Assembly (NCBI RefSeq): GCF_003334305.1
Contig: NZ_QOWS01000004.1
DNA: 64,000 bases
From: Escherichia coli
GTDB lineage: Bacteria > Pseudomonadota > Gammaproteobacteria > Enterobacterales > Enterobacteriaceae
Reading direction: 5' to 3' (one strand)
In this document: piece after piece, positions 1-64,000 of the stretch
How positions within the stretch are numbered: the first letter of the stretch is position 1
Layout of the letters: the number at the start of each line of letters is the position of its first letter
Position numbers and translations under genes: made by a program
Notes under the pieces: generated by a model
What the model saw: the letters and a program-made list of their open reading frames with translations, nothing else
Told to the model about the DNA's origin: nothing
Databases searched by the model: none

Positions 1-550
1 GCAGGCGCAGATCCAGCGTGCCATAACGCTGCCACAGCAGCCAGCAAGCAATCGCCAGCAGCAGAGTGCCAAGACGCCCCAGCGCAAACCACAGTTTGCC
101 CTCTTTGCTGTTGCTGGTAAGGAACACCGCACACAAGGCCATGACTTCAGCCATTACCACGAACATGCCGAGGTTGCTGGCGATGACGGCGCAGACGGCG
201 GCAGCCATCAACATATTGATCTGCAAGCCGTTGCACTTCACCTGCGCGTGGCGATGCCAGTCAATGTTGTAGAGGCTGACAAACAGACCGCACAGACCGA
301 GCGTAATCAGCCAAATCGCGTTAAGCGGAGAGATTTGCACATCGTAGCTTACCAGCGACAGCGCACCGCTCACGCCAACCGCGCCAGTCAGTACAGTGAA
401 GCCCGCGGCTGCCGTATACAGACTACCAACCGCGCCGCCAATTCCGGCTATCCAGCCACTTAGCGTCTTTTGAAAAGAAAAGAGAAATGCCAGAACAGCG
501 GCGGCGACAAACCATGCCACGCCGCTATTGATCAGGGAAATTGCGCTCAT
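1..550 (-). CDS. hycC: Formate hydrogenlyase membrane subunit HycC, N-terminal part only (gene runs off the window start)
   Basis: Minus-strand ATG at 548-550 overlaps the hycB stop (ATGA). My translation starts MSAISLINSGVAWFVAAAVLAF, which is hydrophobic and NuoL/HycC-like. Synteny with hycB and hycA. Confidence 0.85.
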   Translation of the reverse strand, partial: MSAISLINSGVAWFVAAAVLAFLFSFQKTLSGWIAGIGGAVGSLYTAAAGFTVLTGAVGVSGALSLVSYDVQISPLNAIWLITLGLCGLFVSLYNIDWHRHAQVKCNGLQINMLMAAAVCAVIASNLGMFVVMAEVMALCAVFLTSNSKEGKLWFALGRLGTLLLAIACWLLWQRYGTLDLRL

Positions 551-1158
551 TTAGCCTCTCCACTTTGAGCCTGCTGAAACAAGGTGAGATCGCCAAAGTC
601 CGTGTTAAAGGTCAGCTCACGCTTACGTTTGCTGACGCGGGCGATATCGGTGTTATCCACCAGATGCAGGGCTTTAGTCGGGCACATCCGCACGCAGGCC
701 GGACCTTGTTCATCAAAACTGCAAAGGTCACATTTGACGGCGATCGCGCGAATACCCGGCACCCAGTCAAGCAGCGTACTGATACGCGCCGGAGCAGGCG
801 GTGCCGGTGGCGCTTTCGGGGTATTGGCATTTGCAGGAATATCCAGCGGACGGCTGCCGGAAAATTCAATTGCGCCAAACGGGCAGGCGATGCCGCACAG
901 CTTGCAGCTTACGCACAGGCTTTCATTCAACTGCACGGCCCCATCAACGCGGGTGATGGCGTTAACCGGGCAGACCACCGCGCAGGGTGCATCTTCACAG
1001 TGGTGACAGAGCTGCGGCGCAGATTCTTTTTCATTTAGCATCACTCTCAGGCGCGGCATTGATTGCAGGCCGTGCTGGCGATGCGTCTCTGAACAGGCGG
1101 CCTCACAAGTGTGGCAGCCGATACAGAGCGTGGAGTCAGCAATTACAAAACGATTCAC
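547..1158 (-). CDS. hycB: Formate hydrogenlyase iron-sulfur subunit HycB (multi-cluster ferredoxin)
   Basis: 203-aa ORF with repeated CxxCxxCxxxCP motifs (CIGCHTCEAAC, CHHCEDAPC, CVSCKLCGIACP, CDLC...CVRMCP). hyc synteny. Confidence 0.95.
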   Translation of the reverse strand: MNRFVIADSTLCIGCHTCEAACSETHRQHGLQSMPRLRVMLNEKESAPQLCHHCEDAPCAVVCPVNAITRVDGAVQLNESLCVSCKLCGIACPFGAIEFSGSRPLDIPANANTPKAPPAPPAPARISTLLDWVPGIRAIAVKCDLCSFDEQGPACVRMCPTKALHLVDNTDIARVSKRKRELTFNTDFGDLTLFQQAQSGEAK

Positions 1159-1208
1159 CAGGCATTCCTCAGGTGATTGTCATTTTTGACGAAAACATGC
1201 CGATGAAA

Positions 1209-1233
1209 TGTCATTTTCGACACTCATCGACAC
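1209..1233. promoter_or_regulatory. Putative FhlA upstream activating sequence (copy 1, hycB-hycA spacer)
   Basis: tgtcattttcgacactcatcgacac is nearly repeated at 1862-1884 (tgtcatttcgacatcatcgacat). FhlA-dependent UAS elements are known to flank hycA. Confidence 0.55.
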
Positions 1234-1282
1234 GCCCATCCCCAAACAGGCGTAACGCCTGCAAAACGGGCAAAGCCTCAGC

Positions 1283-1744
1283 TCATGCTGCCGGGCTTTG
1301 TCCCTTTACCAGTTGGCTTAAATTCACCGGCACATTGTTTTCAATGGCGGTGTATAAGCTGTCGTAAACGCCAGCGATTTTTTCGAGATAGTGTTCCAGA
1401 ACCTGTTCGCGATCGCGGATGTTGACCTTGCCATCAATCATGCCGTCAATGCTCAGTTGCGCCTGCGCAATCCGCTGTTTGTCTTCGCCATCTTTTGTTT
1501 CGACGTAATACTCGATGGTGTGGCTGTTAAAGCCATCCGCCAGGGTGACGTAAATACGAAAATGTTCAAAAAGGACGAAACAGAGTTCTTTGTCCGGCGC
1601 GCAGCTCATGGCGTGATGCAGGCGCGCTTTCGATAACGTGATCCCCTGAACCAGCGAATTGCAGTAGATGTGCCACTGGTCCTGTAGGCGACGATGCCGC
1701 TGTGCGATGTAATCGGCTTTCTCGCTTATTTCCCAAATAGTCAT
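1283..1744 (-). CDS. hycA: Formate hydrogenlyase regulatory protein HycA
   Basis: 153-aa ORF MTIWEISEKADYIAQRHRRLQDQW... First gene downstream of a sigma54 promoter and divergent from hypA. Confidence 0.95.
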   Translation of the reverse strand: MTIWEISEKADYIAQRHRRLQDQWHIYCNSLVQGITLSKARLHHAMSCAPDKELCFVLFEHFRIYVTLADGFNSHTIEYYVETKDGEDKQRIAQAQLSIDGMIDGKVNIRDREQVLEHYLEKIAGVYDSLYTAIENNVPVNLSQLVKGQSPAA

Positions 1745-1780
1745 TGTCAGGTTACCCGTTTAACAGAGATGCCAGCTTTA

Positions 1781-1796
1781 AGCATTTTTTGTGCCA
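1781..1796 (-). promoter_or_regulatory. Sigma54 (-24/-12) promoter of the hyc operon
   Basis: Minus strand reads TGGCACaaaaaaTGCT, matching TGGCAC-N5-TTGCW, about 40 nt upstream of the hycA ATG. Confidence 0.7.
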
Positions 1797-1852
1797 ACTT
1801 TTAATTTATTGTTATTAAAGAGATTTTTAAGCTAAAGATGAATTTCGTCGCC

Positions 1853-1884
1853 GTGTCGACGTGTCATTTCGACATCATCGACAT
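1853..1884. promoter_or_regulatory. Putative FhlA upstream activating sequence (copy 2, hycA-hypA spacer)
   Basis: gtgtcgacgtgtcatttcgacatcatcgacat repeats the motif at 1209-1233 and lies between two divergent sigma54 promoters. Confidence 0.55.
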
Positions 1885-1909
1885 TATTCACCGCAGGGAT
1901 AATCAACAC

Positions 1910-1925
1910 TGGCACAATTATTGCT
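1910..1925 (+). promoter_or_regulatory. Sigma54 (-24/-12) promoter of the hyp operon
   Basis: TGGCACaattaTTGCT, a near-perfect -24/-12 element, 30 nt upstream of the hypA ATG. Confidence 0.7.
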
Positions 1926-1955
1926 TGTAGCTGGCAATAGTTAATGGGAGGCGAT

Positions 1956-2306
1956 ATGCACGAAATAACCCTCTGCCAACGGGCACTGGAATTGATCGAA
2001 CAGCAGGCCGCAAAACACGGCGCAAAACGCGTAACTGGGGTCTGGCTCAAAATTGGCGCATTTTCTTGTGTCGAAACCAGCTCTCTTGCCTTTTGTTTTG
2101 ATCTGGTTTGCCGCGGCAGCGTGGCGGAAGGTTGTAAACTGCACCTCGAAGAACAAGAGGCCGAATGCTGGTGTGAAACATGCCAACAGTATGTGACGCT
2201 ACTGACCCAGCGCGTCCGCCGCTGTCCACAGTGTCATGGTGACATGCTACAGATTGTGGCAGACGACGGTTTACAGATTCGGCGGATAGAAATAGACCAG
2301 GAGTGA
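1956..2306 (+). CDS. hypA: Hydrogenase nickel-insertion protein HypA
   Basis: MHEITLCQRALELIEQQAAKHGAKRV... with zinc motifs CxxC...CPQC. GGGAGG lies 5 nt upstream of the ATG at 1956, so the ORF-track start at 1944 is probably too early. Confidence 0.93.
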   Translation: MHEITLCQRALELIEQQAAKHGAKRVTGVWLKIGAFSCVETSSLAFCFDLVCRGSVAEGCKLHLEEQEAECWCETCQQYVTLLTQRVRRCPQCHGDMLQIVADDGLQIRRIEIDQE

Positions 2307-2309
2307 GCG

Positions 2310-3182
2310 ATGTGTACAACATGCGGTTGCGGTGAAGGCAACCTGTATATCGAGGGTGATGAACATAACCCTCATTCCGCGTTTCGTAGCGCGCCATTTG
2401 CCCCGGCGGCACGCCCGAAGATGAAAATCACCGGCATTAAAGCGCCTGAATTTACCCCCAGCCAGACTGAAGAAGGCGACCTGCATTACGGTCATGGCGA
2501 AGCGGGCACTCACGCACCGGGCATGAGCCAGCGTCGGATGCTGGAAGTCGAAATTGACGTGCTGGACAAAAACAACCGTCTGGCTGAACGCAACCGCGCG
2601 CGCTTTGCTGCCCGCAAGCAACTGGTGCTCAACCTGGTTTCCAGCCCTGGTTCCGGTAAAACCACCCTGCTGACGGAAACCTTAATGCGCCTGAAAGACA
2701 GCGTTCCGTGCGCGGTTATTGAAGGTGACCAGCAAACCGTGAACGATGCCGCACGCATTCGCGCTACCGGCACACCAGCGATTCAGGTGAACACCGGTAA
2801 AGGCTGCCATCTTGACGCACAGATGATTGCCGACGCCGCACCGCGTCTGCCACTGGACGATAACGGTATTCTGTTTATCGAAAACGTTGGCAACCTCGTA
2901 TGCCCGGCCAGCTTCGATCTCGGTGAAAAACACAAAGTGGCGGTGCTTTCCGTTACCGAAGGTGAAGACAAACCGCTGAAATATCCGCATATGTTTGCCG
3001 CCGCCTCGCTGATGCTGCTCAACAAAGTTGACCTGTTGCCGTATCTCAACTTTGACGTTGAAAAGTGCATCGCCTGCGCCCGCGAAGTCAATCCAGAAAT
3101 TGAAATCATCCTTATTTCCGCCACCAGCGGTGAAGGGATGGACCAGTGGCTGAACTGGCTGGAGACACAGCGATGTGCATAG
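2310..3182 (+). CDS. hypB: Hydrogenase maturation GTPase / nickel-binding protein HypB
   Basis: 290 aa with N-terminal MCTTCGCG metal site and P-loop [11 protein letters not shown]. hyp synteny. Confidence 0.95.
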
Positions 3183-3445
3183 GCGTTCCCGGCCAGATCC
3201 GCACCATTGACGGCAACCAGGCAAAAGTCGACGTCTGCGGCATTCAGCGCGATGTCGATTTAACGTTAGTCGGCAGCTGCGATGAAAACGGTCAGCCGCG
3301 CGTGGGCCAGTGGGTACTGGTACACGTTGGCTTTGCCATGAGCGTAATTAATGAAGCCGAAGCACGCGACACTCTCGACGCCTTACAAAACATGTTTGAC
3401 GTTGAGCCGGATGTCGGCGCGCTGTTGTATGGCGAGGAAAAATAA
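3173..3445 (+). CDS. hypC: Hydrogenase maturation chaperone HypC
   Basis: Starts MCIGVPGQI (the conserved N-terminal Cys after Met defines HypC). The internal ATG at 3173 within the ORF-track entry 3146-3445 overlaps the hypB end. Confidence 0.9.
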
Positions 3446-4566
3446 TGCGTTTTGTTGATGAATATCGCGCGCCGGAACAGGTGATGCAGTTAATTGAGCA
3501 TCTGCGCGAACGTGCTTCACATCTCTCTTACACCGCCGAACGCCCTCTGCGGATTATGGAAGTGTGCGGTGGTCATACCCACGCTATTTTTAAATTCGGC
3601 CTCGACCAGTTACTGCCTGAAAACGTTGAGTTTATCCACGGTCCGGGTTGCCCGGTGTGCGTACTGCCGATGGGTAGAATCGACACCTGCGTGGAGATTG
3701 CCAGCCATCCGGAAGTCATCTTCTGTACCTTTGGCGACGCCATGCGCGTACCAGGGAAACAGGGATCGCTGTTGCAGGCAAAAGCACGCGGTGCCGATGT
3801 GCGCATCGTTTACTCGCCGATGGATGCGTTGAAACTGGCGCAGGAGAATCCAACCCGCAAAGTGGTGTTCTTCGGCTTAGGTTTTGAAACCACCATGCCG
3901 ACCACCGCCATCACTCTGCAACAGGCGAAAGCGCGTGATGTGCAGAATTTTTACTTCTTCTGCCAGCATATTACGCTTATCCCGACGCTTCGCAGTTTGC
4001 TGGAACAGCCGGATAACGGTATCGACGCGTTCCTCGCGCCGGGCCACGTTAGTATGGTTATCGGCACTGATGCCTATAATTTTATCGCCAGCGATTTTCA
4101 TCGTCCGCTGGTGGTGGCTGGTTTCGAACCGCTTGATCTACTGCAAGGCGTGGTCATGCTGGTGGAGCAGAAAATAGCGGCCCACAGCAAGGTAGAGAAT
4201 CAGTATCGTCGGGTGGTACCGGATGCCGGTAACCTGCTGGCGCAACAGGCGATTGCCGATGTGTTCTGTGTCAACGGCGACAGCGAATGGCGCGGCTTAG
4301 GCGTGATTGAATCTTCTGGTGTACACCTGACGCCAGATTATCAACGATTCGATGCCGAAGCGCATTTCCGCCCGGCACCGCAGCAGGTCTGCGATGACCC
4401 GCGCGCACGTTGTGGTGAAGTATTAACGGGCAAATGTAAGCCGCATCAATGCCCGCTGTTTGGTAACACCTGTAATCCTCAAACCGCATTTGGTGCACTG
4501 ATGGTCTCCTCCGAAGGAGCGTGCGCCGCGTGGTATCAGTATCGTCAGCAGGAGAGTGAAGCGTGA
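3445..4566 (+). CDS. hypD: Hydrogenase maturation Fe-S protein HypD
   Basis: 373 aa with CGGHTHAI and GPGCPVCV motifs. Start overlaps the hypC stop (TAATG). Confidence 0.95.
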   Translation: MRFVDEYRAPEQVMQLIEHLRERASHLSYTAERPLRIMEVCGGHTHAIFKFGLDQLLPENVEFIHGPGCPVCVLPMGRIDTCVEIASHPEVIFCTFGDAMRVPGKQGSLLQAKARGADVRIVYSPMDALKLAQENPTRKVVFFGLGFETTMPTTAITLQQAKARDVQNFYFFCQHITLIPTLRSLLEQPDNGIDAFLAPGHVSMVIGTDAYNFIASDFHRPLVVAGFEPLDLLQGVVMLVEQKIAAHSKVENQYRRVVPDAGNLLAQQAIADVFCVNGDSEWRGLGVIESSGVHLTPDYQRFDAEAHFRPAPQQVCDDPRARCGEVLTGKCKPHQCPLFGNTCNPQTAFGALMVSSEGACAAWYQYRQQESEA

Positions 4567-5573
4567 ATAATATCCAACTCGCCCACGGCAGCGGCGGCCA
4601 GGCGATGCAGCAATTAATCAACAGCCTGTTTATGGAAGCCTTTGCCAACCCGTGGCTGGCAGAGCAGGAAGATCAGGCACGTCTTGATCTGGCGCAGCTG
4701 GTAGCAGAAGGCGATCGTCTGGCGTTCTCCACCGACAGTTACGTCATTGACCCGCTGTTCTTTCCTGGCGGTAATATCGGCAAGCTGGCGATTTGCGGCA
4801 CTGCGAATGACGTTGCGGTCAGTGGCGCTATTCCGCGCTATCTCTCCTGTGGCTTTATCCTCGAAGAAGGATTGCCGATGGAGACACTGAAAGCCGTAGT
4901 GACCAGCATGGCAGAAACCGCCCGCACGGCAGGCATTGCCATCGTTACTGGCGATACTAAAGTGGTGCAGCGCGGCGCGGCAGATAAACTGTTTATCAAC
5001 ACCGCTGGCATGGGCGCAATTCCGGCGAATATTCACTGGGGCGCACAGACGCTAACCGCAGGCGATGTATTACTGGTTAGCGGCACGCTCGGCGACCACG
5101 GGGCGACTATCCTTAACCTGCGTGAGCAGCTGGGGCTGGATGGCGAACTGGTCAGCGACTGCGCGGTACTGACGCCGCTTATTCAGACGCTGCGTGACAT
5201 TCCCGGCGTGAAAGCGCTGCGTGATGCCACCCGTGGTGGTGTGAACGCGGTAGTTCATGAGTTCGCGGCAGCCTGCGGTTGTGGTATTGAAATTTCAGAA
5301 GCGGCACTGCCGGTTAAACCTGCTGTGCGCGGCGTTTGCGAACTGCTGGGACTGGACGCCCTTAACTTTGCCAACGAAGGCAAACTGGTGATCGCCGTTG
5401 AACGCAACGCGGCAGAGCAAGTGCTGGCAGCGTTACATTCCCATCCACTGGGAAAAGACGCGGCGCTGATTGGTGAAGTGGTGGAACGTAAAGGTGTTCG
5501 TCTTGCCGGTCTGTATGGCGTGAAACGAACCCTCGATTTACCACACGCCGAACCGCTTCCGCGTATATGCTAA
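4563..5573 (+). CDS. hypE: Hydrogenase maturation carbamoyl dehydratase HypE
   Basis: 336 aa of the AIR-synthase-like fold, ending in the ...PRIC C-terminal Cys motif. 4-nt overlap with hypD. Confidence 0.95.
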   Translation: MNNIQLAHGSGGQAMQQLINSLFMEAFANPWLAEQEDQARLDLAQLVAEGDRLAFSTDSYVIDPLFFPGGNIGKLAICGTANDVAVSGAIPRYLSCGFILEEGLPMETLKAVVTSMAETARTAGIAIVTGDTKVVQRGAADKLFINTAGMGAIPANIHWGAQTLTAGDVLLVSGTLGDHGATILNLREQLGLDGELVSDCAVLTPLIQTLRDIPGVKALRDATRGGVNAVVHEFAAACGCGIEISEAALPVKPAVRGVCELLGLDALNFANEGKLVIAVERNAAEQVLAALHSHPLGKDAALIGEVVERKGVRLAGLYGVKRTLDLPHAEPLPRIC

Positions 5574-5646
5574 TAAAATTCTAAATCTCCTATAGTTAGT
5601 CAATGACCTTTTGCACCGCTTTGCGGTGCTTTCCTGGAAGAACAAA

Positions 5647-7725
5647 ATGTCATATACACCGATGAGTGATCTCGGACAGCAAGGGTTGTTCGACATCACT
5701 CGGACACTATTGCAGCAGCCCGATCTGGCCTCGCTGTGTGAGGCTCTTTCGCAACTGGTAAAGCGTTCTGCGCTCGCCGACAACGCGGCTATTGTGTTGT
5801 GGCAAGCGCAGACTCAACGTGCGTCTTATTACGCATCGCGTGAAAAAGACACCCCCATTAAATATGAAGACGAAACTGTTCTGGCACACGGTCCGGTACG
5901 CAGCATTTTGTCGCGCCCTGATACGCTGCATTGCAGTTACGAAGAATTTTGTGAAACCTGGCCGCAGCTGGCCGCAGGTGGGCTATACCCAAAATTTGGT
6001 CACTATTGCCTGATGCCACTGGCGGCGGAAGGGCATATTTTTGGTGGCTGTGAATTTATTCGTTATGACGATCGCCCCTGGAGCGAAAAAGAGTTCAATC
6101 GTCTGCAAACATTTACGCAGATCGTTTCTGTCGTCACCGAACAAATCCAGAGCCGCGTCGTTAACAATGTCGACTATGAGTTGTTATGCCGGGAACGCGA
6201 TAACTTCCGCATCCTGGTCGCCATCACCAACGCGGTGCTTTCCCGCCTGGATATGGACGAACTGGTCAGCGAAGTCGCCAAAGAAATCCATTACTATTTC
6301 GACATTGACGATATCAGTATCGTCTTACGCAGCCACCGTAAAAACAAACTCAACATCTACTCCACTCACTATCTTGATAAACAGCATCCCGCCCACGAAC
6401 AGAGCGAAGTCGATGAAGCCGGAACCCTCACCGAACGCGTGTTCAAAAGTAAAGAGATGCTGCTGATCAATCTCCACGAGCGGGACGATTTAGCCCCCTA
6501 TGAACGCATGTTGTTCGACACCTGGGGCAACCAGATTCAAACCTTGTGCCTGTTACCGCTGATGTCTGGCGACACCATGCTGGGCGTGCTGAAACTGGCG
6601 CAATGCGAAGAGAAAGTGTTTACCACTACCAATCTGAATTTACTGCGCCAGATTGCCGAACGTGTGGCAATCGCTGTCGATAACGCCCTCGCCTATCAGG
6701 AAATCCATCGTCTGAAAGAACGGCTGGTTGATGAAAACCTCGCCCTGACCGAGCAGCTCAACAATGTTGATAGTGAATTTGGCGAGATTATTGGCCGCAG
6801 CGAAGCCATGTACAGCGTGCTTAAACAAGTTGAAATGGTGGCGCAAAGTGACAGTACCGTGCTGATCCTCGGTGAAACTGGCACGGGTAAAGAGCTGATT
6901 GCCCGTGCGATCCATAATCTCAGTGGGCGTAATAATCGCCGCATGGTCAAAATGAACTGCGCGGCGATGCCTGCCGGATTGCTGGAAAGCGATCTGTTTG
7001 GTCATGAGCGTGGGGCTTTTACCGGTGCCAGCGCCCAGCGCATTGGTCGTTTTGAACTGGCGGATAAAAGCTCCCTGTTCCTCGACGAAGTGGGCGATAT
7101 GCCACTGGAGTTACAGCCGAAGTTGCTGCGTGTATTGCAGGAACAGGAGTTTGAACGTCTCGGCAGCAACAAAATCATTCAGACGGACGTGCGTCTAATC
7201 GCCGCGACTAACCGCGATCTGAAAAAAATGGTCGCCGACCGTGAGTTCCGTAGCGATCTCTATTACCGCCTGAACGTATTCCCGATTCACCTGCCGCCAC
7301 TACGCGAGCGTCCGGAAGATATTCCGCTGCTGGCGAAAGCCTTTACCTTCAAAATTGCCCGTCGTCTGGGGCGCAATATCGACAGCATTCCTGCCGAGAC
7401 GCTGCGCACCTTGAGCAACATGGAGTGGCCGGGTAACGTACGCGAACTGGAAAACGTCATTGAGCGCGCGGTATTGCTAACACGCGGTAACGTGCTGCAG
7501 CTGTCATTGCCAGATATTGTTTTACCGGAACCTGAAACGCCGCCTGCCGCAACGGTTGTCGCCCAGGAGGGCGAAGATGAATATCAGTTGATTGTTCGCG
7601 TGCTGAAAGAAACCAACGGCGTGGTTGCCGGGCCTAAAGGCGCTGCGCAACGTCTGGGGCTGAAACGCACGACCCTGCTGTCACGGATGAAGCGGCTGGG
7701 AATTGATAAATCGGCATTGATTTAA
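5647..7725 (+). CDS. fhlA: Formate hydrogenlyase transcriptional activator FhlA (sigma54 enhancer-binding protein)
   Basis: MSYTPMSDLGQQGLF... with the AAA+ sigma54-interaction domain (GETGTGKE, GAFTGA) and a C-terminal HTH. The ATG at 5647 gives 692 aa. Confidence 0.95.
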   Translation: MSYTPMSDLGQQGLFDITRTLLQQPDLASLCEALSQLVKRSALADNAAIVLWQAQTQRASYYASREKDTPIKYEDETVLAHGPVRSILSRPDTLHCSYEEFCETWPQLAAGGLYPKFGHYCLMPLAAEGHIFGGCEFIRYDDRPWSEKEFNRLQTFTQIVSVVTEQIQSRVVNNVDYELLCRERDNFRILVAITNAVLSRLDMDELVSEVAKEIHYYFDIDDISIVLRSHRKNKLNIYSTHYLDKQHPAHEQSEVDEAGTLTERVFKSKEMLLINLHERDDLAPYERMLFDTWGNQIQTLCLLPLMSGDTMLGVLKLAQCEEKVFTTTNLNLLRQIAERVAIAVDNALAYQEIHRLKERLVDENLALTEQLNNVDSEFGEIIGRSEAMYSVLKQVEMVAQSDSTVLILGETGTGKELIARAIHNLSGRNNRRMVKMNCAAMPAGLLESDLFGHERGAFTGASAQRIGRFELADKSSLFLDEVGDMPLELQPKLLRVLQEQEFERLGSNKIIQTDVRLIAATNRDLKKMVADREFRSDLYYRLNVFPIHLPPLRERPEDIPLLAKAFTFKIARRLGRNIDSIPAETLRTLSNMEWPGNVRELENVIERAVLLTRGNVLQLSLPDIVLPEPETPPAATVVAQEGEDEYQLIVRVLKETNGVVAGPKGAAQRLGLKRTTLLSRMKRLGIDKSALI

Positions 7726-7734
7726 CTGCAAATT

Positions 7735-7758
7735 GCCGGACAGATCTGCCTGTCCGGC
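7735..7758. terminator. Hairpin between convergent fhlA and ygbA (probable bidirectional terminator)
   Basis: GCCGGACAG-atctgc-CTGTCCGGC, a perfect 9-bp stem. Confidence 0.55.
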
Positions 7759-7761
7759 ATA

Positions 7762-8115
7762 CTATTCACGAGGTTTTTTCGGACGATATTTTTCCGGCAG
7801 TTCTGGCACCGGACGCTTGTCATCGATGAGATGACGCACGGTTAAGATCGGATGACGCCACAGCATTCTCGGCCCGGCCCAACGCATAATCTGTTTCATC
7901 TCTTCACGCTTTGCAGGCTGGTAACAGTGCACCGGACACTGCTTACAGGCTGGTTTCTCTTCGCCGAACACACATTTATCCAGCCGCTTTTGCGCGTAAA
8001 CAAACAACGCCTCGTAATGCTCCGGCTCCGCTGACGCCTGCGGGCATTTCGCTTGATAAAGATCGATCATTTTTTTAATCGTCAGTTTTTCACGAGAGAT
8101 ACGCTTGCCGGACAT
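7762..8115 (-). CDS. ygbA: Nitrous oxide-stimulated promoter family protein YgbA (Cys-rich, function unknown)
   Basis: 117-aa ORF MSGKRISREKLTIKKMIDLYQ... with CKQCPVHC. Position between fhlA and mutS. Confidence 0.85.
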   Translation of the reverse strand: MSGKRISREKLTIKKMIDLYQAKCPQASAEPEHYEALFVYAQKRLDKCVFGEEKPACKQCPVHCYQPAKREEMKQIMRWAGPRMLWRHPILTVRHLIDDKRPVPELPEKYRPKKPRE

Positions 8116-8132
8116 GCTGCCTCCACCTCATT

Positions 8133-8155
8133 AAGATGTATTTATATTACATCTT
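8133..8155. promoter_or_regulatory. Putative NsrR operator in the ygbA promoter
   Basis: AAGATGTAtttatatTACATCTT has perfect 8-nt inverted arms and lies 18 nt upstream of the ygbA ATG. It resembles the AAGATGcATTT-type NsrR inverted repeat, and ygbA is a known NsrR regulon member. Confidence 0.6.
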
Positions 8156-8401
8156 AATCTTAAAGGGCACTATGACTCTAAAGAAGAAAGGTTCGCCAAC
8201 CGACGCAATTTTGCGTACTTGCTTCATAAGCATCACGCAAAAGCTGCAAAACAGCATCTTTCCCGGAACCAGCATCAAGAACTCACCGTTCGCTTCTTCC
8301 CCTGAAATGATTAACTCCGGTATCATGTGCGCCTTATGTGATTACAACGAAAATAAAAACCATCACACCCCATTTAATATCAGGGAACCGGACATAACCC
8401 C

Positions 8402-10963
8402 ATGAGTGCAATAGAAAATTTCGACGCCCATACGCCCATGATGCAGCAGTATCTCAGGCTGAAAGCCCAGCATCCCGAGATCCTGCTGTTTTACCGGATG
8501 GGTGATTTTTATGAACTGTTTTATGACGACGCAAAACGCGCGTCGCAACTGCTGGATATTTCACTGACCAAACGCGGTGCTTCGGCGGGAGAGCCGATCC
8601 CGATGGCGGGGATTCCCTACCATGCGGTGGAAAACTATCTCGCCAAACTGGTGAATCAGGGAGAGTCCGTTGCCATCTGCGAACAAATTGGCGATCCGGC
8701 GACCAGCAAAGGTCCGGTTGAGCGCAAAGTTGTGCGTATCGTTACGCCAGGCACCATCAGCGATGAAGCCCTGTTACAGGAGCGTCAGGACAACCTGCTG
8801 GCGGCTATCTGGCAGGACAGCAAAGGTTTCGGCTACGCGACGCTGGATATCAGCTCCGGGCGTTTTCGCCTGAGCGAACCGGCCGACCGCGAAACGATGG
8901 CGGCAGAGCTGCAACGCACTAATCCGGCGGAACTGCTGTATGCAGAAGATTTCGCCGAGATGTCGCTGATTGAAGGCCGTCGCGGCCTGCGCCGTCGCCC
9001 GCTGTGGGAGTTTGAAATCGACACCGCGCGCCAGCAGTTGAATCTGCAATTTGGCACCCGCGATCTGGTCGGTTTTGGCGTCGAGAACGCGCCGCGCGGA
9101 CTTTGTGCTGCCGGTTGTCTGTTGCAGTATGCGAAAGATACCCAACGCACGACCCTGCCGCATATTCGTTCTATCACCATGGAACGTGAGCAGGACAGCA
9201 TCATTATGGATGCCGCGACACGTCGTAACCTGGAAATTACTCAGAACCTGGCGGGCGGTGCGGAAAATACGCTGGCTTCTGTGCTCGACTGCACCGTCAC
9301 GCCGATGGGTAGTCGTATGCTGAAACGCTGGCTGCATATGCCAGTGCGCGATACCCGCGTGTTGCTTGAGCGCCAGCAAACTATTGGCGCATTGCAGGAT
9401 TTCACCGCCGAGTTGCAGCCGGTACTGCGTCAGGTCGGCGACCTGGAACGTATTCTGGCACGTCTGGCTTTACGAACTGCTCGCCCACGCGATCTGGCCC
9501 GTATGCGCCACGCTTTCCAGCAACTGCCGGAGCTGCGTGCGCAGTTAGAAACTGTCGATAGTGCACCGGTACAGGCGCTACGTGAGAAGATGGGCGAGTT
9601 TGCCGAGCTGCGCGATCTGCTGGAGCGAGCAATCATCGACACACCGCCGGTGCTGGTACGCGACGGTGGTGTTATCGCATCGGGCTATAACGAAGAGCTG
9701 GATGAGTGGCGCGCGCTGGCTGACGGCGCGACCGATTATCTGGAGCGTCTGGAAGTCCGCGAGCGTGAACGTACCGGCCTGGACACGCTGAAAGTTGGCT
9801 TTAATGCGGTGCACGGCTACTACATTCAAATCAGCCGTGGGCAAAGCCATCTGGCACCCATCAACTACATGCGTCGCCAGACGCTGAAAAACGCCGAGCG
9901 CTACATCATTCCAGAGCTAAAAGAGTACGAAGATAAAGTTCTCACCTCAAAAGGCAAAGCACTGGCACTGGAAAAACAGCTTTATGAAGAGCTGTTCGAC
10001 CTGCTGTTGCCGCATCTGGAAGCGTTGCAACAGAGCGCGAGCGCGCTGGCGGAACTCGACGTGCTGGTTAACCTGGCGGAACGGGCCTATACCCTGAACT
10101 ACACCTGCCCGACCTTCATTGATAAACCGGGCATTCGCATTACCGAAGGTCGCCATCCGGTAGTTGAACAAGTACTGAATGAGCCATTTATCGCTAACCC
10201 GCTGAATCTGTCGCCGCAGCGCCGTATGTTGATTATTACCGGCCCGAACATGGGCGGTAAAAGTACCTATATGCGCCAGACCGCACTGATTGCGCTGATG
10301 GCCTACATCGGCAGCTATGTACCGGCACAAAAAGTCGAGATTGGACCTATCGATCGCATCTTTACCCGCGTAGGCGCGGCAGATGACCTGGCTTCCGGGC
10401 GCTCAACCTTTATGGTGGAGATGACTGAAACCGCCAATATTTTACATAACGCCACCGAATACAGTCTGGTGTTAATGGATGAGATCGGGCGTGGAACGTC
10501 CACCTACGATGGTCTGTCGCTGGCGTGGGCGTGCGCAGAAAATCTGGCGAATAAGATTAAGGCATTGACGCTGTTTGCCACCCACTATTTCGAGCTGACC
10601 CAGCTACCGGAGAAAATGGAAGGCGTCGCCAACGTACATCTCGATGCGCTGGAGCACGGCGACACTATCGCCTTTATGCACAGCGTGCAGGACGGCGCGG
10701 CGAGCAAAAGCTACGGTCTGGCGGTTGCTGCTCTGGCGGGCGTACCGAAAGAGGTTATTAAGCGCGCACGGCAAAAACTGCGTGAGCTGGAAAGCATTTC
10801 GCCGAACGCCGCCGCTACGCAAGTGGATGGTACGCAAATGTCTTTGCTGTCCGTACCAGAAGAAACTTCGCCTGCGGTCGAGGCACTGGAAAACCTGGAC
10901 CCGGATTCACTGACTCCGCGTCAGGCGCTGGAGTGGATTTATCGCTTGAAGAGTCTGGTGTAA
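8402..10963 (+). CDS. mutS: DNA mismatch repair protein MutS
   Basis: 853 aa [40 protein letters not shown]... with Walker [10 protein letters not shown]. Confidence 0.98.
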
Positions 10964-10968
10964 TAAAA

Positions 10969-10997
10969 ATTCCCGATAGTCTTTTGCTATCGGGAAT
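10969..10997 (+). terminator. mutS intrinsic terminator
   Basis: ATTCCCGATAG-tcttttg-CTATCGGGAAT, an 11-bp stem right after the stop codon. Confidence 0.6.
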
Positions 10998-11068
10998 ATT
11001 AACGACAACTGACGAATCAAATAAAAATACCCTGTATAATAGGAAAGCTTATTTTACAGGGTAAAACC

Positions 11069-11725
11069 ATGCCATCTACACGCTATCAAAAAATCAATGC
11101 CCATCACTATCGCCATATATGGGTCGTTGGTGATATTCATGGTGAATATCAGTTATTACAATCCCGCTTACATCAACTCTCTTTTTTCCCCGAAACCGAC
11201 TTACTTATTTCTGTCGGCGATAATATTGATCGTGGGCCGGAGAGTCTTGACGTCCTGCGCCTGCTAAACCAGCCCTGGTTTATCTCCGTTAAAGGCAACC
11301 ACGAAGCAATGGCGCTGGATGCGTTCGCGACCGGCGATGGCAATATGTGGCTTGCCAGCGGTGGTGACTGGTTTTTCGATTTAAATGATTCAGAGCAACA
11401 AGAGGCAATAGATCTGTTGCTGAAATTCCATCACCTTCCACATATTATTGAAATCACTAACGACAACATAAAATATGTCATCGCACATGCAGATTATCCG
11501 GGGAGTGAATATCTCTTTGGTAAAGAAATAGCGGAGAGCGAATTACTCTGGCCTGTTGATCGTGTGCAGAAATCGCTTAATGGCGAGTTACAACAAATAA
11601 ACGGCGCTGATTATTTTATATTTGGACATATGATGTTTGATAACATTCAGACGTTCGCTAACCAGATTTATATTGATACCGGCACGCCGAAAAGCGGGCG
11701 GCTGTCATTTTATAAAATAAAGTAG
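11069..11725 (+). CDS. pphB: Serine/threonine protein phosphatase 2 (PPP family, lambda-phosphatase-like)
   Basis: 218 aa with motifs GDIHG, GDNIDRG and GNHE. AT-rich codon usage. Follows mutS. Confidence 0.9.
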   Translation: MPSTRYQKINAHHYRHIWVVGDIHGEYQLLQSRLHQLSFFPETDLLISVGDNIDRGPESLDVLRLLNQPWFISVKGNHEAMALDAFATGDGNMWLASGGDWFFDLNDSEQQEAIDLLLKFHHLPHIIEITNDNIKYVIAHADYPGSEYLFGKEIAESELLWPVDRVQKSLNGELQQINGADYFIFGHMMFDNIQTFANQIYIDTGTPKSGRLSFYKIK

Positions 11726-11726
11726 T

Positions 11727-11752
11727 CTCATGCTTCTTCTGTGAAGCATGAG
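11727..11752. terminator. Hairpin between convergent pphB and ygbI
   Basis: CTCATGCTTC-ttctgt-GAAGCATGAG, a perfect 10-bp stem. Confidence 0.55.
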
Positions 11753-11775
11753 TAACCAAATGTTATTGCAGGCCA

Positions 11776-12573
11776 TTATTCATTTTTCGCAACCAGCAAA
11801 GAGAGATCCTGCTTCGCCAGCGCGCGACTGGCACTCTCCGGCAAACCGTCGTCTGTGATAATCTGATCAAACTCGCTTAATGGTAACGCCAGCCATGTCG
11901 CCACCTGACCATATTTCGTCGCATCACAGACCAAAACTCGCTGGCGGCTGGCACTGGCAATCGCCCGTTTCACCGTGACTTTATCTTCCGCTGGCGTAGA
12001 AATCCCCCGCACACTCCATGACGATGCAGAAATAAAAGCCTGATCAATCATCAGGCTGCGCAGCATGGTCGCAGCGGCTTCCCCGACACAGGAACGGTTT
12101 TCCCGACACACTGCACCGCCAGTGTGAATAATTGTGCAATTACTGTTGTCGAGCAAGTAGTTCGCAATAACGAAATCGTTTGTGACCACAGTCAGTGACT
12201 CCATGTGAATCAGATGCTGTGCTATCGCTAACGTGGTCGTTCCCGCATCCAGATAGATACAACTTCCCGGCTGAACAAGACTTGCCGCCAGCTTGCCAAT
12301 AGCCGCTTTTTGCGTCATTGCCAGCGCAGTTTTTACCTGATGAGAAGGTTCATGCGCCACGCGTCCCGGAGACTGGACGCCTCCGGACACCAGCACAACG
12401 GCTCCCTGCTGCTCCAGTTTTTGTAAATCCCGACGAATGGTCATATGTGACACATTCATTCTGTCCGTTAGTTCAGCAATACTGACAATGCCTTTTTCAG
12501 CTACCATCTCAAGGATGATTTGGCGACGCTCTACGGGTATCAACTTTTGCTCCTTCCTTTGTCCTGCTGACAT
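11776..12573 (-). CDS. ygbI: DeoR-family transcriptional repressor of the ygbJKLMN (tetronate) cluster
   Basis: N-terminal HTH (IVSIAELTDRMNVSHMTIRRDLQKLE) plus a DeoR C-terminal sugar-phosphate domain. Start uncertain: ATG at 12573, or the TTG 30 nt downstream. Confidence 0.88.
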   Translation of the reverse strand: MSAGQRKEQKLIPVERRQIILEMVAEKGIVSIAELTDRMNVSHMTIRRDLQKLEQQGAVVLVSGGVQSPGRVAHEPSHQVKTALAMTQKAAIGKLAASLVQPGSCIYLDAGTTTLAIAQHLIHMESLTVVTNDFVIANYLLDNSNCTIIHTGGAVCRENRSCVGEAAATMLRSLMIDQAFISASSWSVRGISTPAEDKVTVKRAIASASRQRVLVCDATKYGQVATWLALPLSEFDQIITDDGLPESASRALAKQDLSLLVAKNE

Positions 12574-12620
12574 TCTACGCTATTTGCCTGCGAAACGTGC
12601 GCGGCGCAACTAACGCTTAG

Positions 12621-12657
12621 TTCACATAAAATAACACACAATGTTAATTTATGTGAA
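12621..12657. promoter_or_regulatory. Inverted repeat in the ygbI/ygbJ divergent promoter region (candidate YgbI operator)
   Basis: TTCACATAAA-N17-TTTATGTGAA, with a third half-site-like ATTCACAAT at 12692-12700. Confidence 0.35.
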
Positions 12658-12738
12658 TCAGCTCACCATATCGTTATCTTCCAGCGCTTATATTCACAAT
12701 ATCAAACAAAATATCACTTAAATTAACAAGGAGAGCAG

Positions 12739-13647
12739 ATGAAAACGGGATCTGAGTTTCATGTCGGTATCGTTGGCTTAGGGTCAATGGGAATGGGAGC
12801 AGCACTGTCATGTGTCCGCGCAGGTCTTTCTACCTGGGGCGCAGACCTGAACAGCAATGCCTGCGCTACGTTGAAAGAGGCAGGTGCTTGCGGGGTTTCT
12901 GATAACGCCGCGACGTTTGCCGAAAAACTGGACGCTCTGCTGGTGCTGGTGGTCAATGCGGCCCAGGTTAAACAGGTGCTGTTTGGTGAAACAGGCGTTG
13001 CACAACATCTGAAACCCGGTACGGCAGTAATGGTTTCTTCCACTATCGCTAGTGCTGATGCGCAAGAAATTGCTACCGCTCTGGCTGGATTCGATCTGGA
13101 AATGCTGGATGCGCCAGTTTCTGGTGGTGCAGTAAAAGCCGCTAACGGTGAAATGACTGTCATGGCCTCCGGTAGCGATATTGCCTTTGAACGACTGGCA
13201 CCCGTGCTGGAAGCCGTTGCCGGAAAAGTTTATCGCATAGGTGCAGAACCGGGACTAGGTTCGACCGTAAAAATTATTCACCAGTTGTTAGCGGGCGTAC
13301 ATATTGCTGCCGGAGCCGAAGCGATGGCACTTGCAGCCCGTGCGGGGATCCCGCTGGATGTGATGTATGACGTCGTGACCAATGCCGCCGGAAATTCCTG
13401 GATGTTCGAAAACCGGATGCGTCATGTGGTGGATGGCGATTACACCCCGCATTCAGCCGTCGATATTTTTGTTAAGGATCTTGGTCTGGTTGCCGATACA
13501 GCCAAAGCCCTGCACTTCCCGCTGCCATTGGCCTCAACAGCATTGAATATGTTCACCAGCGCCAGTAACGCAGGTTACGGGAAAGAAGACGATAGCGCAG
13601 TTATCAAGATTTTCTCTGGCATCACTCTACCGGGAGCGAAATCATGA
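12739..13647 (+). CDS. ygbJ: NAD-dependent beta-hydroxyacid dehydrogenase; L-threonate dehydrogenase (LtnD)
   Basis: 302 aa with Rossmann motif GIVGLGSMGMG and the 3-hydroxyisobutyrate dehydrogenase family. ygb synteny. Confidence 0.88.
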   Translation: MKTGSEFHVGIVGLGSMGMGAALSCVRAGLSTWGADLNSNACATLKEAGACGVSDNAATFAEKLDALLVLVVNAAQVKQVLFGETGVAQHLKPGTAVMVSSTIASADAQEIATALAGFDLEMLDAPVSGGAVKAANGEMTVMASGSDIAFERLAPVLEAVAGKVYRIGAEPGLGSTVKIIHQLLAGVHIAAGAEAMALAARAGIPLDVMYDVVTNAAGNSWMFENRMRHVVDGDYTPHSAVDIFVKDLGLVADTAKALHFPLPLASTALNMFTSASNAGYGKEDDSAVIKIFSGITLPGAKS

Positions 13648-14906
13648 TCAAGATTGGCGTTATCGCCGATGATTTTACCGGCGCGACGGATATCGCCAGT
13701 TTTCTGGTGGAAAACGGTCTACCAACGGTACAAATTAACGGTGTTCCAACAGGTAAAATGCCGGAAGCAATCGACGCACTGGTGATCAGCCTGAAAACGC
13801 GCTCCTGTCCGGTGGTTGAAGCCACACAGCAATCGCTGGCGGCTCTGAGCTGGTTGCAACAGCAAGGTTGCAAACAGATCTATTTCAAATACTGCTCTAC
13901 TTTCGACAGTACGGCGAAAGGTAATATCGGCCCGGTTACCGATGCATTAATGGATGCTCTCGACACGCCGTTTACGGTCTTCTCTCCGGCCCTGCCGGTC
14001 AACGGACGTACGGTTTATCAGGGGTATTTGTTCGTAATGAATCAACTGCTGGCCGAATCCGGGATGCGCCATCACCCGGTAAATCCCATGACCGACAGCT
14101 ATCTTCCCCGTCTGGTTGAAGCGCAATCCACAGGGCGCTGCGGCGTCGTTTCGGCACATGTTTTCGAACAAGGTGTGGATGCCGTTCGTCAAGAGCTGGC
14201 TCGCTTACAGCAAGAGGGCTACCGCTACGCGGTGCTTGATGCGCTGACCGAACACCATCTGGAAATTCAGGGAGAAGCCTTGCGCGATGCCCCACTGGTA
14301 ACGGGTGGTTCTGGTCTGGCGATTGGCCTGGCCCGGCAGTGGGCGCAAGAAAACGGTAACCAGGCTCGCGAAGCAGGGCGTCCGCTCGCTGGGCGCGGCG
14401 TAGTGCTCTCCGGTTCATGCTCTCAAATGACCAACCGCCAGGTGGCACATTACCGTCAAATTGCACCAGCCCGTGAAGTTGATGTGGCACGCTGCCTCTC
14501 AACCGAAACTCTGGCCGCTTATGCACACGAACTGGCAGAGTGGGTTCTGGGCCAGGAAAGTGTACTTGCTCCACTGGTTTTTGCCACCGCCAGCACTGAC
14601 GCATTGGCAGCAATTCAACAGCAATACGGTGCACAAAAAGCCAGTCAGGCAGTAGAAACTCTATTTTCTAAACTAGCGGCGCGGTTAGCAGCGGAAGGCG
14701 TGACACGCTTTATTGTCGCAGGCGGTGAGACCTCCGGCGTAGTCACACAGAGCCTGGGCATAAAAGGGTTTCATATTGGCCCAACCATTTCTCCCGGCGT
14801 GCCGTGGGTAAACGCACTGGATAAGCCTGTCTCACTCGCCCTTAAATCTGGCAACTTCGGTGATGAAGCCTTTTTTTCACGAGCCCAAAGAGAGTTTTTA
14901 TCATGA
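13644..14906 (+). CDS. ygbK: Four-carbon acid sugar kinase; 3-oxo-tetronate kinase (OtnK)
   Basis: 420 aa of the DUF1537-type kinase family (MIKIGVIADDFTGATD). 4-nt overlap with ygbJ. Confidence 0.85.
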   Translation: MIKIGVIADDFTGATDIASFLVENGLPTVQINGVPTGKMPEAIDALVISLKTRSCPVVEATQQSLAALSWLQQQGCKQIYFKYCSTFDSTAKGNIGPVTDALMDALDTPFTVFSPALPVNGRTVYQGYLFVMNQLLAESGMRHHPVNPMTDSYLPRLVEAQSTGRCGVVSAHVFEQGVDAVRQELARLQQEGYRYAVLDALTEHHLEIQGEALRDAPLVTGGSGLAIGLARQWAQENGNQAREAGRPLAGRGVVLSGSCSQMTNRQVAHYRQIAPAREVDVARCLSTETLAAYAHELAEWVLGQESVLAPLVFATASTDALAAIQQQYGAQKASQAVETLFSKLAARLAAEGVTRFIVAGGETSGVVTQSLGIKGFHIGPTISPGVPWVNALDKPVSLALKSGNFGDEAFFSRAQREFLS

Positions 14907-15541
14907 GCGATTTCGCAAAAGTAGAGCAGTCTTTGCGAGAGGAGATGACGCGGATTGCCAGTTCATTCTTTCAGCGCGGCTATGCAACCGGTTCGGCTGG
15001 CAATCTGTCGCTGCTTTTACCTGACGGGAATTTACTGGCGACACCGACAGGTTCATGCCTGGGCAATCTCGATCCGCAGCGGCTTTCCAAAGTCGCCGCG
15101 GATGGCGAATGGTTAAGTGGTGACAAACCCTCAAAAGAGGTGCTCTTTCATCTGGCGCTGTATCGCAACAATCCGCGCTGTAAAGCGGTGGTGCATTTGC
15201 ACAGCACATGGTCGACGGCGCTTTCCTGCCTGCAAGGGCTGGACAGCAGCAACGTTATTCGTCCGTTCACACCATACGTGGTGATGCGGATGGGAAATGT
15301 CCCGCTGGTGCCTTATTACCGACCGGGCGATAAACGCATCGCACAGGATCTGGCGGAACTGGCAGCAGACAATCAGGCTTTTTTACTGGCAAATCATGGC
15401 CCAGTGGTTTGCGGTGAAAGCCTGCAAGAAGCCGCCAACAATATGGAAGAGCTGGAGGAAACGGCAAAGCTGATTTTTATTCTCGGTGACCGCCCGATCC
15501 GTTATCTGACCGCAGGTGAAATTGCGGAATTAAGGAGTTAA
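14903..15541 (+). CDS. ygbL: Class II aldolase/adducin-family decarboxylase; 3-oxo-tetronate 4-phosphate decarboxylase (OtnC)
   Basis: 212 aa of the class II aldolase fold (HLHS, ANHG motifs). 4-nt overlap with ygbK. Confidence 0.85.
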
Positions 15542-15545
15542 TGCA

Positions 15546-16322
15546 ATGCCTCGTTTTGCAGCTAATTTATCCATGATGTTCACCGAAGTGCCTTTTATTG
15601 AACGCTTCGCCGCAGCGCGAAAAGCCGGGTTCGATGCTGTGGAATTTCTGTTTCCCTATGACTACTCCACCCTGCAAATCCAAAAGCAACTGGAGCAAAA
15701 CCATCTGACACTGGCGCTGTTCAATACCGCTCCCGGAGATATTAATGCGGGGGAATGGGGATTATCCGCCCTTCCCGGACGTGAGCACGAAGCACACGCA
15801 GACATCGACCTGGCACTGGAATATGCATTGGCGCTCAATTGTGAACAAGTCCATGTGATGGCAGGCGTCGTGCCCGCTGGCGAAGACGCTGAACGGTACC
15901 GGGCAGTATTTATCGATAATCTCCGCTACGCTGCCGACCGCTTTGCGCTACACGGCAAGCGAATATTAGTTGAAGCACTCAGCCCCGACGTTAAGCCTCA
16001 TTATCTCTTCTCCAGCCAGTATCAGGCACTGGCTATTGTTGAAGAGGTTGCGCGAGATAACGTGTTTATTCAACTAGATACTTTTCATGCGCAAAAAGTA
16101 GATGGCAACCTGACGCATTTAATCCGCGACTACGCTGGGAAATATGCGCACGTACAAATTGCCGGACTACCTGATCGACATGAACCGGACGATGGAGAAA
16201 TCAACTATCCGTGGCTGTTCCGCCTGTTCGATGAGGTGGGATATCAGGGCTGGATCGGTTGTGAATATAAACCTCGTGGCCTCACCGAAGAAGGGCTTGG
16301 CTGGTTTGACGCCTGGCGCTAA
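15546..16322 (+). CDS. ygbM: Hydroxypyruvate-isomerase-like TIM barrel; 2-oxo-tetronate isomerase (OtnI)
   Basis: 258 aa [21 protein letters not shown], the typical Hyi family N-terminus. Confidence 0.85.
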
Positions 16323-16410
16323 TTCGTTAAATCCCTAATTACAACGTACCCATACATCCCCCCATCTACGGATGGGGTAGGTTAACTATAACTTTCAGAC
16401 AGGGTTTCCC

Positions 16411-17775
16411 ATGTCCACAATTACATTGTTATGCATTGCGTTAGCTGGCGTAATCATGCTGTTGCTGCTGGTCATCAAGGCAAAGGTACAACCATTCGTT
16501 GCTCTGCTCCTCGTCAGCCTGTTAGTCGCACTTGCGGCGGGTATACCGGCGGGCGAAGTGGGTAAAGTGATGATCGCCGGGATGGGCGGTGTGCTTGGTT
16601 CCGTCACTATTATTATTGGTCTGGGCGCTATGCTGGGGCGTATGATCGAACACTCTGGTGGTGCAGAGTCACTGGCTAATTATTTCAGTCGCAAGTTAGG
16701 TGACAAACGAACTATCGCTGCGCTGACTCTGGCAGCGTTCTTCCTCGGTATTCCCGTCTTCTTTGATGTCGGCTTTATTATTCTTGCGCCAATCATTTAC
16801 GGTTTTGCCAAGGTTGCCAAAATATCGCCACTCAAATTTGGCCTGCCTGTCGCTGGAATCATGCTAACTGTTCATGTGGCGGTACCGCCGCATCCAGGCC
16901 CTGTCGCCGCAGCGGGGTTACTCCACGCAGACATCGGCTGGCTAACCATCATCGGTATTGCGATTTCTATTCCCGTAGGGATTGTTGGCTACTTTGCAGC
17001 GAAAATAATCAATACGCGCCAATATGCGATGTCGGTGGAAGTACTGGAACAGATGCAACTGGCTCCGGCCAGTGAGGAAGGCGCAACAAAATTAAGCGAT
17101 AAAATAAATCCACCGGGCGTCGCGCTGGTCACCTCGCTAATTGTTATTCCTATCGCGATTATCATGGCGGGTACGGTTTCCGCAACACTGATGCCGCCTT
17201 CGCATCCCCTGCTTGGTACGCTACAGCTGATCGGCTCACCAATGGTAGCTCTAATGATTGCGCTGGTGCTGGCATTCTGGTTATTGGCTTTACGTCGCGG
17301 CTGGAGCTTACAACACACCAGCGACATTATGGGCTCAGCCCTTCCCACTGCGGCGGTAGTGATTTTGGTTACTGGTGCTGGAGGGGTATTTGGCAAAGTG
17401 CTGGTGGAATCGGGCGTCGGCAAAGCCCTTGCCAATATGCTACAAATGATTGACCTGCCTCTGTTACCAGCCGCATTTATTATTTCACTGGCTCTGCGTG
17501 CATCGCAGGGGTCAGCAACCGTAGCAATCCTGACAACCGGCGGGTTACTCTCAGAAGCGGTGATGGGATTGAATCCGATTCAGTGCGTATTGGTGACGCT
17601 GGCAGCCTGCTTTGGTGGGCTTGGCGCGTCACATATTAATGACTCAGGGTTCTGGATTGTGACCAAATATCTGGGGTTGTCGGTAGCAGACGGTCTGAAA
17701 ACCTGGACAGTGTTAACGACCATTCTCGGTTTTACCGGATTCTTAATTACCTGGTGCGTATGGGCGGTAATTTGA
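16411..17775 (+). CDS. ygbN: GntP-family anion:H+ symporter
   Basis: 454 aa, polytopic and GntP-like. Last gene of the ygb cluster. Confidence 0.88.
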   Translation: MSTITLLCIALAGVIMLLLLVIKAKVQPFVALLLVSLLVALAAGIPAGEVGKVMIAGMGGVLGSVTIIIGLGAMLGRMIEHSGGAESLANYFSRKLGDKRTIAALTLAAFFLGIPVFFDVGFIILAPIIYGFAKVAKISPLKFGLPVAGIMLTVHVAVPPHPGPVAAAGLLHADIGWLTIIGIAISIPVGIVGYFAAKIINTRQYAMSVEVLEQMQLAPASEEGATKLSDKINPPGVALVTSLIVIPIAIIMAGTVSATLMPPSHPLLGTLQLIGSPMVALMIALVLAFWLLALRRGWSLQHTSDIMGSALPTAAVVILVTGAGGVFGKVLVESGVGKALANMLQMIDLPLLPAAFIISLALRASQGSATVAILTTGGLLSEAVMGLNPIQCVLVTLAACFGGLGASHINDSGFWIVTKYLGLSVADGLKTWTVLTTILGFTGFLITWCVWAVI

Positions 17776-17783
17776 CCTTAATA

Positions 17784-17812
17784 AAAAGGTCCGATGGGCA
17801 TCGGACCTTTTA
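17784..17812. terminator. Bidirectional intrinsic terminator between ygbN and the ecd cluster
   Basis: AAAAGGTCCGATG-gg-CATCGGACCTTTT, with an A-tract 5' and a T-tract 3'. Confidence 0.7.
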
Positions 17813-17813
17813 T

Positions 17814-18050
17814 TTAACGCTTACCTTCCACCAGCAGCGGCGGGATGCTCGGCACCATTGGCGCGTCATCAATATCTTTCTGCGTCATGCGGAACGCTTC
17901 GGGATAATGTTCGCGGCTGGTACGGCGCAGCGGTTCGGTATCGCGCCAGGTATAAAGGCAATGCTGGCACTGATATACCGTCCAGACATCTTTCACCGGC
18001 GATTTCGCCATCACTTCAATCTGTTCATCGGCACAACGTGGACAAATCAT
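17814..18050 (-). CDS. ecdD: Small zinc-ribbon subunit D of the phenolic acid (4-hydroxybenzoate/vanillate type) decarboxylase
   Basis: 78 aa with MICPRC...CQHC (two CxxC pairs). Immediately downstream of UbiD-like and UbiX-like genes, as in bsdBCD/yclBCD/ecdBCD clusters. Confidence 0.8.
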   Translation of the reverse strand: MICPRCADEQIEVMAKSPVKDVWTVYQCQHCLYTWRDTEPLRRTSREHYPEAFRMTQKDIDDAPMVPSIPPLLVEGKR

Positions 18051-18060
18051 CTTCTTCTCC

Positions 18061-19488
18061 TTATTTACGTGCAGCCAGCATAGCGGTCAGTTTTTCAGCC
18101 CAGGCTTTGGTTTCCGGTAAATCCACCACCGGTTGGCTGTAGTGACCACGGTTGTCCGGGGCGACAGGCGTAGTGGCGTCGATAATCAGCTTGTCGGTGA
18201 TCCCCGCAGGGCTTGAGCCTGGATCGAGTTCCAGCACGGACATATTCGGCAACTGCACCAAATCCCCTGCCGGGTTCACTTTCGAGGAGAGCGCCCACAT
18301 CACCTGCGGCAGGTTGAACGGGTCAACGTCTTCATCGACCATAATCACCATCTTCACGTAGCCCAGACCATGCGGCGTGGTCATTGCGCGCAGGCCCACC
18401 GCGCGGGCAAAGCCGCCGTAGCGTTTTTTGGTGGAGATAATCGCCAGCAGGCCATGGGTGTACATGGCGTTTACCGCCTGCACTTCAGGGAACTCGGCTT
18501 TCAGCTGCTGATACAGCGGCACGCAGGTGGCTGGCCCCATCAGGTAGTCGATTTCGGTCCACGGCATACCGAGGTACAGCGATTCGAAAATCGGCCTGGT
18601 GCGGTAAGAGACTTTATCGATGCGCACCACGGTCATGTTACGCCCGCCGGAGTAGTGCCCGGTAAACTCACCGAACGGCCCTTCGATTTCGCGTTTACGG
18701 CTTTCGATAACCCCTTCGAGGATCACTTCTGAACCCCACGGCACATCAAAACCGGTCAGCGGGGCGGTGGCGATCGGGTACGGGCTTTCACGCAGCGCGC
18801 CTGCCATTTCATACTCAGACTGATCGTATTTCAGCGGCGTGGCCCCCATCAGCGTGATGATCGGATCGTTACCGAGCGTGATCGCAATCGGCAGATCTTC
18901 ACCGCGCTCTTCTGCTTTATGCAGATGCAGGGCGATATCGTGCATCGGCACCGGTTGCAGGCCGAGCTTACGCTTGCCCTTCACTTCCATGCGGTAGATG
19001 CCGACGTTCTGCTTGCCGAAGTTATCTGGGTCGAGCGGATCGCGGGAAACCACGCAGGCTTTGTCGAGATAGAAACCGCCATCGCCATCGTTTAAACGAA
19101 ACAGCGGCAGGATATCGAACAGGTTAATCTCTTCGCCATCGACGGTGTTCTGCGCCCAGGCTGGATTGGCGCGGCGCTCCGGGGCAATCGGGAAGTTATC
19201 CCAGCGGCGGATAAACTCATCAATCTGCTTTTTGACCGGGGTGTTTGGTGGCAGGCCAAGGGAAATCGCGTGGTTCTGCCAGGAACCGATGGTATTCATC
19301 GTCACGCGGGCATCGGTAAAGCCGCGAATATTATCAAACCACAGCGCGGGCGCGCCGTCGCCGATACGCCCGGTGGCGTTAGCTGCTGCTGCCAGATCCG
19401 GCTCAGCGTTCACCTCTTCGCTGATTTTCAGTAACTGGCCGTGGTCATCAAGCGCCTGTAAAAAGCTGCGTAAATCATCAAATGCCAT
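18061..19488 (-). CDS. ecdC: UbiD-family prFMN-dependent aromatic acid decarboxylase, subunit C
   Basis: 475 aa MAFDDLRSFLQALDDHGQLLKISEEV..., the typical UbiD N-terminus. Start overlaps the ecdB stop. Confidence 0.88.
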   Translation of the reverse strand: MAFDDLRSFLQALDDHGQLLKISEEVNAEPDLAAAANATGRIGDGAPALWFDNIRGFTDARVTMNTIGSWQNHAISLGLPPNTPVKKQIDEFIRRWDNFPIAPERRANPAWAQNTVDGEEINLFDILPLFRLNDGDGGFYLDKACVVSRDPLDPDNFGKQNVGIYRMEVKGKRKLGLQPVPMHDIALHLHKAEERGEDLPIAITLGNDPIITLMGATPLKYDQSEYEMAGALRESPYPIATAPLTGFDVPWGSEVILEGVIESRKREIEGPFGEFTGHYSGGRNMTVVRIDKVSYRTRPIFESLYLGMPWTEIDYLMGPATCVPLYQQLKAEFPEVQAVNAMYTHGLLAIISTKKRYGGFARAVGLRAMTTPHGLGYVKMVIMVDEDVDPFNLPQVMWALSSKVNPAGDLVQLPNMSVLELDPGSSPAGITDKLIIDATTPVAPDNRGHYSQPVVDLPETKAWAEKLTAMLAARK

Positions 19489-20081
19489 TATTCATTCTCC
19501 TGAGAAAAATTCCGGGCCTGCGGCAATCCTTGCCAGCGCCTGGCATGGGGATGTTCGAGGCCAAATTTATCCAGCACGCGGGCTACCACATGGTGGACAA
19601 TGTCATCTACCGTTTCGGGATGGTTATAAAAGGCAGGCATCGGCGGCACCATCGCCACGCCCATGCGTGAAAGTGCGAGCATATTTTCGAGATGGATGGT
19701 GCTAAGCGGCATTTCACGCGGCACCAGCACCAGTTTGCGGCCTTCTTTGAGCACGACGTCCGCCGCGCGCCCTACCAGGCCATCGGCGTAACCAGCGCGG
19801 ATACCGGCGAGCGTTTTCATACTGCACGGAATAACGATCATGCCGTCGGTACGAAAAGAACCGGATGAGATGATCGCCGCCTGATCCGCCGGGTTATGGC
19901 TGAAGTCTGCGAGGGCAGCAACATCGCGAGCGCTGTAAGGCGTTTCCAGTTCAATGGTGGTTTTCGCCCACTTCGACATCACCAGATGAGTCTCGACATT
20001 CGGCATCTCCCGCAGCGCTTGCAGTAATGCCACACCAAGAGGCGCACCGGTAGCCCCTGTCATCCCGACGATCAGTTTCAT
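19488..20081 (-). CDS. ecdB: UbiX/Pad1-family flavin prenyltransferase, subunit B
   Basis: 197 aa MKLIVGMTGATGAPLGVALLQAL, the hallmark UbiX flavoprotein N-terminus. Confidence 0.88.
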   Translation of the reverse strand: MKLIVGMTGATGAPLGVALLQALREMPNVETHLVMSKWAKTTIELETPYSARDVAALADFSHNPADQAAIISSGSFRTDGMIVIPCSMKTLAGIRAGYADGLVGRAADVVLKEGRKLVLVPREMPLSTIHLENMLALSRMGVAMVPPMPAFYNHPETVDDIVHHVVARVLDKFGLEHPHARRWQGLPQARNFSQENE

Positions 20082-20097
20082 TGCTTATCCTCTTAAT

Positions 20098-20113
20098 TGT
20101 TCGTATACGAACA
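20098..20113. promoter_or_regulatory. Perfect 16-bp palindrome, candidate MarR-family operator
   Basis: TGTTCGTATACGAACA lies 17 nt upstream of the ecdB ATG, in the divergent spacer shared with the MarR-like gene. Confidence 0.45.
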
Positions 20114-20227
20114 TTATTATTAACATACTCCTTCATTTCCACAGCGGCAAGGATTGAAAAGTAACAACATCTTCTTCGTCACTAAAAAACCGCTATGATA
20201 GCGACAGAGAATTAGCCCGGAGTTTAC

Positions 20228-20635
20228 ATGGCGTTACGAAATAAAGCGTTCCATCAGTTACGACAGCTTTTTCAGCAGCACACGGCTCGCTGGCAGCACG
20301 AGTTACCTGACCTGACCAAACCACAGTACGCGGTGATGCGCGCCATTGCTGATAAACCTGGTATCGAACAGGTGGCACTGATAGAAGCAGCTGTCAGCAC
20401 CAAAGCAACGTTAGCAGAAATGTTGGCAAGAATGGAAAATCGTGGCTTAGTCAGACGTGAACATGACCCCGCTGATAAGCGGCGACGCTTTGTCTGGTTG
20501 ACTGCCGAAGGCGAAAAGATACTTGCTGCGGCGATACCCATTGGTGACAGCGTGGATGAGGAATTTTTGGGGCGTTTGAGTGGAGAAGAGCAGGAGCTGT
20601 TTATGCAGCTGGTGCGCAAGATGATGAACGCATAG
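20228..20635 (+). CDS. MarR/SlyA-family transcriptional regulator (probable phenolic-acid-responsive regulator of ecdBCD)
   Basis: 135 aa with a winged-helix MarR signature (LTKPQYAVMRAI...DKRRRFVWLTAEG). Divergent from ecdB. Confidence 0.8.
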   Translation: MALRNKAFHQLRQLFQQHTARWQHELPDLTKPQYAVMRAIADKPGIEQVALIEAAVSTKATLAEMLARMENRGLVRREHDPADKRRRFVWLTAEGEKILAAAIPIGDSVDEEFLGRLSGEEQELFMQLVRKMMNA

Positions 20636-20647
20636 GGGGCAAATTTC

Positions 20648-20681
20648 CGGATGCGACGCTATCGCGTCTTATCCAGACTAC
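20648..20681. repeat. REP (repetitive extragenic palindromic) element
   Basis: CCGGATGCGACGCTATCGCGTCTTATCCAGACTAC, the canonical REP core GATGCGACGC...GCGTCTTATC. Confidence 0.75.
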
Positions 20682-20704
20682 AAATACACCGACTCACCAA
20701 CCGA

Positions 20705-20740
20705 AAGAAAAAAGGCCAGCCTCGCTTGAGACTGGCCTTT
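20705..20740 (-). terminator. rpoS intrinsic terminator
   Basis: Minus strand reads AAAGGCCAG-tctcaagcgagg-CTGGCCTTTTTT, directly after the rpoS stop. Confidence 0.75.
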
Positions 20741-20755
20741 CTGACAGATGCTTAC

Positions 20756-21748
20756 TTACTCGCGGAACAGCGCTTCGATATTCAGCCCCTGCGTTTGTAG
20801 GATTTCGCGCAAACGGCGCAGGCCTTCAACCTGAATCTGGCGAACACGTTCACGGGTGAGGCCAATTTCACGACCTACATCTTCCAGTGTTGCCGCTTCG
20901 TACCCCAGCAAACCGAATCGACGTGCCAGCACTTCACGCTGTTTGGCGTTCAGCTCGAACAGCCATTTGACGATGCTCTGCTTCATATCATCATCTTGCG
21001 TGGTATCTTCCGGACCGTTCTCTTTTTCATCGGCCAGGATGTCCAGCAACGCTTTTTCGGAATCACCACCCAGCGGGGTGTCTACCGAGGTAATGCGCTC
21101 GTTAAGACGAAGCATACGGCTGACGTCATCAACTGGCTTATCCAGTTGCTCTGCGATCTCTTCCGCACTTGGTTCATGGTCCAGCTTATGGGACAACTCA
21201 CGTGCGGTTCGCAGGTAAACGTTCAGCTCCTTTACGATGTGAATCGGCAAACGAATAGTACGGGTTTGGTTCATAATCGCCCGTTCAATCGTCTGGCGAA
21301 TCCACCAGGTTGCGTATGTCGAGAAGCGGAAACCACGTTCCGGGTCAAACTTCTCTACCGCGCGGATCAGCCCCAGGTTGCCCTCTTCGATAAGGTCCAG
21401 CAACGCCAGACCACGATTGCCATAACGGCGGGCAATTTTTACCACCAGACGCAAGTTACTCTCGATCATCCGGCGGCGAGAGGCGACATCTCCACGCAGT
21501 GCGCGACGCGCAAAATAAACTTCTTCTTCGGCCGTTAACAGTGGTGAATAACCAATCTCACCAAGGTAAAGCTGAGTCGCGTCCAACACACGCTGTGTGG
21601 CTCCCTGCGATAACAGTTCCTCTTCGGCCAAATCGTTATCACTGGGTTCCTCTTCTACTAAGGCCTTTTCGTCAAAAACCTCAACTCCGTTCTCATCAAA
21701 TTCCGCATCTTCATTTAAATCATGAACTTTCAGCGTATTCTGACTCAT
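20756..21748 (-). CDS. rpoS: RNA polymerase stationary-phase sigma factor RpoS (sigma38)
   Basis: 330 aa from [21 protein letters not shown]... with sigma70 regions 2-4. The ORF-track start at 21784 is a 12-codon upstream extension. Confidence 0.97.
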
Positions 21749-21810
21749 AAGGTGGCTCCTACCCGTGATCCCTTGACGGAACATTCAAGCAAAAGCCTGG
21801 TTCCGCCGAT

Positions 21811-22950
21811 TTATCGCTGCGGCAAATAACGCAGCGGGTTTACGGATTTCCCCTTGTAACGAATTTCAAAATGCAAGCGTGTTGAACTGGTTCCGGTGCT
21901 ACCCATGGTTGCTATTTTTTGCCCCGCCTTCACTTCTTGTTGTTCCCGGACCAGCATTGTGTCGTTATGGGCGTAGGCACTCAGGTAATCATCATTATGT
22001 TTGATGATAATCAGATTACCGTAGCCGCGCAGCGCGTTACCGGCATAAACAACGCGGCCATCTGCGGTCGCGATAATTGCCTGTCCTTTGCTGCCTGCGA
22101 TATCAATCCCCTTGTTGCCCCCCTCAGAAGCGCCAAAGGTTTCGATCACTTTGCCCTCAGTCGGCCAGCGCCAGGTGGAGATAGGCGTACTGGTTGATGT
22201 ACTGCTGACAGTTGGCTCGGTTGTGCTTGCTGTTGGTACCGTTACAGGCGCTGTGACCGTGGTCGCAGCTGGCTTGTTGTTCGGCAACATTTTGTTAGCA
22301 CTCTGTTCACCCGAAGATTCAGAATACGTAATTGTCGGTTGCGACGCAACAGCAACGGTGGAATTTTGTGCAGGCTTGATCACAACTCCTTGCTCTGCTG
22401 CGTCGGCCTGGGTAATGGCATTTCCGCCAGTGATTGGCGTACCGGAAGCATTACCCACCTGCAAGGTCTGACCAACGTTCAGCGCGTATGGTGCCTGAAT
22501 ATTGTTGCGCTGAGCAAGGTCACGGAAATCGTTGCCAGTAATCCAGGCGATATAGAAAAGTGTGTCGCCTTTTTTCACGGTATAGGTACTGCCGCTATAA
22601 CTGCCTTTCGGAATGTTCCCATACTGACGGTTATAGACGATGCGTCCGTTTTCCATCTGTACCGGCTGCTGAGCTACTGGCTGCACTGGCTGGATTTGCG
22701 GTTGTTGAGTAGCCTGAATTTGTGGCTGCTGTACCGGCTGAATTTGCGGTTGCTGGGCTGTAGACGTCGTCCCCATTTTCGGCGGCGGCGTAATCAACAT
22801 ACCAGAATTGGTATTTGCAGGCGCATTGCCATTAACAGAGCTGACCGGTGCCGGTGGATTTGAAGTGTCAGAACAGCCTGCCAGCCATAGCGAAACCAGT
22901 GACAAAGCCGCAATGCGGCGAACGGTGAATTTTGGGCTTCCCGCGCTCAT
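21811..22950 (-). CDS. nlpD: Murein hydrolase activator lipoprotein NlpD (LysM + degenerate LytM/M23 domain)
   Basis: 379 aa with lipobox LAGC, a Q/P-rich repeat linker, a LysM domain ([14 protein letters not shown]) and a C-terminal M23 domain. The main rpoS promoter is known to lie inside this gene; I did not map it. Confidence 0.95.
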
Positions 22951-23089
22951 TTATCCCCCAGGAAAAATTGGTTAATAACCAGTGACATAATTACCGTGCA
23001 AGGCACCCTACTGAACACTGGAAAAGATGTTCACGATACGCTGACCTGCGGCAAAATAACCAGGAAAAATCCAGGTATTTCCTCACGTT

Positions 23090-24451
<1,362 letters not shown>

Positions 24452-24471
<20 letters not shown>

Positions 24472-25501
24472 AATCACCTGTTGTGTTGATAAGTTCCCTG
24501 ACAACGCTGGTTGCAAAACTACCCGCCGGAAGCCAGAAACGGATCTCTACGGTGACGTCATCCCACCAATTCCAGCTTAATTGTTGCGGATACAGCAGCA
24601 TCGCTCTGCGCGCGGCTTCAACTTTTTCGCGCACCAGTAAAGCTTGTAATTCAGTTTCTGCGGCGACAGCTGCTTGTTCGAATGCCAGCGCTTCACGCTG
24701 AGTTCCCCATTCGCCACTGCCCGGCAATGCGGCGGTTATCATCAACTCTTTATCGTTGACGCGACGCTGTAATTCCGCCAGTTCTTCGGTGGTTGCTACA
24801 AACCAGCTACCACGTCCGGCTAATTGTAGCGCATCGCCGTCAACAACTTGATTAACGTCTGCTTTTTTGAGGCGCTCAGCAACAATCTGATTAAACAACG
24901 CACTGCGGGCTGCCGACAACCAAAAACTCCGTTTATTACGATCGCGCACCGGAGTATTGGTTTGCGCCCAGCGCAGCGCGCCCTGCAAGTTGCTACCGCC
25001 AATCCCAAAACGTTGGGCACCGAAGTAGTTCGGTACACCTTTTACGCAAATATCGATCAGACGTTGTTCAACGTCATCGCGATTGCTCACTTCGCGCAGA
25101 ACCAGGGTAAAAGCGTTACCTTTCAGCGCGCCTAAACGCAGCTTACGCTTGTGCCGCGCATACTCCAGCACCTGGCAGCCTTCCAGTTGAAAGGCGCTCA
25201 GATCGGGCATTTCCTTGCCTGGCACGCGAGCGCATAACCACTGTTCCGTAACAGCATGTTTGTCTTTTTGCCCAGCGAAGCTGACTTCACGGGCATGAAT
25301 TTTCAGGAATTTCGCCAGTGCATCCGCCACAAAACGGGTATTGCAGCCGTTTTTGAGGATTCTAACCAGAATATGCTCACCTTCACCATCAGGCTCAAAG
25401 CCCAAATCTTCCACCACCACAAAGTCTTCCGGATTGGCTTTCAGCAGCCCGGTGCCTTGCGGTTTACCGTGGAGGTAAGTGAGATTATCAAACTCAATCA
25501 T
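24452..25501 (-). CDS. truD: tRNA pseudouridine(13) synthase TruD
   Basis: 349 aa [29 protein letters not shown]... Confidence 0.95.
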
Positions 25502-25977
25502 TTTGTTGCCTTAATGAGTAGCGCCACCGCTTCACAGGCAATCCCTTCCCCACGTCCGGTAAATCCAAGTTTTTCCGTAGTAGTGGCTTTCACGTTAACA
25601 TCATCCATATGGCAGCCGAGATCTTCGGCAATAAACACGCGCATTTGTGGAATGTGCGGCAACATCTTCGGTGCCTGAGCGATGATAGTGACATCGACGT
25701 TGCCCAGGGTATACCCCTTCGCCTGAATACGACGCCAGGCTTCGCGTAGCAGCTCGCGGCTGTCGGCACCTTTAAATGCCGGATCGGTATCCGGGAACAG
25801 CTTGCCGATATCCCCCAGCGCCGCCGCGCCAAGCAATGCATCGGTCAACGCATGGAGCGCCACGTCGCCATCAGAATGCGCCAGCAATCCTTTTTCGTAA
25901 GGAATGCGTACGCCACCAATGATAATTGGGCCTTCACCGCCAAAGGCATGTACGTCAAAACCGTGTCCAATTCGCAT
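25498..25977 (-). CDS. ispF: 2-C-methyl-D-erythritol 2,4-cyclodiphosphate synthase
   Basis: 159 aa [14 protein letters not shown]... Confidence 0.96.
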
Positions 25978-26687
25978 TATGTATTCTCCTGATGGATGGT
26001 TCGGGTGAGGTAAAACTCGGCCAGTGCCAAATCTTCCGGGCGCGTGACTTTAATGTTATCCGCACGGCCTTCGACCAACTGAGGATGGAATCCGCAATAT
26101 TCCAGCGCCGAGGCTTCGTCGGTAATAGTCGCGCCTTCATTTAGAGCGCGCGTCAGACAGTCATGTAACAGCTCACGAGGGAAAAATTGCGGCGTCAGCG
26201 CGTGCCATAAGCCGTTGCGATCAACGGTATGAGCAATGGCATTTTTGCCCGGTTCGGCACGTTTCATCGTATCGCGCACTGGTGCGGCTAGGATCCCTCC
26301 CGTGCGGCTGGTTTCGCTCAACGCCAACAATCGCGCGAGGTCATCCTGATGCAGACAAGGACGAGCGGCGTCATGCACCAATACCCACTGCGCGTCGCCA
26401 GCGGCTTTCAAACCTGCCAGCACGGAATCGGCACGCTCATCACCGCCATCTACAACGGTGATTTGCGGATGATTCGCCAGAGGAAGTTGTGCAAAACGGC
26501 TATCGCCAGGACTTATGGCAATGACGACACGTTTCACCCGGGGATGCGCCAGCAGCGCATGCACCGAGTGTTCAAGAATGGTTTGATTACCGATTGAGAG
26601 ATATTGCTTAGGACATTCCGTTTGCATTCGACGGCCAAATCCGGCCGCCGGAACCACGGCGCAAACATCCAAATGAGTGGTTGCCAT
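25977..26687 (-). CDS. ispD: 2-C-methyl-D-erythritol 4-phosphate cytidylyltransferase
   Basis: 236 aa with [11 protein letters not shown]. 1-nt overlap with ispF. Confidence 0.96.
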
Positions 26688-26705
26688 GTTAATTCCCGGG
26701 CTGAT

Positions 26706-27017
26706 TTATCGATTGTTTTGCCCCGCAGACTGTGCGCGCTTCGACGCGTCAGGCACCAGACGATAAAAAGTTTCGCCCGGCCTGGTCATGCTGAGTTCAT
26801 TACGCGCACGCTCTTCGAGCGCCTCCTGGCCGCCATTGAGATCGTCAATTTCGGCAAAAAGTTGATCGTTTCGCGCTTTAAGTTTCGCGTTTGTAGCTTG
26901 CTGTGCCGCCACATCATCATTGACGCGGGTATAGTCATGTATACCGTTCTTACCGAACCACAGCGAATACTGTAGCCAGACCAGAATAGCCAGCAACAGC
27001 AGCGTTAGTTTACCCAT
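26706..27017 (-). CDS. ftsB: Cell division protein FtsB
   Basis: 103 aa [25 protein letters not shown]... with an N-terminal TM helix and a coiled coil. Confidence 0.95.
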
Positions 27018-27210
27018 CCTGCCCCCTGAAAAACGGCATCATCATCCCATGCATCCGAAGACGACTCTACATCCTCTGTTGGGGATACCGCGACAACGCG
27101 GGCAAATGTACCACATTTGTCCATTGTTACGTATACCCAGGGCGTGCAGAACATAATCTCATTATTAGTTACGGTTTGAATTATGAACAGAGGAGACAAG
27201 AAAGTACAAA

Positions 27211-27534
27211 TTAGCCCAGTAGCCACATAAACAGTGCGCCAAACATAATGCCTACTGTCACCAGGGTGAAAACAATACTGTAGCGTAGCTTTCCGTCCAT
27301 CAATGAATGCAGCGCAATCCCCACCACTACCGCGACGGGCATCAGCGCCAGAAAGAAAGGCCAGGTGTAGATAAAGAAGAACAGCGTGTTAGAGCCATAA
27401 ATCAACATCGGCATCGCCAGCGCAAATAACCAGGAGATAAAACCGACCACGGCACCAGGCAGTGACCATGTGGTTTCTTCATCCTCAGTAAGGCTGTCGT
27501 TATTTGTTAGTGTAATGTTATGGCTATTACGCAT
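27211..27534 (-). CDS. ygbE: Inner membrane protein YgbE (DUF3561)
   Basis: 107 aa with three hydrophobic helices. Downstream of cysC. Confidence 0.8.
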   Translation of the reverse strand: MRNSHNITLTNNDSLTEDEETTWSLPGAVVGFISWLFALAMPMLIYGSNTLFFFIYTWPFFLALMPVAVVVGIALHSLMDGKLRYSIVFTLVTVGIMFGALFMWLLG

Positions 27535-27583
27535 ATTTGATCCTGTTACTTTGACGAACCGGGCATGGAAACCCGGTGGTGTC

Positions 27584-28189
27584 TCAGGATCTGATAATAT
27601 CGTTCTGTCTCAACAGATCTAATAATTGCTGTACCAAATTTGTTACTAATTGTTCACCATTGAGATGAATTTCTGCCGATTCAGGCGCTTCGTAAACGGA
27701 ATCTATTCCCGTAAAGTTGCGCAGTTCACCGGCACGCGCTTTCTTATATAAGCCTTTGGGATCGCGGGCTTCGCAAATCGCCAGCGGCGTATCGACAAAC
27801 ACTTCGATAAAGCGCCCTTCTCCTACGCGTTCGCGAACCATCTGGCGTTCGGCGCGGTGTGGCGAGATAAATGCGGTCAGCACCACCAGTCCGGCTTCAA
27901 CCATCAAATTCGCCACTTCACCGACGCGACGGATATTCTCTTTACGATCGGCATCGCTAAAACCGAGATCGCTGCATAATCCGTGGCGAACATTATCGCC
28001 ATCCAGCAGATACGTACTGACGCCGAGTTTATGTAACGCCTCCTCCAGCGCCCCGGCGACCGTTGATTTACCGGACCCGGAGAGGCCGGTAAACCACAGC
28101 ACTACACCACGATGACCGTGGTGTAGCTCGCGTTGTTGCACAGTGACCGGATGGCTATGCCAGACGACGTTTTCGTCATGCAGCGCCAT
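27584..28189 (-). CDS. cysC: Adenylylsulfate (APS) kinase
   Basis: 201 aa with P-loop GLSGSGKST. Start overlaps the cysN stop. Confidence 0.96.
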
Positions 28190-29616
28190 TATTTATCCCC
28201 CAGCAAATCGCGCGCGCCCCAGTGCGGAAAGTGGCGGCGAACCAGAGCATTCAATTCCAGTTCGAATGCACTAAATTCAGATGACGCAACGGCGGCCTCG
28301 TTTTTCGGCTCATGCACCATACCGGCACCAACAGTCACGTTGCTCAGGCGATCGATAAAAATCAGCCCACCCGTCACCGGATTTTGTTGATAACGATCTA
28401 ACACCAGCGGCTCGTCAAAAGTGAGATCCACGAGGCCGATCCCATTCAGTGGCAGGTTTTCAACTTCACGCTGGGTAAGGTTATTAATATCAACCTGATA
28501 GCGAATGCCATCAACACGCGCGCGCGTCTTCTTACCGGCAATTTTGATGTCATAACTCTGGCCCGGGGAAAGCGGCTGTTCCGCCATCCATACCACATCC
28601 ACCGACGCGCTCTGCACAGCCGGTAACGCTTCGTCTGCCGCCAGCAGCAGATCGCCACGGCTGATGTCGATCTCATCCGTCAGCACCAGGGTGATCGCTT
28701 CTCCGGCAAAGGCTTCTTCGCGATCACCATCAAAAGTCACGATCCGCGCGACGTTTGATTCCACACCAGAGGGCAGCACTTTGACACGTTGCCCGACTTC
28801 CACGCGACCGGATGCCAGCGTTCCGGCGTAGCCACGAAAATCGAGATTCGGGCGGTTAACGTACTGCACCGGGAAGCGCATTGGCTGAGCATCCACCACT
28901 CGCTGGATCTCCACGGTTTCCAGCACTTCGAGCAGTGTAGGACCGCTGTACCACGGCATACTTTCACTTTGTGAAGCCACGTTGTCACCTTCCAGTGCGG
29001 AGAGCGGCACAAAGCGGATATCCAGATTCCCCGGCAGTTGCCCGGCAAAAGTCAGATAATCTTCACGAATACGTGTGAACGTCTCTTCACTGTAATCCAC
29101 CAGATCCATTTTGTTGATCGCCACGACCAGATGTTTGATCCCCAACAGTGTGGAGATAAAACTGTGACGACGGGTTTGATCGAGCACGCCTTTACGGGCA
29201 TCGATCAGTAAGATCGCCAGTTCACATGTCGATGCGCCAGTCGCCATATTGCGAGTGTACTGCTCGTGCCCTGGGGTGTCGGCGATAATAAATTTACGCT
29301 TCTCGGTAGAGAAATAGCGGTAGGCCACATCAATAGTAATGCCCTGTTCGCGCTCAGCTTGCAGGCCGTCCACCAGCAGTGCCAGATCCAGCTTTTCGCC
29401 CTGGGTGCCGTGACGCTTACTGTCGTTATGCAGCGATGAGAGCTGATCTTCGTAGATTTGGCGGGTATCGTGCAGCAGGCGACCAATCAGGGTACTTTTG
29501 CCGTCATCGACGCTACCACAGGTCAGAAAACGCAGCAGGCTTTTATGTTGTTGCGCAATCATCCAGGCTTCGACGCCGCCTTCATTAGCGATTTGTTGTG
29601 CAAGTGCGGTGTTCAT
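28189..29616 (-). CDS. cysN: Sulfate adenylyltransferase subunit 1 (GTPase)
   Basis: 475 aa with GTPase motifs [14 protein letters not shown] and NKMD. Confidence 0.96.
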
Positions 29617-29617
29617 C

Positions 29618-30526
29618 TTAAAAATACCCCTGACGTTTTTTCAGCTCCATAGACCCCGCCTGGTCGCGGTCAATCACGCGGCCCTGACGTTCACTGGTGG
29701 TGGAAACCAGCATCTCTTCGATGATCTCCGGCAGTGTTTGTGCATTTGACTCCACCGCACCGGTCAGCGGCCAGCAGCCCAGCGTACGGAAACGCACCAT
29801 CCGTTTTTTAATCACTTCGCCCGGTTGCAGGTCGATACGGTTGTCATCAATCATCATCAACATACCGTCGCGTTCCAGAACCGGACGTTCCGCAGCGAGA
29901 TACAGCGGCACAATGTCGATATTTTCCAGCCAGATGTATTGCCAGATATCCTGCTCGGTCCAGTTAGAGAGCGGGAAGACGCGGATGCTTTCGCCTTTGT
30001 TAATTTGCCCGTTGTAGTTGTGCCACAGCTCCGGGCGCTGATTTTTCGGATCCCAGCGATGGAAGCGGTCACGGAAAGAGTAGATTCGCTCTTTAGCGCG
30101 GGATTTCTCTTCGTCACGGCGCGCACCACCGAAGGCGGCATCAAAACCGTATTTGTTCAGCGCCTGTTTCAGGCCTTCAGTTTTCATAATATCGGTATGT
30201 TTCGCGCTGCCGTGCACGAATGGATTAATCCCCATCGCCACGCCTTCCGGGTTTTTATGCACCAGCAGCTCGCAGCCGTAGGCTTTCGCCGTACGATCGC
30301 GGAACTCATACATCTCGCGGAATTTCCAGCCGGTATCGACATGCAGCAACGGGAAAGGCAGCGTACCTGGATAAAACGCCTTGCGCGCCAGATGCAGCAT
30401 GACGCTGGAATCTTTACCGATAGAGTAGAGCATCACCGGATTTGAGAATTCTGCCGCCACCTCGCGAATAATGTGGATGCTTTCCGCCTCCAGTTGCCGC
30501 AGGTGAGTAAGTCGTTTTTGATCCAT
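29618..30526 (-). CDS. cysD: Sulfate adenylyltransferase subunit 2
   Basis: 302 aa of the PAPS-reductase-like fold (YSIGKDSSV). Confidence 0.96.
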
Positions 30527-30777
30527 AACCGTTCCTTTGCAATACCGCTATTTTCTTGCCATCAGATGTTTCGACTATAGGGAGCGTAAGAGAACGAATG
30601 AAATTACCAATTAGAATGAGTAGTTCCTTAACGGAATAACGATTTGGCAAAGCTAATATCAAAAAGTGCTTAAGGCACCGGATTTCGGGCGTTTAGGAAG
30701 ATTTGAAATTGTTTTAGCGCAGCGGCAGTTTCATACTATGGCGGTAAAAAAATTTGCATGGTATTTAAGGACTCACT

Positions 30778-31815
30778 ATGTTTTCCGCATTGCGCCACCG
30801 TACCGCTGCCCTGGCGCTCGGCGTATGCTTTATTCTCCCCGTACACGCCTCGTCACCTAAACCTGGCGATTTTGCTAATACCCAGGCACGACATATTGCT
30901 ACTTTCTTTCCGGGACGCATGACCGGAACTCCAGCAGAAATGTTATCTGCCGATTATATTCGCCAACAGTTTCAGCAAATGGGTTATCGCAGTGATATTC
31001 GGACATTTAATAGTCGGTATATTTATACCGCCCGCGATAATCGCAAGAACTGGCATAACGTGACAGGAAGTACGGTGATTGCCGCTCATGAAGGCAAAGC
31101 GCCGCAGCAGATCATCATTATGGCGCATCTGGATACTTACGCCCCGCTGAGCGATGCTGACGCCGATGCCAATCTCGGCGGGCTGACGTTACAAGGAATG
31201 GATGATAACGCCGCAGGTTTAGGTGTCATGCTGGAATTGGCAGAACGCCTGAAAAATACGCCTACCGAGTATGGTATTCGATTTGTGGCGACCAGCGGCG
31301 AAGAGGAAGGGAAATTAGGCGCTGAGAATTTACTCAAGCGGATGAGTGACACCGAAAAGAAAAATACGCTGCTGGTGATTAATCTCGATAACTTAATTGT
31401 TGGCGATAAATTGTATTTCAACAGCGGTGTAAAAACTCCTGAAGCAGTAAGGAAATTAACGCGCGACAGGGCGCTGGCAATTGCGCGCAGTCACGGAATA
31501 GCCGCAACGACCAACCCGGGTTTGAATAAAAATTATCCGAAAGGCACTGGGTGTTGTAATGACGCAGAAATATTCGACAAAGCGGGCATTGCTGTACTTT
31601 CGGTGGAAGCGACTAACTGGAATCTTGGGAATAAGGATGGTTATCAGCAACGCGCAAAAACACCTGCCTTCCCGGCGGGAAATAGCTGGAATGACGTAAG
31701 ACTGGATAATCAACAACATATTGATAAGGCACTTCCTGGAAGAATAGAACGTCGCTGCCGTGACGTTATGCGGATAATGCTACCGTTGGTGAAGGAGCTG
31801 GCGAAGGCGTCTTGA
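30778..31815 (+). CDS. iap: Alkaline phosphatase isozyme conversion aminopeptidase (M28 family)
   Basis: 345 aa with a signal peptide and M28 metallopeptidase motifs (MAHLD, DDNAAG, SGEEEG). Lies directly upstream of the CRISPR array, as in E. coli. Confidence 0.93.
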   Translation: MFSALRHRTAALALGVCFILPVHASSPKPGDFANTQARHIATFFPGRMTGTPAEMLSADYIRQQFQQMGYRSDIRTFNSRYIYTARDNRKNWHNVTGSTVIAAHEGKAPQQIIIMAHLDTYAPLSDADADANLGGLTLQGMDDNAAGLGVMLELAERLKNTPTEYGIRFVATSGEEEGKLGAENLLKRMSDTEKKNTLLVINLDNLIVGDKLYFNSGVKTPEAVRKLTRDRALAIARSHGIAATTNPGLNKNYPKGTGCCNDAEIFDKAGIAVLSVEATNWNLGNKDGYQQRAKTPAFPAGNSWNDVRLDNQQHIDKALPGRIERRCRDVMRIMLPLVKELAKAS

Positions 31816-31835
31816 TGGGTTTGAAAATGGGAGCT

Positions 31836-32657
31836 GGGAGTTCTACCGCAGGGGCGGGGAATTCTAAGTGATATCCATCATCGCATCCAGTGCGCCCGGT
31901 TTATCCCCGCTGGCGCGGGGAACACTCACGCGCTGTTACCCAGTCCCTTTTTTTCAGCGGTTTATCCCCGCTGGCGCGGGGAACACCGCCGCGGACTCAC
32001 GAGCAGACCATCACAGACCGGTTTATCCCCGCTGGCGCGGGGAACACGCAGACTATAACGAGGGTCGCACGCGGATCATCGGTTTATCCCCGCTGGCGCG
32101 GGGAACACTACCAAACCGGAATCTTTCCATATAACGGCGGCGGTTTATCCCCGCTGGCGCGGGGAACACTTACTCGCCGGGGAATACGCCCCGCGCCACG
32201 CCGGTTTATCCCCGCTGGCGCGGGGAACACCTTACTCATTCAGAACGCTGCATGAAATATGCCGGTTTATCCCCGCTGGCGCGGGGAACACACCCTCCAG
32301 ATCTCGGGTGTCGGTAATGAAAACGGTTTATCCCCGCTGGCGCGGGGAACACGAGCGCGTGCCGTGCCTGGGTTCATATGATGGCGGTTTATCCCCGCTG
32401 GCGCGGGGAACACGTGGTTGTTTAGGCGGGATTTGTTGCGTAAGTCGGTTTATCCCCGCTGGCGCGGGGAACACCCATTTCATCATGAACGGCGGAAATA
32501 TCGTGGCGGTTTATCCCCGCTGGCGCGGGGAACACTCGTTTCAGTTCAGTTAGATTTATATCCAGCGCGGTTTATCCCCGCTGGCGCGGGGAACACGCTG
32601 GCCGTCGTTTTTACTCAGTAACCGCCAACGGTTTATCCCCGCTGGCGCGGGGAACAC
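31836..32657 (-). CRISPR. Type I-E CRISPR array (cas-adjacent): 13 perfect 29-nt repeats plus 1 degenerate terminal repeat, 13 spacers of 32 nt
   Basis: The repeat CGGTTTATCCCCGCTGGCGCGGGGAACAC (plus strand) starts at 31897 and recurs every 61 nt up to 32629. I checked all 13 copies by hand and they are identical. A degenerate copy lies at 31836-31864 (18/29 identities). The leader is on the cas2 side, so the crRNA strand is minus: GTGTTCCCCGCGCCAGCGGGGATAAACCG. Confidence 0.98.
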
Positions 32658-32753
32658 ACTAAGCATACATAACTGTTTTTAAACAAATTTATTCCGCATC
32701 AACAATCTACCAACTAAATTAAAACATTTCCTTATTTTTAAAGAACGGATAAC
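32658..32753 (-). promoter_or_regulatory. CRISPR leader (AT-rich; promoter and integration signals)
   Basis: 96-nt AT-rich spacer between cas2 and the first repeat. It shares the blocks ACAATCTACCAACT and repeat-proximal GTTATGT with the second array's leader. Confidence 0.8.
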
Positions 32754-33963
<1,210 letters not shown>

Positions 33964-33967
<4 letters not shown>

Positions 33968-34614
33968 GCCTCTGCTCCGGGTTTGATCAGCATCAGACCA
34001 CAGCCGAACGCCCGGCTTTTGCCATACCCCTGACTGAGACGTTGCAGAAATAACCCGGGATCGGTGACCGTAAGCATCCCCGTATAATCCACGCTACTGA
34101 ACTGGATCAGTTGCCGGGTGTTTTCCCGCCGGGGTTGTTGTTGTCGGTAGGCATCAACCGAGGTATCCAGTAGTGTAAAACCACTTCTTTCCCCCTGCGC
34201 TGCCAGCCAGTCCAGCGCCGCCTGTTGTTGATGCAACCAGATATCACGCCCTTCCGCCTGCCCCTTCACCTGCCGTTTCGCCTCCATCAGCAGATCGTGG
34301 CGCTTGCCCGCTTTACAGATTGTTGGATTCGCCCGCAGGTTGAAACAAAGAGATTGTCCGGTACGCAGCTCGGACACAAATGGTCGGCATTCGATGGTGA
34401 AAGTTTCACTTTCCGCCGGGCGTGCCTGCGAGAGGACAAAAAAGCGAAACGCGCCCTGGAGTTCTTCCCGACGATAAAGAAATTGCCTTTCTTTGCCGCC
34501 AGGGAAGAGATCCCACAGCCACTGATGCATCACATATTCACCGCGATCCACCAGATGCAGCAACTGCGCAGGCGAAAGCTGGCCGGTATGTAAGGTTATT
34601 CTTGAGAGGTACAT
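33964..34614 (-). CDS. cas6e: crRNA endoribonuclease Cas6e (CasE/Cse3)
   Basis: 217 aa from MYLSRITLH (K-12 CasE begins MYLSK as I recall) with C-terminal GxGxxxxxGxG-like GKSRAFGCGLMLI. GGAGGA RBS 5 nt upstream of the ATG at 34614. The ORF-track start at 34752 is an in-frame extension inside cas5e. Confidence 0.88.
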
Positions 34615-35342
34615 GGTTCCTCCTTGCTGAGCCACGGCCCCTGATTGACGGTGCGTTCCCCAAACAGCCACTGCTGACGATTTAAAGGAACATCCCGGCG
34701 GCGTAATATTTTGCTCGCGACCAGGCCGTCGTGTTTCCCTTCCCACCAGCATTCATCCTGAAGTTTTGGGAGTGAGACTTTCAGTTTATGGAAATGATCC
34801 TGATACTGTTGGTATGCATTACATAAGGCATCACACGCGTTGCCTTCGAGCAGTAACGGCGCAAGAGGTAATGCCAGCGGATGACTTTTTCGCCCCAGAT
34901 AAAGCGGAAAAACTGGATGGCGTAAACCGTCCTGCAACTGTTCGAGGCTGTAAGGCGCATCGGCTGTTGTTGCCACCGCCACCATCCACCAGGCATCGGT
35001 GTAGTAGTCGCGCCGGGAGATAATCGCGCTCAAAAGCTCAGGGTCGCTCAACTCTTCGCGACGGCTGAAATAACGTGCTTTACGCACCTCTTTTGGCATC
35101 TGGACCGTGTGATAATCCCGTGCCCAGCGCGGGTTACGGCTGGCGCAAACCACCAGTGAATAGTGGCGATTAAACGCGTTTAAGCGTTCGGTATCATCAC
35201 GCCGAATCCCTACCCCGGCAGCCAGTAGCCCCAGCAATGCTGAGCGCGAAGGAAGTTCATGGGTATGACGAACTTCACCTGGAGCATCGCCCCCCCAGGA
35301 CGCCATCGGCCCATGAAGCTGAAAAATCAGATATTGGCTCAT
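34596..35342 (-). CDS. cas5e: Cascade subunit Cas5e (CasD)
   Basis: 248 aa MSQYLIFQLHGPMASWG, the characteristic Cas5 N-terminus. Confidence 0.9.
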   Translation of the reverse strand: MSQYLIFQLHGPMASWGGDAPGEVRHTHELPSRSALLGLLAAGVGIRRDDTERLNAFNRHYSLVVCASRNPRWARDYHTVQMPKEVRKARYFSRREELSDPELLSAIISRRDYYTDAWWMVAVATTADAPYSLEQLQDGLRHPVFPLYLGRKSHPLALPLAPLLLEGNACDALCNAYQQYQDHFHKLKVSLPKLQDECWWEGKHDGLVASKILRRRDVPLNRQQWLFGERTVNQGPWLSKEEPCTSQE

Positions 35343-35352
35343 AAGCCGCCCC

Positions 35353-36408
35353 TTACGCGCAGATAAAGTCCAGCACGTCCTTCATGCTTCCCTGTTTGTT
35401 CATCACGTCAAAACTTGCGCATTCGGTCTTCTGTTCGTAGACCGTATTCATGTTTTCGCGAAGCGTTGTAATACGCTGCACCGCCACATCTAACTGACGT
35501 GTGCCATTAATGGGTTCATAGAAAGCCGCCGCCAGAGAGCGTGGTTGATCGGTGCCTTTTTCTGCCAGCGCCCAGGAGGCGTAGGCACGGCTGGCAAAGC
35601 TGTTCTGTTTGCCGGTTGGGGAGACTTTAAGTGCGGCTTCCGTAAAGGCACGTATGGTCTGATTAGCTAACGCTTCGTCACCGCCAAGGTTTTCGACCAG
35701 CAGATCTTTATCAATGCAGATATAGGTGTAGAACAGTGCAGAACCGAATCCGGTTTCACCAAGATGCCCGGCACCGGCATCTTCAGAAGCCTGGCGCAAA
35801 TCATCAACGGCGGTGAAAAAATCATCTTCGACAATCGTTTCACTGACACCAAATGCGTGCGCTACCTGGCAGGCGGCTTCAACATTAAACTCGGGTTTAT
35901 TCGCCAGCATACGACCAGACATGGCAATATCTACCGCCATACGGTCTTTGCGTAACAACGCGAGATCTTCCTCTTTTGGCGCGCGCTTTTCTTCTGCAAG
36001 CTGATGGGCCAGCGCTTTTACGGCGTCAAATTCTGCCGGGCTGATATGGACTAACTGTTCAGTTTCGGCGTTAGTGAGCGGATCTTTTGGTTTTTTGTCG
36101 TTTTTAGCTTTCCCAAGATAATCTGCAATTTTTGCCGCCCATTCGATGGCTTTTTTCTCTTCGATTCCTTTCTCAATCAGGATAGTTGCCGCCTCACGCG
36201 CAATACGCCCACTGCGAATACCAATATGGCCCGCCAGTGCCTGTTCAAAAAGTGCAGAAGTGCGCCACGCACGTTTCAGACTTTTCGAGGAAACGCGCAG
36301 ACGCGTTGCTCCACCCAGCACCACAGTTTTTGGCGCACCGGTATCATCACGGTTAAGGTTGGCAGCAGGGTAAGCGGTTAACAAATGAAGCTGAATAAAT
36401 GTTGTCAT
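35353..36408 (-). CDS. cas7e: Cascade backbone subunit Cas7e (CasC/Cse4)
   Basis: 351 aa MTTFIQLHLLTAYPAANLNRDDTGAPK, the typical Cas7e N-terminus. Confidence 0.9.
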   Translation of the reverse strand: MTTFIQLHLLTAYPAANLNRDDTGAPKTVVLGGATRLRVSSKSLKRAWRTSALFEQALAGHIGIRSGRIAREAATILIEKGIEEKKAIEWAAKIADYLGKAKNDKKPKDPLTNAETEQLVHISPAEFDAVKALAHQLAEEKRAPKEEDLALLRKDRMAVDIAMSGRMLANKPEFNVEAACQVAHAFGVSETIVEDDFFTAVDDLRQASEDAGAGHLGETGFGSALFYTYICIDKDLLVENLGGDEALANQTIRAFTEAALKVSPTGKQNSFASRAYASWALAEKGTDQPRSLAAAFYEPINGTRQLDVAVQRITTLRENMNTVYEQKTECASFDVMNKQGSMKDVLDFICA

Positions 36409-36419
36409 GAGATAGTCCT

Positions 36420-36956
36420 TTATTGATTTTGTTCGTTATCGGCGTCGCCAGCCTGGTAATATTCCAGCGCCCAGCGGATACGGATAAATTCGGTTGGCCG
36501 CTGCTGGCGGCGGTGATGATTGAGCAGGTCGTCGCTCTCCTGGCACCAACGGAAGACCCCCTCTGCCAGAGAGTCAAGATTGACGGAACCGTTTAATAAT
36601 CTGACTGCGCGGCGTAACTGGCGCAGTAATTCATCCGGTGTTTTTACTGCCGACAGACGAGTAAAACGCCCCTTTGACATTACCGCCGCCAGCTGCGCGG
36701 CAAAAGGCTGCCGTTCATCAATAGCTTTAACATTGGCGCTAACTGCGGCTATCAGCGCCAGTGCGGTGATACGCCACTCAGGTTCATCCTGCCACTTTAT
36801 TTGTCTGTTCTTCAGAAACAGGCGAAATCCATCCGTCAGACAAACATCATTAACCGTCGTACTACGCCGCAGACTGGCACGTTCGCCACGTTTCTCCTGC
36901 AATTCCTCGTGCCATTTGCGCAGCGTGGCTTTGTGCTCCTCTTTTACAATACTCAT
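36420..36956 (-). CDS. cse2: Cascade small subunit Cse2 (CasB)
   Basis: 178 aa, helical and Arg-rich, in the canonical position between cse1 and cas7e. Confidence 0.85.
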   Translation of the reverse strand: MSIVKEEHKATLRKWHEELQEKRGERASLRRSTTVNDVCLTDGFRLFLKNRQIKWQDEPEWRITALALIAAVSANVKAIDERQPFAAQLAAVMSKGRFTRLSAVKTPDELLRQLRRAVRLLNGSVNLDSLAEGVFRWCQESDDLLNHHRRQQRPTEFIRIRWALEYYQAGDADNEQNQ

Positions 36957-38515
36957 TCAGCAGCCTCCTGCTTTTTCTCCCTGGCGGCTTTAGCACTTTG
37001 CTTCTCCGCCGATGTTGTGAAATATTTCTTGCGCGCGGTCATAACGCGTTTCAAATCAACAGGCTCATATGGATTGGTGAATACACGCTCGTCAAAATCC
37101 TGACGCGCGAATAACCAAATTTCCTTTTGCCATTTGCCGAGTAATTCGTCCGCATCCTGACCTTCTTCAATTTGGCGCACTAACCTCAGGAAGCGATGCT
37201 GAGTTTTGTTCCAGAAGTCGATATCCACAAAACTGAAATCACCCCGTGCACCTTTTGGATCGGAGAACCACGCTTCTTTCAATGCACTTCGTAACAGACT
37301 TAGAATCCGTGAAGCCGTTTGCGCAGCCAGACGCAGTTTCGGTATCTGGCCTTCTTTTTTCTTGAGCAGCAGCGGGAAATGGTGTTCGTACCAACAGCGC
37401 GCTTTCATGTTGTCGAAATCATAGCCAAATCCCCACAGGCCTACTTTTGCCTGTTTCAGACTGCTGGCATTAAAGAGTTTCACCACCAGCGCGGGAAGTT
37501 CCGTATTGTTTTCTGATTTACCCGTTTCGATAAGGCCTAACCAGTCGCGCCAGATTAAACCGCCCGGTTGTGGTTTGACCGAGTAAAACTCGCCCCCCTC
37601 TTTAAGTGGTATACGGTAAGGCGTTAAGGGATGCTGCCACATGGCATAATTCGCACCGTAATTTTTGGTCGTCATCAGGCTCAGGAGCGCGTCGCTCTGT
37701 TCACCGCAAATATCGCAGTTGCCGACTGTCGTGGTATTAAAATCAATACGAATACGGCGCGGCATTCCCCAGTAAGCCTGGAGTTTATTGACCTGATCAT
37801 GGGTTACCACCGCACCGGCCAGTTCGCTGGTTCGCGTCGGGCCAAGCCAGGGGAAAACCAGATCGTCAAATTTTTTGGGTAGCGGTAAGTCGGCTTCATC
37901 CTGCGGCATCACATTGGGCCACAGTTTGCGCCACAAGGGCGTTTGTTGATTGCCTTGATATTCCTGTAATTCAATCAGAGTGGTCATCGGCCCACCGCCG
38001 CGCAAACCGGTGCGATAGCCTTTGCCGCCTGATGGCGCATTTAACTGTAGGGAGAACAGAGCTAACGCGGAACAATGAGGGCATACGTGTTCAGTCACGC
38101 CACGCTTAATAAAGTGGTCTTTATTAAACTTCGTTGTTTGAGCGCCGGGAATCTCAGGCAGTAGCGAAGCGACCTGAACTTTATCTCCCTTGAGCGCCTC
38201 GAAATCCTGCATAAATGAAGGGGAATCTGCCCCAAACTGGAAAGCGTGTTCTAAGGACAGCAATGCTTCCCGTAGCTTTTCAGCCTCCAGTCCGTCTTCC
38301 CAGATATCATCCCAACGACCGTGATTTTTGGGCGCGAAGCTGGTTTGTAGTAGCCCCAGCAAAAACTGCCAGGCCGCACCCTGGAGATCTGCCCGCGGCG
38401 CAGCGATATCGACAACATTTTCATCAGCCAGATCGACTGGTGCCAGCTTGCCTGTCGTTCCGTCTTTAAAACGAACAGGCAACCACGGGGTTGTCAGAAG
38501 TGAAAACGAGTTCAT
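36953..38515 (-). CDS. cse1: Cascade large subunit Cse1 (CasA/Cas8e)
   Basis: About 520 aa from MNSFSLLTTPWLPVR (K-12 CasA begins MNLLIDNWIPVR as I recall), with an internal zinc motif CPHC...CDICG. GAGAGGA RBS upstream of the ATG at 38515. An alternative ATG lies at 38521, and the ORF-track start at 38584 is probably too early. Confidence 0.85.
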   Translation of the reverse strand: MNSFSLLTTPWLPVRFKDGTTGKLAPVDLADENVVDIAAPRADLQGAAWQFLLGLLQTSFAPKNHGRWDDIWEDGLEAEKLREALLSLEHAFQFGADSPSFMQDFEALKGDKVQVASLLPEIPGAQTTKFNKDHFIKRGVTEHVCPHCSALALFSLQLNAPSGGKGYRTGLRGGGPMTTLIELQEYQGNQQTPLWRKLWPNVMPQDEADLPLPKKFDDLVFPWLGPTRTSELAGAVVTHDQVNKLQAYWGMPRRIRIDFNTTTVGNCDICGEQSDALLSLMTTKNYGANYAMWQHPLTPYRIPLKEGGEFYSVKPQPGGLIWRDWLGLIETGKSENNTELPALVVKLFNASSLKQAKVGLWGFGYDFDNMKARCWYEHHFPLLLKKKEGQIPKLRLAAQTASRILSLLRSALKEAWFSDPKGARGDFSFVDIDFWNKTQHRFLRLVRQIEEGQDADELLGKWQKEIWLFARQDFDERVFTNPYEPVDLKRVMTARKKYFTTSAEKQSAKAAREKKQEAAE

Positions 38516-38612
38516 ACGCATCCTCTCGTAAAAAAGACCATCCCAGGTCGGTTGTCCATCTTTCCATCCTTTTCGGTGTATCAACTATTCAGAGAGTCCT
38601 GTCGCAGACATC

Positions 38613-41312
38613 TCAACCAACCTTGCCAATCAATCCTTCCGTAGCCGAATACCCGCAACTTTCGTCATCGTTGACTAAAATCACGTTTGCCATCTCCGGA
38701 TCTTGTCGCTGTTCAATGCACCACAGCCTGAACGCCTCTCCCTCCAGTAAAGAAAACTCATCCCGATGTTTTTTCCACCAGCTTCGGCGCACTCTGACAA
38801 CGCTCATTTCCCATGCGTGAGCACCGGTGGCATAAGGCTTCACCACACCGTCAATACAGGTAGCCAGCCACAGGGAAACAGACTCCTCAGCCAGACGTGT
38901 CGACAGTTTTTCCGGGAGGTAATCGTTGATATTGGCGGCATAGCCGGGCCTGAAGTTCAGCACAAACTTTTTAGCCATTGCGCGATCGCAGTAATATTTG
39001 CCCACTTGCTCCTGCTCGCTGCGGGCAAATCCTTCCGGCATTACCACGTCCTCACCGTAGACGGATTCAATAAGAAGCCGGGCTGCGTATGGCATCTGAA
39101 TAGCACCTTGCTCACGCAGCACACGCTGCGTCAGCCAGATTCGCCCATGATCGGGATAGACAAATGCACTGTTACGCATGGCACTGCCAAACCATTCGTC
39201 GCCAGGAGAGTCGTCCCAGACGGGAGCCAGAATCAGCAATTCAGGGGGGGAACGCTCGTCCTTTCCGTCACGCTTTAACTGACCATTAATATCGCGGATA
39301 TGCCGCTGTAATCGTCCTGCTCGCTGAATCAGCAAATCAACAGGGGCCAGGTCGGAGATCATTTCGTCCAGGTCAATATCCACGCTTTGCTCAATTACTT
39401 GTGTACAAACAATGACTTGCGACGCTCTCTGTAAACTACAATATTTACCAAAGCGTGCCAGTGTCTCCGTTTCAATTCGCTGGCGATCGCTAAAAGCAAA
39501 GCGGCTATGAAAAAGTGAAAGGCTGGAAGCAGGAATGACGCCGCGGGCAAGCAGCTGACGATGAACCTTAATAGCGTCATCGACAGAATTCCGGATCCAG
39601 GCGATGCATTTCCCCTGACTTACCGCCGATTCGATACGCGCAATACACTCTTGTTCACTATGAAGCCAACCCACGCTGACGCTACGCTCAACGTCTTTGC
39701 GCGTCGCTACCCGGTGTGAGTTCACATCGGATTTCGTGACATGCGTCAGCCAGGGGTAATCATCCTTTTCCAGGAACGGAGCTTCTTGCAGGCCCTCTGT
39801 ACCCCGCGCAAAGGCAGCGACGAGTTTGTCGCGCTGCTGTTGAGATAACGTGGCAGAAAGCAAAATAACGCTGTTTCCGCCACGCGCCTGCCGCTCGATC
39901 AACCCTTCAAGAATGCACGACATGTAAGCGTCACAGGCGTGGATCTCATCAGCCAGCAGGATTTTGTTACTCAGCCCCAGAAGCCGCAGATTATTATGTT
40001 TGAACGGCATCACCGCCATCATCGCCTGATCCAGCGTGCCGACGCCAATTTCAGCCAGCAACGCCTTCTTGTTACTGTCGGCAAACCAGGCCGCACATCC
40101 CTGACTGAACGTTTGTTCATCCGGTTCTTCTGACCCGACTAAATCACCAGACCAGAGTGATTCATTAAAGCGGTCCATTAATGTGCGGGCACTATGTGCC
40201 AGCACCAGGCTGGGGCGGGATTCTGGCGAATAGAAAGCAAGCCAGGTTTTGACCAGCCGATCGTACATGGCATTGGCCGTTGCCATTGTTGGCAGACCAA
40301 AAAACAGCCCCTGAGCTTTCCCCGCAGCTATCAACCTGTGCGCCAGGATAAGCGCCGCTTCTGTTTTACCTGCGCCAGTCACATCTTCCAGAATAAATAA
40401 CTGCGGTCCTTGCTGGCTGATATCCAGATCCAGCACCTTTTGCTGTAACGGTGTCGGATTCTCAATAAAAGGAAACAGCGTATTAATTCCGTTGAAAGGC
40501 GCGACTTTTGCTTTTAGAGGAAAGACGGTTAAGGCGTTTTGAGCCTGAATTAAAGTTTTCTGCCAGTAACCTTTAATATCCATTGGGTGTGCGACGCGTG
40601 GAAAAAATCGCGTTGACGAACCCGTCCAGTCTGCGAGCACGACGGTTGCAGAGATATACCAGGAAAGGTGTTTTATAAGTTCAATGCCCTCATCATCATC
40701 CCAGAATGCGGGGATCTCTATGAGCGGAAACAGTGGTTTGATTTCAAGGAGAAAATCTCGTGCTGCAGCTTTGTCTTCAGGCAGAAAATTATCCAATTCA
40801 TCCATACGATCAGGGGGCCGACCATGATGCCCTGTCGTCACGGGCATCCACATTTCTATCACTCGCCTAAGTTTGCGCGGAGAGAGCGAAGATGAAGGAA
40901 GTAACTCCTGACATTCACTTAAATAATGATTCCACAACCAGTAGCCCAGCGTTGAATGAGAGATTTTTTCGTAATTTTTTCTGGCACCTTCCTGAATCTT
41001 GAGTTCAGGGGGCAGGTAAAGTTGTTGAAAAGAGCGGGCAAATTTTCCAATATCGTGCCAGCACAGCAACCAGGCGAAAAATTGAGCCGCCTGTTCCTTG
41101 TCAGAAATCCCTAATTGACGAAAATAATCAGCCAGCCCGAAGCAATTTCTTTTAACCATTAAATAGCCCATCGCGGCTACATCCAGCGAATGCCAGCAAA
41201 GAAGGTGATAGTCGTCGCCCCCGTCTTTCTCGCCGCGTCGGGTTTTTCCCCAGAAATCAAAAAAAGTCACAATATTTTTATCCTTCAGTAAACTTAAAGG
41301 ATATTTACGCAT
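38613..41312 (-). CDS. cas3: CRISPR nuclease-helicase Cas3 (HD domain + SF2 helicase)
   Basis: 899 aa with HD motifs (HSLDVAA, WHDIGKF), Walker A TGAGKTEA and a DEAH-like ADEIHACD. No clear SD at the annotated ATG, so the exact start is uncertain. Confidence 0.92.
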   Translation of the reverse strand: MRKYPLSLLKDKNIVTFFDFWGKTRRGEKDGGDDYHLLCWHSLDVAAMGYLMVKRNCFGLADYFRQLGISDKEQAAQFFAWLLCWHDIGKFARSFQQLYLPPELKIQEGARKNYEKISHSTLGYWLWNHYLSECQELLPSSSLSPRKLRRVIEMWMPVTTGHHGRPPDRMDELDNFLPEDKAAARDFLLEIKPLFPLIEIPAFWDDDEGIELIKHLSWYISATVVLADWTGSSTRFFPRVAHPMDIKGYWQKTLIQAQNALTVFPLKAKVAPFNGINTLFPFIENPTPLQQKVLDLDISQQGPQLFILEDVTGAGKTEAALILAHRLIAAGKAQGLFFGLPTMATANAMYDRLVKTWLAFYSPESRPSLVLAHSARTLMDRFNESLWSGDLVGSEEPDEQTFSQGCAAWFADSNKKALLAEIGVGTLDQAMMAVMPFKHNNLRLLGLSNKILLADEIHACDAYMSCILEGLIERQARGGNSVILLSATLSQQQRDKLVAAFARGTEGLQEAPFLEKDDYPWLTHVTKSDVNSHRVATRKDVERSVSVGWLHSEQECIARIESAVSQGKCIAWIRNSVDDAIKVHRQLLARGVIPASSLSLFHSRFAFSDRQRIETETLARFGKYCSLQRASQVIVCTQVIEQSVDIDLDEMISDLAPVDLLIQRAGRLQRHIRDINGQLKRDGKDERSPPELLILAPVWDDSPGDEWFGSAMRNSAFVYPDHGRIWLTQRVLREQGAIQMPYAARLLIESVYGEDVVMPEGFARSEQEQVGKYYCDRAMAKKFVLNFRPGYAANINDYLPEKLSTRLAEESVSLWLATCIDGVVKPYATGAHAWEMSVVRVRRSWWKKHRDEFSLLEGEAFRLWCIEQRQDPEMANVILVNDDESCGYSATEGLIGKVG

Positions 41313-41506
41313 ATATTAAAAATTATCTGTGATATATATCATTCAATAAAATATTTACATTATGAATAATCAAATAATTTTCATCCGTAATATATATGAA
41401 TAATAAACATAGGCATAATATTCACATAAACAATATAAATTAAAAAAGGGTGCAGGAGACCAAACCATCACAATTCAGTACGCGGGGTTTTACCCCCGCG
41501 TGGTGG

Positions 41507-41659
41507 CTACTTCTTCGATTCGTAAGCGAGAACTGCCTTAAACTCCATACCACGTTCTCTGATACTCAACTCACACAACGAGTCGCCTACCATCAGCGTG
41601 AATCCCAGTACTGTAAAACACAGCACTATGATTGCCACAAGGGCATATTTTGTCAGCAT
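41507..41659 (-). CDS. hok: Hok-family type I toxin (50 aa membrane peptide)
   Basis: My translation is [50 protein letters not shown]. It has an N-terminal TM helix and conserved Cys residues, and is very close to the HokE-type sequence as I remember it. GGAGG RBS. Not in the ORF track because it is under 60 aa. Confidence 0.85.
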
Positions 41660-41757
41660 GTCTTGCCTCCCTGCAAAGAAGAGACTAACATTCGAATTGT
41701 TTGGGTTCGAACGTAAGCCTCAGGTTGATAGAAATATCGCCTGGGGCTTTTGTCCAT
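41653..41757 (-). CDS. mok: mok-like leader ORF translationally coupled to hok
   Basis: 34-codon [41 protein letters not shown] lies 7 nt upstream. Its stop overlaps the hok start (ATGCTGA). Confidence 0.5.
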
Positions 41758-41800
41758 CTGGAACCTCGCGAATGCTTAACGCCAGACAGCCTCAAGCACC
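41741..41800 (+). ncRNA. sok: Putative Sok-type antisense RNA (coordinates approximate)
   Basis: Plus strand has TTCGAA-N17-(TGa)TAGAAA at 41706-41734, a promoter with an extended -10. The predicted transcript is antisense to the mok SD and start and to the hok mRNA 5' end. No clean U-tract terminator is visible. Confidence 0.3.
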
Positions 41801-41867
41801 CGACGCCATTCTATACCTGATAATTCTTCCAGCGGCGTTCACGTTTAAAATCAGGAATACTGCTCGC

Positions 41868-41906
41868 AAAATAAAAACGCCCCCATCATTTCTGACAGAG
41901 GCGTTT
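41868..41906 (-). terminator. cysJIH operon terminator
   Basis: Minus strand reads AAACGCC-18 nt loop-GGCGTTTTTATTTT, just downstream of the cysH stop. Confidence 0.5.
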
Positions 41907-41923
41907 AATTTATCCGGCAATAT

Positions 41924-42658
41924 TTACCCTTCGTGCAATCCACATTCCCTTTTTAAGCCAAAGAAACGTGTTTCTTCTTCCGACATGCCAGGTTCCCATT
42001 TACGGGTTGTATGGGTATCACCGACCGATAAATATCCTTCATCCCATAATGGGTGATATTTCAGGCCATGTTTTTGCAGGTACTGATAAATAGTTCGGTT
42101 ATCCCAGTCGATAATCGGCAGCACTTTAAATACGCCACGCTGAATTGCCAGCACCGGTAAATTGGCGCGACTGCCGGATTGTTCACGGCGCAGGCCAGCA
42201 AACCAGGTTTGCGCGTTAAGTTCTTTCAGAGCCCGGTTCATCGGTTCGACTTTGTTGATGTCATTGTACTTTTCAATGCCTTCAACGCCCTGTTCCCACA
42301 GTTTGCCGTAGCGTGCTTCCTGCCAGGCGGCGCTTTCGGTAGCGCGGTACACTTTCAGGTTGAGCTTGAGTTTGTCCGTTAACTCGTCAATAAAGCGGTA
42401 GGTTTCCGGGAACAGATAGCCGGTGTCGGTGAGGATCACCGGAATATCCGGGTGAATCTGATTCACCAGATGCAGGCTCACCGCCGCCTGAATGCCAAAG
42501 CTGGAAGAAAGTACATATTCACCGGGCAGATTATCCAGCGCCCAGGCAACGCGGCCTTCAGCGTCCAGTTTTTCCAGTTCGGCGTTAGTTTCTGCCAGCG
42601 CCAGAATGCGATCTACCTTCGGCAGTTCGTTCAGGGCGTTTAGATCGAGTTTGGACAT
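41924..42658 (-). CDS. cysH: Phosphoadenosine phosphosulfate (PAPS) reductase
   Basis: 244 aa from [23 protein letters not shown]... with the C-terminal ECGLH motif. The ORF-track start at 42811 is an extension through a REP element. Confidence 0.96.
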
Positions 42659-42679
42659 AGATTCCTCACTGTTTGCCTT

Positions 42680-42716
42680 GCCTGATGCGACGCTCACGCG
42701 TCTTATCAGGCCTACA
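42680..42716. repeat. REP element between cysI and cysH
   Basis: GCCTGATGCGACGCTCACGCGTCTTATCAGGCCTAC. Confidence 0.8.
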
Positions 42717-42731
42717 AGACCGGGCTGATGG

Positions 42732-44444
42732 TTAATCCCACAAATCGCGCGCCGGATCGAGCACCGGGCGAATGATGCCCGCACGCACCGTAAAGTCGCC
42801 GAAGCCTTCACCCGCTTCGCGCTCTTTCGCCCAGCGCCCTATCAGTTCATCAAGCGACGCCAGGATTTCCGGCTCGGTGATGTTTTCTTTATACATCCGT
42901 GGGATACGTGTCCCAATGCGGTTGCCGCCAAGATGCAGGTTGTAGCGACCCGGCGCTTTACCCACCAGGCCCACTTCCGCCAGCATCGCGCGACCACAAC
43001 CGTTCGGGCAGCCTGTTACACGCATCACGATATGCTCATCGCTGACACCATGTTTCGCCATTAAATTATCGATGTTGTCGATAAAAGACGGCAGGAAACG
43101 CTCTGCTTCCGCCATCGCCAGCGGGCAAGTCGGGAACGAGACGCAGGCCATCGAGTTTTCACGCTGCGGCGTGACGGCATTCATTAACCCGCTCTCTTTG
43201 GCGATCTTCTCGATCTTCGCTTTCTCGCTTTCCGGTACACCGGCGATGATCAGATTCTGGTTCGCCGTAATGCGGAAATCGCCTTTGTGGATCTTCGCGA
43301 TCTCCAGCAGGCCGGTTTTCAGCGGACGCCCCGGATAATCAAGGATGCGACCATTTTCGATAAACAGCGTCAGGTGCCAGTTATCATCAATGCCCTTAAC
43401 CCAGCCAATACGATCGCCTCGTCCGGTGAACTCATATGGACGGATCGGTTCAAATTTGATCCCCGCGCGACGCTCCACTTCCGCTTTAAACGTCTCAACC
43501 CCCACGCGCTCCAGCGTGTATTTGGTTTTGGCATTTTTACGATCGGTTCGGTTACCCCAGTCACGCTGAGTTGTCACGACGGCTTCGGCCACCGCCAGCG
43601 TATGCTCCAGCGGCAGATAGCCAAACTCGCTCGCCGTGCGGGCGTAGGTTTTCTTGTTGCCGTGTTCGATAGAAAGCCCACCGCCCACCAGCAGGTTGAA
43701 GCCTACCAGCTTGCCGTTTTCGGCGATTGCCACGAAGTTCATGTCGTTGGCATGCAGATCGATATCGTTCTGCGGCGGGATCACTACCGTGGTTTTGAAC
43801 TTACGCGGCAGGTAGGTCTGACCAAGGATCGGTTCTTCATCAGTAGTGGCGACTTTTTCCTGGTCGAGCCAGATCTCCGCATACGCGCGGGTACGAGGCA
43901 ACAGATGCTCAGAAATCTTCTTCGCCCACTCGTACGCTTCCGCGTGCAGCTGCGACTCGTAAGGGTTCGAGGTGCAGAGTACGTTACGGTTCATGTCGTT
44001 AGCTGTCGCCAGCGCATCAAGACCGACCGAGTGCAGCATCTGGTGCACCGGTTTGACGTTCTTTTTCAGAATGCCGTGGAACTGAAACGTCTGGCGGTTG
44101 GTCAGGCGAATGCTGCCATAGATGGTGTTTTCACCGGCAAATTTATCGATCGCTTGCCACTGTTTGGTGGTGATCACGCCACCCGGCAGACGACAGCGCA
44201 ACAGCATCGCATGGCGCGGCTCCAGCTTCTGTTCAGCACGTTCGGCGCGGATGTCGCGGTCATCCTGCTGATACATGCCGTGGAAGCGGATCAGCAGGAA
44301 GTTATCGCCCTTAAAGCCGCCGGTCAGACCGTCGTTTAAATCTTCCGCAATGGTGCCGCGCAGGTAGTTGCTTTCAAGCTTCATGCGCTCGGCGTCTGTC
44401 AGTTTACCTTCGACCACTAAAGGCCCTGGATGTTTTTCGCTCAT
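42732..44444 (-). CDS. cysI: Sulfite reductase hemoprotein beta subunit
   Basis: 570 aa [22 protein letters not shown]... with siroheme/4Fe-4S ligands CPNGC...C. Confidence 0.96.
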
Positions 44445-46243
44445 TAGTAGACATCTCGCTGATAACGGCGCTCTACGCGCAGCTCACTTAAAAATTCATC
44501 CGCCGCTTCGGTGTCCATGCCACCAAATTCGGCAATCACTTCCAGAAGTGCCTGCTCAACGTCTTTCGCCATGCGATTAGCGTCACCGCAGACATAAATA
44601 TGGGCACCGTCATTGATCCAGCGCCACAGCTCCGCGCCCTGTTCGCGCAGTTTGTCTTGTACGTAAACTTTTTCTTTTTGGTCGCGCGACCAGGCGAGAT
44701 CGATCCGCGTCAGCACACCCTCTTTGACGTAGCGCTGCCACTCCACCTGGTAGAGGAAATCTTCCGTAAAGTGCGGGTTGCCAAAGAACAGCCAGTTTTT
44801 ACCCGGTGCTTCGTCGGCAGCACGTTGCTGCATAAAGGCGCGGAACGGCGCGATGCCGGTGCCTGGGCCAATCATAATCACCGGGGTTTCCGGGTTAGCG
44901 GGCAGGCGGAAGTTATCGTTATGTTCGATAAATACGCGGAGTTCGCCCTCTTCTTCCACGCGGTCCGCGAGGAAGCTGGAGGCACCACCGGCACGGGCGC
45001 GGCCTTCCACGTCGTAACGCACCACACCAACGGTGACGTGTACTTCGTTCTCGACTTCCGCCTGCGAGGAGGCGATGGAATACAGACGCGGCGTCAGCGG
45101 GCGCAGCAGATTAATTAGCGCTTCGGCATCAAGCTGTGCCGGGGAGAAACGCACCATGTCAACAATCGGCGTCGTCGCGGCGTAATGCTGTAACTTCGCT
45201 TTATCGCCCACCAGCGGCAGCAGTGTTTCACTGCGGGTAAGCGTGGCGTAATTCTCAACAATGTTGGCGGTGTTGACGGTCAGTTCGAAGTGCCACTGTA
45301 GCGCTTCGTTCAGAGGCAACGTTTTGCCCTCGACGGTGACAGGTTCATCGCCTGTCAGCCACAGCAGTTCGACAAGTTCTTTCACCAGTGCCGGATCGTT
45401 CTGATACCAGACGCCCAGCGCGTCACCCGGCTGGTAACGCAGGCCCGAGTCACCTAAGTCAATTTCGATATGGCGAACGTCTTTTTCAGAGTTACGCCCG
45501 GTAATTTTCTGGTTAACAGAGAGGCTAGCCACCAGTGGCGCGTCTTTGCTGTACGGGCTGGTGTGGATTTCATTTACCGCGCCAGTAGCGACGGATTGCG
45601 AAGGTGCCGCGACAGGCGCACGCGATTTAAGCGCATCAACCACGCGGGCGCGCCACTCGCTGGCAGCAGCCTGGTATTCAACATCGGCATCGACACGGTC
45701 GAGCAGGCGTTCACCGCCCAGTTCCGCCAGCTTGCTGTCGAAATCTTTCCCGGACTGGCAGAAAAATTCATAAGAGCTATCGCCGAGGCTAAACACGGCA
45801 AACGCGGTGTTTTCCAGCTTTGGCGCTTTTTTGGAGAACAGGAACTTATGCAGCGCGACGGCTTCTTCCGGCGGTTCCCCTTCCCCTTGCGTTGACGTCA
45901 CCACGATAAGCAGTTTTTCGCTGGCGATTTGTTTGAATTTATAGTCGCCCGCGTTCACCAGCTTAACGTTCAGTTTTGCCGTCAATAAATCATCGCGTAA
46001 TGCTTCAGCAACCCGGCGCGCATTGCCGGTTTGCGAAGCAGAGATAATAGTTATACCCGGCATTTCTGCGGCTGGCGCTGGCGTCGCTGCAAGCGCAGCA
46101 GGCTGCTGATTGAGCACGCCCCAGAAATAGCCAGAAACCCAGGCAAGCTGGGTGGGAGTTAAATCGGTCGTGGCCGCCTGAAGGCGTGCCAGTTGCTCCG
46201 GGTTCAACGGAAGCAACGCGGAAGGTGGGACCTGTGTCGTCAT
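44444..46243 (-). CDS. cysJ: Sulfite reductase flavoprotein alpha subunit
   Basis: 599 aa with a flavodoxin domain and an FNR-like domain (RLYSIASS). Confidence 0.96.
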
Positions 46244-46558
46244 GCGTCGTTATGTTCCAGTAAGCAAAGCTGTTTCTGCGCCCTGTCAGCGCCCATAAAA
46301 CAGAAGAGAAGGTAAGGTTAACGGGGCAAATGGTGTGGATTAAAGACGGGATAGCGATAACTAATAACCAAATCGACTAACCTGTTTTAGCAATAGTCTT
46401 TAACAACAAAATAGATTAACCAACCCAATGAAAAACAAATGAATTTAGCCAATCATTAAGATAAATCAGCGATTTTGCGCAACAAAGTCGTTTTAGATAA
46501 TGCGAAAAAACAGCCTTTCCGGTACTCTACGGCGGTTTTATCGTCCTGTAGAGAAATT

Positions 46559-46924
46559 ATGATGTCCACCACGTTATTTAAAGATTTCACCTTCGAAGCC
46601 GCTCACCGCTTACCACACGTCCCGGAAGGGCATAAATGTGGTCGCCTGCACGGGCATTCCTTTATGGTGCGACTGGAAATTACCGGGGAAGTCGATCCGC
46701 ATACGGGCTGGATTATCGATTTCGCTGAACTAAAAGCGGCGTTTAAACCAACCTACGAGCGCCTCGATCACCATTATCTCAATGATATTCCAGGTCTGGA
46801 AAACCCAACCAGCGAGGTTTTAGCAAAATGGATTTGGGATCAGGTTAAACCCGTTGTGCCGCTGTTAAGTGCGGTGATGGTAAAAGAAACCTGTACCGCA
46901 GGTTGTATCTATCGCGGCGAATGA
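46559..46924 (+). CDS. queD: 6-carboxy-5,6,7,8-tetrahydropterin synthase (queuosine biosynthesis)
   Basis: 121 aa from [35 protein letters not shown], the PTPS family. Confidence 0.93.
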
Positions 46925-47001
46925 TAAGAGTGTGTCGGCGGTCAATTTCCCTTAAGTAACGCTATGTTAGGGTGTTGTGTTCTGGATATCTGGGGCATGA
47001 C

Positions 47002-48273
47002 ATGGAAGACGACTGCGACATTATTATTATTGGTGCCGGTATTGCAGGCACCGCTTGCGCGTTACGCTGCGCACGAGCGGGTTTATCCGTTTTGTTACTG
47101 GAACGCGCTGAAATCCCCGGCAGCAAAAATCTTTCCGGCGGGCGGTTATATACCCATGCACTCGCGGAACTCCTCCCGCAATTTCATCTGACCGCGCCTC
47201 TTGAACGACGCATCACTCACGAAAGCCTTTCCCTGTTAACGCCCGATGGCGTAACGACGTTTTCCAGCTTACAGCCCGGCGGTGAATCCTGGAGTGTATT
47301 ACGTGCACGGTTCGATCCGTGGCTGGTTGCCGAAGCCGAAAAAGAAGGTGTCGAATGCATCCCCGGAGCGACGGTGGATGCACTGTATGAAGAAAACGGC
47401 AGGGTGTGTGGTGTCATTTGTGGTGACGATATTCTCCGCGCCCGTTATGTGGTGCTGGCAGAAGGTGCCAACAGCGTCCTGGCTGAACGTCACGGATTAG
47501 TGACTCGTCCTGCTGGCGAAGCGATGGCGTTGGGGATCAAAGAAGTGCTGTCGCTGGAAACATCCGCTATTGAAGAACGTTTTCATCTGGAGAATAACGA
47601 AGGCGCAGCGTTGCTGTTCAGCGGCAGGATCTGTGATGACTTACCCGGCGGCGCATTTCTTTATACTAATCAACAAACGCTCTCGTTAGGGATTGTTTGC
47701 CCGCTCTCTTCCCTTACGCAAAGTCGTGTTCCGGCAAGCGAGCTGCTGACTCGCTTTAAAGCGCATCCGGCAGTGCGCCCGCTTATCAAAAACACGGAAT
47801 CACTGGAGTATGGTGCGCATCTGGTGCCAGAAGGTGGCTTGCACAGTATGCCGGTGCAATACGCCGGTAACGGCTGGCTGCTGGTGGGCGATGCGTTGCG
47901 CAGTTGCGTCAATACCGGAATTTCCGTGCGCGGCATGGATATGGCGCTGACTGGCGCGCAGGCGGCGGCACAAACGCTGATAAGCGCCTGCCAGCACCGC
48001 GAGCCGCAAAATCTGTTTGCGCTTTATCATCACAACGTAGAGCGCAGCCTGCTATGGGATGTTCTACAACGTTATCAGCATGTTCCGGCGCTTTTGCAAC
48101 GCCCTGGCTGGTATCGGGCGTGGCCTGCGTTAATGCAGGATATTTCCCGCGATTTATGGGATCAGGGTGATAAACCTGTTCCACCGCTGCGCCAGTTATT
48201 CTGGCGTCATTTACGTCGTCATGGCCTGTGGCATCTGGCGGGCGATGTTATCAGGAGTCTGCGATGTCTGTAG
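47002..48273 (+). CDS. ygcN: FixC-like FAD-dependent ETF:quinone-type oxidoreductase
   Basis: 423 aa from MEDDCDIIIIGAGIAGTACALRCARAG, an FAD dinucleotide fold. Followed by a FixX-like ferredoxin gene. Confidence 0.88.
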   Translation: MEDDCDIIIIGAGIAGTACALRCARAGLSVLLLERAEIPGSKNLSGGRLYTHALAELLPQFHLTAPLERRITHESLSLLTPDGVTTFSSLQPGGESWSVLRARFDPWLVAEAEKEGVECIPGATVDALYEENGRVCGVICGDDILRARYVVLAEGANSVLAERHGLVTRPAGEAMALGIKEVLSLETSAIEERFHLENNEGAALLFSGRICDDLPGGAFLYTNQQTLSLGIVCPLSSLTQSRVPASELLTRFKAHPAVRPLIKNTESLEYGAHLVPEGGLHSMPVQYAGNGWLLVGDALRSCVNTGISVRGMDMALTGAQAAAQTLISACQHREPQNLFALYHHNVERSLLWDVLQRYQHVPALLQRPGWYRAWPALMQDISRDLWDQGDKPVPPLRQLFWRHLRRHGLWHLAGDVIRSLRCL

Positions 48274-48524
48274 CCCATAATCTCTGGCGCGTTGCTGATG
48301 CGCCGCACATTGTTCCGGCTGACTCCGTTGAGCGTCAGATGGTACAACGGTTGATTAACGCCTGTCCGGCAGGTCTTTTTTCGCTCACACCGGAAGGTGA
48401 CTTACGCGTTGATTATCACGGCTGCCTGGAGTGTGGCACCTGCCGTTTGCTGTGCGACGAATCCACACTACAACAGTGGCGCTATCCGCCTTCCGGATTC
48501 GGCATCACCTACCGCTTTGGATAA
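48264..48524 (+). CDS. ygcO: FixX-like ferredoxin
   Basis: 86 aa from MSVAHNLWRV with CPAG...CLECGTCRLLC. AGGAG RBS. 10-nt overlap with ygcN. Confidence 0.85.
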   Translation: MSVAHNLWRVADAPHIVPADSVERQMVQRLINACPAGLFSLTPEGDLRVDYHGCLECGTCRLLCDESTLQQWRYPPSGFGITYRFG

Positions 48525-48540
48525 ATAATAAGGATAATTT

Positions 48541-49116
48541 ATGCCCCTCTTACACCTGCTCCGCCAGAATCCGGTGATTGCTGCCGTTAAAGATAATGCC
48601 AGCCTGCAACTGGCAATCGACTCTGAATGCCAGTTTATTTCCGTGTTGTACGGCAATATCTGCACCATCAGTAATATCGTTAAAAAGATTAAGAACGCCG
48701 GGAAATATGCTTTTATTCATGTTGATTTGCTGGAAGGCGCGTCAAATAAAGAAGTCGTGATTCAGTTTTTGAAACTGGTGACCGAGGCGGACGGCATTAT
48801 CAGTACCAAAGCCTCAATGTTGAAAGCGGCAAGAGCGGAAGGTTTTTTCTGTATTCATCGCCTGTTTATTGTTGATTCAATTTCGTTTCACAACATTGAT
48901 AAGCAAGTTGCGCAATCGAATCCGGATTGTATTGAGATCCTGCCAGGCTGTATGCCCAAAGTGCTGGGCTGGGTGACAGAGAAAATCCGCCAACCGCTGA
49001 TTGCCGGTGGGCTGGTGTGCGATGAAGAAGATGCGCGTAATGCGATTAACGCGGGTGTCGTGGCGCTTTCCACCACGAATACCGGGGTCTGGACGTTAGC
49101 GAAAAAATTACTTTGA
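48541..49116 (+). CDS. ygcP: GlpP-family (glycerol-3-phosphate responsive type) transcription antiterminator
   Basis: 191 aa MPLLHLLRQNPVIAAVKDNASLQLAI...HVDLLEG..., which resembles GlpP/TIM-barrel antiterminators. K-12 annotates it as a putative antiterminator. Confidence 0.8.
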   Translation: MPLLHLLRQNPVIAAVKDNASLQLAIDSECQFISVLYGNICTISNIVKKIKNAGKYAFIHVDLLEGASNKEVVIQFLKLVTEADGIISTKASMLKAARAEGFFCIHRLFIVDSISFHNIDKQVAQSNPDCIEILPGCMPKVLGWVTEKIRQPLIAGGLVCDEEDARNAINAGVVALSTTNTGVWTLAKKLL

Positions 49117-49149
49117 CGGGATAATCGTAACCAATTGAATTTGGTTTGA

Positions 49150-49260
49150 TTTGTAGGCCGCACGCCACATCCGACATTCAGCGCCTGATGCGACGCTTGA
49201 CGCGTCTTATCAGGCCTACAAGTCCCCAGGCCAGAACCGTAGGCAGGATCATCCGGCAAC
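49150..49260. repeat. BIME / cluster of three REP elements at the convergent ygcP / ygcQ junction
   Basis: GTAGGCCGCACGCCACATCCGACAT, GCCTGATGCGACGCTTGACGCGTCTTATCAGGCCTAC and CGTAGGCAGGATCATCCGGCA. Confidence 0.8.
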
Positions 49261-49263
49261 ACG

Positions 49264-50124
49264 TTATTGGCAATCTGCGTGAATGTTTGTCACCAGTGCC
49301 TCCAGCACCACTTTCCAGTCATCAACCACGCCAACATCTGCCTGTGAAAATACCGCAGCGCTGGCGTCATGATTAATCGCCACCACAAACTTGCTATTGC
49401 GTACGCCCGCCATTAACGCTGCTGCGCCAGAAGCGCCAACAACAATACACACCTCAGGTGCCAGCAGATGTCCGGAAATACCAATCACTTTTTCAGCATC
49501 AACGCCACCGTTCATCACTCGCGCCCGACTGTAGCCCACTTCGGCTCCCAGCTTTTCTGCCAGCATAGCGATTTCCTGGTTATCTGCCTCTCCGCCCTGC
49601 CCCACCACCAGCACCCGTCTGGCCTCAGCTAATGGGTCGCGAGTAACATTTTTCAGATCCTCTGTGCTAACCAGCCAGTCGGGAAGCGCACCCGGGACAA
49701 TGTTCAGTTGTTGCATTCCAGAGGGCAACGTGGCGTTTTTCGCTGCTCCCGCCTGACGCGCCAGGGAAAGGCATAGCGGGCGTTTTTCTGTTTGCAGCGT
49801 CGCCGTTAGCGCATTTCCCCAGTGGGATTTGCGCACGCTTACGGTTGGAATATCTAACGAAGTCACCTGGCAGATGCTTGCACCATGTAAACGCCAGGCC
49901 AGCCGGGTCGACAGTTCATCGCCAAACGTTCCCGGCGGAAAGAGAACAACGTCCGCAGGCGTTCGCTGCCACTGTTCCACCAACGCATCCAGCACCTGTT
50001 CCGCCACTACAGGCTGAGGTTCAATCTGCCAGTGCGCCAGGGTACAACCGCTGAAATCCTGCGCCGCCAGCCAGCTTGCTATTGCGGCATTCTCCTGATT
50101 TATTGTCACAATTGCGATATTCAT
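49264..50124 (-). CDS. ygcQ: Electron transfer flavoprotein alpha subunit paralogue (FixB-like)
   Basis: 286 aa from MNIAIVTINQ... with the C-terminal ETF-alpha FAD domain. Start overlaps the ygcR stop (ATGA). Confidence 0.88.
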   Translation of the reverse strand: MNIAIVTINQENAAIASWLAAQDFSGCTLAHWQIEPQPVVAEQVLDALVEQWQRTPADVVLFPPGTFGDELSTRLAWRLHGASICQVTSLDIPTVSVRKSHWGNALTATLQTEKRPLCLSLARQAGAAKNATLPSGMQQLNIVPGALPDWLVSTEDLKNVTRDPLAEARRVLVVGQGGEADNQEIAMLAEKLGAEVGYSRARVMNGGVDAEKVIGISGHLLAPEVCIVVGASGAAALMAGVRNSKFVVAINHDASAAVFSQADVGVVDDWKVVLEALVTNIHADCQ

Positions 50125-50900
50125 GGCTGCATCCTTTGGCGTAAATAGTCCTGCCATAGCTTTTGAGCTTTTTCTGCTACCGTTTGCCCATCAATCAGCG
50201 TCGCTCCGCGTCGTTGCTCTGCTCTTGCCAGTTGCAGACACTGCATCGCTGGCATTTCGGCAGCAACAGTTTTACGGATAATTTCTGCTTTCCCCGCAGC
50301 CATTCGCTGGCGCATTCCCGGTACTGGCAAGGCCACTTCACCGCACTGACGCACGGCAATCACCGCAGGCAAGCGAACCCGGCAACAACGCAAACCATGT
50401 TCAGTACGCTGTTCGAGGGTGATAAACAGCGCGTCGAGAGTGAAACGCTCCACCTGGGTGAAGCAGGGCCAGCCCAGCATTTCCGCCAGCAAAAATGGCG
50501 TTTGCCCATTCTGCCCTTCGCTGCTTTGGCAGCCGGTAATTATCAGATCCAGCGGATTCTGATGCTGCCATTCGGCAATATGGCGAGCGACAAATTCCGG
50601 CGCAAAGCGCAGATCTGCCGCCGTCTCCAGCAATACAGCTTCCTCAAACCCAAGAGCCATGAGATAGCGCAGCCAGTGCAATGCCCGTTCATCCCCCATG
50701 CTCAACGCGGTTAAAGACATCGGCGTACCGTTTTTTCTCTGCGCCAACAGCAGCGCGGCAGCGGCCTGTTCATCAGCACCGAGTAAACTTCGCAGTAGCG
50801 AAATATCCGGTCCGCTTTTACCCTGAGCCGCCGCCTGCCACTCTTTTTCCGCCAGCATTCCGGCATCCGGTTCGGCTTTAAACGCTAACAGAATGTTCAT
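50121..50900 (-). CDS. ygcR: Electron transfer flavoprotein beta subunit paralogue (FixA-like)
   Basis: 259 aa from MNILLAFKAEPD. GGAGGTG RBS upstream of the ATG at 50900. Confidence 0.88.
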   Translation of the reverse strand: MNILLAFKAEPDAGMLAEKEWQAAAQGKSGPDISLLRSLLGADEQAAAALLLAQRKNGTPMSLTALSMGDERALHWLRYLMALGFEEAVLLETAADLRFAPEFVARHIAEWQHQNPLDLIITGCQSSEGQNGQTPFLLAEMLGWPCFTQVERFTLDALFITLEQRTEHGLRCCRVRLPAVIAVRQCGEVALPVPGMRQRMAAGKAEIIRKTVAAEMPAMQCLQLARAEQRRGATLIDGQTVAEKAQKLWQDYLRQRMQP

Positions 50901-52215
50901 TCGCACCTCCTACATTTCCCGCCGCCACCAGCGGGAGGGCTTTAGTTTCTGGTGCCCATAGCCAGGTCACAACAAAACCAACCAACAACACTGTCGCCAG
51001 GAGCAATAAGGTGACTTGCATTCCCCACTGCGCCAGCACCCACGGCAGCAGGCCAGTACTTACCGCCGCGCCAAGTCGACTCATGGCGGTGGCAAAACCG
51101 ACGCCCAGCGAGCGAATGTCAGTAGGAAAACTTTCCGCAGGCAAAATGCCCACCAGATTACTGACTGCCGAAATGGTGGTGCTGAAGAGAACAAAAAGCA
51201 GCAGCGTTAATGAACTGCCGGAAGGCAAACAGGCCATGACTACCAGCGTTGCCGCCAGCAGCAAAAAACTTCCCAGCAAAAATTTGCGATGTGCCAGCAG
51301 GTGCGTCAGAACTAATCCCAGCAGCGCGCCCACAATTAACAACGCATTAAGCATCAGGCTGGCAGTCAGCGCATCTTCCAGACCAATAGTCTGGGCGATA
51401 GTTGGCAGCCAGGTATAAATCACAAACCATGGGATTACGAGGCAGACAAAGAAGACGCTGTTAAACGCCGTTCGCCGCCAGTAACGCGAAGAGAACAAGG
51501 TTTTGATGTGTTTATGGGTCGCCGTTACCACTTCATCGCCCAGTAAAACATGGGGACCAAAATAGCGATGCACGATAGCGTGAGCTTCTGCAAAACGCCC
51601 CTGGCGCAGTAGCCAGCGTGGTGATTCTGGCGTTCCCCAGCGTAATAACGTAATCAACAACGCGGGCAGAGCTGCCGATGCCAGTAGCCAGCGCCAGGCC
51701 TCCGGGTTTTCGGAAATAAAGTGATGTCCGGCAATACTTGCCAGCACATAGCCTACGGTCCACACCACGCTGAATGCGCCCAGCAAAATACCGCGATGGC
51801 GGCGCGGGGAAAATTCAGCCAGCAAGGTGTGACCTACTGAATAATCGCCTCCCAGACCAATGCCAATCAAAATGCGCAGTCCAATAAGATGCTCTGGCGT
51901 GGTGGCAAAAAATTGTAAAAACGAAGCAAGCGTAATCAGCAAAAAGCTGAAGGTGAAGATTTTTTGCCGACCAATATGGTCGGAGATCCACCCAAGAACC
52001 AGGCTGCCAAGGAACAAACCAAGGAGCGCCGAGCCGCCGATCATTCCCGCCATAAACGGCGTCAGTTGCATGGCGGGCGTAAGCTGAATAATGGCGTAAC
52101 CAATGACGCCGAGAACATAACCGTCGGTCAGGTGTGCGCCGAAAGTGAGCGCAGCAATGCGGCAGTGAAAACGGTTAAGCGGTAAATCATCCATTCGCAC
52201 CGGTGAAGTGTTCAT
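50878..52215 (-). CDS. ygcS: MFS sugar-porter-family transporter
   Basis: 445 aa from MNTSPVRMDDLPLNRFH, with 12 TM helices and a GRQK-type loop motif. Confidence 0.85.
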   Translation of the reverse strand: MNTSPVRMDDLPLNRFHCRIAALTFGAHLTDGYVLGVIGYAIIQLTPAMQLTPFMAGMIGGSALLGLFLGSLVLGWISDHIGRQKIFTFSFLLITLASFLQFFATTPEHLIGLRILIGIGLGGDYSVGHTLLAEFSPRRHRGILLGAFSVVWTVGYVLASIAGHHFISENPEAWRWLLASAALPALLITLLRWGTPESPRWLLRQGRFAEAHAIVHRYFGPHVLLGDEVVTATHKHIKTLFSSRYWRRTAFNSVFFVCLVIPWFVIYTWLPTIAQTIGLEDALTASLMLNALLIVGALLGLVLTHLLAHRKFLLGSFLLLAATLVVMACLPSGSSLTLLLFVLFSTTISAVSNLVGILPAESFPTDIRSLGVGFATAMSRLGAAVSTGLLPWVLAQWGMQVTLLLLATVLLVGFVVTWLWAPETKALPLVAAGNVGGANEHSVSV

Positions 52216-52308
52216 CTTTACCCCTTCATTGTCCGGTAATAAGAACGGCTTCTCGCCTGAGAAGCCGAAAAGGCAACGCCCCGTCATCGCGGAACGCTGC
52301 CTGACACA

Positions 52309-53763
52309 TTATTTTTCAATCGGATAGATAGTACCCGTATTCATAATGCCATTAGGATCGAACTGCTTTTTCAGCCCTTCCAGCAACGCCCACGCGCTGC
52401 CGTGTTCCAGTTTGCTCCAGTGAACGCGATGTTTACCGATACCGTGGTGGTGCACCATCGAACCGCCGAGGCGAATGGTTTCTTCACAGATGATCTTGTT
52501 GAGCGGATTGTGGTACTTGTCGATTTCCTCTTCCGGCTTACAGTCAACGACGTTGTAATCGTAGACGAAGTACATGTTGGTGCCGTTCTGATAGCTATGA
52601 GAGGAATGACCGCCCAGCATGGTGATGTCGTCGGCGTGCGGGAACTCAGTACGAATACGGTTAATAACGCTTTCGTAGATTTCGTGGATGCAGCTCCAGC
52701 AGCCGGACACTTCAGTGGTAAAGCCCATGTTGCCGGTTTTGAGGATCTGCACACGTTCGGCAGCCACTTTATCCGGTCCCCAGTTCAGGTTGTTAAACCA
52801 GGTTTCGATCAGCTTGCTGTCCACGCGCTGGCATTGCGGGTAGCGGGCAACGATTTCCGCAATCCCTTCGCCCGTCGCCTTCGCAATGCGAGGGTTACCT
52901 TCAGCCATAAAGATCAGCACGCATTTTCCGTCTGCAAAATGGGTGAAGTGTTGGGTGCCATCTTCAGCGTCATACAAACGAGCGATCGACGGACGATACC
53001 CTTCCACCATGACTTCACGCAGGATGTTGAAGCCGGTTTTCATGTCTTCCAGGATATAGCCGTAGAAGAGGTTGTTTTCCGGGGTGAATTTAAAGATTTT
53101 CACTGTTACTTCAGTGATATAGCAAAGTGCACCTTCGTTACCGATGATGATGTGGCGAATGTCCGGGCCAGCCGCGCGGCGTGGCACGTTTTTAATGCGT
53201 GTGACGGTGCCATCAGCCAATACTGCTTCCAGACCAACGACCATATCTTCGATTGCGCCGTAGAGTGTGGAGAACTGCCCGATACTGCGGGTTGCTACCA
53301 GGCCGCCCATCTGAGCCAGCGGCTTTGACTGCGGAGAATGCCCCGTGGTGTAACCTTTTTCACGCAACGCATTTTCCAGCACCTCCAGCGGAACGCCACA
53401 TTGCGCCGTCGCCTGCATATTCTCAATATCAATATTAATGATTTGATTCATGGCGGAGCCGTCGAGCACCACCGAGTTTTCCACAACGGTTTCCAGCCCA
53501 CCTTCAGTGGCGGAAGCGCCGGTACGCGGCACACCGTTAATTTTGTGCGCATTCATAAAATTCAGCACACGGGAGACTTGTTCTGTGGAACCGAGTTTTA
53601 CGACCGCTGCCGGAATCGGCAAAGTATAAATACCATGAATATCCGGAAATTTACGAAAACGGTCAATACTGTTCTTCTTTAATACTGTTTCATCGGTAAT
53701 TACGCGATCTGCACCAACAATTTCCTTTAGCTGGTCGACAATCGCTGCGCGAGATAAAGACAT
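52309..53763 (-). CDS. ygcU: FAD-linked oxidase (GlcD / alkyl-DHAP-synthase-like, PCMH fold)
   Basis: 484 aa with an N-terminal FAD-binding-4 domain (VPRTGASATEGG) and C-terminal HHHGIGK. Confidence 0.88.
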   Translation of the reverse strand: MSLSRAAIVDQLKEIVGADRVITDETVLKKNSIDRFRKFPDIHGIYTLPIPAAVVKLGSTEQVSRVLNFMNAHKINGVPRTGASATEGGLETVVENSVVLDGSAMNQIINIDIENMQATAQCGVPLEVLENALREKGYTTGHSPQSKPLAQMGGLVATRSIGQFSTLYGAIEDMVVGLEAVLADGTVTRIKNVPRRAAGPDIRHIIIGNEGALCYITEVTVKIFKFTPENNLFYGYILEDMKTGFNILREVMVEGYRPSIARLYDAEDGTQHFTHFADGKCVLIFMAEGNPRIAKATGEGIAEIVARYPQCQRVDSKLIETWFNNLNWGPDKVAAERVQILKTGNMGFTTEVSGCWSCIHEIYESVINRIRTEFPHADDITMLGGHSSHSYQNGTNMYFVYDYNVVDCKPEEEIDKYHNPLNKIICEETIRLGGSMVHHHGIGKHRVHWSKLEHGSAWALLEGLKKQFDPNGIMNTGTIYPIEK

Positions 53764-53832
53764 AGTAATTCCTTCCTGATAATAAAAATGGAATAATCAT
53801 TAATAAGAGAAAACAGAAACCACCGTTATGGA

Positions 53833-54618
53833 TTAGCGCACTAAATAACCACCATCGACCACTAATAAATGCCCATTGACATAATTTGAAGCCGGACTTG
53901 CGAGGAATACAGCTGCGCCCATTAAATCCTGAGTATCGCCCCAACGGTTTGCCGGAATATGATCAAGAACGCGCTGATTGGTTTCTGGATTACTGCGTGT
54001 CGCCAGCGTAATATCTGTTGCATAATAGCCAGGGGCGATACCATTTACCTGAATATTATATTGACCTAGCTCATCACAATAAGCTTTGGTGAACCCGGCA
54101 AGAGCATGTTTAGTGGCAGAATATGCAGGTGACCATTGTCCACCTAAGTAAGAGAACAATGAACAGATATTAATAATTTTGCCGCTTTTCTGCGGGATCA
54201 TAATTTTTGCAGCTTCATAGCTTAACTCGAATGCGGCGGTCAGGTTCACATCAATCATCGGATCCCAGTCGGCACGACCGAAGTCCAGCACCTTATTCAG
54301 CTTACAAATACCGGCATTGTTTACCAGAATATCAACTGTACCGAAACGCTCACAGCAAGCAGCGATAATCTTCTGCGGCGCGCCTTCTGCGGTGATATCC
54401 ACCTGCATGAAGTCCACCTCAACACCCTGTTTTTCAATCATTTCCTTTGTTTCGCCGTTATCTTTGACGAAACTAGGAATAAAGATATTTGCGCCAGCTT
54501 TGGCCAACGCCATGGCAAATGCCTGGCCTAAACCGCTATTCCCACCGGTAACAATTGCGGTTTTACCTTTCAGTGAGAAAAAATCCATTGAGAACGCATT
54601 GAGAGATTCGATTGACAT
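53833..54618 (-). CDS. ygcW: Short-chain dehydrogenase/reductase (KduD/gluconate 5-dehydrogenase-like)
   Basis: 261 aa from MSIESLNAFSMDFFSLKGKTAIVTGGNSGLGQA with catalytic YSATK. GGAG RBS upstream of the ATG at 54618. Confidence 0.88.
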   Translation of the reverse strand: MSIESLNAFSMDFFSLKGKTAIVTGGNSGLGQAFAMALAKAGANIFIPSFVKDNGETKEMIEKQGVEVDFMQVDITAEGAPQKIIAACCERFGTVDILVNNAGICKLNKVLDFGRADWDPMIDVNLTAAFELSYEAAKIMIPQKSGKIINICSLFSYLGGQWSPAYSATKHALAGFTKAYCDELGQYNIQVNGIAPGYYATDITLATRSNPETNQRVLDHIPANRWGDTQDLMGAAVFLASPASNYVNGHLLVVDGGYLVR

Positions 54619-54641
54619 AGTTAGCTCCAATTTCCGTAAGG

Positions 54642-54707
54642 CAAAAAAAAAGAAAGGTAACTTCCCCCGCGAGAGGGAAGTTACCTTTCTCATTATCTCT
54701 GGTAACT
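54642..54707 (-). promoter_or_regulatory. ygcW leader attenuator: intrinsic terminator plus overlapping antiterminator helix
   Basis: The minus-strand RNA reads AGUUACC-AGAGAUAAUGAGAAA-GGUAACU, the alternative helix. It overlaps the terminator AGAAAGGUAACUUCCC-UCUCGCGG-GGGAAGUUACCUUUCU-U9. The terminator ends 24 nt before the ygcW ATG. Confidence 0.7.
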
Positions 54708-54739
54708 GGAGATAATTTTTAGCATAACGGCATAACTGC

Positions 54740-54761
54740 TAATGTGATCGTAATCACAGTG
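54740..54761. promoter_or_regulatory. CRP-cAMP binding site centred between the divergent ygcW and yqcE promoters
   Basis: taaTGTGAtcgtaaTCACAgtg, a perfect TGTGA-N6-TCACA core. Confidence 0.7.
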
Positions 54762-54849
54762 TGATATTCGTATTGTCAAATAGTTTTAAAAAGCAGAAGC
54801 GTGATTACTCTCACACAACACCTCTGCTTTCCATGTTATTTCTTATTGC

Positions 54850-54912
54850 AATTACTAGAGACCTGAGAAAAGTAATCCACCTGAAAGGGCGGCTTACTTT
54901 TCTCTTTTTTTT
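54850..54912 (+). promoter_or_regulatory. yqcE leader attenuator: intrinsic terminator plus overlapping antiterminator helix
   Basis: The plus-strand RNA reads AUUACU-AGAGACCUGAGAA-AGUAAU, the alternative helix. It overlaps the terminator GAGAAAAGUAAUCCACC-UGAAAG-GGGCGGCUUACUUUUCUC-U8. The terminator ends 24 nt before the yqcE ATG. Confidence 0.65.
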
Positions 54913-54936
54913 GTCTATTACAAATGGGAATACGAT

Positions 54937-56214
54937 ATGCAACACAACTCATATCGCCGTTGGATAACCCTCGCGATAATTAGTTTTAGCGGCGGCGTTA
55001 GTTTCGACCTGGCTTATTTACGTTATATTTATCAAATTCCCATGGCGAAATTTATGGGATTCAGCAATACCGAGATAGGTTTAATAATGAGTACCTTTGG
55101 TATTGCGGCTATTATTCTTTATGCCCCCAGCGGCGTTATTGCCGATAAATTTTCACACCGCAAAATGATTACTTCCGCGATGATCATTACCGGATTACTG
55201 GGTCTGTTAATGGCAACGTATCCACCGCTGTGGGTAATGCTCTGTATTCAGGTCGCCTTTGCGATAACGACGATTTTAATGCTGTGGTCGGTGTCGATTA
55301 AAGCCGCCTCGTTGCTGGGCGATCATAGTGAGCAAGGGAAAATTATGGGCTGGATGGAAGGGCTGCGCGGCGTCGGTGTAATGTCGCTGGCGGTGTTTAC
55401 CATGTGGGTCTTTTCTCGCTTTGCACCGGATGACAGCGCCAGCCTGAAAACAGTCATTATCATCTACAGTGTGGTTTACATCTTGTTGGGGATTCTGTGC
55501 TGGTTTTTTGTTAGCGATAACAACAACCTGCGCAGTGCCAATAACGAAGAAAAACAGTCATTCCAGCTTAGCGACATCCTTGCCGTTTTGCGTATCAGCA
55601 CCACCTGGTATTGCAGCATGGTGATTTTTGGTGTCTTCACAATCTACGCCATTCTGAGTTACTCCACCAACTATCTGACCGAAATGTACGGCATGTCGCT
55701 GGTGGCAGCGAGCTACATGGGGATTGTGATCAACAAAATCTTCCGCGCGCTGTGCGGCCCACTTGGCGGCATTATCACCACCTACAGTAAAGTGAAATCC
55801 CCTACCCGCGTGATCCAAATCCTTTCCGTACTCGGCCTGCTGGCGTTAACTGCCCTGCTCGTCACGAACTCTAACCCGCAATCGGTCGCGATGGGGATTG
55901 GCCTGATTTTACTGCTGGGATTCACCTGTTACGCCTCACGCGGGCTGTACTGGGCCTGCCCTGGCGAAGCGAGAACACCGTCTTACATTATGGGCACCAC
56001 GGTAGGTATTTGTTCGGTGATTGGATTCCTGCCGGATGTCTTCGTTTACCCGATTATCGGCCACTGGCAAGACACCCTGCCCGCAGCAGAAGCCTACCGC
56101 AATATGTGGCTGATGGGAATGGCGGCGCTTGCCATGGTGATTGTCTTTACCTTTTTGCTGTTCCAAAAAATTCGTACTGCTGATAGCGCCCCCGCAATGG
56201 CTAGCAGCAAGTAA
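54937..56214 (+). CDS. yqcE: MFS transporter
   Basis: 425 aa, polytopic, divergent from ygcW. Confidence 0.85.
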   Translation: MQHNSYRRWITLAIISFSGGVSFDLAYLRYIYQIPMAKFMGFSNTEIGLIMSTFGIAAIILYAPSGVIADKFSHRKMITSAMIITGLLGLLMATYPPLWVMLCIQVAFAITTILMLWSVSIKAASLLGDHSEQGKIMGWMEGLRGVGVMSLAVFTMWVFSRFAPDDSASLKTVIIIYSVVYILLGILCWFFVSDNNNLRSANNEEKQSFQLSDILAVLRISTTWYCSMVIFGVFTIYAILSYSTNYLTEMYGMSLVAASYMGIVINKIFRALCGPLGGIITTYSKVKSPTRVIQILSVLGLLALTALLVTNSNPQSVAMGIGLILLLGFTCYASRGLYWACPGEARTPSYIMGTTVGICSVIGFLPDVFVYPIIGHWQDTLPAAEAYRNMWLMGMAALAMVIVFTFLLFQKIRTADSAPAMASSK

Positions 56215-56240
56215 GCCAGGAAAATTACAGGAGAAAAATC

Positions 56241-57719
56241 ATGTCGAAAAAATACATCATAGGGATTGATGGCGGAAGTCAGAGCACAAAAGTGGTGATG
56301 TACGATCTGGAAGGTAACGTGGTTTGCGAAGGCAAAGGCTTATTACAGCCGATGCACACGCCAGATGCCGATACTGCAGAACATCCTGACGACGATTTAT
56401 GGGCATCATTATGTTTTGCAGGTCACGATTTGATGAGCCAGTTTGCCGGGAATAAAGAAGATATTGTTGGCATCGGCCTGGGCTCCATCCGTTGCTGCCG
56501 TGCGTTATTGAAAGCCGACGGCACGCCAGCTGCGCCGTTGATTAGCTGGCAGGATGCACGCGTTACACGCCCTTACGAACATACGAATCCTGACGTGGCG
56601 TATGTCACCTCTTTTTCGGGTTATCTGACGCATCGCTTAACCGGCGAGTTTAAAGACAATATCGCCAACTATTTTGGTCAGTGGCCGGTGGATTATAAGA
56701 GCTGGGCATGGAGCGAAGATGCTGCGGTAATGGATAAGTTTAATATCCCCCGTCATATGCTGTTTGATGTGCAAATGCCTGGCACCGTCCTCGGACATAT
56801 CACACCACAAGCCGCACTGGCGACACATTTCCCGGCAGGACTGCCGGTTGTTTGTACCACCAGTGATAAACCGGTAGAAGCTCTGGGGGCCGGATTACTG
56901 GATGATGAAACTGCGGTAATTTCTCTTGGCACTTACATCGCATTGATGATGAACGGCAAAGCACTGCCGAAAGATCCGGTGGCGTACTGGCCGATTATGT
57001 CTTCTATTCCGCAAACATTGCTGTATGAAGGTTACGGTATTCGCAAAGGTATGTGGACGGTGAGCTGGCTGCGTGACATGTTAGGCGAGTCGTTAATTCA
57101 GGATGCCAGGGCGCAGGATCTTTCACCGGAAGATTTACTCAACAAGAAAGCCTCTAGTGTGCCACCTGGCTGTCATGGGCTGATGACGGTGCTGGACTGG
57201 CTGACCAATCCGTGGGAACCGTACAAACGCGGGATTATGATCGGCTTTGATTCCAGCATGGATTACGCATGGATATATCGTTCGATATTGGAAAGTGTGG
57301 CGCTAACGCTGAAGAACAATTACGACAATATGTGTAATGAAATGAATCACTTTGCGAAGCATGTGATCATTACTGGCGGCGGTTCGAACAGCGATCTGTT
57401 TATGCAAATTTTTGCCGACGTGTTCAACCTTCCGGCACGCCGTAACGCCATTAACGGTTGTGCAAGTCTGGGAGCAGCGATTAATACAGCGGTAGGTCTG
57501 GGGCTATACCCGGATTACGCAACGGCTGTTGATAAGATGGTTCGCGTGAAAGATATCTTTATACCGATTGAGAGCAATGCCAAACGCTACGACGCGATGA
57601 ATAAAGGCATTTTCAAAGACCTAACCAAACATACTGATGTGATCCTGAAAAAATCGTATGAAGTGATGCATGGGGAATTGGGGAATGTGGATTCGATCCA
57701 GAGCTGGTCGAATGCGTAA
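56241..57719 (+). CDS. ygcE: FGGY-family carbohydrate kinase
   Basis: 492 aa MSKKYIIGIDGGSQSTKVVMYD..., the FGGY N-terminal motif, with a C-terminal GGGSNS. Confidence 0.88.
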   Translation: MSKKYIIGIDGGSQSTKVVMYDLEGNVVCEGKGLLQPMHTPDADTAEHPDDDLWASLCFAGHDLMSQFAGNKEDIVGIGLGSIRCCRALLKADGTPAAPLISWQDARVTRPYEHTNPDVAYVTSFSGYLTHRLTGEFKDNIANYFGQWPVDYKSWAWSEDAAVMDKFNIPRHMLFDVQMPGTVLGHITPQAALATHFPAGLPVVCTTSDKPVEALGAGLLDDETAVISLGTYIALMMNGKALPKDPVAYWPIMSSIPQTLLYEGYGIRKGMWTVSWLRDMLGESLIQDARAQDLSPEDLLNKKASSVPPGCHGLMTVLDWLTNPWEPYKRGIMIGFDSSMDYAWIYRSILESVALTLKNNYDNMCNEMNHFAKHVIITGGGSNSDLFMQIFADVFNLPARRNAINGCASLGAAINTAVGLGLYPDYATAVDKMVRVKDIFIPIESNAKRYDAMNKGIFKDLTKHTDVILKKSYEVMHGELGNVDSIQSWSNA

Positions 57720-57727
57720 GTGAGGAA

Positions 57728-57751
57728 GGCCGGGCGGGAAACTGCCCGGCC
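57728..57751 (+). terminator. Hairpin after ygcE (possible terminator, no U-tract)
   Basis: GGCCGGGC-gggaaact-GCCCGGCC, 8 nt after the stop codon. Confidence 0.4.
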
Positions 57752-57764
57752 TGAACATACCTGA

Positions 57765-57903
57765 ATGGTTATCCCCGCTGACGCGGGGAACATAAGTTCG
57801 ACAACTTAAAAAATGATAACAAGTCCGGTTTATCCCCGCTGATGCAGGGAACATAATAAAAACTTTAACTAGTTCGGTTTATCCCTGTTTTTACAAGGAA
57901 TAT
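57765..57903 (-). CRISPR. Decayed CRISPR remnant: three degenerate type I-E repeats
   Basis: ATGGTTATCCCCGCTGACGCGGGGAACAT (57765-57793, 5 mismatches). CGGTTTATCCCCGCTGATGCAGGGAACAT (57826-57854, 4 mismatches). CGGTTTATCCCTGTTTTTACAAGGAATAT (57875-57903, heavily decayed). The first spacer is 32 nt and the second only 20 nt. Confidence 0.8.
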
Positions 57904-58357
57904 TAACTACACTCGATGTCTTTAGAATAAAAGACAATACGAATCGCACTTTATCAATTTTCACTTAAAGTATGAACTGGATATCTTTATTCATAAGAAC
58001 TATTCATCAACAGCGTATAGAGGCGGTTATGTAAAACCACTCATTAGCCTCAAAACAAAGACAAACTTCCAGATTTATTACTTAACCAATGAATAACAAG
58101 CTTAAAAAATATACTGTTATTCTAAAGAAAAAATTAACAGGCATTAATTCAATATTAAAAAAATAATAGATTAAAATTTCTTAACGATTTAAGAATCATA
58201 CAAATAACACTTTGATTAAATTTAATTTTTTGTATCGATAATTGTGAACCTCTCTGGCATGGAGAACTATTTTGAACATGAGGTGTTACGTGGATATGTT
58301 GCTTATTACAAGTACTGCTAATATAAAAACTTGAGAAAGAGATAACGGGTTATATGG

Positions 58358-58935
58358 TGGTTTATCCCCGCTGGCGCGGGGAGCTCAACATCGGAAACGG
58401 CTTCGCGGCGGCGGCGTCCGGTTTATCCCCGCTGGCGCGGGGAGCTCTACGTGAAGAATATTTGCAACACCCGCAAGAACGGTTTATCCCCGCTGGCGCG
58501 GGGAGCTCGGCATAGCCAGGCTGATCCGGCGACGGCCTTACGGTTTATCCCCGCTGGCGCGGGGAACACTGTTCGGCGGGGCGGTAGTACCACTGTTTTT
58601 TCGGTTTATCCCCGCTGGCGCGGGGAACACATCAACATGCAGCGCGAACGGCTGCCCCTCGCCGGTTTATCCCCGCTGGCGCGGGGAACACTCTTATTCA
58701 GTCCCCTTTTCCATCTGCTGTGGCGGTTTATCCCCGCTGGCGCGGGGAACACGTAAATTGCGACGTCCTGCGCCAGTAATTCAACGGTTTATCCCCGCTG
58801 GCGCGGGGAACACGATGCGGCAGCGGCGGCGGGAAGTTATCGCGGCGGTTTATCCCCGCTGGCGCGGGGAACACCTTTCAATATAGTCAGAAAAGTCTTT
58901 TGGCAACGGTTTATCCCCGCTGGCGCGGGGAACAC
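58358..58935 (-). CRISPR. Second type I-E CRISPR array (no adjacent cas genes): 10 repeats, 9 spacers of 32 nt
   Basis: Repeats start at 58358 and recur every 61 nt up to 58907. The seven leader-proximal copies match the array-1 consensus (…GGGGAACAC). The three distal copies end …GGGGAGCTC, and the outermost of these begins with T instead of C. Confidence 0.97.
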
Positions 58936-59110
58936 TCTAAACATAACCTATTATTAATTAATGATTTTTTAAGCCAGTCACAATCTACCAACTTTATAGT
59001 ATCACACAAACAACACATCCATTATGTTAAAGAGCACTTAATCCATTGATTAAAAAGGTAAATATTTAAAATAACTCTATACAAACTAAAATCTACCAAA
59101 CTTTACCGCA
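58936..59110 (-). promoter_or_regulatory. Leader of the second CRISPR array
   Basis: AT-rich. It contains the same ACAATCTACCAACT block as leader 1, at the same 45-nt distance from the first repeat, and a related repeat-proximal GGTTATGTTTAGA. Confidence 0.7.
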
Positions 59111-59274
59111 ATAATTTTCACTCCAGCGAAAAATTAATGCCACAGAATTTGTAGAGAATGCTAATGATTAGCCCTGGATGGGTAAAATGGAGGAGTTTTC
59201 AGAGGCGACAAACAATATAAATGAGTAGAAGTCTTTACAGGTTCCACCCATTTATAACGCTTATAAATGTTTAA

Positions 59275-59946
59275 TCAGGCAATATTTAGATATTTATGTG
59301 TTTGCATCGACAAACGCCAATTACGCGCAATGCAGGTTTCAATGCACAAACGTGTGGCATCATCCTTTTGGCTAATCGGCTGCAGTGCAATGACTCGCGG
59401 TTTATCATCGGTCAGCGTTGCCAGTAGTTCATCCAGTGCTTCAATATCACGTACGCGCCCCACTGGATGCTTGATTTCGTTGGCTCGCTCCAGTGCCTGT
59501 GACAACACGTCATAGCCGCCGCGCATGTTCAGCTTTGGCGATACGGTAACCCAGGTATTCGGTGTGCAGCGTACTTCATGAGTTCCACTGGTTTCGATCT
59601 GGCAGCTAAAACCGTTCTTTTCGAGCAGGTCAGTCAGTGGCAGCAAATCATGAATGCAAGGCTCACCACCCGTAATCACCACATGCCGCGCGGTATATCC
59701 CTGCCGACCAATGACAGCCAGCAAATCTTCACTGCTCGCCGCCCCCCACTTATCACTCTCTTTGGTCTTCGCCAGAATGCTGAAAAGGGAGACTTCCCGA
59801 TCCTCAAGCTTTTCCCAGGTGTGTTTGGTGTCGCACCAGGCACAGCCAACCGGGCATCCCTGTAAACGAATAAAAATGGCGGGGACGCCGGTAAAGTAAC
59901 CCTCACCTTGCAGGGTCTGGAACATCTCGTTAATCGGGTACTGCAT
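59275..59946 (-). CDS. queE: 7-carboxy-7-deazaguanine synthase (radical SAM, queuosine pathway)
   Basis: 223 aa MQYPINEMFQTLQGEGYFTGVPAIFIRLQGCPVGCAWCDTKHTW, an atypical radical-SAM Cx14CxxC motif. Confidence 0.93.
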   Translation of the reverse strand: MQYPINEMFQTLQGEGYFTGVPAIFIRLQGCPVGCAWCDTKHTWEKLEDREVSLFSILAKTKESDKWGAASSEDLLAVIGRQGYTARHVVITGGEPCIHDLLPLTDLLEKNGFSCQIETSGTHEVRCTPNTWVTVSPKLNMRGGYDVLSQALERANEIKHPVGRVRDIEALDELLATLTDDKPRVIALQPISQKDDATRLCIETCIARNWRLSMQTHKYLNIA

Positions 59947-60084
59947 AGCATTCTCTGTGAAGTGGATAATTGTTAATTATTGCAGATCCTGCCACAACAA
60001 TCATGTCTTATTAACATTCTGTTACAGGCAGATTTAAAGAAAAATGCGAAACATATCGTTAATAATTAAAGGGAGTAACGTATT

Positions 60085-60225
60085 ATGTCAGAAGAAAATA
60101 AAGAAAATGGATTTAATCATGTCAAAACATTCACCAAAATTATATTTATTTTTTCTGTGTTAGTTTTTAATGATAACGAATCTAAAATTACCGATGCCGC
60201 CGTCAATTTATTTATCCAGATTTAA
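60085..60225 (+). CDS. yqcG: Small 46-aa protein with one hydrophobic segment
   Basis: My translation is [51 protein letters not shown] lies 9 nt upstream. It is in the position where K-12 has the small gene yqcG, as I recall. Below the ORF-track cutoff. Confidence 0.5.
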
Positions 60226-60238
60226 TGAGAAATTTATA

Positions 60239-61111
60239 ATGCGCTATTTCATACTAATGTTCACTTTCGTGTGTTCCTTTGTTGCAGCCCAACCAACTAT
60301 TGTCCCACAATTACAGCAACAAGTTACGGATCTTACGAGTAGCTTAAACTCACAAGAAAAGAAAGAACTGACGCACAAGTTAGAATCTATTTTCAATAAT
60401 ACCCAAGTGCAAATTGCTGTATTAATTGTTCCCACAACCAAAGACGAGACAATTGAACAATATGCTACAAGAGTTTTTGACAATTGGCGTTTAGGAGATG
60501 CCAAACGTAATGATGGGATACTGATCATTGTTGCCTGGTCAGATCGTACTGTCCGCATCCAGGTAGGTTATGGGCTGGAAGAAAAGGTAACCGATGCTCT
60601 GGCTGGAGATATCATCCGTAGCAACATGATACCCGCATTTAAACAACAAAAATTTGCTCAGGGATTAGAGCTAGCTATAAACGCTTTGAATAACCAACTC
60701 ACTTCACAACACCAATATCCGACTAATCCTTCAGAAAGTGAATCAGCGTCTTCCAGTGATCATTATTACTTTGCTATTTTTTGGGTATTTGCAGTGATGT
60801 TCTTCCCTTTCTGGTTTTTTCATCAAGGCAGTAATTTTTGTCGCGCATGTAAAAGTGGAGTCTATATTTCAGCAATCTATCTTTTAGATTTATTCCTGTT
60901 CTCCGATAAAATTTTTTCCATTGCTGTATTTTCCTTCTTTTTTACTTTCACCATATTTATGGTCTTTACCTGTTTATGTGTACTTCAGAAAAGAGCATCA
61001 GGTAAAAGTTATCATTCAGACAACAGCGGTTCCGGTGGAGGCTCAAGTGGCGGCGGATTTAGCGGCGGTGGCGGTTCTTCTGGAGGTGGCGGCGCATCCG
61101 GCCGCTGGTAA
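60239..61111 (+). CDS. ygcG: TPM-domain membrane protein with Gly/Ser-rich C-terminal tail
   Basis: 290 aa from [19 protein letters not shown] (signal peptide), then a TPM/phosphatase-like domain, TM segments, and the tail [28 protein letters not shown]. Confidence 0.85.
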
Positions 61112-61121
61112 CTCAACCATA

Positions 61122-61151
61122 AAAAATGCCAGCCCGGAGGCTGGCATTTTT
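61122..61151. terminator. Bidirectional terminator between ygcG and eno
   Basis: AAAAATGCCAGCC-cggag-GCTGGCATTTTT. Confidence 0.75.
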
Positions 61152-61170
61152 AAATCAGATAAAGTCAGTC

Positions 61171-62484
<1,314 letters not shown>

Positions 62485-62556
62485 TCACTAGTTAAACTGA
62501 AACTCCAGACAAACAACGCGTACCCAGGGTACGCGTTGCCGTTCTAACTTTTTTAC

Positions 62557-64000
<1,444 letters not shown>

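Follow-up and report, generated by a model that had tools for sequence, protein, structure and literature searches.

Between cysH and cas3 on the Escherichia coli chromosome lies a short interval in which an original prediction, made from the letters of the DNA, described a structurally complete hok/mok/sok-type toxin-antitoxin locus, the intact counterpart of a sokX remnant in K-12. The question that it raises is which parts of such a module can actually be found there, how the toxin might be controlled by them, and whether the neighbouring cas3 has any share in the matter. The window analysed here is the whole stretch of 64,000 nucleotides of E. coli DNA in which this interval is found, and all positions refer to it.

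Identity and surroundings of the locus

The region is very probably an intact chromosomal hokX/sokX type I toxin-antitoxin locus of E. coli. On the hok-sense strand the Rfam covariance model RF01794, a scan that had been proposed as a check, reaches 113 bits where the gathering score is 59 (E = 6.5e-25) in a full-length match (model positions 1-157) whose position 1 aligns at 41801, and the 50-aa peptide encoded there matches Pfam PF01848 (HOK_GEF) with 43.1 bits vs 22 (E = 3.1e-11). The sequence elements and family matches are far beyond chance, and all the predicted elements are present within 1 nt of the coordinates first given for them. "Structurally complete hok/mok/sok" is nevertheless an overstatement, as hok, Sok and the tac/fbi pairing were borne out but mok and the proposed antisense promoter were not. 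The implied novelty is also absent, because the locus is already annotated and published. RefSeq calls the CDS a "Hok/Gef family protein" (WP_000956460.1, identical to the Hok of the window), and this CDS is carried by 4,221 of 5,426 complete E. coli genomes (~78%). The name hokX/sokX can be found in two papers (PMC7232551; PMC12736100), while a paper of 2014 (PMC3903273) had already described the linkage of hok/sok to the cas-E variants and related its presence or absence to the two variants of E. coli. hokX/sokX is a known, ordinary feature, not a new one.

The cysH stop lies at 41924 and the hok leader starts at 41801; on the other side, the cas3 ATG is found at 41312, on the same strand and ~130 nt downstream of the 3' end of the hok mRNA, as had been predicted. 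The alignment with K-12 is 97% identical over 289 nt (41657-41945) and stops at 41657, exactly at the hok ATG, and K-12 was thus rightly said to retain a sokX remnant only, namely the leader/sokX part. That the intact form is the ancestral one is supported by syntenic orthologues adjoining cysH in five genera (Escherichia, Pseudocitrobacter, Kluyvera, Lelliottia, and Scandinavium). Compared with hokX/sokX of E. coli, the locus is the same and has the same position beside cysH, and nothing substantive differs, the window having a Phe15 and an open 34-codon ORF.

Regarding the paralogues, the closest named one is hokE/sokE of K-12, with 76-80% peptide identity, which likewise encodes 50 aa, has a GC hairpin after the stop and a Sok 5' end ~40-44 nt upstream of the hok AUG, and, as in hokX, has no mok annotated in its curated record. 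It differs in its ybdK-entD site and in an IS186B located 19 nt after its stop, whereas the locus in the window has no IS. With only this degree of identity and another chromosomal locus, a HokE identity was rejected, as was a HokA identity, the NCBIfam HokA equivalog NF007290 scoring 57.7, below its cut-off of 89; the NCBIfam Hok subfamily NF007279 scored 41, below a cut-off of 73. hokC/mokC/sokC (gef) of K-12 is also chromosomal, with the same layout and an IS186 target after the stop, but has an annotated mokC whose start is found 57 nt upstream, inside the sokC complement, a start that hokX lacks. The hok/mok/sok locus of plasmid R1, whose prototype elements were taken from PMC9841398, and srnB share with the window a Hok-family peptide, a Sok promoter overlapping the hok SD region, the tac/fbi pairing, an alternative 5' stem and a GC hairpin in the 3' UTR. 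Plasmid and window Hok have ~43% peptide identity, and RF01794 gives 90 bits on the plasmid locus vs 113 bits on the window. Unlike these R1/F-type loci the window locus is chromosomal, and post-segregational plasmid killing is therefore not its role.

The Hok peptide and the folds of its mRNA

The hok CDS is found at 41507-41659 on the minus strand in the ORF list, Pfam and RefSeq, preceded by the SD GGAGG (41666-41670), and its 50-aa product is exactly the peptide first quoted. Residues 5-46 cover profile positions 1-42 of the 42 of PF01848, and residues 5-24, read from the sequence, are uncharged, forming a hydrophobic N-terminal segment. The SLCE and LAYE motifs are conserved in an alignment of 73 sequences, no internal stop is found in any of the 73 homologues, and variable columns per codon position number 32/21/46, the third position being the most variable. 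Judged from these alignments, purifying selection acts on the Hok peptide. The allele of the window has Phe15, and most sampled strains have Cys15 (WP_000956458.1).

The -10 box TAGAAT of the predicted hok promoter, within TATAGAAT, can be read directly at the site claimed for it (41813-41808, minus strand), with 6 nt between it and the downstream start of the Rfam model match; a convincing -35 could not be recognized for this promoter. Of 14 syntenic orthologues 12 keep TATAGAAT, those of Lelliottia and Scandinavium differing from it by one base, and upstream of it the orthologue sequences diverge, the block conserved across genera starting at the -10 box and ending at GCACCC. Accordingly placed by sequence, the ends of the hok transcript would be G41801 and the U-run after fbi, giving a full-length mRNA of ~355-360 nt (41442-41801, minus strand). 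At the 5' end GGGUGCUUGAGGCU begins at 41801, 1 nt away from the GGUGC first placed at ~41800. The 3' tail followed by U6 was correctly recognized, but one C had been dropped from it and its coordinates were 1 off; the tail reads GGUCUCCUGCACCC at 41461-41448 (minus strand), with the U6 next to it at 41447-41442.

These two ends are predicted to pair with each other, as the original prediction had proposed. The full-length hok RNA has a minimum free energy (MFE) of -132.8 kcal/mol (z = -3.8), and in both the MFE and centroid folds the GGGUGC and GAGGCU of the 5' tac element (GGGUGC-UU-GAGGCU, 41788-41801, minus strand) are paired with the GGUCUC and GCACCC of the 3' fbi element (GGUCUC-CU-GCACCC, 41448-41461, minus strand). 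tac is nearly invariant across 73 homologues, and the tac/fbi helix is 100% paired in the 73 sequences with one compensatory CG-to-UA change, figures to be read with the fact that alignment A1 was built with regular expressions demanding tac-like and fbi-like boxes, so that tac/fbi conservation in it arises partly by construction. A fairer test than A1 is a free search for the best complement in 67 loci, where a GCACCC-type box is found 49-60 nt past the hok stop and the flank diverges straight after it. The change in question, tac C6 to U, is compensated in fbi both in one homologue (L072) and in a plasmid srnB-type locus (GGGUGU/ACACCC), which has the same CG-to-UA pair. Over the whole consensus structure, 98.3% of cells are paired vs 35-52% when the partners are slid, and double changes occur at 14 pairs vs 9.2 in shuffles.

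When the 3' tail is removed in silico, nt 1-10 of the RNA fold onto nt 23-32 (41770-41779, minus strand), an alternative tac partner (ucb-like or metastable) indicated by the fold and by covariation. This second helix is 93% paired in 73 sequences, its pair 7-28 being UA in 26, UG in 24 and CG in 23, and in L072 the tac change is matched by changes both in fbi and in the alternative stem. It may correspond either to the tac/ucb stem or to the metastable stem of R1, between which folding does not separate. Further downstream, the GC hairpin of the 3' UTR, CGCGGGG-GUAAAA-CCCCGCG, is located where it had been claimed (41500-41481, minus strand) as an 8-bp helix, undamaged in the window; it is 97% paired, two closing pairs covary, and it is a probable stop for 3' trimming.

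SokX, its promoter and the 34-codon reading frame

The antisense RNA can be placed from K-12, where sokX (b4701, NC_000913.3 2887353-2887411, plus strand) is a curated ncRNA that maps to 41699-41757 on the plus strand of the window (59 nt). RNA-seq of K-12 showed SokX under every condition, and its predicted fold has a 5' tail followed by a hairpin and a U-rich 3' end (-24.7 kcal/mol, z = -4.6). As the curated sokX 5' end fixes the start, the Sok promoter would be found at 41663-41691 on the plus strand, with a -35 TTGCCT (41663-41668), N17, a -10 TAACAT (41686-41691), N7 and start G41699. Its sequence is identical in K-12, the plasmid srnB-type locus has TTGACC...TACAAT at the homologous place, and all of 73 homologues share GGCAA, the complement of the -35 core. 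This assignment from curated K-12 sokX and family homology was used in place of a consensus promoter/terminator scan of 41250-41950, which flagged neither the hok promoter, nor this Sok promoter, nor the one first proposed, and is therefore uninformative for promoter assignment; the scan picked up only the cysH terminator (41906-41875) and a spurious site inside hok, with no local intrinsic terminator after hok.

On the hok mRNA, the target of SokX is predicted, both by the Rfam consensus and by the two folds, to be a hairpin (ACGUUCGAA-CCCAAACAA-UUCGAAUGU) within a GAGGC/GUCUC stem (41688-41714, minus strand). Three of its pairs show compensatory changes, and 78% of cells are paired in an alignment that contains gaps. 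SokX, whose 5' tail is complementary to the 5' arm and loop of this hairpin, appears to be a cis-encoded antisense RNA transcribed from a promoter of its own across the hok leader. The antisense promoter of the original prediction, TTCGAA-N17-TGaTAGAAA, exists as a string at 41706-41734, but a role as the Sok promoter is not supported for it, since the curated sokX RNA encloses it and its -10 coincides with the loop of the Sok hairpin.

A similar fate befell mok. The ORF so named is present at 41757-41653 (minus strand, 34 codons) with GAGG-N6-AUG, and its TGA overlaps the hok start as AUGCUGA, just as described, but a conserved mok role could not be upheld. A complete R1-style module, in which this ORF would be a functional mok and a Sok transcribed from 41706-41734 would cover the mok SD and start, has some points in its favor besides this arrangement. 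In R1, translation of mok is required for that of Hok, and it need only extend as far as the hok SD (PMC9841398), a condition that an ORF of this kind would satisfy; moreover, the 3' end of curated SokX (...GUCCAU) is complementary to the AUG at 41757. However, of 11 Hok-intact E. coli strains sampled, 5 have an in-frame stop that shortens the ORF to 18 or 6 codons, a TAA being produced by the natural variant C41703T; the ORF is missing from nearly all orthologues, and among 76 scored homologous loci it is open from its ATG in one only, that of Shigella flexneri. Kluyvera, Lelliottia, and Scandinavium have lost both its AUG and its GAGG, and the alignment test found no codon-position periodicity in it, variable columns per codon position numbering 23/24/22. 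It also starts 98 nt upstream of hok, whereas mok in R1 and hokC starts ~57-58 nt upstream. In plasmid loci the mok-type AUG is found 5 nt after a conserved GAGG, ~58 nt upstream of hok, but the homologous position reads ACG in the window and ACG or GCG across homologues. The promoter that this module would require lacks the final T of its -10 in addition to lying within sokX, and the family-wide Sok promoter is located elsewhere. A full R1-style organization is accordingly very unlikely.

No conserved mok was found in either alternative frame of the 76 scored homologues. A mini-mok starting at the only conserved in-frame ATG (-32, 41691-41689) was considered and rejected, as this ATG, which has no SD, is the complement of the Sok -10 TAACAT. 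The 34-codon ORF is probably lineage-specific rather than a conserved element, the window carrying a minority variant in which it is open. To judge by the homologues compared, there is no conserved mok leader ORF here, unlike in R1, hokC and srnB.

Control of hok, losses of the locus and proximity to cas3

On these elements a mode of action for hokX/sokX can be proposed. A weak promoter (-10 TAGAAT) would give an mRNA of ~357 nt whose 5' tac pairs with its 3' fbi, a pairing shown computationally and by conservation and covariation, and which, by analogy with R1 hok, would keep the full-length RNA closed and untranslated. Slow 3' trimming towards the conserved GC hairpin would remove fbi, and the freed 5' end is predicted by the fold, backed by covariation, to refold onto nt 23-32. 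Meanwhile the 59-nt SokX (41699-41757, plus strand), transcribed from TTGCCT-N17-TAACAT as homology to the curated and detected K-12 sokX indicates, would use its 5' tail to pair with the target hairpin, located ~40 nt ahead of the hok AUG, leading, if R1 is a guide, to decay of the duplex. A drop in SokX would then allow Hok to be translated from GGAGG/AUG41659, and the peptide, like others of its family, would damage the membrane. The 34-codon ORF could serve as a coupling device in this strain; since it is not conserved, Sok control in the clade is more probably exerted by duplex-dependent decay or by structure than via mok.

Whether such a system still acts can be questioned, given the fate of the locus in other strains. 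The GC hairpin is a recurrent IS186/IS421 target: in strain YPE12 an IS421 interrupts the locus at this hairpin, and in K-12 IS186 is found 19-20 nt past the stops of hokE and hokC. Within E. coli the locus has been inactivated independently by the K-12 deletion, by this IS421 insertion and by an IS element inserted into the leader, and from this repeated inactivation it follows that hokX/sokX is dispensable and possibly counter-selected. It can be hypothesized that the locus is an inert relic whose structure is preserved while promoter activity or toxicity is too low to matter. Besides these losses and interruptions, the lack of a -35 in the hok promoter and low read counts over the Rfam-defined region in EDL933 would fit such a state, and a passage of PMC7232551, citing Pedersen and Gerdes (1999), calls the K-12 chromosomal hok loci non-functional. 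Yet the peptide appears to be under purifying selection, the RNA helices show compensatory changes across genera, the locus is kept in 78% of genomes, and the allele of the window bears none of the known lesions, with no IS and with ORF, SD, tac, fbi and hairpin intact. An inert relic is, on balance, unlikely, and an intact hokX/sokX remains the preferred reading.

With regards to cas3, readthrough from hok might add to its expression, or an addiction module might stabilize cas-E. hok and cas3 are on the same strand, and the ~130 nt that separate them contain no consensus intrinsic terminator; every strain with the E1-type cas-E variant has hok/sok (PMC3903273); and in K-12 the cas3 ATG follows 92 nt after the end of the remnant of the hok promoter and leader. 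However, strains without cas-E genes keep hok/sok beside cysH, with iap as the other neighbor, and K-12 conversely has cas-E without hok. Among loci of other genera, cas3 is found within the 1.5-kb flank only in Pseudocitrobacter vendiensis, the orthologues of Kluyvera, Lelliottia, and Scandinavium having none there, and the conserved block ends at fbi, the spacer to cas3 not being conserved. The stable partner of hok is therefore cysH, not cas3, and because hok stays with cysH in strains and genera without cas3, a functional link to cas3 is unsupported; such a tie is extremely unlikely. Nothing relevant emerged when the literature was searched for a cas3 promoter that had been mapped or for a transcript joining hok to cas3. 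Separately, the idea of a divergent cas3 allele in the window was discarded, the apparent 90% identity to strain 120899, which matches the window exactly in its hok region, reflecting a ~144-nt duplication in the cas3 of that strain.

The value of these results is mainly corrective: the true SokX RNA and its promoter are now placed in window coordinates, the supposed mok is a probably lineage-specific ORF and not a conserved element, and the proximity of cas3 is secondary to a far older association with cysH. There is only a very small chance that the HokX/HokE clade lacks any mok leader and has a SokX route unlike that of R1, and that transcripts from the hok promoter read into cas3. If true, SokX or the folding of the hok leader could be an unrecognized post-transcriptional input into Cas3 levels.

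Identity and distribution of the locus

On the minus strand, the gene order is cysJ, cysI, cysH (stop 41924), the hokX feature, cas3 (ATG 41312) and casA, with a strong intrinsic terminator for cysH at 41906-41875 in a consensus terminator scan. All elements listed in the original prediction can be found by minus-strand reading of 42100-41200 together with an ORF listing. Direct reading gives the hok promoter -10 box TAGAAT (41813-41808) and the mRNA 5' end GGGUGCUUGAGGCU (from 41801), followed on the same strand by a 34-codon ATG ORF proposed as mok (41757-41653) that ends in a TGA overlapping the hok start (AUGCUGA). The SD GGAGG (41670-41666) lies 5' of the 50-aa hok ORF (41659-41507), which encodes the peptide as originally quoted, and further 3' are the GC hairpin CGCGGGG-GUAAAA-CCCCGCG (41500-41481) and the 3' tail GGUCUCCUGCACCC (41461-41448; one C longer than first reported), then U6 (41447-41442).

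As anticipated, family models recognize the locus: RF01794 from Rfam gives a full-length match to 41801-41644 (113 bits vs a gathering score of 59, E = 6.5e-25), and the Hok peptide scores 43.1 bits against Pfam HOK_GEF (threshold 22). A chance origin of the element set is ruled out by these matches. With the narrower NCBIfam HokA and Hok-subfamily models, the peptide scores under both cut-offs. RF01794 is named "sok antitoxin"; its match covers 157 positions of the hok-sense strand, from the 5' tac box to the hok start (41644-41801, minus), so the hit strand is not that of Sok. Pipelines using it for annotation give SokX the wrong strand and length, e.g., for sok_15/sokX (152 nt) in the EDL933 table of PMC5331693.

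The locus is real but already known, the name hokX/sokX having been given to it in the cysH-iap region (PMC7232551). Among urological isolates, hok and sokX adjoin cysH in 90%, the rest carrying sokX alone as in K-12 (PMC12736100), and hok/sok has been described in all E. coli strains save those with the E2 (K-12-type) cas-E variant (PMC3903273). When the 631-nt region was compared by megablast with 5,426 complete E. coli genomes, part of it was found in all of them, with the RefSeq label "Hok/Gef family protein" beneath the match; a search with only the hok CDS and 3' UTR matched 4,221. The region of strain 120899 is 100% identical to the window, with the same protein, WP_000956460.1. E. coli without type I-E cas genes retain hok between cysH and iap, and the hok CDS is missing from K-12-type strains. 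K-12 does keep only a sokX remnant, as first proposed: the curated ncRNA (NC_000913.3 2887353-2887411, plus strand) sits in a 289-nt stretch 97% identical to window 41657-41945, and homology ends exactly at the hok ATG. That the window carries an intact hokX/sokX module can be stated with high confidence.

Pairing of the mRNA ends

The 359-nt RNA 41801-41443 folds with an MFE of -132.8 kcal/mol (z = -3.8), and the fold-back proposed from the sequence is borne out by structure prediction, tac (41788-41801) and fbi, its 3' complement (41448-41461), pairing as GGGUGC:GCACCC and GAGGCU:GGUCUC in MFE and centroid structures alike. For comparison, 79 related loci were gathered, one genome per species; 14 species-representative loci have cysH immediately upstream (Escherichia, Pseudocitrobacter, Kluyvera, Lelliottia, Scandinavium and a single unclassified Enterobacteriaceae isolate). 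Their alignment displays a conserved block from TATAGAAT to GCACCC whose flanks diverge abruptly, which indicates a well-delimited transcript. In 67/67 loci scored, a free search for the best complement to the first six nt of the mRNA located one 49-60 nt past the stop that forms six pairs (Watson-Crick or G-U). In one locus (L072), the pair has become GGGUGU/ACACCC, a compensatory change also found in a plasmid srnB-type locus.

The RNAalifold consensus on an alignment of 73 full-length hok mRNAs retains the tac/fbi helix, the 5' hairpin, the GAGG/CUC stem and the GC hairpin. In this consensus, 98.3% of cells are paired, vs 35-52% with partners slid, and two-sided changes occur at 14 pairs vs 9.2 in shuffles, figures to be read knowing that the assembly patterns demanded tac-like and fbi-like boxes and that the structure itself comes from these sequences. 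An mRNA shortened by its last 35 nt is predicted to pair its 5' end with nt 23-32 instead. The alternative helix has 93% pairing, with UA, UG and CG all seen at pair 7-28, and the L072 tac change is compensated here too. The R1 model opposes a closed full-length mRNA to an open truncated one (PMC9841398), and the predicted, mutually exclusive pairing of tac with fbi or with nt 23-32 is the expectation of that model.

SokX and the mok reading frame

Curated K-12 sokX maps to 41699-41757 (plus strand, 59 nt), and its promoter, identical in K-12, comprises TTGCCT (41663-41668), a 17-nt spacer, TAACAT (41686-41691) and 7 nt to G41699. The antisense promoter first proposed, TTCGAA-N17-TGaTAGAAA (41706-41734, plus strand), is present as a string but falls inside SokX, which has its own promoter upstream; its TAGAAA is the Sok hairpin loop, without the final T of a -10 box, and no evidence of its use was found. 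SokX RNA has been detected in K-12 under all conditions tested. GGCAA, the complement of the Sok -35 core, is invariant in 73/73 homologues, and the plasmid srnB-type locus has TTGACC...TACAAT at the homologous position. In the predicted SokX fold (-24.7 kcal/mol, z = -4.6), a 5' tail that stays mostly open precedes a long hairpin, and the 3' end is rich in U. A hypervariable triplet (UUA/CAG/CUG/UCG, 41714-41716; same column in L002-L091) lies immediately 3' of the conserved GAGG, at nt 16-18 of SokX, in a leader otherwise nearly invariant within E. coli, and may adjust the specificity of Sok for its target among paralogues.

Regarding mok, the R1 frame starts 58 nt upstream of hok, and its translation to the hok SD is required (PMC9841398). 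K-12 mokC likewise starts 57 nt upstream of hokC, within the sokC complement, and the srnB-type locus has an AUG 5 nt past the conserved GAGG. Under the same covariance model, the plasmid mok-type AUG aligns with ACG in the window and with ACG, GCG or ACA in other homologues. The 34-codon ORF starts 98 nt upstream of hok and, among 76 scored homologues, is open from its ATG only in the window and one Shigella locus; its ATG and GAGG are missing in Kluyvera, Lelliottia and Scandinavium. By codon position, variable columns number 23/24/22 in this ORF, vs 32/21/46 in hok. Disruption in close relatives without consequence is seen for mok (shortened to 18 or 6 codons in 5/11 sampled E. coli/Shigella strains whose 50-aa Hok is intact), not for hok. 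The sole conserved in-frame ATG (41691-41689) lacks an SD and is the reverse complement of the Sok -10 box, which accounts for its conservation without translation. The closest named paralogue, hokE (76-80% identity), has no mok in the curated K-12 record. While hok, sok and tac/fbi are intact, "structurally complete hok/mok/sok" was therefore overstated, the mok ORF being unconserved with ACG at the homologous start.

Allelic lesions, cas3 and proposed mode of action

Independent disabling routes exist in E. coli: the K-12 deletion starting at the hok ATG, IS421 (IS186 family) in the GC hairpin ~22 nt past the hok stop in some strains including YPE12, and, in strain F2_81, an IS element (integrase-core transposase) between the leader/SD and the hok ATG (~window 41663). 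The window allele has none of these, with promoter box, tac, Sok promoter, SD, ORF, hairpin and fbi intact. K-12 hokE and hokC carry IS186 19-20 nt past their stops, the same kind of site as IS421 at hokX; the GGGG-N6-CCCC hairpin (window 41481-41500, uninterrupted here) is a recurrent insertion site. E. coli O157:H7 TR01 has a hybrid allele, ~28 nt of K-12 type after the hok ATG and then normal hok, annotated in RefSeq as a 42-aa Hok; it either arose by recombination or reflects an error of assembly. In Pseudocitrobacter (L004, L079, L011), cysH-hok is near-identical to E. coli (CysH 97-98%, Hok 94-100%), with further paralogues elsewhere; recent transfer or contamination could explain this. 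This Hok clade is also represented two or three times over in Klebsiella, Kluyvera and Scandinavium genomes (L016, L048, L050 and L058, listed with Pseudocitrobacter).

The predicted hok-cas3 distance of ~130 nt on the same strand was confirmed, and a consensus scan of the interval revealed no intrinsic terminator. Judging from sequence comparison, a dedicated functional link is unlikely, although readthrough may occur, because the conserved neighbour of hokX is cysH (in other genera, most orthologues adjoining cysH lack cas3 in a 1.5-kb flank), hok and cas-E occur apart (cas-E-less E. coli retain hok, K-12 retains cas-E without hok), and the spacer 3' of fbi is not conserved. This 130-nt spacer (41312-41447, minus), from the hok 3' end to the cas3 ATG, is extremely AT-rich and unconserved outside E. 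coli. The cas3 promoter presumably lies in it, along with nucleoid-protein silencing sites, but a consensus scan detected no promoter. In K-12 MG1655 (L083 3220-3412 = window 41657-41801), the E2-type cas3 ATG follows only 92 nt after the end of an orphan hok promoter, leader and ATG. Transcription of the hok leader, which SokX overlaps, could in principle extend into cas3; no literature on such transcription was found. Window cas3 has the standard length (2,700 nt), strain 120899 has an in-frame ~144-nt duplication inside the gene (L001 5371-5377 vs window 40054-40204; 947 vs 899 aa), and K-12 Cas3 has only ~30% identity over the N-terminal 450 aa.

The locus being already known, the significance of its recovery is low. 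With regard to its action, we infer transcript ends, processing, Sok action and toxicity with lower confidence in each step than in the identity of the locus. Intact hokX/sokX would act like R1 hok/sok in pairing its mRNA ends, refolding once the 3' end is trimmed and being controlled by the antisense RNA SokX; unlike R1, it has no conserved mok, so Sok would probably act by duplex-dependent decay or structure.

Follow-up and report, generated by a model that had tools for sequence, protein, structure and literature searches.

The ygc island of Escherichia coli: a conserved, probable nutrient-breakdown pathway with a common leader RNA on its two divergent operons

According to the RefSeq annotation, positions 47002-57719 of the window, i.e., the whole 64,000-nucleotide stretch of E. 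coli DNA that was analyzed, comprise ygcNOP, ygcQRSUW, and yqcE-ygcE (Table 1). This interval matches the chromosome of E. coli A7 with 100% identity, and the island occurs in approximately 5100 of the 5426 complete genomes of the species. A previous sequence-only reading had described a ten-gene cluster at this position, which is real as judged by both RefSeq genes and Pfam domains. Every domain assignment in the ten genes was borne out by Pfam, including the KduD-like SDR YgcW, the FGGY kinase YgcE, the MFS pair YgcS and YqcE, and the GlpP-type YgcP. A canonical REP sequence was likewise found at the convergent ygcP/ygcQ junction, as had been proposed, with a match to the REP-derived Rfam family naRNA4 (34 bits, E 0.005) that stayed under the gathering score. 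A full-text literature search found no substrate or phenotype assignment for the ygc island, and none of the ten proteins reached an NCBIfam equivalog cut-off, which agrees with the earlier description of the cluster as functionally unassigned.

Table 1. Genes and sequence features of the ygc island, with positions in the window.
Feature	Position	Strand	Assignment	Basis
ygcN	47002-48273	+	FixC-like FAD oxidoreductase, putative ETF:quinone oxidoreductase	Pfam, NCBIfam
ygcO	48264-48524	+	FixX-like ferredoxin-like (4Fe-4S) protein	NCBIfam, Pfam
ygcP	48541-49116	+	GlpP-family RNA-binding antiterminator	Pfam G3P_antiterm, full length, E 1.4e-62
REP element	~49143-49216	.	Convergent ygcP/ygcQ junction	Canonical REP sequence
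ygcQ	49264-50124	-	Divergent ETF alpha subunit	Pfam ETF_alpha + ETF
ygcR	50121-50900	-	Divergent ETF beta subunit	Pfam ETF
ygcS	50878-52287	-	MFS transporter	Pfam Sugar_tr + MFS_1
ygcU	52309-53763	-	ADPS-type VAO-fold flavoenzyme, putative core catalyst	Pfam FAD_binding_4 + FAD-oxidase_C
ygcW	53833-54618	-	KduD/gluconate-5-dehydrogenase-like classical SDR	Pfam adh_short
ygcWUSRQ leader	54639-54709	-	5′ box, antiterminator, intrinsic terminator	Covariance model R1, 74.2 bits
CRP site TGTGATCGTAATCACA	54743-54758	.	~41 bp upstream of first base of ygcW leader	Read from sequence
CRP-like site CGTGATTACTCTCACA	54800-54815	.	~41 bp upstream of first base of yqcE leader	Read from sequence
yqcE-ygcE leader	54848-54915	+	Same 5′ box/antiterminator/terminator design	Covariance model R1, 72.8 bits
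yqcE	54937-56214	+	MFS transporter	Pfam MFS_1
ygcE	56241-57719	+	FGGY-family kinase	Pfam FGGY_N + FGGY_C

Of 65 species representatives of the Enterobacterales, 52 keep the gene order of the island, this order being common to Escherichia, Klebsiella, Citrobacter, Enterobacter, Serratia fonticola, Rahnella, Budvicia, and others. Purifying selection acts on each of the ten genes (dN/dS 0.01-0.4), with values of ~0.01 for ygcU, ~0.01-0.03 for ygcP (96-97% protein identity in Klebsiella and Citrobacter), ~0.07 for ygcN, 0.11-0.25 for ygcQ, and 0.2-0.4 for ygcO, the least constrained of the ten. This synteny and selection, the common leader RNA on both operons, and the CRP sites support the view that the ten genes are one functional unit. 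Inheritance as a unit is not strict, however, as the four electron-transfer genes can be absent as a block: all four lie near the core in the 52 species, none in 12, and an intermediate set in one. Beyond the Enterobacterales, an SDR–FGGY kinase–YgcU–ETFβα core is also encoded on contigs of Firmicutes, Negativicutes, Desulfobacterota-like, and marine Gammaproteobacteria origin, 35 dereplicated loci containing the SDR and ETFβ in 26 cases each, the FGGY kinase in 24, and ETFα in 22. The ygc island is real and conserved, and it is probably a nutrient-breakdown pathway.

Both divergent operons begin with one conserved, previously undescribed leader of ~70 nt, whose pattern has three matches in the window where none is expected by chance. 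In the ygcW leader (MFE -37.5 kcal/mol, z -6.6) the terminator consists of a 19-bp stem followed by U9; the yqcE leader folds with an MFE of -22.3 kcal/mol (z -4.2). Covariation is present in the terminator as well as in the antiterminator. Among 115 leaders, the antiterminator pair u2-N12 is G-C in 66, A-U in 48, and mismatched in one, and in 81 of them the antiterminator-pair base fails to match its terminator partner. For 20 diverse leaders, 96.4% of the antiterminator cells are paired and the covariation score was reached by none of 500 shuffles. These observations are in line with the antitermination control that had been suggested for the island. Since the antiterminator alone contributes only -6.7 kcal/mol against highly stable terminators, a protein would be needed to favor it. 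The leader is found at both operons in almost all Enterobacterales loci and in every distant-phylum locus with ygcP, and this co-occurrence makes it very probable that the leader is the target of YgcP. The ygcNOP operon itself does not have a leader of the ygcW/yqcE type. The CRP control assumed before is in line with one site per divergent promoter, with genomic SELEX data in which CRP bound the ygcW<>yqcE spacer (PMC3105977), with a CRP site predicted in the same spacer by PhyloScan (PMC1794230), and with the listing of yqcE-ygcE among Crp-activated genes in a transcriptome study (PMC8085971).

The four electron-transfer genes had been read as a full FixABCX-like module, which applies to YgcN and YgcO only. 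YgcN contains the Pfam domains DAO and, just above the cut-off of 27.7 bits, the ubiquinone-binding ETFQO_UQ-bd (29.8 bits), and matches the NCBIfam models PRK10015 (382 bits) and FixC (365 bits) under their cut-offs; YgcO matches FixX with 84 bits (cut-off 166) and weakly Fer4_9 of Pfam. YgcQR, in contrast, is a divergent ETF and not nearer to FixAB than it is to housekeeping ETFs, the nearest solved structures being 1efv, 5ow0, and LctC for YgcQ (E ~1e-22) and 1efp_B for YgcR (E 3e-11). The start of ygcR falls within the end of ygcS, and the ygcR end and the ygcQ start share 4 nt. The ETF/FixCX-like module evolves at approximately ten times the rate of the core, and the FixCX-like pair is nearly restricted to Enterobacterales. 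As the module is missing near the core in the 12 Enterobacterales species and also in the Alkalihalobacillus and Arenicella loci, an ETF is not obligatory for YgcU. In 21 of the 28 non-Enterobacterales loci in which this could be tested, the gene next after ygcU encodes ETFβ, which supports, at the genetic level, the proposed coupling of the flavoenzyme to an ETF.

YgcU had been called GlcD/alkyl-DHAP-synthase-like, of which the second part held: the enzyme resembles the alkyl-DHAP-synthase (ADPS) type rather than sugar-acid oxidases. Its profile retrieves ADPS from the PDB with an E-value of 1.8e-57 and aligns full-length with Dictyostelium ADPS, where R419, Y578, and H615-617 correspond to the invariant YgcU residues R262, Y398, and H438-440. 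In place of the GEHG found at this position in the glycolate oxidase, lactate dehydrogenase, and LctD-type enzymes compared, YgcU has the HHHG of ADPS. A Foldseek search with a YgcU structure model, whose confidence is low in the FAD and active-site loops, returned AGPS for all of the best 31 matches (TM 0.8). The N-terminal part of ADPS (~130-170 residues) is absent. Presence of the ADPS residues and lack of GEHG point to a C1-substituted, DHAP-like phospho-ketone as substrate. ADPS catalyzes a redox-neutral exchange, so that homology leaves the ETF requirement of YgcU unexplained.

As judged from their sequences, neither the kinase nor the SDR pins down a glycerol moiety. The nearest solved structures of YgcE are LsrK and, next, glycerol kinases; R83, W103, and D245 of GlpK are kept, whereas E84 is replaced by Cys, and the GlpK model is matched with 97.9 bits (cut-off 590). 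YgcW is a generic KduD-like SDR (NCBIfam KduD 350.6 bits, cut-off 369) with 2-deoxy-D-gluconate 3-dehydrogenase as top PDB match (E 2e-58). YqcE is a distant relative of the anion:cation symporter/galactonate-transporter family (NCBIfam 2A0114, 64.9 bits), and a copy with 58% identity precedes the FGGY kinase in Photobacterium. YgcS has relatives among sugar-porter, aromatic-acid, organic-cation, and NiaP families (NCBIfam 2A0115, SP, and 2A0119, "cation transport protein", 138.6 bits).

Outside the Enterobacterales, BCCT, OpuAC, MttB, or corrinoid genes adjoin the core in ~14 of 22 long distant loci, and in Sporomusa and a Firmicutes MAG the BCCT genes carry a leader copy of their own. In Alkalihalobacillus, genes for an aspartase-like lyase, a betaine-aldehyde-DH-like ALDH, and a Zn-ADH lie directly upstream of BCCT-SDR-FGGY-YgcU. 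These contexts suggest a quaternary-ammonium-bearing substrate and argue against the plain sugar, polyol, or hydroxy-acid envisaged before. The substrate class that we favor would be a 1-substituted glycerol, bearing a quaternary ammonium group in other phyla; the underlying C1-substituted glycerol/DHAP chemistry is put forward tentatively, and it is somewhat less likely than not that the E. coli substrate, too, bears a quaternary ammonium group. E. coli has MFS transporters and no BCCT, so that the compound it uses is not necessarily the one handled by the distant clusters.

Taken together, the best explanation is a CRP-dependent catabolic system, gated by antitermination, that breaks down a small hydroxylated compound; this seems reasonably probable, and the general architecture is likely. 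By default, each leader would fold into the strong intrinsic terminator. Effector-loaded YgcP, supplied by the separate ygcNOP operon, would bind the 5′ box and stabilize the 7-bp antiterminator helix; in analogy to GlpP with its glycerol-3-phosphate, YgcP would probably respond to the phosphate ester produced by YgcE. After uptake by YqcE and YgcS, YgcE would phosphorylate one terminal hydroxyl of a glycerol-like diol and YgcW would oxidize the adjacent secondary alcohol with NAD(P)+, yielding a DHAP-like keto-phosphate with a C1 substituent as substrate for YgcU. Because YgcU is tied to its own ETF, the flavin must end reduced, which suggests that the C1 substituent is oxidized or oxidatively released instead of being exchanged as by ADPS. 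Electrons would then pass to YgcQR and, in most Enterobacterales, via YgcN/YgcO to quinone. We infer this order of steps and direction of electron flow from the assignments above.

It is unlikely that YgcU is instead a 2-hydroxy-acid or polyol-phosphate dehydrogenase of the GlcD/D-lactate-dehydrogenase kind, which would follow import and phosphorylation of a sugar, polyol, or hydroxy-acid and feed a FixABCX-type chain. GlcD, LctD, and D-LDH do match YgcU, less strongly than ADPS does, the kinships of YgcW and YqcE would fit, and LctBCD shows that an enzyme of the GlcD type can work with an ETF. The HHHG in place of the Glu-His of GEHG and the invariant ADPS Arg and Tyr, however, speak against it, as do the betaine/methylamine instead of sugar genes in other phyla; moreover, a true GEHG-type oxidase, where present, is encoded separately from ygcU, by an additional gene that has an ETF of its own.

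The Bacillus glp regulon combines a GlpP-family regulator, an FGGY kinase, and an FAD enzyme. The ygc layout parallels this regulon, an ADPS-type pocket binds a DHAP moiety, and YgcE keeps three GlpK residues, so that an alternative glycerol-phosphate system mirroring glpP-glpK-glpD could be considered, in which YgcE forms sn-glycerol-3-phosphate, the enantiomeric sn-glycerol-1-phosphate, or a closely similar compound, this product is the signal for YgcP, and the ETF-linked YgcU produces DHAP. This is quite improbable, as it has no role for the invariably linked SDR, leaves the BCCT and MttB linkage unexplained, and relies on a kinase without Glu84 that falls far under the GlpK cut-off. Furthermore, GlpK, GlpD, and GlpABC are already present in E. 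coli, whose glpK mutants, to our knowledge, fail to grow with glycerol.

Very unlikely is a reductive direction of the kind that has been proposed for FixABCX in the carnitine pathway, with YgcNO and YgcQR feeding YgcU, which would reductively remove a C1 substituent such as an amine from the keto-phosphate under anaerobic conditions. In E. coli and Citrobacter, anaerobic carnitine reduction has been linked to FixAB/FixC (PMC12482172, and references therein), the linkage to quaternary-amine genes would fit, and an α-substituted ketone should be chemically reducible. Against this, the ADPS/VAO family offers no precedent, the core is kept without ETF in aerobes, CRP control suits carbon catabolism, and anaerobes often pair the core with a second, LctBCD-like oxidizing module. 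Ether-lipid biosynthesis, with YgcU as true alkyl-DHAP synthase and YgcW as alkyl-DHAP reductase, is hardly credible: the ADPS fold and catalytic residues, the match to the eukaryotic step order of ADPS followed by an SDR reductase, and two PlsC-type acyltransferases directly upstream in one Syntrophomonadaceae locus are outweighed by the presence of transporters, CRP control, a kinase, and a dedicated ETF, by the absence of acyltransferase, fatty-alcohol source, and ADPS N-terminal part, and by the fact that E. coli, as far as we know, makes no ether lipids.

Some further observations concern single genes and their surroundings. In ETF-less Enterobacterales, a formaldehyde-activating enzyme, a YghZ/YdjG-like aldo-keto reductase, and an aldehyde dehydrogenase are encoded beside ygcS, which was taken as support for the favored substrate class. 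In published work, deletion of ygcU left T3SS activity unrestored, and D-serine induced ygcU 1.69-fold, which is a weak hint. The likeness of YgcS to organic-cation and NiaP transporters was counted toward the quaternary-ammonium class. As a further weak hint, over-expressed YgcS increased the output of NMN from nicotinamide (PMC8601175).

The ten genes of the ygc island are annotated by RefSeq just as they were listed in the earlier sequence-only reading, with ygcN, ygcO, and ygcP on the plus strand, ygcQ, ygcR, ygcS, ygcU, and ygcW on the minus strand, and yqcE and ygcE again on the plus strand. Each of the domain assignments made there was confirmed by Pfam, and the REP element placed at the convergent ygcP/ygcQ junction is real. 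The description of the island as functionally unassigned also holds, as none of its ten proteins, all of which were scored, attained an NCBIfam equivalog cut-off (the nearest miss being YgcW on the KduD model NF005390, with 350.6 bits versus a cut-off of 369) and literature searches using the gene names yielded no substrate or phenotype. Likewise, no functional study of the island, or of any bacterial catabolic enzyme resembling alkyl-DHAP synthase (ADPS, also AGPS), was found in the papers searched. In a study on D-serine, ygcU was induced just 1.69-fold and its deletion did not restore T3SS activity. A proteomics paper on quaternary amines in Citrobacter (PMC12482172) was discarded as evidence, since it deals with cai/fix and not with ygc. 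The sequence of the island is 100% identical to the chromosome of E. coli A7, and the island is found in about 5100 of 5426 complete E. coli genomes (about 94%); an apparent match in all 5426 genomes is probably caused by short repeats such as REP, which are multi-copy in each genome. It is flanked by queD on one side and by a CRISPR array and queE on the other. The array lies directly to the right of ygcE, ahead of queE, and cas3, a hok/gef gene, and cysHIJ are located left of queD, so that the type I-E CRISPR-Cas region and its second array flank the island.

The conservation of the island was analyzed in a species scan, in which relatives of YgcU were collected from one genome per species (80 loci) and the ten E. 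coli proteins were mapped onto these loci by tblastn. Counts for Enterobacterales refer to the 65 species representatives whose locus is flanked by 9 kb or more on either side. The whole island is present in the same order in 52 of them, one contains the electron-transfer flavoprotein (ETF) genes without the FixC/FixX-like pair, and the remaining 12 (Erwinia, Pantoea, Izhakiella, Rouxiella, Ewingella, and the Serratia proteamaculans/quinivorans group) contain the core only, namely ygcS, ygcP, ygcE, yqcE, ygcW, and ygcU. These six core genes always occur together among the Enterobacterales loci, whereas the distribution implies that the four electron-transfer genes were gained or lost as a block. 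Inheritance as a single unit, as had been assumed, is therefore supported by the common gene order in the 52 species and does not extend to the electron-transfer block in the other 12. All ten genes are under purifying selection of uneven strength, with dN/dS values of about 0.01-0.03 for YgcU, YgcW, and YgcP, about 0.03-0.06 for YgcE and YqcE, about 0.04-0.12 for YgcS and YgcN, 0.11-0.25 for YgcQ and YgcR, and 0.2-0.4 for YgcO. The proteins encoded by ygcQ, ygcR, ygcO, and ygcN evolve approximately ten times faster than those encoded by ygcU, ygcW, and ygcP. Between E. coli and Klebsiella, YgcU is 94% and YgcQ 59% identical, and between Escherichia lineages YgcR and YgcO show 87 and 84% identity where YgcU shows 100%. 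At the ygcE position, the FGGY kinase occurs in two versions with about 85 and about 47% identity to E. coli YgcE (loci L045-L069 and others compared with L009-L044), the latter being nearer to kinases of distant anaerobes (about 70% to the kinase of locus L086). This sequence comparison suggests that the kinase gene was replaced in place within Enterobacterales islands.

Of the FixABCX-like module proposed previously, the presence of an ETF was corroborated and YgcN and YgcO score as relatives of FixC and FixX, while YgcQR does not qualify as a FixAB equivalog. The two adjacent genes encode ETF domains (YgcQ, PF00766 with E 1.1e-17 and PF01012; YgcR, PF01012 with E 1.7e-16), yet the FixA/FixB cut-offs were clearly missed (YgcQ 62-72 bits versus 528-549, YgcR 32.5 versus 219), and the best solved relatives are housekeeping ETFs. 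YgcN contains the ubiquinone-binding domain of ETF-QO (PF21162, 29.8 bits versus a cut-off of 27.7) and remains below the cut-offs of PRK10015 (382 versus 466) and FixC (365 versus 610), as does YgcO for FixX (84 versus 166). Judged by these scores, YgcN and YgcO are members of the FixC and FixX families and not equivalogs. The antiterminator family domain G3P_antiterm (PF04309) aligns over residues 1-173 of the 173 residues of YgcP (E 1.4e-62). YgcE is composed of the FGGY domains PF00370 and PF02782, and its invariant D209 corresponds to the catalytic Asp of GlpK (D245). The glycerol-binding pair Arg83-Glu84 of GlpK is incomplete in YgcE, with the Arg kept and Glu84 replaced by Cys, and the score on the GlpK model is far below the cut-off (97.9 versus 590). 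YgcE is classified as an FGGY kinase that is not GlpK, XylB, or LsrK. YgcW also remains below the cut-off of a second KduD model (TIGR01832, 276.3 versus 338.9). YgcS resembles organic-cation and NiaP transporters, and its overexpression was reported to increase NMN production from nicotinamide in an engineering study (PMC8601175).

For YgcU, the sequence-only reading had left it open whether the enzyme is of the GlcD or the alkyl-DHAP synthase type, and of these two only the latter was retained. YgcU contains a VAO-type FAD-binding domain (PF01565, E 4.7e-36) and the C-terminal cap domain of FAD oxidases (PF02913, E 2.3e-19). A profile of 12 diverse family members gave ADPS as best match (E 1.8e-57) and aligned across the full length of the Dictyostelium enzyme. 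In this alignment Arg419, Tyr578, and the His615-617 loop of ADPS correspond to the invariant R262, Y398, and H438-440 of YgcU, the catalytic positions being fixed independently by PDB entries of mutants (4bc7, Arg419His; 4bca, Tyr578Phe). The Glu-His motif GEHG of 2-hydroxy-acid dehydrogenases is absent from YgcU, in which VHHHGIG takes the place of GEHGVG in glycolate oxidase (9qgz) and of GEHGIG in LctD, and the score on the GlcD model is 142.9 versus a cut-off of 567.9. A Foldseek search with the AlphaFold model of YgcU (pLDDT 74.8, pTM 0.77) returned AGPS structures for all of the top 31 PDB matches (TM about 0.8), followed by D-lactate dehydrogenases (0.74). With 484 amino acids, YgcU lacks the N-terminal extension of ADPS (about 130-170 residues), and the alignment begins at residue 135 of the 584-residue Dictyostelium enzyme and at residue 176 of the 658-residue mammalian enzyme. 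On these grounds, YgcU is placed in the ADPS branch by predicted fold and catalytic residues. ADPS (EC 2.5.1.26) replaces the acyl group in acyl-DHAP by a fatty alcohol without net redox change, a reaction in which the conserved residues deprotonate C1 of the DHAP derivative, form an adduct with flavin N5, and expel the C1 substituent. Because these residues act in this way, the substrate of YgcU would be a C1-substituted, DHAP-like keto-phosphate. YgcU very probably does not catalyze the ADPS reaction itself.

YgcU is unusually well conserved outside Enterobacterales, with about 70% identity to its counterparts in Sporomusa, Alkalihalobacillus, Desulfobacula, and Photobacterium. A set of 35 dereplicated loci was assembled from genome loci, a metagenome scan, and five look-ups of encoding contigs; of these, 26 contain a YgcW-like SDR, 26 ETFβ, 24 a YgcE-like FGGY kinase, 22 ETFα, 12 a second FAD oxidase, and 6 YgcP. 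The start of the ETFβ gene lies at most 200 nt from the end of ygcU in 21 of the 28 testable loci, and of the available evidence this adjacency speaks most strongly for a joint function of YgcU and YgcQR. Since ADPS is redox-neutral and the linkage to an ETF is conserved, it is implied that the flavin of YgcU ends up reduced; the gene neighborhoods thus argue for a redox-active outcome unlike the ADPS exchange. The FixC/FixX-like pair is essentially restricted to Enterobacterales, with one metagenomic exception (L138). The second oxidase, present in Sporomusa and other distant loci, carries the GEHG motif and has LctD as best solved relative. In Photobacterium and the Firmicutes HGW-7 MAG it is accompanied by its own ETFβ and a ferredoxin-fused ETFα. 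The second oxidase and its ETF are an LctBCD-like module, which E. coli does not possess.

The spacer between the divergent ygcW and yqcE operons comprises 318 bp and contains two mirror-image control regions (see table). Both operons are headed by a leader of about 70 nt. The two leaders share the stem base GAGAAARGUAA/UUACYUUUCUC and an upstream box, ARUUACY, which is able to base-pair with the terminator's 5′ arm and so form an antiterminator helix. The leader pattern matched three times in the window versus zero matches expected, and was found at both operons in nearly all Enterobacterales loci. A relaxed version was found in every distant locus encoding YgcP (Firmicutes, Syntrophomonadaceae, Sporomusa, Photobacterium, and sediment contigs). 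Among 115 distinct leaders, the antiterminator pair u2-N12 is A-U in 48, G-C in 66, and mismatched in one, and N12 is unpaired with its terminator partner in 81. In the ygcW leader, u2 and N12 are window positions 54706 and 54676. When 20 leaders from three phyla were aligned, pairing was seen in 96.4% of the antiterminator cells, compared to at most 57% in slid controls, and the covariation score was attained by no shuffle; compensatory changes were also observed in the terminator helix. The terminators are predicted to be stable (ygcW, -37.5 kcal/mol, z -6.6; yqcE, -22.3 kcal/mol, z -4.2), whereas the antiterminator by itself reaches just -6.7 kcal/mol, as expected for a protein-dependent switch. 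An Rfam scan of 46800-58400 (E≤1) yielded no family for the leaders, and RefSeq contains no annotation at these positions. Matches to "ygcW" in a paper on riboswitch entropy were rejected as the leader, as the windows concerned lie beside queE, 3.5-4.2 kb from ygcW. The leader occurs in only about two copies per E. coli genome. No copy is found upstream of ygcN, and the regulator YgcP would therefore be made independently of its targets. YgcP would bind these leaders, its effector probably being the product of the kinase YgcE.

Each leader has one of the two predicted CRP sites, centered about 41 bp ahead of its first base, a spacing that we read as that of class II CRP promoters. The sites agree with CRP binding and activation reported for this spacer (PMC3105977, PMC1794230, PMC8085971). 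At the sequence level, the assumed co-regulation of the genes is thus borne out by the common leader on both operons and by the CRP sites.

Coordinates of features in the window and in related loci. L-numbers denote loci with YgcU relatives from the genome and metagenome scans.
Feature	Sequence	Coordinates	Strand	Remarks
ygc island	window	47002-57719		ten genes
ygcQ, ygcR, ygcO, ygcN	window	49264-50900, 47002-48524		fast-evolving; compared with 52309-54618
ygcW leader	window	54639-54709	-	5′ box, antiterminator, terminator
yqcE leader	window	54848-54915	+	5′ box, antiterminator, terminator
ygcW terminator hairpin	window	54691→54650	-	perfect 19-bp stem, then U9; about 30 nt ahead of ygcW start codon
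yqcE terminator hairpin	window	54865-54903	+	similar stem, then U8; ahead of yqcE
CRP site TGTGATCGTAATCACA	window	54743-54758		read from sequence
CRP site CGTGATTACTCTCACA	window	54800-54815		read from sequence
Hairpin at ygcU/ygcS boundary	window	52246-52267	-	9 bp, GC-rich, no clean U-run
CRISPR repeat array	window	about 58358-58935		
Distant leaders	L073	9527-9595, 9821-9897		
Distant leaders	L084	8969-9033, 16415-16479		
Distant leaders	L082	9049-9122, 16681-16747		
Distant leader	L077	7545-7609		
ygcS-adjacent gene set of ETF-less loci, with LysR regulator	L046	1-2889		Erwinia typographi
ygcS-adjacent gene set of ETF-less loci, with LysR regulator	L064	1-2776		Serratia-type locus
Aspartate-ammonia-lyase-like gene, betaine-aldehyde-DH-like ALDH, Zn-ADH	L083	1932-5984		Alkalihalobacillus oceani; same strand, directly upstream of BCCT-SDR-FGGY-YgcU
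Second oxidase/module	L082	13187-16591		
Second oxidase/module	L073	13233-16789		
Second oxidase/module	L084	13241-14782		
Second oxidase/module	L086	13283-14845		

Regarding the substrate, quaternary-amine genes adjoin the core in about 14 of the 22 long distant loci. In Firmicutes HGW-7, Arenicella, Photobacterium, Alkalihalobacillus, and Sporomusa these are BCCT transporter genes; Desulfobacula and several sediment contigs have genes for MttB-family methyltransferases together with corrinoid and pterin-binding partners, and OpuAC-type binding proteins are also encoded beside the core. When 131 further neighbors were surveyed with Pfam, ABC permeases, DAO-type oxidases, β-hydroxyacid dehydrogenases, and dimethylamine methyltransferases were found, along with additional MttB proteins. 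Since the BCCT genes of Sporomusa and of a Firmicutes MAG are preceded by their own copies of the ygc leader, they belong to the same regulon. In ETF-less Enterobacterales, ygcS is followed by three genes, whose products are a formaldehyde-activating enzyme that scores above its NCBIfam cut-off, an aldo-keto reductase similar to YghZ/YdjG, and an ALDH resembling succinate-semialdehyde dehydrogenase. Enzymes of the YghZ/YdjG family reduce L-glyceraldehyde-3-phosphate and methylglyoxal, and the set hints at reactive aldehydes or formaldehyde as products. The genes upstream of the Alkalihalobacillus oceani core would fit a further breakdown of a released trimethylammonio-alcohol. These contexts are mutually consistent and point to a putative substrate in which a methylated-ammonium moiety is attached to a glycerol-like unit. 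The candidates are dihydroxypropyl-ammonium compounds and glyceryl ethers, among the latter deacylated betaine-lipid head groups, each of them, taken individually, being quite improbable. As E. coli uses MFS transporters, its substrate may have shifted to a related compound.

In the proposed pathway, YgcE would phosphorylate the terminal hydroxyl of a glycerol-like diol, YgcW would oxidize the secondary alcohol to a C1-substituted DHAP, and YgcU would remove the substituent via a flavin-N5 adduct, with net electrons passing to the ETF. An oxidative release of the C1 substituent, in analogy to nitroalkane oxidase, would be chemically plausible. We consider it possible, though on balance unlikely, that the ygc core constitutes such an undescribed catabolic route, in which a C1 substituent (ether or ammonium) is cleaved from a glycerol backbone in a flavin-dependent reaction. 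Candidate substrates of the route would be a glyceryl ether, for example a deacylated betaine-lipid head group, or another quaternary-ammonium derivative of glycerol.

The main alternative is that YgcU performs a simple, GlpD-like dehydrogenation of a phosphate ester, and it draws on the likeness of the island to the glp regulon of Bacillus subtilis. In both, catabolic operons are preceded by leader terminators, the regulator is an RNA-binding antiterminator of the GlpP family that probably responds to the product of an FGGY kinase, and a phosphate ester is the substrate of an FAD enzyme. The ygc island differs from glp in that its FAD enzyme is ADPS-type and not GlpD, and in having an SDR, a dedicated ETF/FixCX-like chain, and other transporters. 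An erythritol- or threitol-type pathway was rejected, since the island contains no isomerases and its FAD enzyme is not GlpD-type. The erythritol pathway of Brucella also combines an FGGY kinase (EryA) with a subsequent flavin-dependent oxidation of the polyol phosphate, but EryB is GlpD-like and not VAO/ADPS-like, and neither an ETF nor an antiterminator is involved. Glycerophosphocholine was dismissed because a phosphodiesterase would be enough, and DHPS or other sulfonates because no sulfonate genes are linked.

The cleavage route can also be compared to eukaryotic ether-lipid enzymes. YgcU shares the fold and the catalytic Arg/Tyr/His-His-His set of ADPS, and kinase, SDR, and ADPS-type enzyme correspond to the alkylglycerol kinase, alkyl-DHAP reductase, and ADPS steps in reverse. 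Unlike its eukaryotic counterparts, YgcU has no ADPS N-terminal region and is ETF-linked, the kinase is of the FGGY type and not of the ACAD10 type as the animal alkylglycerol kinase (bioRxiv 10.1101/2025.09.10.675409), and the three enzymes belong to a soluble, catabolic system that includes transporters and is controlled by CRP. LctBCD of Acetobacterium woodii is similar in that the gene of a VAO-fold FAD dehydrogenase lies beside its own EtfB and EtfA; however, the active site of YgcU is of the ADPS and not the lactate dehydrogenase type, and E. coli YgcQ lacks a ferredoxin domain. With FixABCX and YdiQRST of E. coli the island shares the combination of an ETF with a FixCX-type membrane-side partner, YgcN and YgcO being paralogues of FixC and FixX, whereas YgcQR scores far below the FixA/FixB models and is no closer to FixAB than to housekeeping ETFs, and its partner enzyme is not an acyl-CoA dehydrogenase. 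Overall, the island resembles the glpP-glpK-glpD logic of Bacillus with an LctBCD-like, ETF-coupled VAO-fold enzyme and an E. coli-style FixCX outlet.

The genes have long been known and annotated, and the ygc island itself is not new; no description of a catabolic ETF-linked ADPS-type enzyme, of the cross-phylum link to quaternary amines, or of the conserved leader was found in the papers searched. With ten contiguous genes under strong purifying selection, the island ranks among the larger coherent blocks of the E. coli "y-ome". The previous notion of a sugar or polyol island gives way to claims that are specific and can be tested: an ADPS-type enzyme that would have to turn over redox-actively together with a dedicated ETF, an RNA switch that could be used as reporter in inducer screens, and a substrate class of glycerol-like compounds with quaternary-ammonium or ether substituents. 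If the cleavage route is real, it would represent the first catabolic role in the ADPS family and an ether or C-X cleavage unrelated to alkylglycerol monooxygenase, which is named as the only known ether-lipid-cleaving enzyme in two reviews (PMC9192799, PMC7911779). The leaders would then form a new class for GlpP-family antiterminators whose conservation reaches from E. coli to Firmicutes and Negativicutes. Should the substrate be a quaternary amine derivative from the diet or the host, the pathway would have a bearing on choline, carnitine, and trimethylamine metabolism in the gut; the related clusters of marine and sediment anaerobes would have a bearing on the turnover of betaine and betaine lipids.

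Enterobacterales-type ygc loci were also found in assemblies labelled as a Planctomycetota MAG (L006), Chryseobacterium sp. (L037), and Pseudomonas lundensis (L064), with YgcU identities of 100, 89, and 81%, respectively. Contamination or mislabelled records, and not transfer, probably account for these contigs. In addition, the hairpin at the ygcU/ygcS boundary falls inside the annotated first 24 codons of ygcS, whose true start is uncertain; start positions scatter in cross-genus alignments. This hairpin could be an intercistronic stability element.

Follow-up and report, generated by a model that had tools for sequence, protein, structure and literature searches.

The 318-bp gap between ygcW and yqcE of Escherichia coli contains two mirror-image leader elements that face outward, and it raises the question of how transcription is allowed to proceed from these leaders into the two flanking operons. 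A preliminary description, made from the letters of the sequence, had proposed that YgcP, a putative antiterminator encoded in the same island, switches on both operons. In the following, the window denotes the whole 64-kb stretch of DNA that was analysed, and the sequence claims of that description were re-checked at their coordinates. We conclude that the sequence elements at the 5' ends of the leader RNAs, their covariation, the short RNAs, the binding of CRP and the linkage to ygcP represent a real, hitherto undescribed variant of GlpP-type antitermination. The reading that we consider probable combines two CRP-dependent promoters with antitermination at both leaders by YgcP, which would bind the RNA together with a presumed effector.

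The flanking operons and YgcP

On the minus strand, ygcW is the first gene of the presumed operon ygcW-ygcU-ygcS-ygcR-ygcQ (49264..54618), which is recognized from annotation, Pfam matches and conserved gene order, while the assignment as an operon is based on gene spacing. The products are an SDR, an FAD-linked oxidase, an MFS transporter, and the beta and alpha components of an electron-transfer flavoprotein, respectively. On the plus strand, the presumed operon yqcE-ygcE (54937..57719; annotation, Pfam, conserved pairing) encodes an MFS transporter and an FGGY-family kinase. The ygcP gene (48541..49116, plus strand) encodes the proposed trans-acting antiterminator. Its membership of the GlpP family, as claimed earlier, was confirmed, since residues 12-184 of YgcP match positions 1-173 of the 173 positions of Pfam profile PF04309, i.e., the full domain (E = 1.4e-62). 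Relatives of YgcP in the PDB are 3KTS (E = 1e-27) and 1VKF, and PF04309 proteins such as these two are TIM-barrel-like in fold.

YgcE and YgcU are encoded beside ygcP in nearly all loci with complete flanks. Considering this context, they may be the counterparts of the effector-producing kinase and the FAD-dependent dehydrogenase of GlpP regulons. Functional studies were sought in the literature for ygcP, for GlpP-family terms and for ygcE, ygcU, ygcQ and ygcN, and none was found, with the latter gene-name search being swamped by unrelated word matches.

Architecture of the two leaders

The general element consists of a helix, AGUUACY / RGUAACU, that closes a purine loop of 14-15 nt with two GAGA boxes (AGAGA-N3-4-GAGAAA). 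The 3' strand and the loop of this 6-7-bp antiterminator hairpin overlap the 5' arm of an intrinsic terminator, and the first 12-13 nt of that arm are made up of the second GAGA box together with the helix 3' strand.

In the ygcW leader RNA (minus strand, 54643..54709; identified by sequence, terminator scan, folding and covariance model), the 5' strand of the helix, AGUUACC, extends from 54707 to 54701 and the 3' strand, GGUAACU, from 54685 to 54679, with the loop AGAGAUAAUGAGAAA in between (54700 to 54686). The terminator stem runs from 54691 to 54652 and is followed by U9 (54651 to 54643), which stops 24 nt short of the ATG at 54618. This terminator contains 19 pairs according to the scan tool, and folding yielded -30.6 kcal/mol (z = -7.8). 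In the yqcE leader RNA (plus strand, 54848..54912; sequence, folding, covariance model), the helix strands are AUUACU (54851-54856) and AGUAAU (54871-54876), the loop is AGAGACCUGAGAAA (54857-54870), and the terminator stem (54865-54904; -20.5 kcal/mol, z = -5.0 in folding) is followed by U8 (54905-54912), again 24 nt ahead of the start codon, the ATG at 54937. In the region as a whole, the scan found seven terminator-like sites where 0.7 was expected. Scan and folding together confirmed that a strong intrinsic terminator precedes each start codon by 24 nt, and the two alternative helices were present where they had been described and can pair with the terminator 5' arms. The antiterminator hairpins are weak (-6.7 kcal/mol for ygcW and -1.4 kcal/mol for yqcE). 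As they fold far less stably than the terminators, the alternative fold needs a stabilising factor.

A covariance model built from orthologous leaders detected the ygcW leader with 83.9 bits and the yqcE leader with 79.4 bits; its sole other match in the 64-kb window was a weak one on the reverse strand, where the ygcW terminator, being palindromic, is echoed. Likewise, GAGA-N3-4-GAGA occurs twice in the window, once in each leader. A third copy of the motif was sought in the window and upstream of ygcN, and none was found; according to the covariance model, the ygcN-ygcO-ygcP genes of E. coli have no copy upstream. In loci of the Serratia and Pantoea types, where ygcS is detached, the region ahead of this gene was also searched and contained no copy.

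Promoters and CRP sites

A perfect CRP site midway between the genes had been proposed to serve both directions. The site is there (TGTGAtcgtaaTCACA, 54743..54758, centre 54750.5, no strand assigned), and it is located at about -41.5 relative to the minus-strand start, where it serves the ygcW promoter; the yqcE promoter has a site of its own. The latter is a second, CRP-like site (cGTGAttactcTCACA, 54800..54815, centre 54807.5, no strand assigned), at about -41.5 relative to the plus-strand start. The distance between the ygcW CRP site and the ygcW hairpin is fixed at 44.5 nt in 54 of 68 spacers, whilst 59 of 68 spacers have a yqcE site with a score of 9-10 out of 10 at a distance of 43.5-44.5 nt to the yqcE hairpin. 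Overall, each CRP site is found at a constant 43.5-44.5 nt from its own hairpin in 62-63 of the 68 spacers. With two sites that are each fixed relative to their own leader, a single CRP site shared by both promoters was ruled out. CRP was reported to bind the ygcW-promoter site in vitro with a Kd of 1.7 nM (PMC12871828), and this site was also bound in Genomic SELEX (PMC3105977).

Extended -10 elements are predicted, as read from the sequence, at 54716..54724 on the minus strand for ygcW (TGcTAAAAA) and at 54834..54842 on the plus strand for yqcE (TGtTATTTC). In orthologous spacers, a TGnTA element is kept on the ygcW side and a CATG(T/C)TATT block is conserved on the yqcE side.

Linkage of the element to ygcP

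Co-occurrence was sampled in one direction, from ygcP to the motif, with all loci seeded on ygcP homologues. In every locus sampled in this way, the motif was located in the vicinity of ygcP, even where the order of the genes is rearranged and across phyla, and the distance was at most 10 kb in every informative locus; the proposed association of motif and gene thus stood. Outside the enterobacteria, the motif was found beside ygcP homologues in Vibrio, Photobacterium, Listeria grandensis, Enterococcus gilvus, Thalassobacillus, Fodinisporobacter, Sporomusa, Vallitalea, Clostridium sediminicola, Anaeromicrobium and one further contig (ENA record). Across these phyla, gene order is shuffled and the transporters differ, and the same element stands ahead of differently arranged operons with SDR, kinase, BCCT, MFS and FAD-oxidase genes. 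A distant-mode search of a plasmid collection with the leaders matched only E. coli chromosomes mislabelled as plasmids.

Comparison with GlpP leaders

In Bacillus subtilis, GlpP mediates antitermination at the glpD, glpFK and glpTQ leaders (Holmberg and Rutberg, 1991-92; Glatz et al., 1996, 1998; reviewed in PMC9604022 and PMC10573289). The glpD 5' UTR contains GGUC-CUGAGAUGAGGAGA-GACC, which leads into a terminator of -40 kcal/mol; published work on this 5' UTR shows that it gives other promoters glycerol inducibility and that expression from the glpD promoter needs GlpP. This system resembles that of ygcP in several respects. In both, the gene for a PF04309 protein is part of the regulon or close to it, the regulated genes include a kinase and an FAD-dependent dehydrogenase, the 5' UTR has an intrinsic terminator shortly after the promoter, and catabolite control is imposed on top, by CcpA in Bacillus and by CRP in E. 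coli. The ygcW and yqcE terminators lie, as is typical for GlpP-type control, within the 5' UTR in the interval between promoter and RBS. In both systems, short complementary segments flank a tandem of GAGA boxes, and in the glpD leader, as in the E. coli leaders, the second box and the 3' segment start the 5' arm of the terminator. The same layout was found in the glpF and glpD leaders of Priestia megaterium and of S. aureus, and the GAGA-N3-4-GAGA pattern is specific to ygcP-type and canonical glp leaders.

There are differences as well. YgcP is only ~30-35% identical to glycerol-type GlpPs. The helix of the ygcP-type leaders comprises 6-7 bp that covary and has its own conserved GUUAC / GUAAC, whereas glycerol leaders have 4-5 bp, which fold no better than shuffled sequence; the boxes read AGAGA...GAGAAA in the former and GGAGA...GGAGA in the latter. 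The regulon is an SDR / FAD-oxidase / FGGY-kinase / ETF pathway rather than that for glycerol, and in E. coli, unlike in B. subtilis, there are two mirror-image copies in one spacer. E. coli is a Gram-negative bacterium, and its glp genes are under the control of the GlpR repressor. The glycerol-type leaders used here were gathered via a protein search seeded with 3KTS and from the plasmid collection; a metagenome scan with a clostridial glycerol-type protein (P0083) gave only three loci. Model R1, built from ygcP-linked leaders, did not detect the canonical glycerol leaders, and the link between the two families therefore consists of a shared layout and not of statistical homology. In Listeria grandensis, a GlpP of the glycerol type coexists with a protein of the YgcP type.

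Conservation and covariation of the helix and the boxes

The element was found on both sides of the spacer, together with both terminators, in 68 of 69 enterobacterial loci, which bears out the expectation that the motif is conserved in orthologous leaders. In the 118 distinct leaders from these 68 spacers, the TTAC, GAG, GAGAAA and GT blocks are invariant. Two alignments were used, A1 with the enterobacterial leaders and the model-based A4, to which non-enteric members were added (85 instances); a third alignment (A2), for which only the hairpin segments were aligned with MAFFT, was dropped, since the 5' strand was misplaced in rows with a 3-nt loop insertion. The helix is paired in 94.3% of cells in A1, as compared with 14-54% on sliding partner columns, and pairs 13-43 (GC:84/AU:33) and 18-38 (UA:85/CG:29) show compensatory exchanges. 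Column 38 covaries also with terminator column 72 (AU:87/GC:29). The claim of covariation in the alternative helix thus proved correct and could be extended: the shared strand covaries with both of its partners. Independently, RNAalifold predicted the terminator, with 14 pairs of which seven carry compensatory changes. In A4, 94.1% of helix cells are paired and five of the seven pairs change on both sides, which was reached in none of 500 shuffles. Maintenance of the helix in 94% of cells together with compensatory changes at five of seven pairs argues for selection for pairing. Probably, each of the enterobacterial changes represents one clade-level event, and the number of independent events may be modest, perhaps ~8-10 over all lineages.

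These data bear on what YgcP would recognize. It could read the two GAGA boxes as single-stranded RNA, in the manner in which HutP or TRAP recognize NAG triplets, and thereby sequester the second box, with the helix as an accessory. The boxes are indeed the most invariant part of the element (GAG and GAGAAA are identical in 118/118 leaders), the glp leaders of B. subtilis, Priestia and S. aureus likewise have tandem GAGA boxes, with short helices that fold no better than shuffled sequence, and the helix is reduced to 4-5 bp in some ygcP-linked copies, i.e., those of Fodinisporobacter and E. gilvus. However, the compensatory changes in the ygcP-linked helix indicate selection for pairing, and in the Listeria copy the terminator overlaps with the 3' strand of the helix, whereas the second box, although conserved there as well, is not part of the terminator stem. 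We consider box reading alone unlikely and prefer recognition by YgcP of the hairpin with its loop.

Published transcripts and 3' ends

Both leaders have been seen before as RNAs. A 73-nt RNA, ecr2774, and a 63-nt RNA, ecr2775, the latter detected on northern blots, map by their coordinates onto the ygcW and yqcE leaders, respectively (Romero 2014, Table S5, PMC4681348). For this mapping, we inferred a shift of 1976 +/- 2 nt from U00096.2 to U00096.3, and the ends of both RNAs are equally uncertain. They were seen in standard media and catalogued as candidate sRNAs, with the remark 'single extended stem-loop; perhaps REP-like' (PMC4681348). In Term-seq, 3' ends were found in the ygcW leader at 54656 (40,640 reads, intrinsic terminator score 15.8, -38 from the start codon) and in the yqcE leader at 54901 (score 11.4, -36 from the start codon), and they were listed as 'orphan' or unannotated 3' ends ahead of the two genes (Adams 2021, PMC7815308). 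Rho-dependent premature termination was rejected, as the Rho scores of these 3' ends are below 1 (0.50 for ygcW and 0.61 for yqcE, both flagged 'No'; PMC7815308, supplementary file 3). The short leader transcripts foreseen in the preliminary description are thus known and have Rho-independent 3' ends in both leaders, but these ends fall within the 3' arms of the hairpins and not, as predicted, in the U tracts.

The candidate sRNAs and the orphan 3' ends represent the same RNAs as the leaders, and the source papers proposed no function, motif, antiterminator or link to YgcP. Hence, the claim that the element was undescribed requires qualification: the transcripts, the 3' ends and the CRP binding were already public, though uninterpreted, and the novelty lies in the explanation and not in the raw signals.

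Could the terminators be constitutive and merely define two stable RNAs, acting in trans or arising as by-products, while the operons are silent or leaky? The two RNAs build up in standard media and have been listed among sRNA candidates, the Term-seq count at the ygcW site is high, and no inducing condition is known for the operons. On the other hand, the position between a CRP-dependent promoter and the RBS of catabolic operons is fixed in ~80 genomes, the upstream strand covaries with the 5' arm of the terminator, and operons of different arrangement follow the element in other phyla, a combination that fits a cis-acting switch and not a free-standing sRNA gene. Moreover, an antiterminator homologue is always nearby. 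Constitutive termination is therefore very unlikely, and a switch operated by YgcP accounts better for these features.

The suggestion that the leaders are REP/BIME elements (Romero 2014, Table S5) was rejected, as the spacer is single-copy, with a median of one place per E. coli genome; in this copy-number test, only two model matches were found within the 64-kb window. Attenuation by a leader peptide was rejected as well. The yqcE leader has no AUG, and the AUG in the loop of the ygcW leader (54693) is not conserved, with many orthologous ygcW leaders reading GAAGAGAAA or CCUGAGAAA instead.

Protein or RNA as the sensor

The catabolic genes co-occur with the motif as faithfully as ygcP does, and linkage alone can therefore not tell a protein sensor from an RNA sensor. 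The element could be a very small riboswitch, in which the purine loop and the helix bind a metabolite directly whilst YgcP is otherwise employed, e.g., as an enzyme, which would agree with the TIM-barrel-like fold of PF04309 proteins. The high conservation of the loop sequence is also reminiscent of riboswitch pockets. However, with ~29 nt, a single helix of 6-7 bp and no other structure that is conserved, the element is smaller than almost all known aptamers, its loop spacer varies in length and sequence (N3-7), it has no Rfam match, and the tandem-GAGA layout recurs in the glycerol-controlled 5' UTR of B. subtilis glpD, where expression from the promoter requires GlpP. Direct metabolite binding is highly improbable, and we retain YgcP as the sensor. 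Control by another RNA-binding protein or by an sRNA is just as improbable: we infer the binding of YgcP to the leaders, and ygcP of E. coli, without an upstream motif, may be poorly expressed, but the loci conserve no other regulator, ygcP is, besides the core of SDR, FAD-oxidase and kinase, the sole gene present in all of them, and antitermination at leaders with this layout is an established function of the PF04309 family.

Other antitermination systems

The RAT (ribonucleic antiterminator) elements of BglG, SacY and LicT resemble the E. coli element in that a strong terminator is overlapped in its 5' half by a weak hairpin of ~29 nt, which must be stabilised by a sugar-responsive protein, as is proposed for YgcP; they, too, are found in leaders of catabolic operons, i.e., bgl in E. 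coli as well as the sac and lic operons in B. subtilis. However, BglG, SacY and LicT consist of a CAT RNA-binding domain and PRD domains under PTS phosphorylation, and RAT is unrelated in sequence and structure to the element described here. YgcP matches only PF04309, which spans nearly its whole length, and thus has neither a CAT nor a PRD domain. Membership of the BglG/SacY-RAT class was rejected on this ground; the annotation of the island lists no transcriptional antiterminator from any other family, and Pfam assigned the five further island proteins that were scanned to enzyme or transporter families.

HutP, TRAP and PyrR are likewise ligand-activated proteins that bind repeated purine motifs (UAG/GAG triplets) and decide between terminator and antiterminator. 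Their folds differ from that of YgcP, and HutP and TRAP form oligomeric rings to which single-stranded repeats bind, whereas the E. coli element has just two boxes inside a hairpin loop. Furthermore, TRAP and PyrR promote termination, unlike the proposed role of YgcP. A scan of 44000-60000 against Rfam 15 in E-value mode gave only a chance-level match to rliE over the ygcW leader (21.5 bits versus a gathering score of 90) and no match over the yqcE leader.

Proposed mechanism and implications

In the proposed mechanism, two CRP-dependent class II promoters would fire outward from the 318-bp spacer. Each transcript would start 1-3 nt ahead of the small antiterminator element, which resembles the RAT target of BglG. 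By default, the terminator would win, and transcription would stop ~64 nt downstream, yielding ecr2774 and ecr2775. When loaded with its effector, probably, in analogy to GlpK, glycerol-3-phosphate and GlpP, the phosphorylated product of the FGGY kinase YgcE, YgcP would bind the hairpin and the GAGA loop on the nascent RNA. It would thereby hold the shared segment, the terminator could not nucleate, and RNA polymerase would enter ygcWUSRQ and yqcE-ygcE. With promoter control and antitermination combined, expression would need both cAMP-CRP and a pathway-specific signal. YgcP most likely turns on a sugar-alcohol pathway by the logic of the Bacillus glycerol switch.

This mechanism would account for E. 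coli K-12 data that had been left uninterpreted, i.e., two candidate sRNAs, two strong 3' ends in 5' UTRs and a nanomolar CRP site. If true, it provides a role for YgcP and a second family of protein-dependent antiterminators in E. coli. It also specifies the RNA that proteins of the GlpP family would target, i.e., a helix with tandem GAGA boxes that overlaps a terminator; no published description of such a model was found in the searchable literature. The model can guide structural work and the design of portable terminator/antiterminator pairs, as with glpD in Bacillus, and a YgcP-dependent reporter would screen directly for the inducer and the substrate of the ygcW/U/E pathway.

More speculatively, and with somewhat less than even confidence, the hairpin with its GAGA-boxed loop could be the code by which PF04309 proteins in general, in Firmicutes as well as in Proteobacteria, recognize RNA, with variants of helix and boxes separating paralogous regulons. 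E. coli K-12 would then possess, besides bgl, a second, hitherto unrecognized protein-RNA antitermination circuit, with cAMP-CRP and ligand-loaded YgcP as the inputs of an AND gate on a cryptic polyol pathway. The attenuated leader RNAs, ecr2774 and ecr2775, are abundant and might in addition act in trans as a secondary function. In other phyla, the transporters are of the BCCT and OpuAC types and, consequently, the substrate may be osmolyte-like.

Structure and Genomic Context of the Leaders

The 5′ leaders of ygcW (minus strand) and yqcE (plus strand), which share a 318-bp spacer, each carry a terminator hairpin at the position given in the preliminary description, as confirmed by scanning and folding. 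The ygcW terminator consists of a stem running from 54691 to 54652 on the minus strand, with 19 pairs in the terminator scan, followed by nine U residues from 54651 to 54643 (−30.6 kcal/mol, z = −7.8). Folding placed the stem of the yqcE terminator at 54865-54904 on the plus strand, followed by U8 at 54905-54912 (−20.5 kcal/mol, z = −5.0). The U tract ends 24 nt before the start codon in both leaders. Upstream of each terminator is a short proposed antiterminator hairpin, i.e., AGUUACC/GGUAACU with loop AGAGAUAAUGAGAAA for ygcW and AUUACU/AGUAAU with loop AGAGACCUGAGAAA for yqcE. Folded alone, these hairpins reach only −6.7 and −1.4 kcal/mol, respectively, and, since they are far weaker than the terminators, the isolated RNA always forms the terminator. 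An Rfam scan yielded no family for the element, and a covariance model built from the leaders matched, in the 64-kb window, only the two leaders, apart from a faint signal on the reverse strand of the palindromic ygcW terminator.

The ygcW hairpin loop, AUAAUGAGAAA, also contains an in-frame AUG at 54693 (minus strand), from which the ORF listing derives a "long" ygcW ORF of 286 aa. This AUG is unlikely to be the true start codon or to belong to a leader peptide, because it is missing in many orthologous leaders.

The region is chromosomal and was found as a single copy, with at least 95% identity, in 5,070 of 5,426 complete E. coli genomes. Both leaders are identical in MG1655, and none of the four SNPs in the spacer falls within the RNA elements. 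In the annotation of a K-12-like record, the gene order is queD, plus-strand ygcN-ygcO-ygcP, minus-strand ygcQ-ygcR-ygcS-ygcU-ygcW, and plus-strand yqcE-ygcE. YgcP matches PF04309 (G3P_antiterm) over its full length (E = 1.4e-62). The products of ygcW, ygcU and ygcE are an SDR, an FAD-linked oxidase and an FGGY kinase, respectively, and both YqcE and YgcS belong to the MFS transporters.

Conservation and Covariation

In a YgcP-seeded scan of one genome per species, 80 loci were recovered (Escherichia through Erwinia, Pantoea, Serratia and Rahnella, plus two Firmicutes). Of these, 69 contain ygcW and yqcE as a divergent pair, with ygcP always within ~6 kb despite varying gene order. The motif is conserved in these orthologues, as both leaders were found in 68 of the 69 spacers. 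Among 118 distinct aligned leaders, no variation occurs in the TTAC, GAG, GAGAAA and GT blocks, in contrast to the upper terminator stem and its loop, which are free to vary. In this enterobacterial alignment, the putative antiterminator helix is paired in 94.3% of the cells; sliding the 3′ partner by 1-3 columns lowers this to 14-54%. At pair 13-43, 84 leaders have G-C and 33 have A-U (one exception), and at pair 18-38, 85 have U-A and 29 have C-G (four exceptions); thus, the compensatory variation first read from the two E. coli leaders holds across the enterobacterial leaders. Columns 38 and 72, which are partners in the terminator, covary too (A-U in 87, G-C in 29), and such three-way covariation is the signature of two mutually exclusive helices with one common strand. 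Within the enterics, each compensatory change probably represents a single clade-level event.

In Limnobaculum eriocheiris (L048:13856-13985), the ygcW-yqcE spacer is only ~130 bp long. One bidirectional terminator (A9...U9) is left in it, and the two promoters and the two upstream hairpin halves are gone, as though the inverted leaders had recombined. In L017 and L018 (Klebsiella spallanzanii, Citrobacter youngae), an insertion of ~128 bp, presumably resembling the ERIC/IRU enterobacterial repeat, separates the yqcE-leader terminator from the yqcE start.

The element also adjoins ygcP homologues (54-63% identical) outside Enterobacterales, i.e., in Vallitalea, Listeria grandensis, Vibrio hannami, Photobacterium, Sporomusa, Thalassobacillus, Fodinisporobacter, Clostridium sediminicola and Anaeromicrobium, on one ENA-record contig, and on an Enterococcus gilvus megaplasmid. 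These non-enteric copies always have a promoter-like −10 element directly upstream and precede whichever operon encodes an SDR, kinase, FAD-oxidase, or MFS/BCCT transporter. Pair 16-40 changes from A-U to G-C in Apirhabdus, Listeria and Fodinisporobacter, pair 14-42 from U-A to C-G in Anaeromicrobium, and pair 12-44 from A-U to G-C in Vallitalea; switches at pair 13-43 are repeated among the non-enteric copies, and pair 18-38 has a U·G intermediate in Photobacterium. These compensatory changes are independent additions. Across 85 instances in a model-based alignment, pairing of the helix reaches 94.1% (slid controls, 16-55%), and five of its seven pairs show changes on both sides, which was equalled by none of 500 shuffles. 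For the same alignment, RNAalifold predicts the terminator, with compensatory changes in seven of 14 pairs. The second of the two GAGA boxes, purine-rich segments of the hairpin loop, lies outside the terminator stem in Listeria, yet it is conserved; hence, loop conservation is not a by-product of terminator pairing.

The non-enteric loci L082-L090 and L100 have a conserved core of SDR, FAD-oxidase, FGGY kinase and ETF. Their transporters are often of the BCCT or the OpuAC/osmoprotectant-type ABC class rather than MFS, several with their own upstream copy of the element, a hint that the substrate may be an osmolyte-like polyol or one bearing a quaternary amine.

Relation to Known GlpP Targets

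Other promoters become inducible by glycerol when combined with the 5′ UTR of B. subtilis glpD, and expression from the glpD promoter requires GlpP (PMC9604022). Glycerol-type loci were recovered via the PDB relative 3KTS and a plasmid collection. The B. subtilis UTR (sequence from the PMC9604022 supplement) contains GGUC-CUGAGAUGAGGAGA-GACC, which leads straight into a terminator (−40 kcal/mol) whose 5′ arm begins in the second GAGA box. The corresponding elements are UGGU-U-GGAGA-AUC-GGAGAG-ACCA (glpD) and UGUG-AC-GGAGA-AUA-GGAGA-UC-CACG (glpF) in Priestia megaterium, and UAGAA-UAGAGACGGGAGAU-UUCUA (glpF) and GAAUC-GAGAAACGAGA-GAUUU (glpD) in S. aureus. Matches to GAGA-N3-4-GAGA fall on leaders in two of two cases in the S. 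aureus locus, two of three in the Priestia locus, and two of two in the 64-kb window. By their layout, the E. coli elements thus fall into the GlpP target class, in line with the link to GlpP antitermination suggested earlier. Within that class, they form a distinct subclass: their helix is longer and covaries, whereas the glycerol-leader helices are 4-5 bp, and their boxes read AGAGA...GAGAAA. The covariance model gives no cross-detection of glycerol leaders, and the 4-5 bp helices of the latter fold no better than shuffled sequence. A rival to recognition of the hairpin is that YgcP reads the GAGA boxes as single-stranded RNA.

Listeria grandensis (L081; P0129, P0131, P0144) has a glycerol-type GlpP and a YgcP-type paralogue in one species. 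Within a single cell, their RNA sites therefore need to be distinguished, so that this species offers a natural test case for specificity determinants.

Promoters, Short RNAs, and 3′ Ends

The preliminary description had assigned one shared CRP site to both promoters. This is incorrect, because each leader has its own CRP-like site, whose center keeps a distance of 43.5-44.5 nt from the downstream hairpin in 62-63 of the 68 spacers; sequence and fixed spacing assign 54743-54758 to ygcW and 54800-54815 to yqcE. Together with the extended −10 elements, TGnTAAAAA (minus) and TGnTATTTC (plus), this spacing predicts starts at ~54709 (minus) and ~54850 (plus), a class II arrangement of both promoters, and a hairpin at the extreme 5′ end of the RNA. 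CRP binding in the spacer was detected by Genomic SELEX (PMC3105977) and by Footprint-seq with a Kd of 1.7 nM (PMC12871828), and also figures in PhyloScan predictions.

Two "potential novel sRNAs" were reported within the spacer, ecr2774 (2898315-2898388, minus strand, 73 nt) and ecr2775 (2898527-2898590, plus strand, 63 nt), and described as single stem-loops, "perhaps REP-like"; the yqcE-side RNA was visible by northern blot in amounts varying with the medium (Romero et al., 2014; PMC4681348). Converted via ygcW at 2900273 in U00096.3 with a shift inferred as 1976 ± 2 nt, they extend from ~54709 to 54636 and from ~54848 to 54911, i.e., from the predicted starts to the terminators. The distance between their 5′ ends, which does not depend on the offset, is 139 nt vs. 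141 nt predicted. They thus match the short transcripts expected from both leaders. Term-seq in LB at OD 0.4 identified 3′ ends at 2900311 (−) and 2900556 (+), with 40,640 and 1,557 reads, Rho scores of 0.50 and 0.61, indicating that they are not Rho-dependent, and intrinsic terminator scores of 15.8 and 11.4; no regulatory element was annotated at either end (Adams et al., 2021; PMC7815308, supplementary file 3). With these data published, several of the checks proposed earlier were already positive. The ends correspond to 54656 (−) and 54901 (+). Hence, Rho-independent 3′ ends occur in both leaders as expected, but these dominant ends are located within the 3′ arms of the stems, 13 (ygcW) and 11 nt (yqcE) before the last U, rather than at the U tracts. 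As defined by RNA-seq, ecr2774 and ecr2775 reach further 3′. The in-stem ends may reflect trimming that reaches the A-U-rich base of the stem, or cleavage of the perfect 19-bp ygcW duplex by RNase III. The hairpins might alternatively be constitutive terminators that define sRNAs.

Proposed Mechanism

In the antitermination model, cAMP-CRP would activate both promoters, and the nascent 64-nt leader would form the terminator by default. We infer that YgcP, in a ligand-dependent manner, holds the 5′ hairpin together with its GAGA loop; as the 3′ half of this hairpin-loop is the 5′ arm of the terminator, termination would be blocked, and readthrough would allow expression of ygcWUSRQ and yqcE-ygcE. 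The effector would presumably be the phosphorylated product of YgcE. Rival proposals are that the element is a mini-riboswitch or that another trans-acting factor is in control. Directly established are the two structures with their conservation and covariation, the geometry of the promoters, the short transcripts with their 3′ ends, binding of CRP, the association with ygcP across phyla, and a layout in common with validated GlpP targets. In the searchable literature, neither a functional study of ygcP nor a description of the RNA element was found, and a tandem-GAGA model of GlpP targets was likewise absent. The type of mechanism is already known from Bacillus; new are the E. coli system, the RNA subclass, and the regulon. 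The E. coli leader system is immediately testable and accounts for existing orphan data.

Other Features of the Locus

The island ends after ygcS in E. coli ECMA0423 (L006) and Shigella flexneri SFBU1023 (L008), where ygcU, ygcW, the spacer, yqcE and ygcE were undetected and ygcP is kept. In the convergent ygcP/ygcQ gap, a weak match to the Rfam family naRNA4 (49143-49216; 34 bits, short of the 59.5 bits required for gathering) overlies REP/BIME-type palindromes. Downstream of ygcE, a CRISPR array is located at ~58359-58752, a direct_repeat feature in the K-12-like record. A distant third PF04309 protein, with 26% identity to YgcP, is encoded in Klebsiella pneumoniae (H93; CP125156.1:951593-952147).
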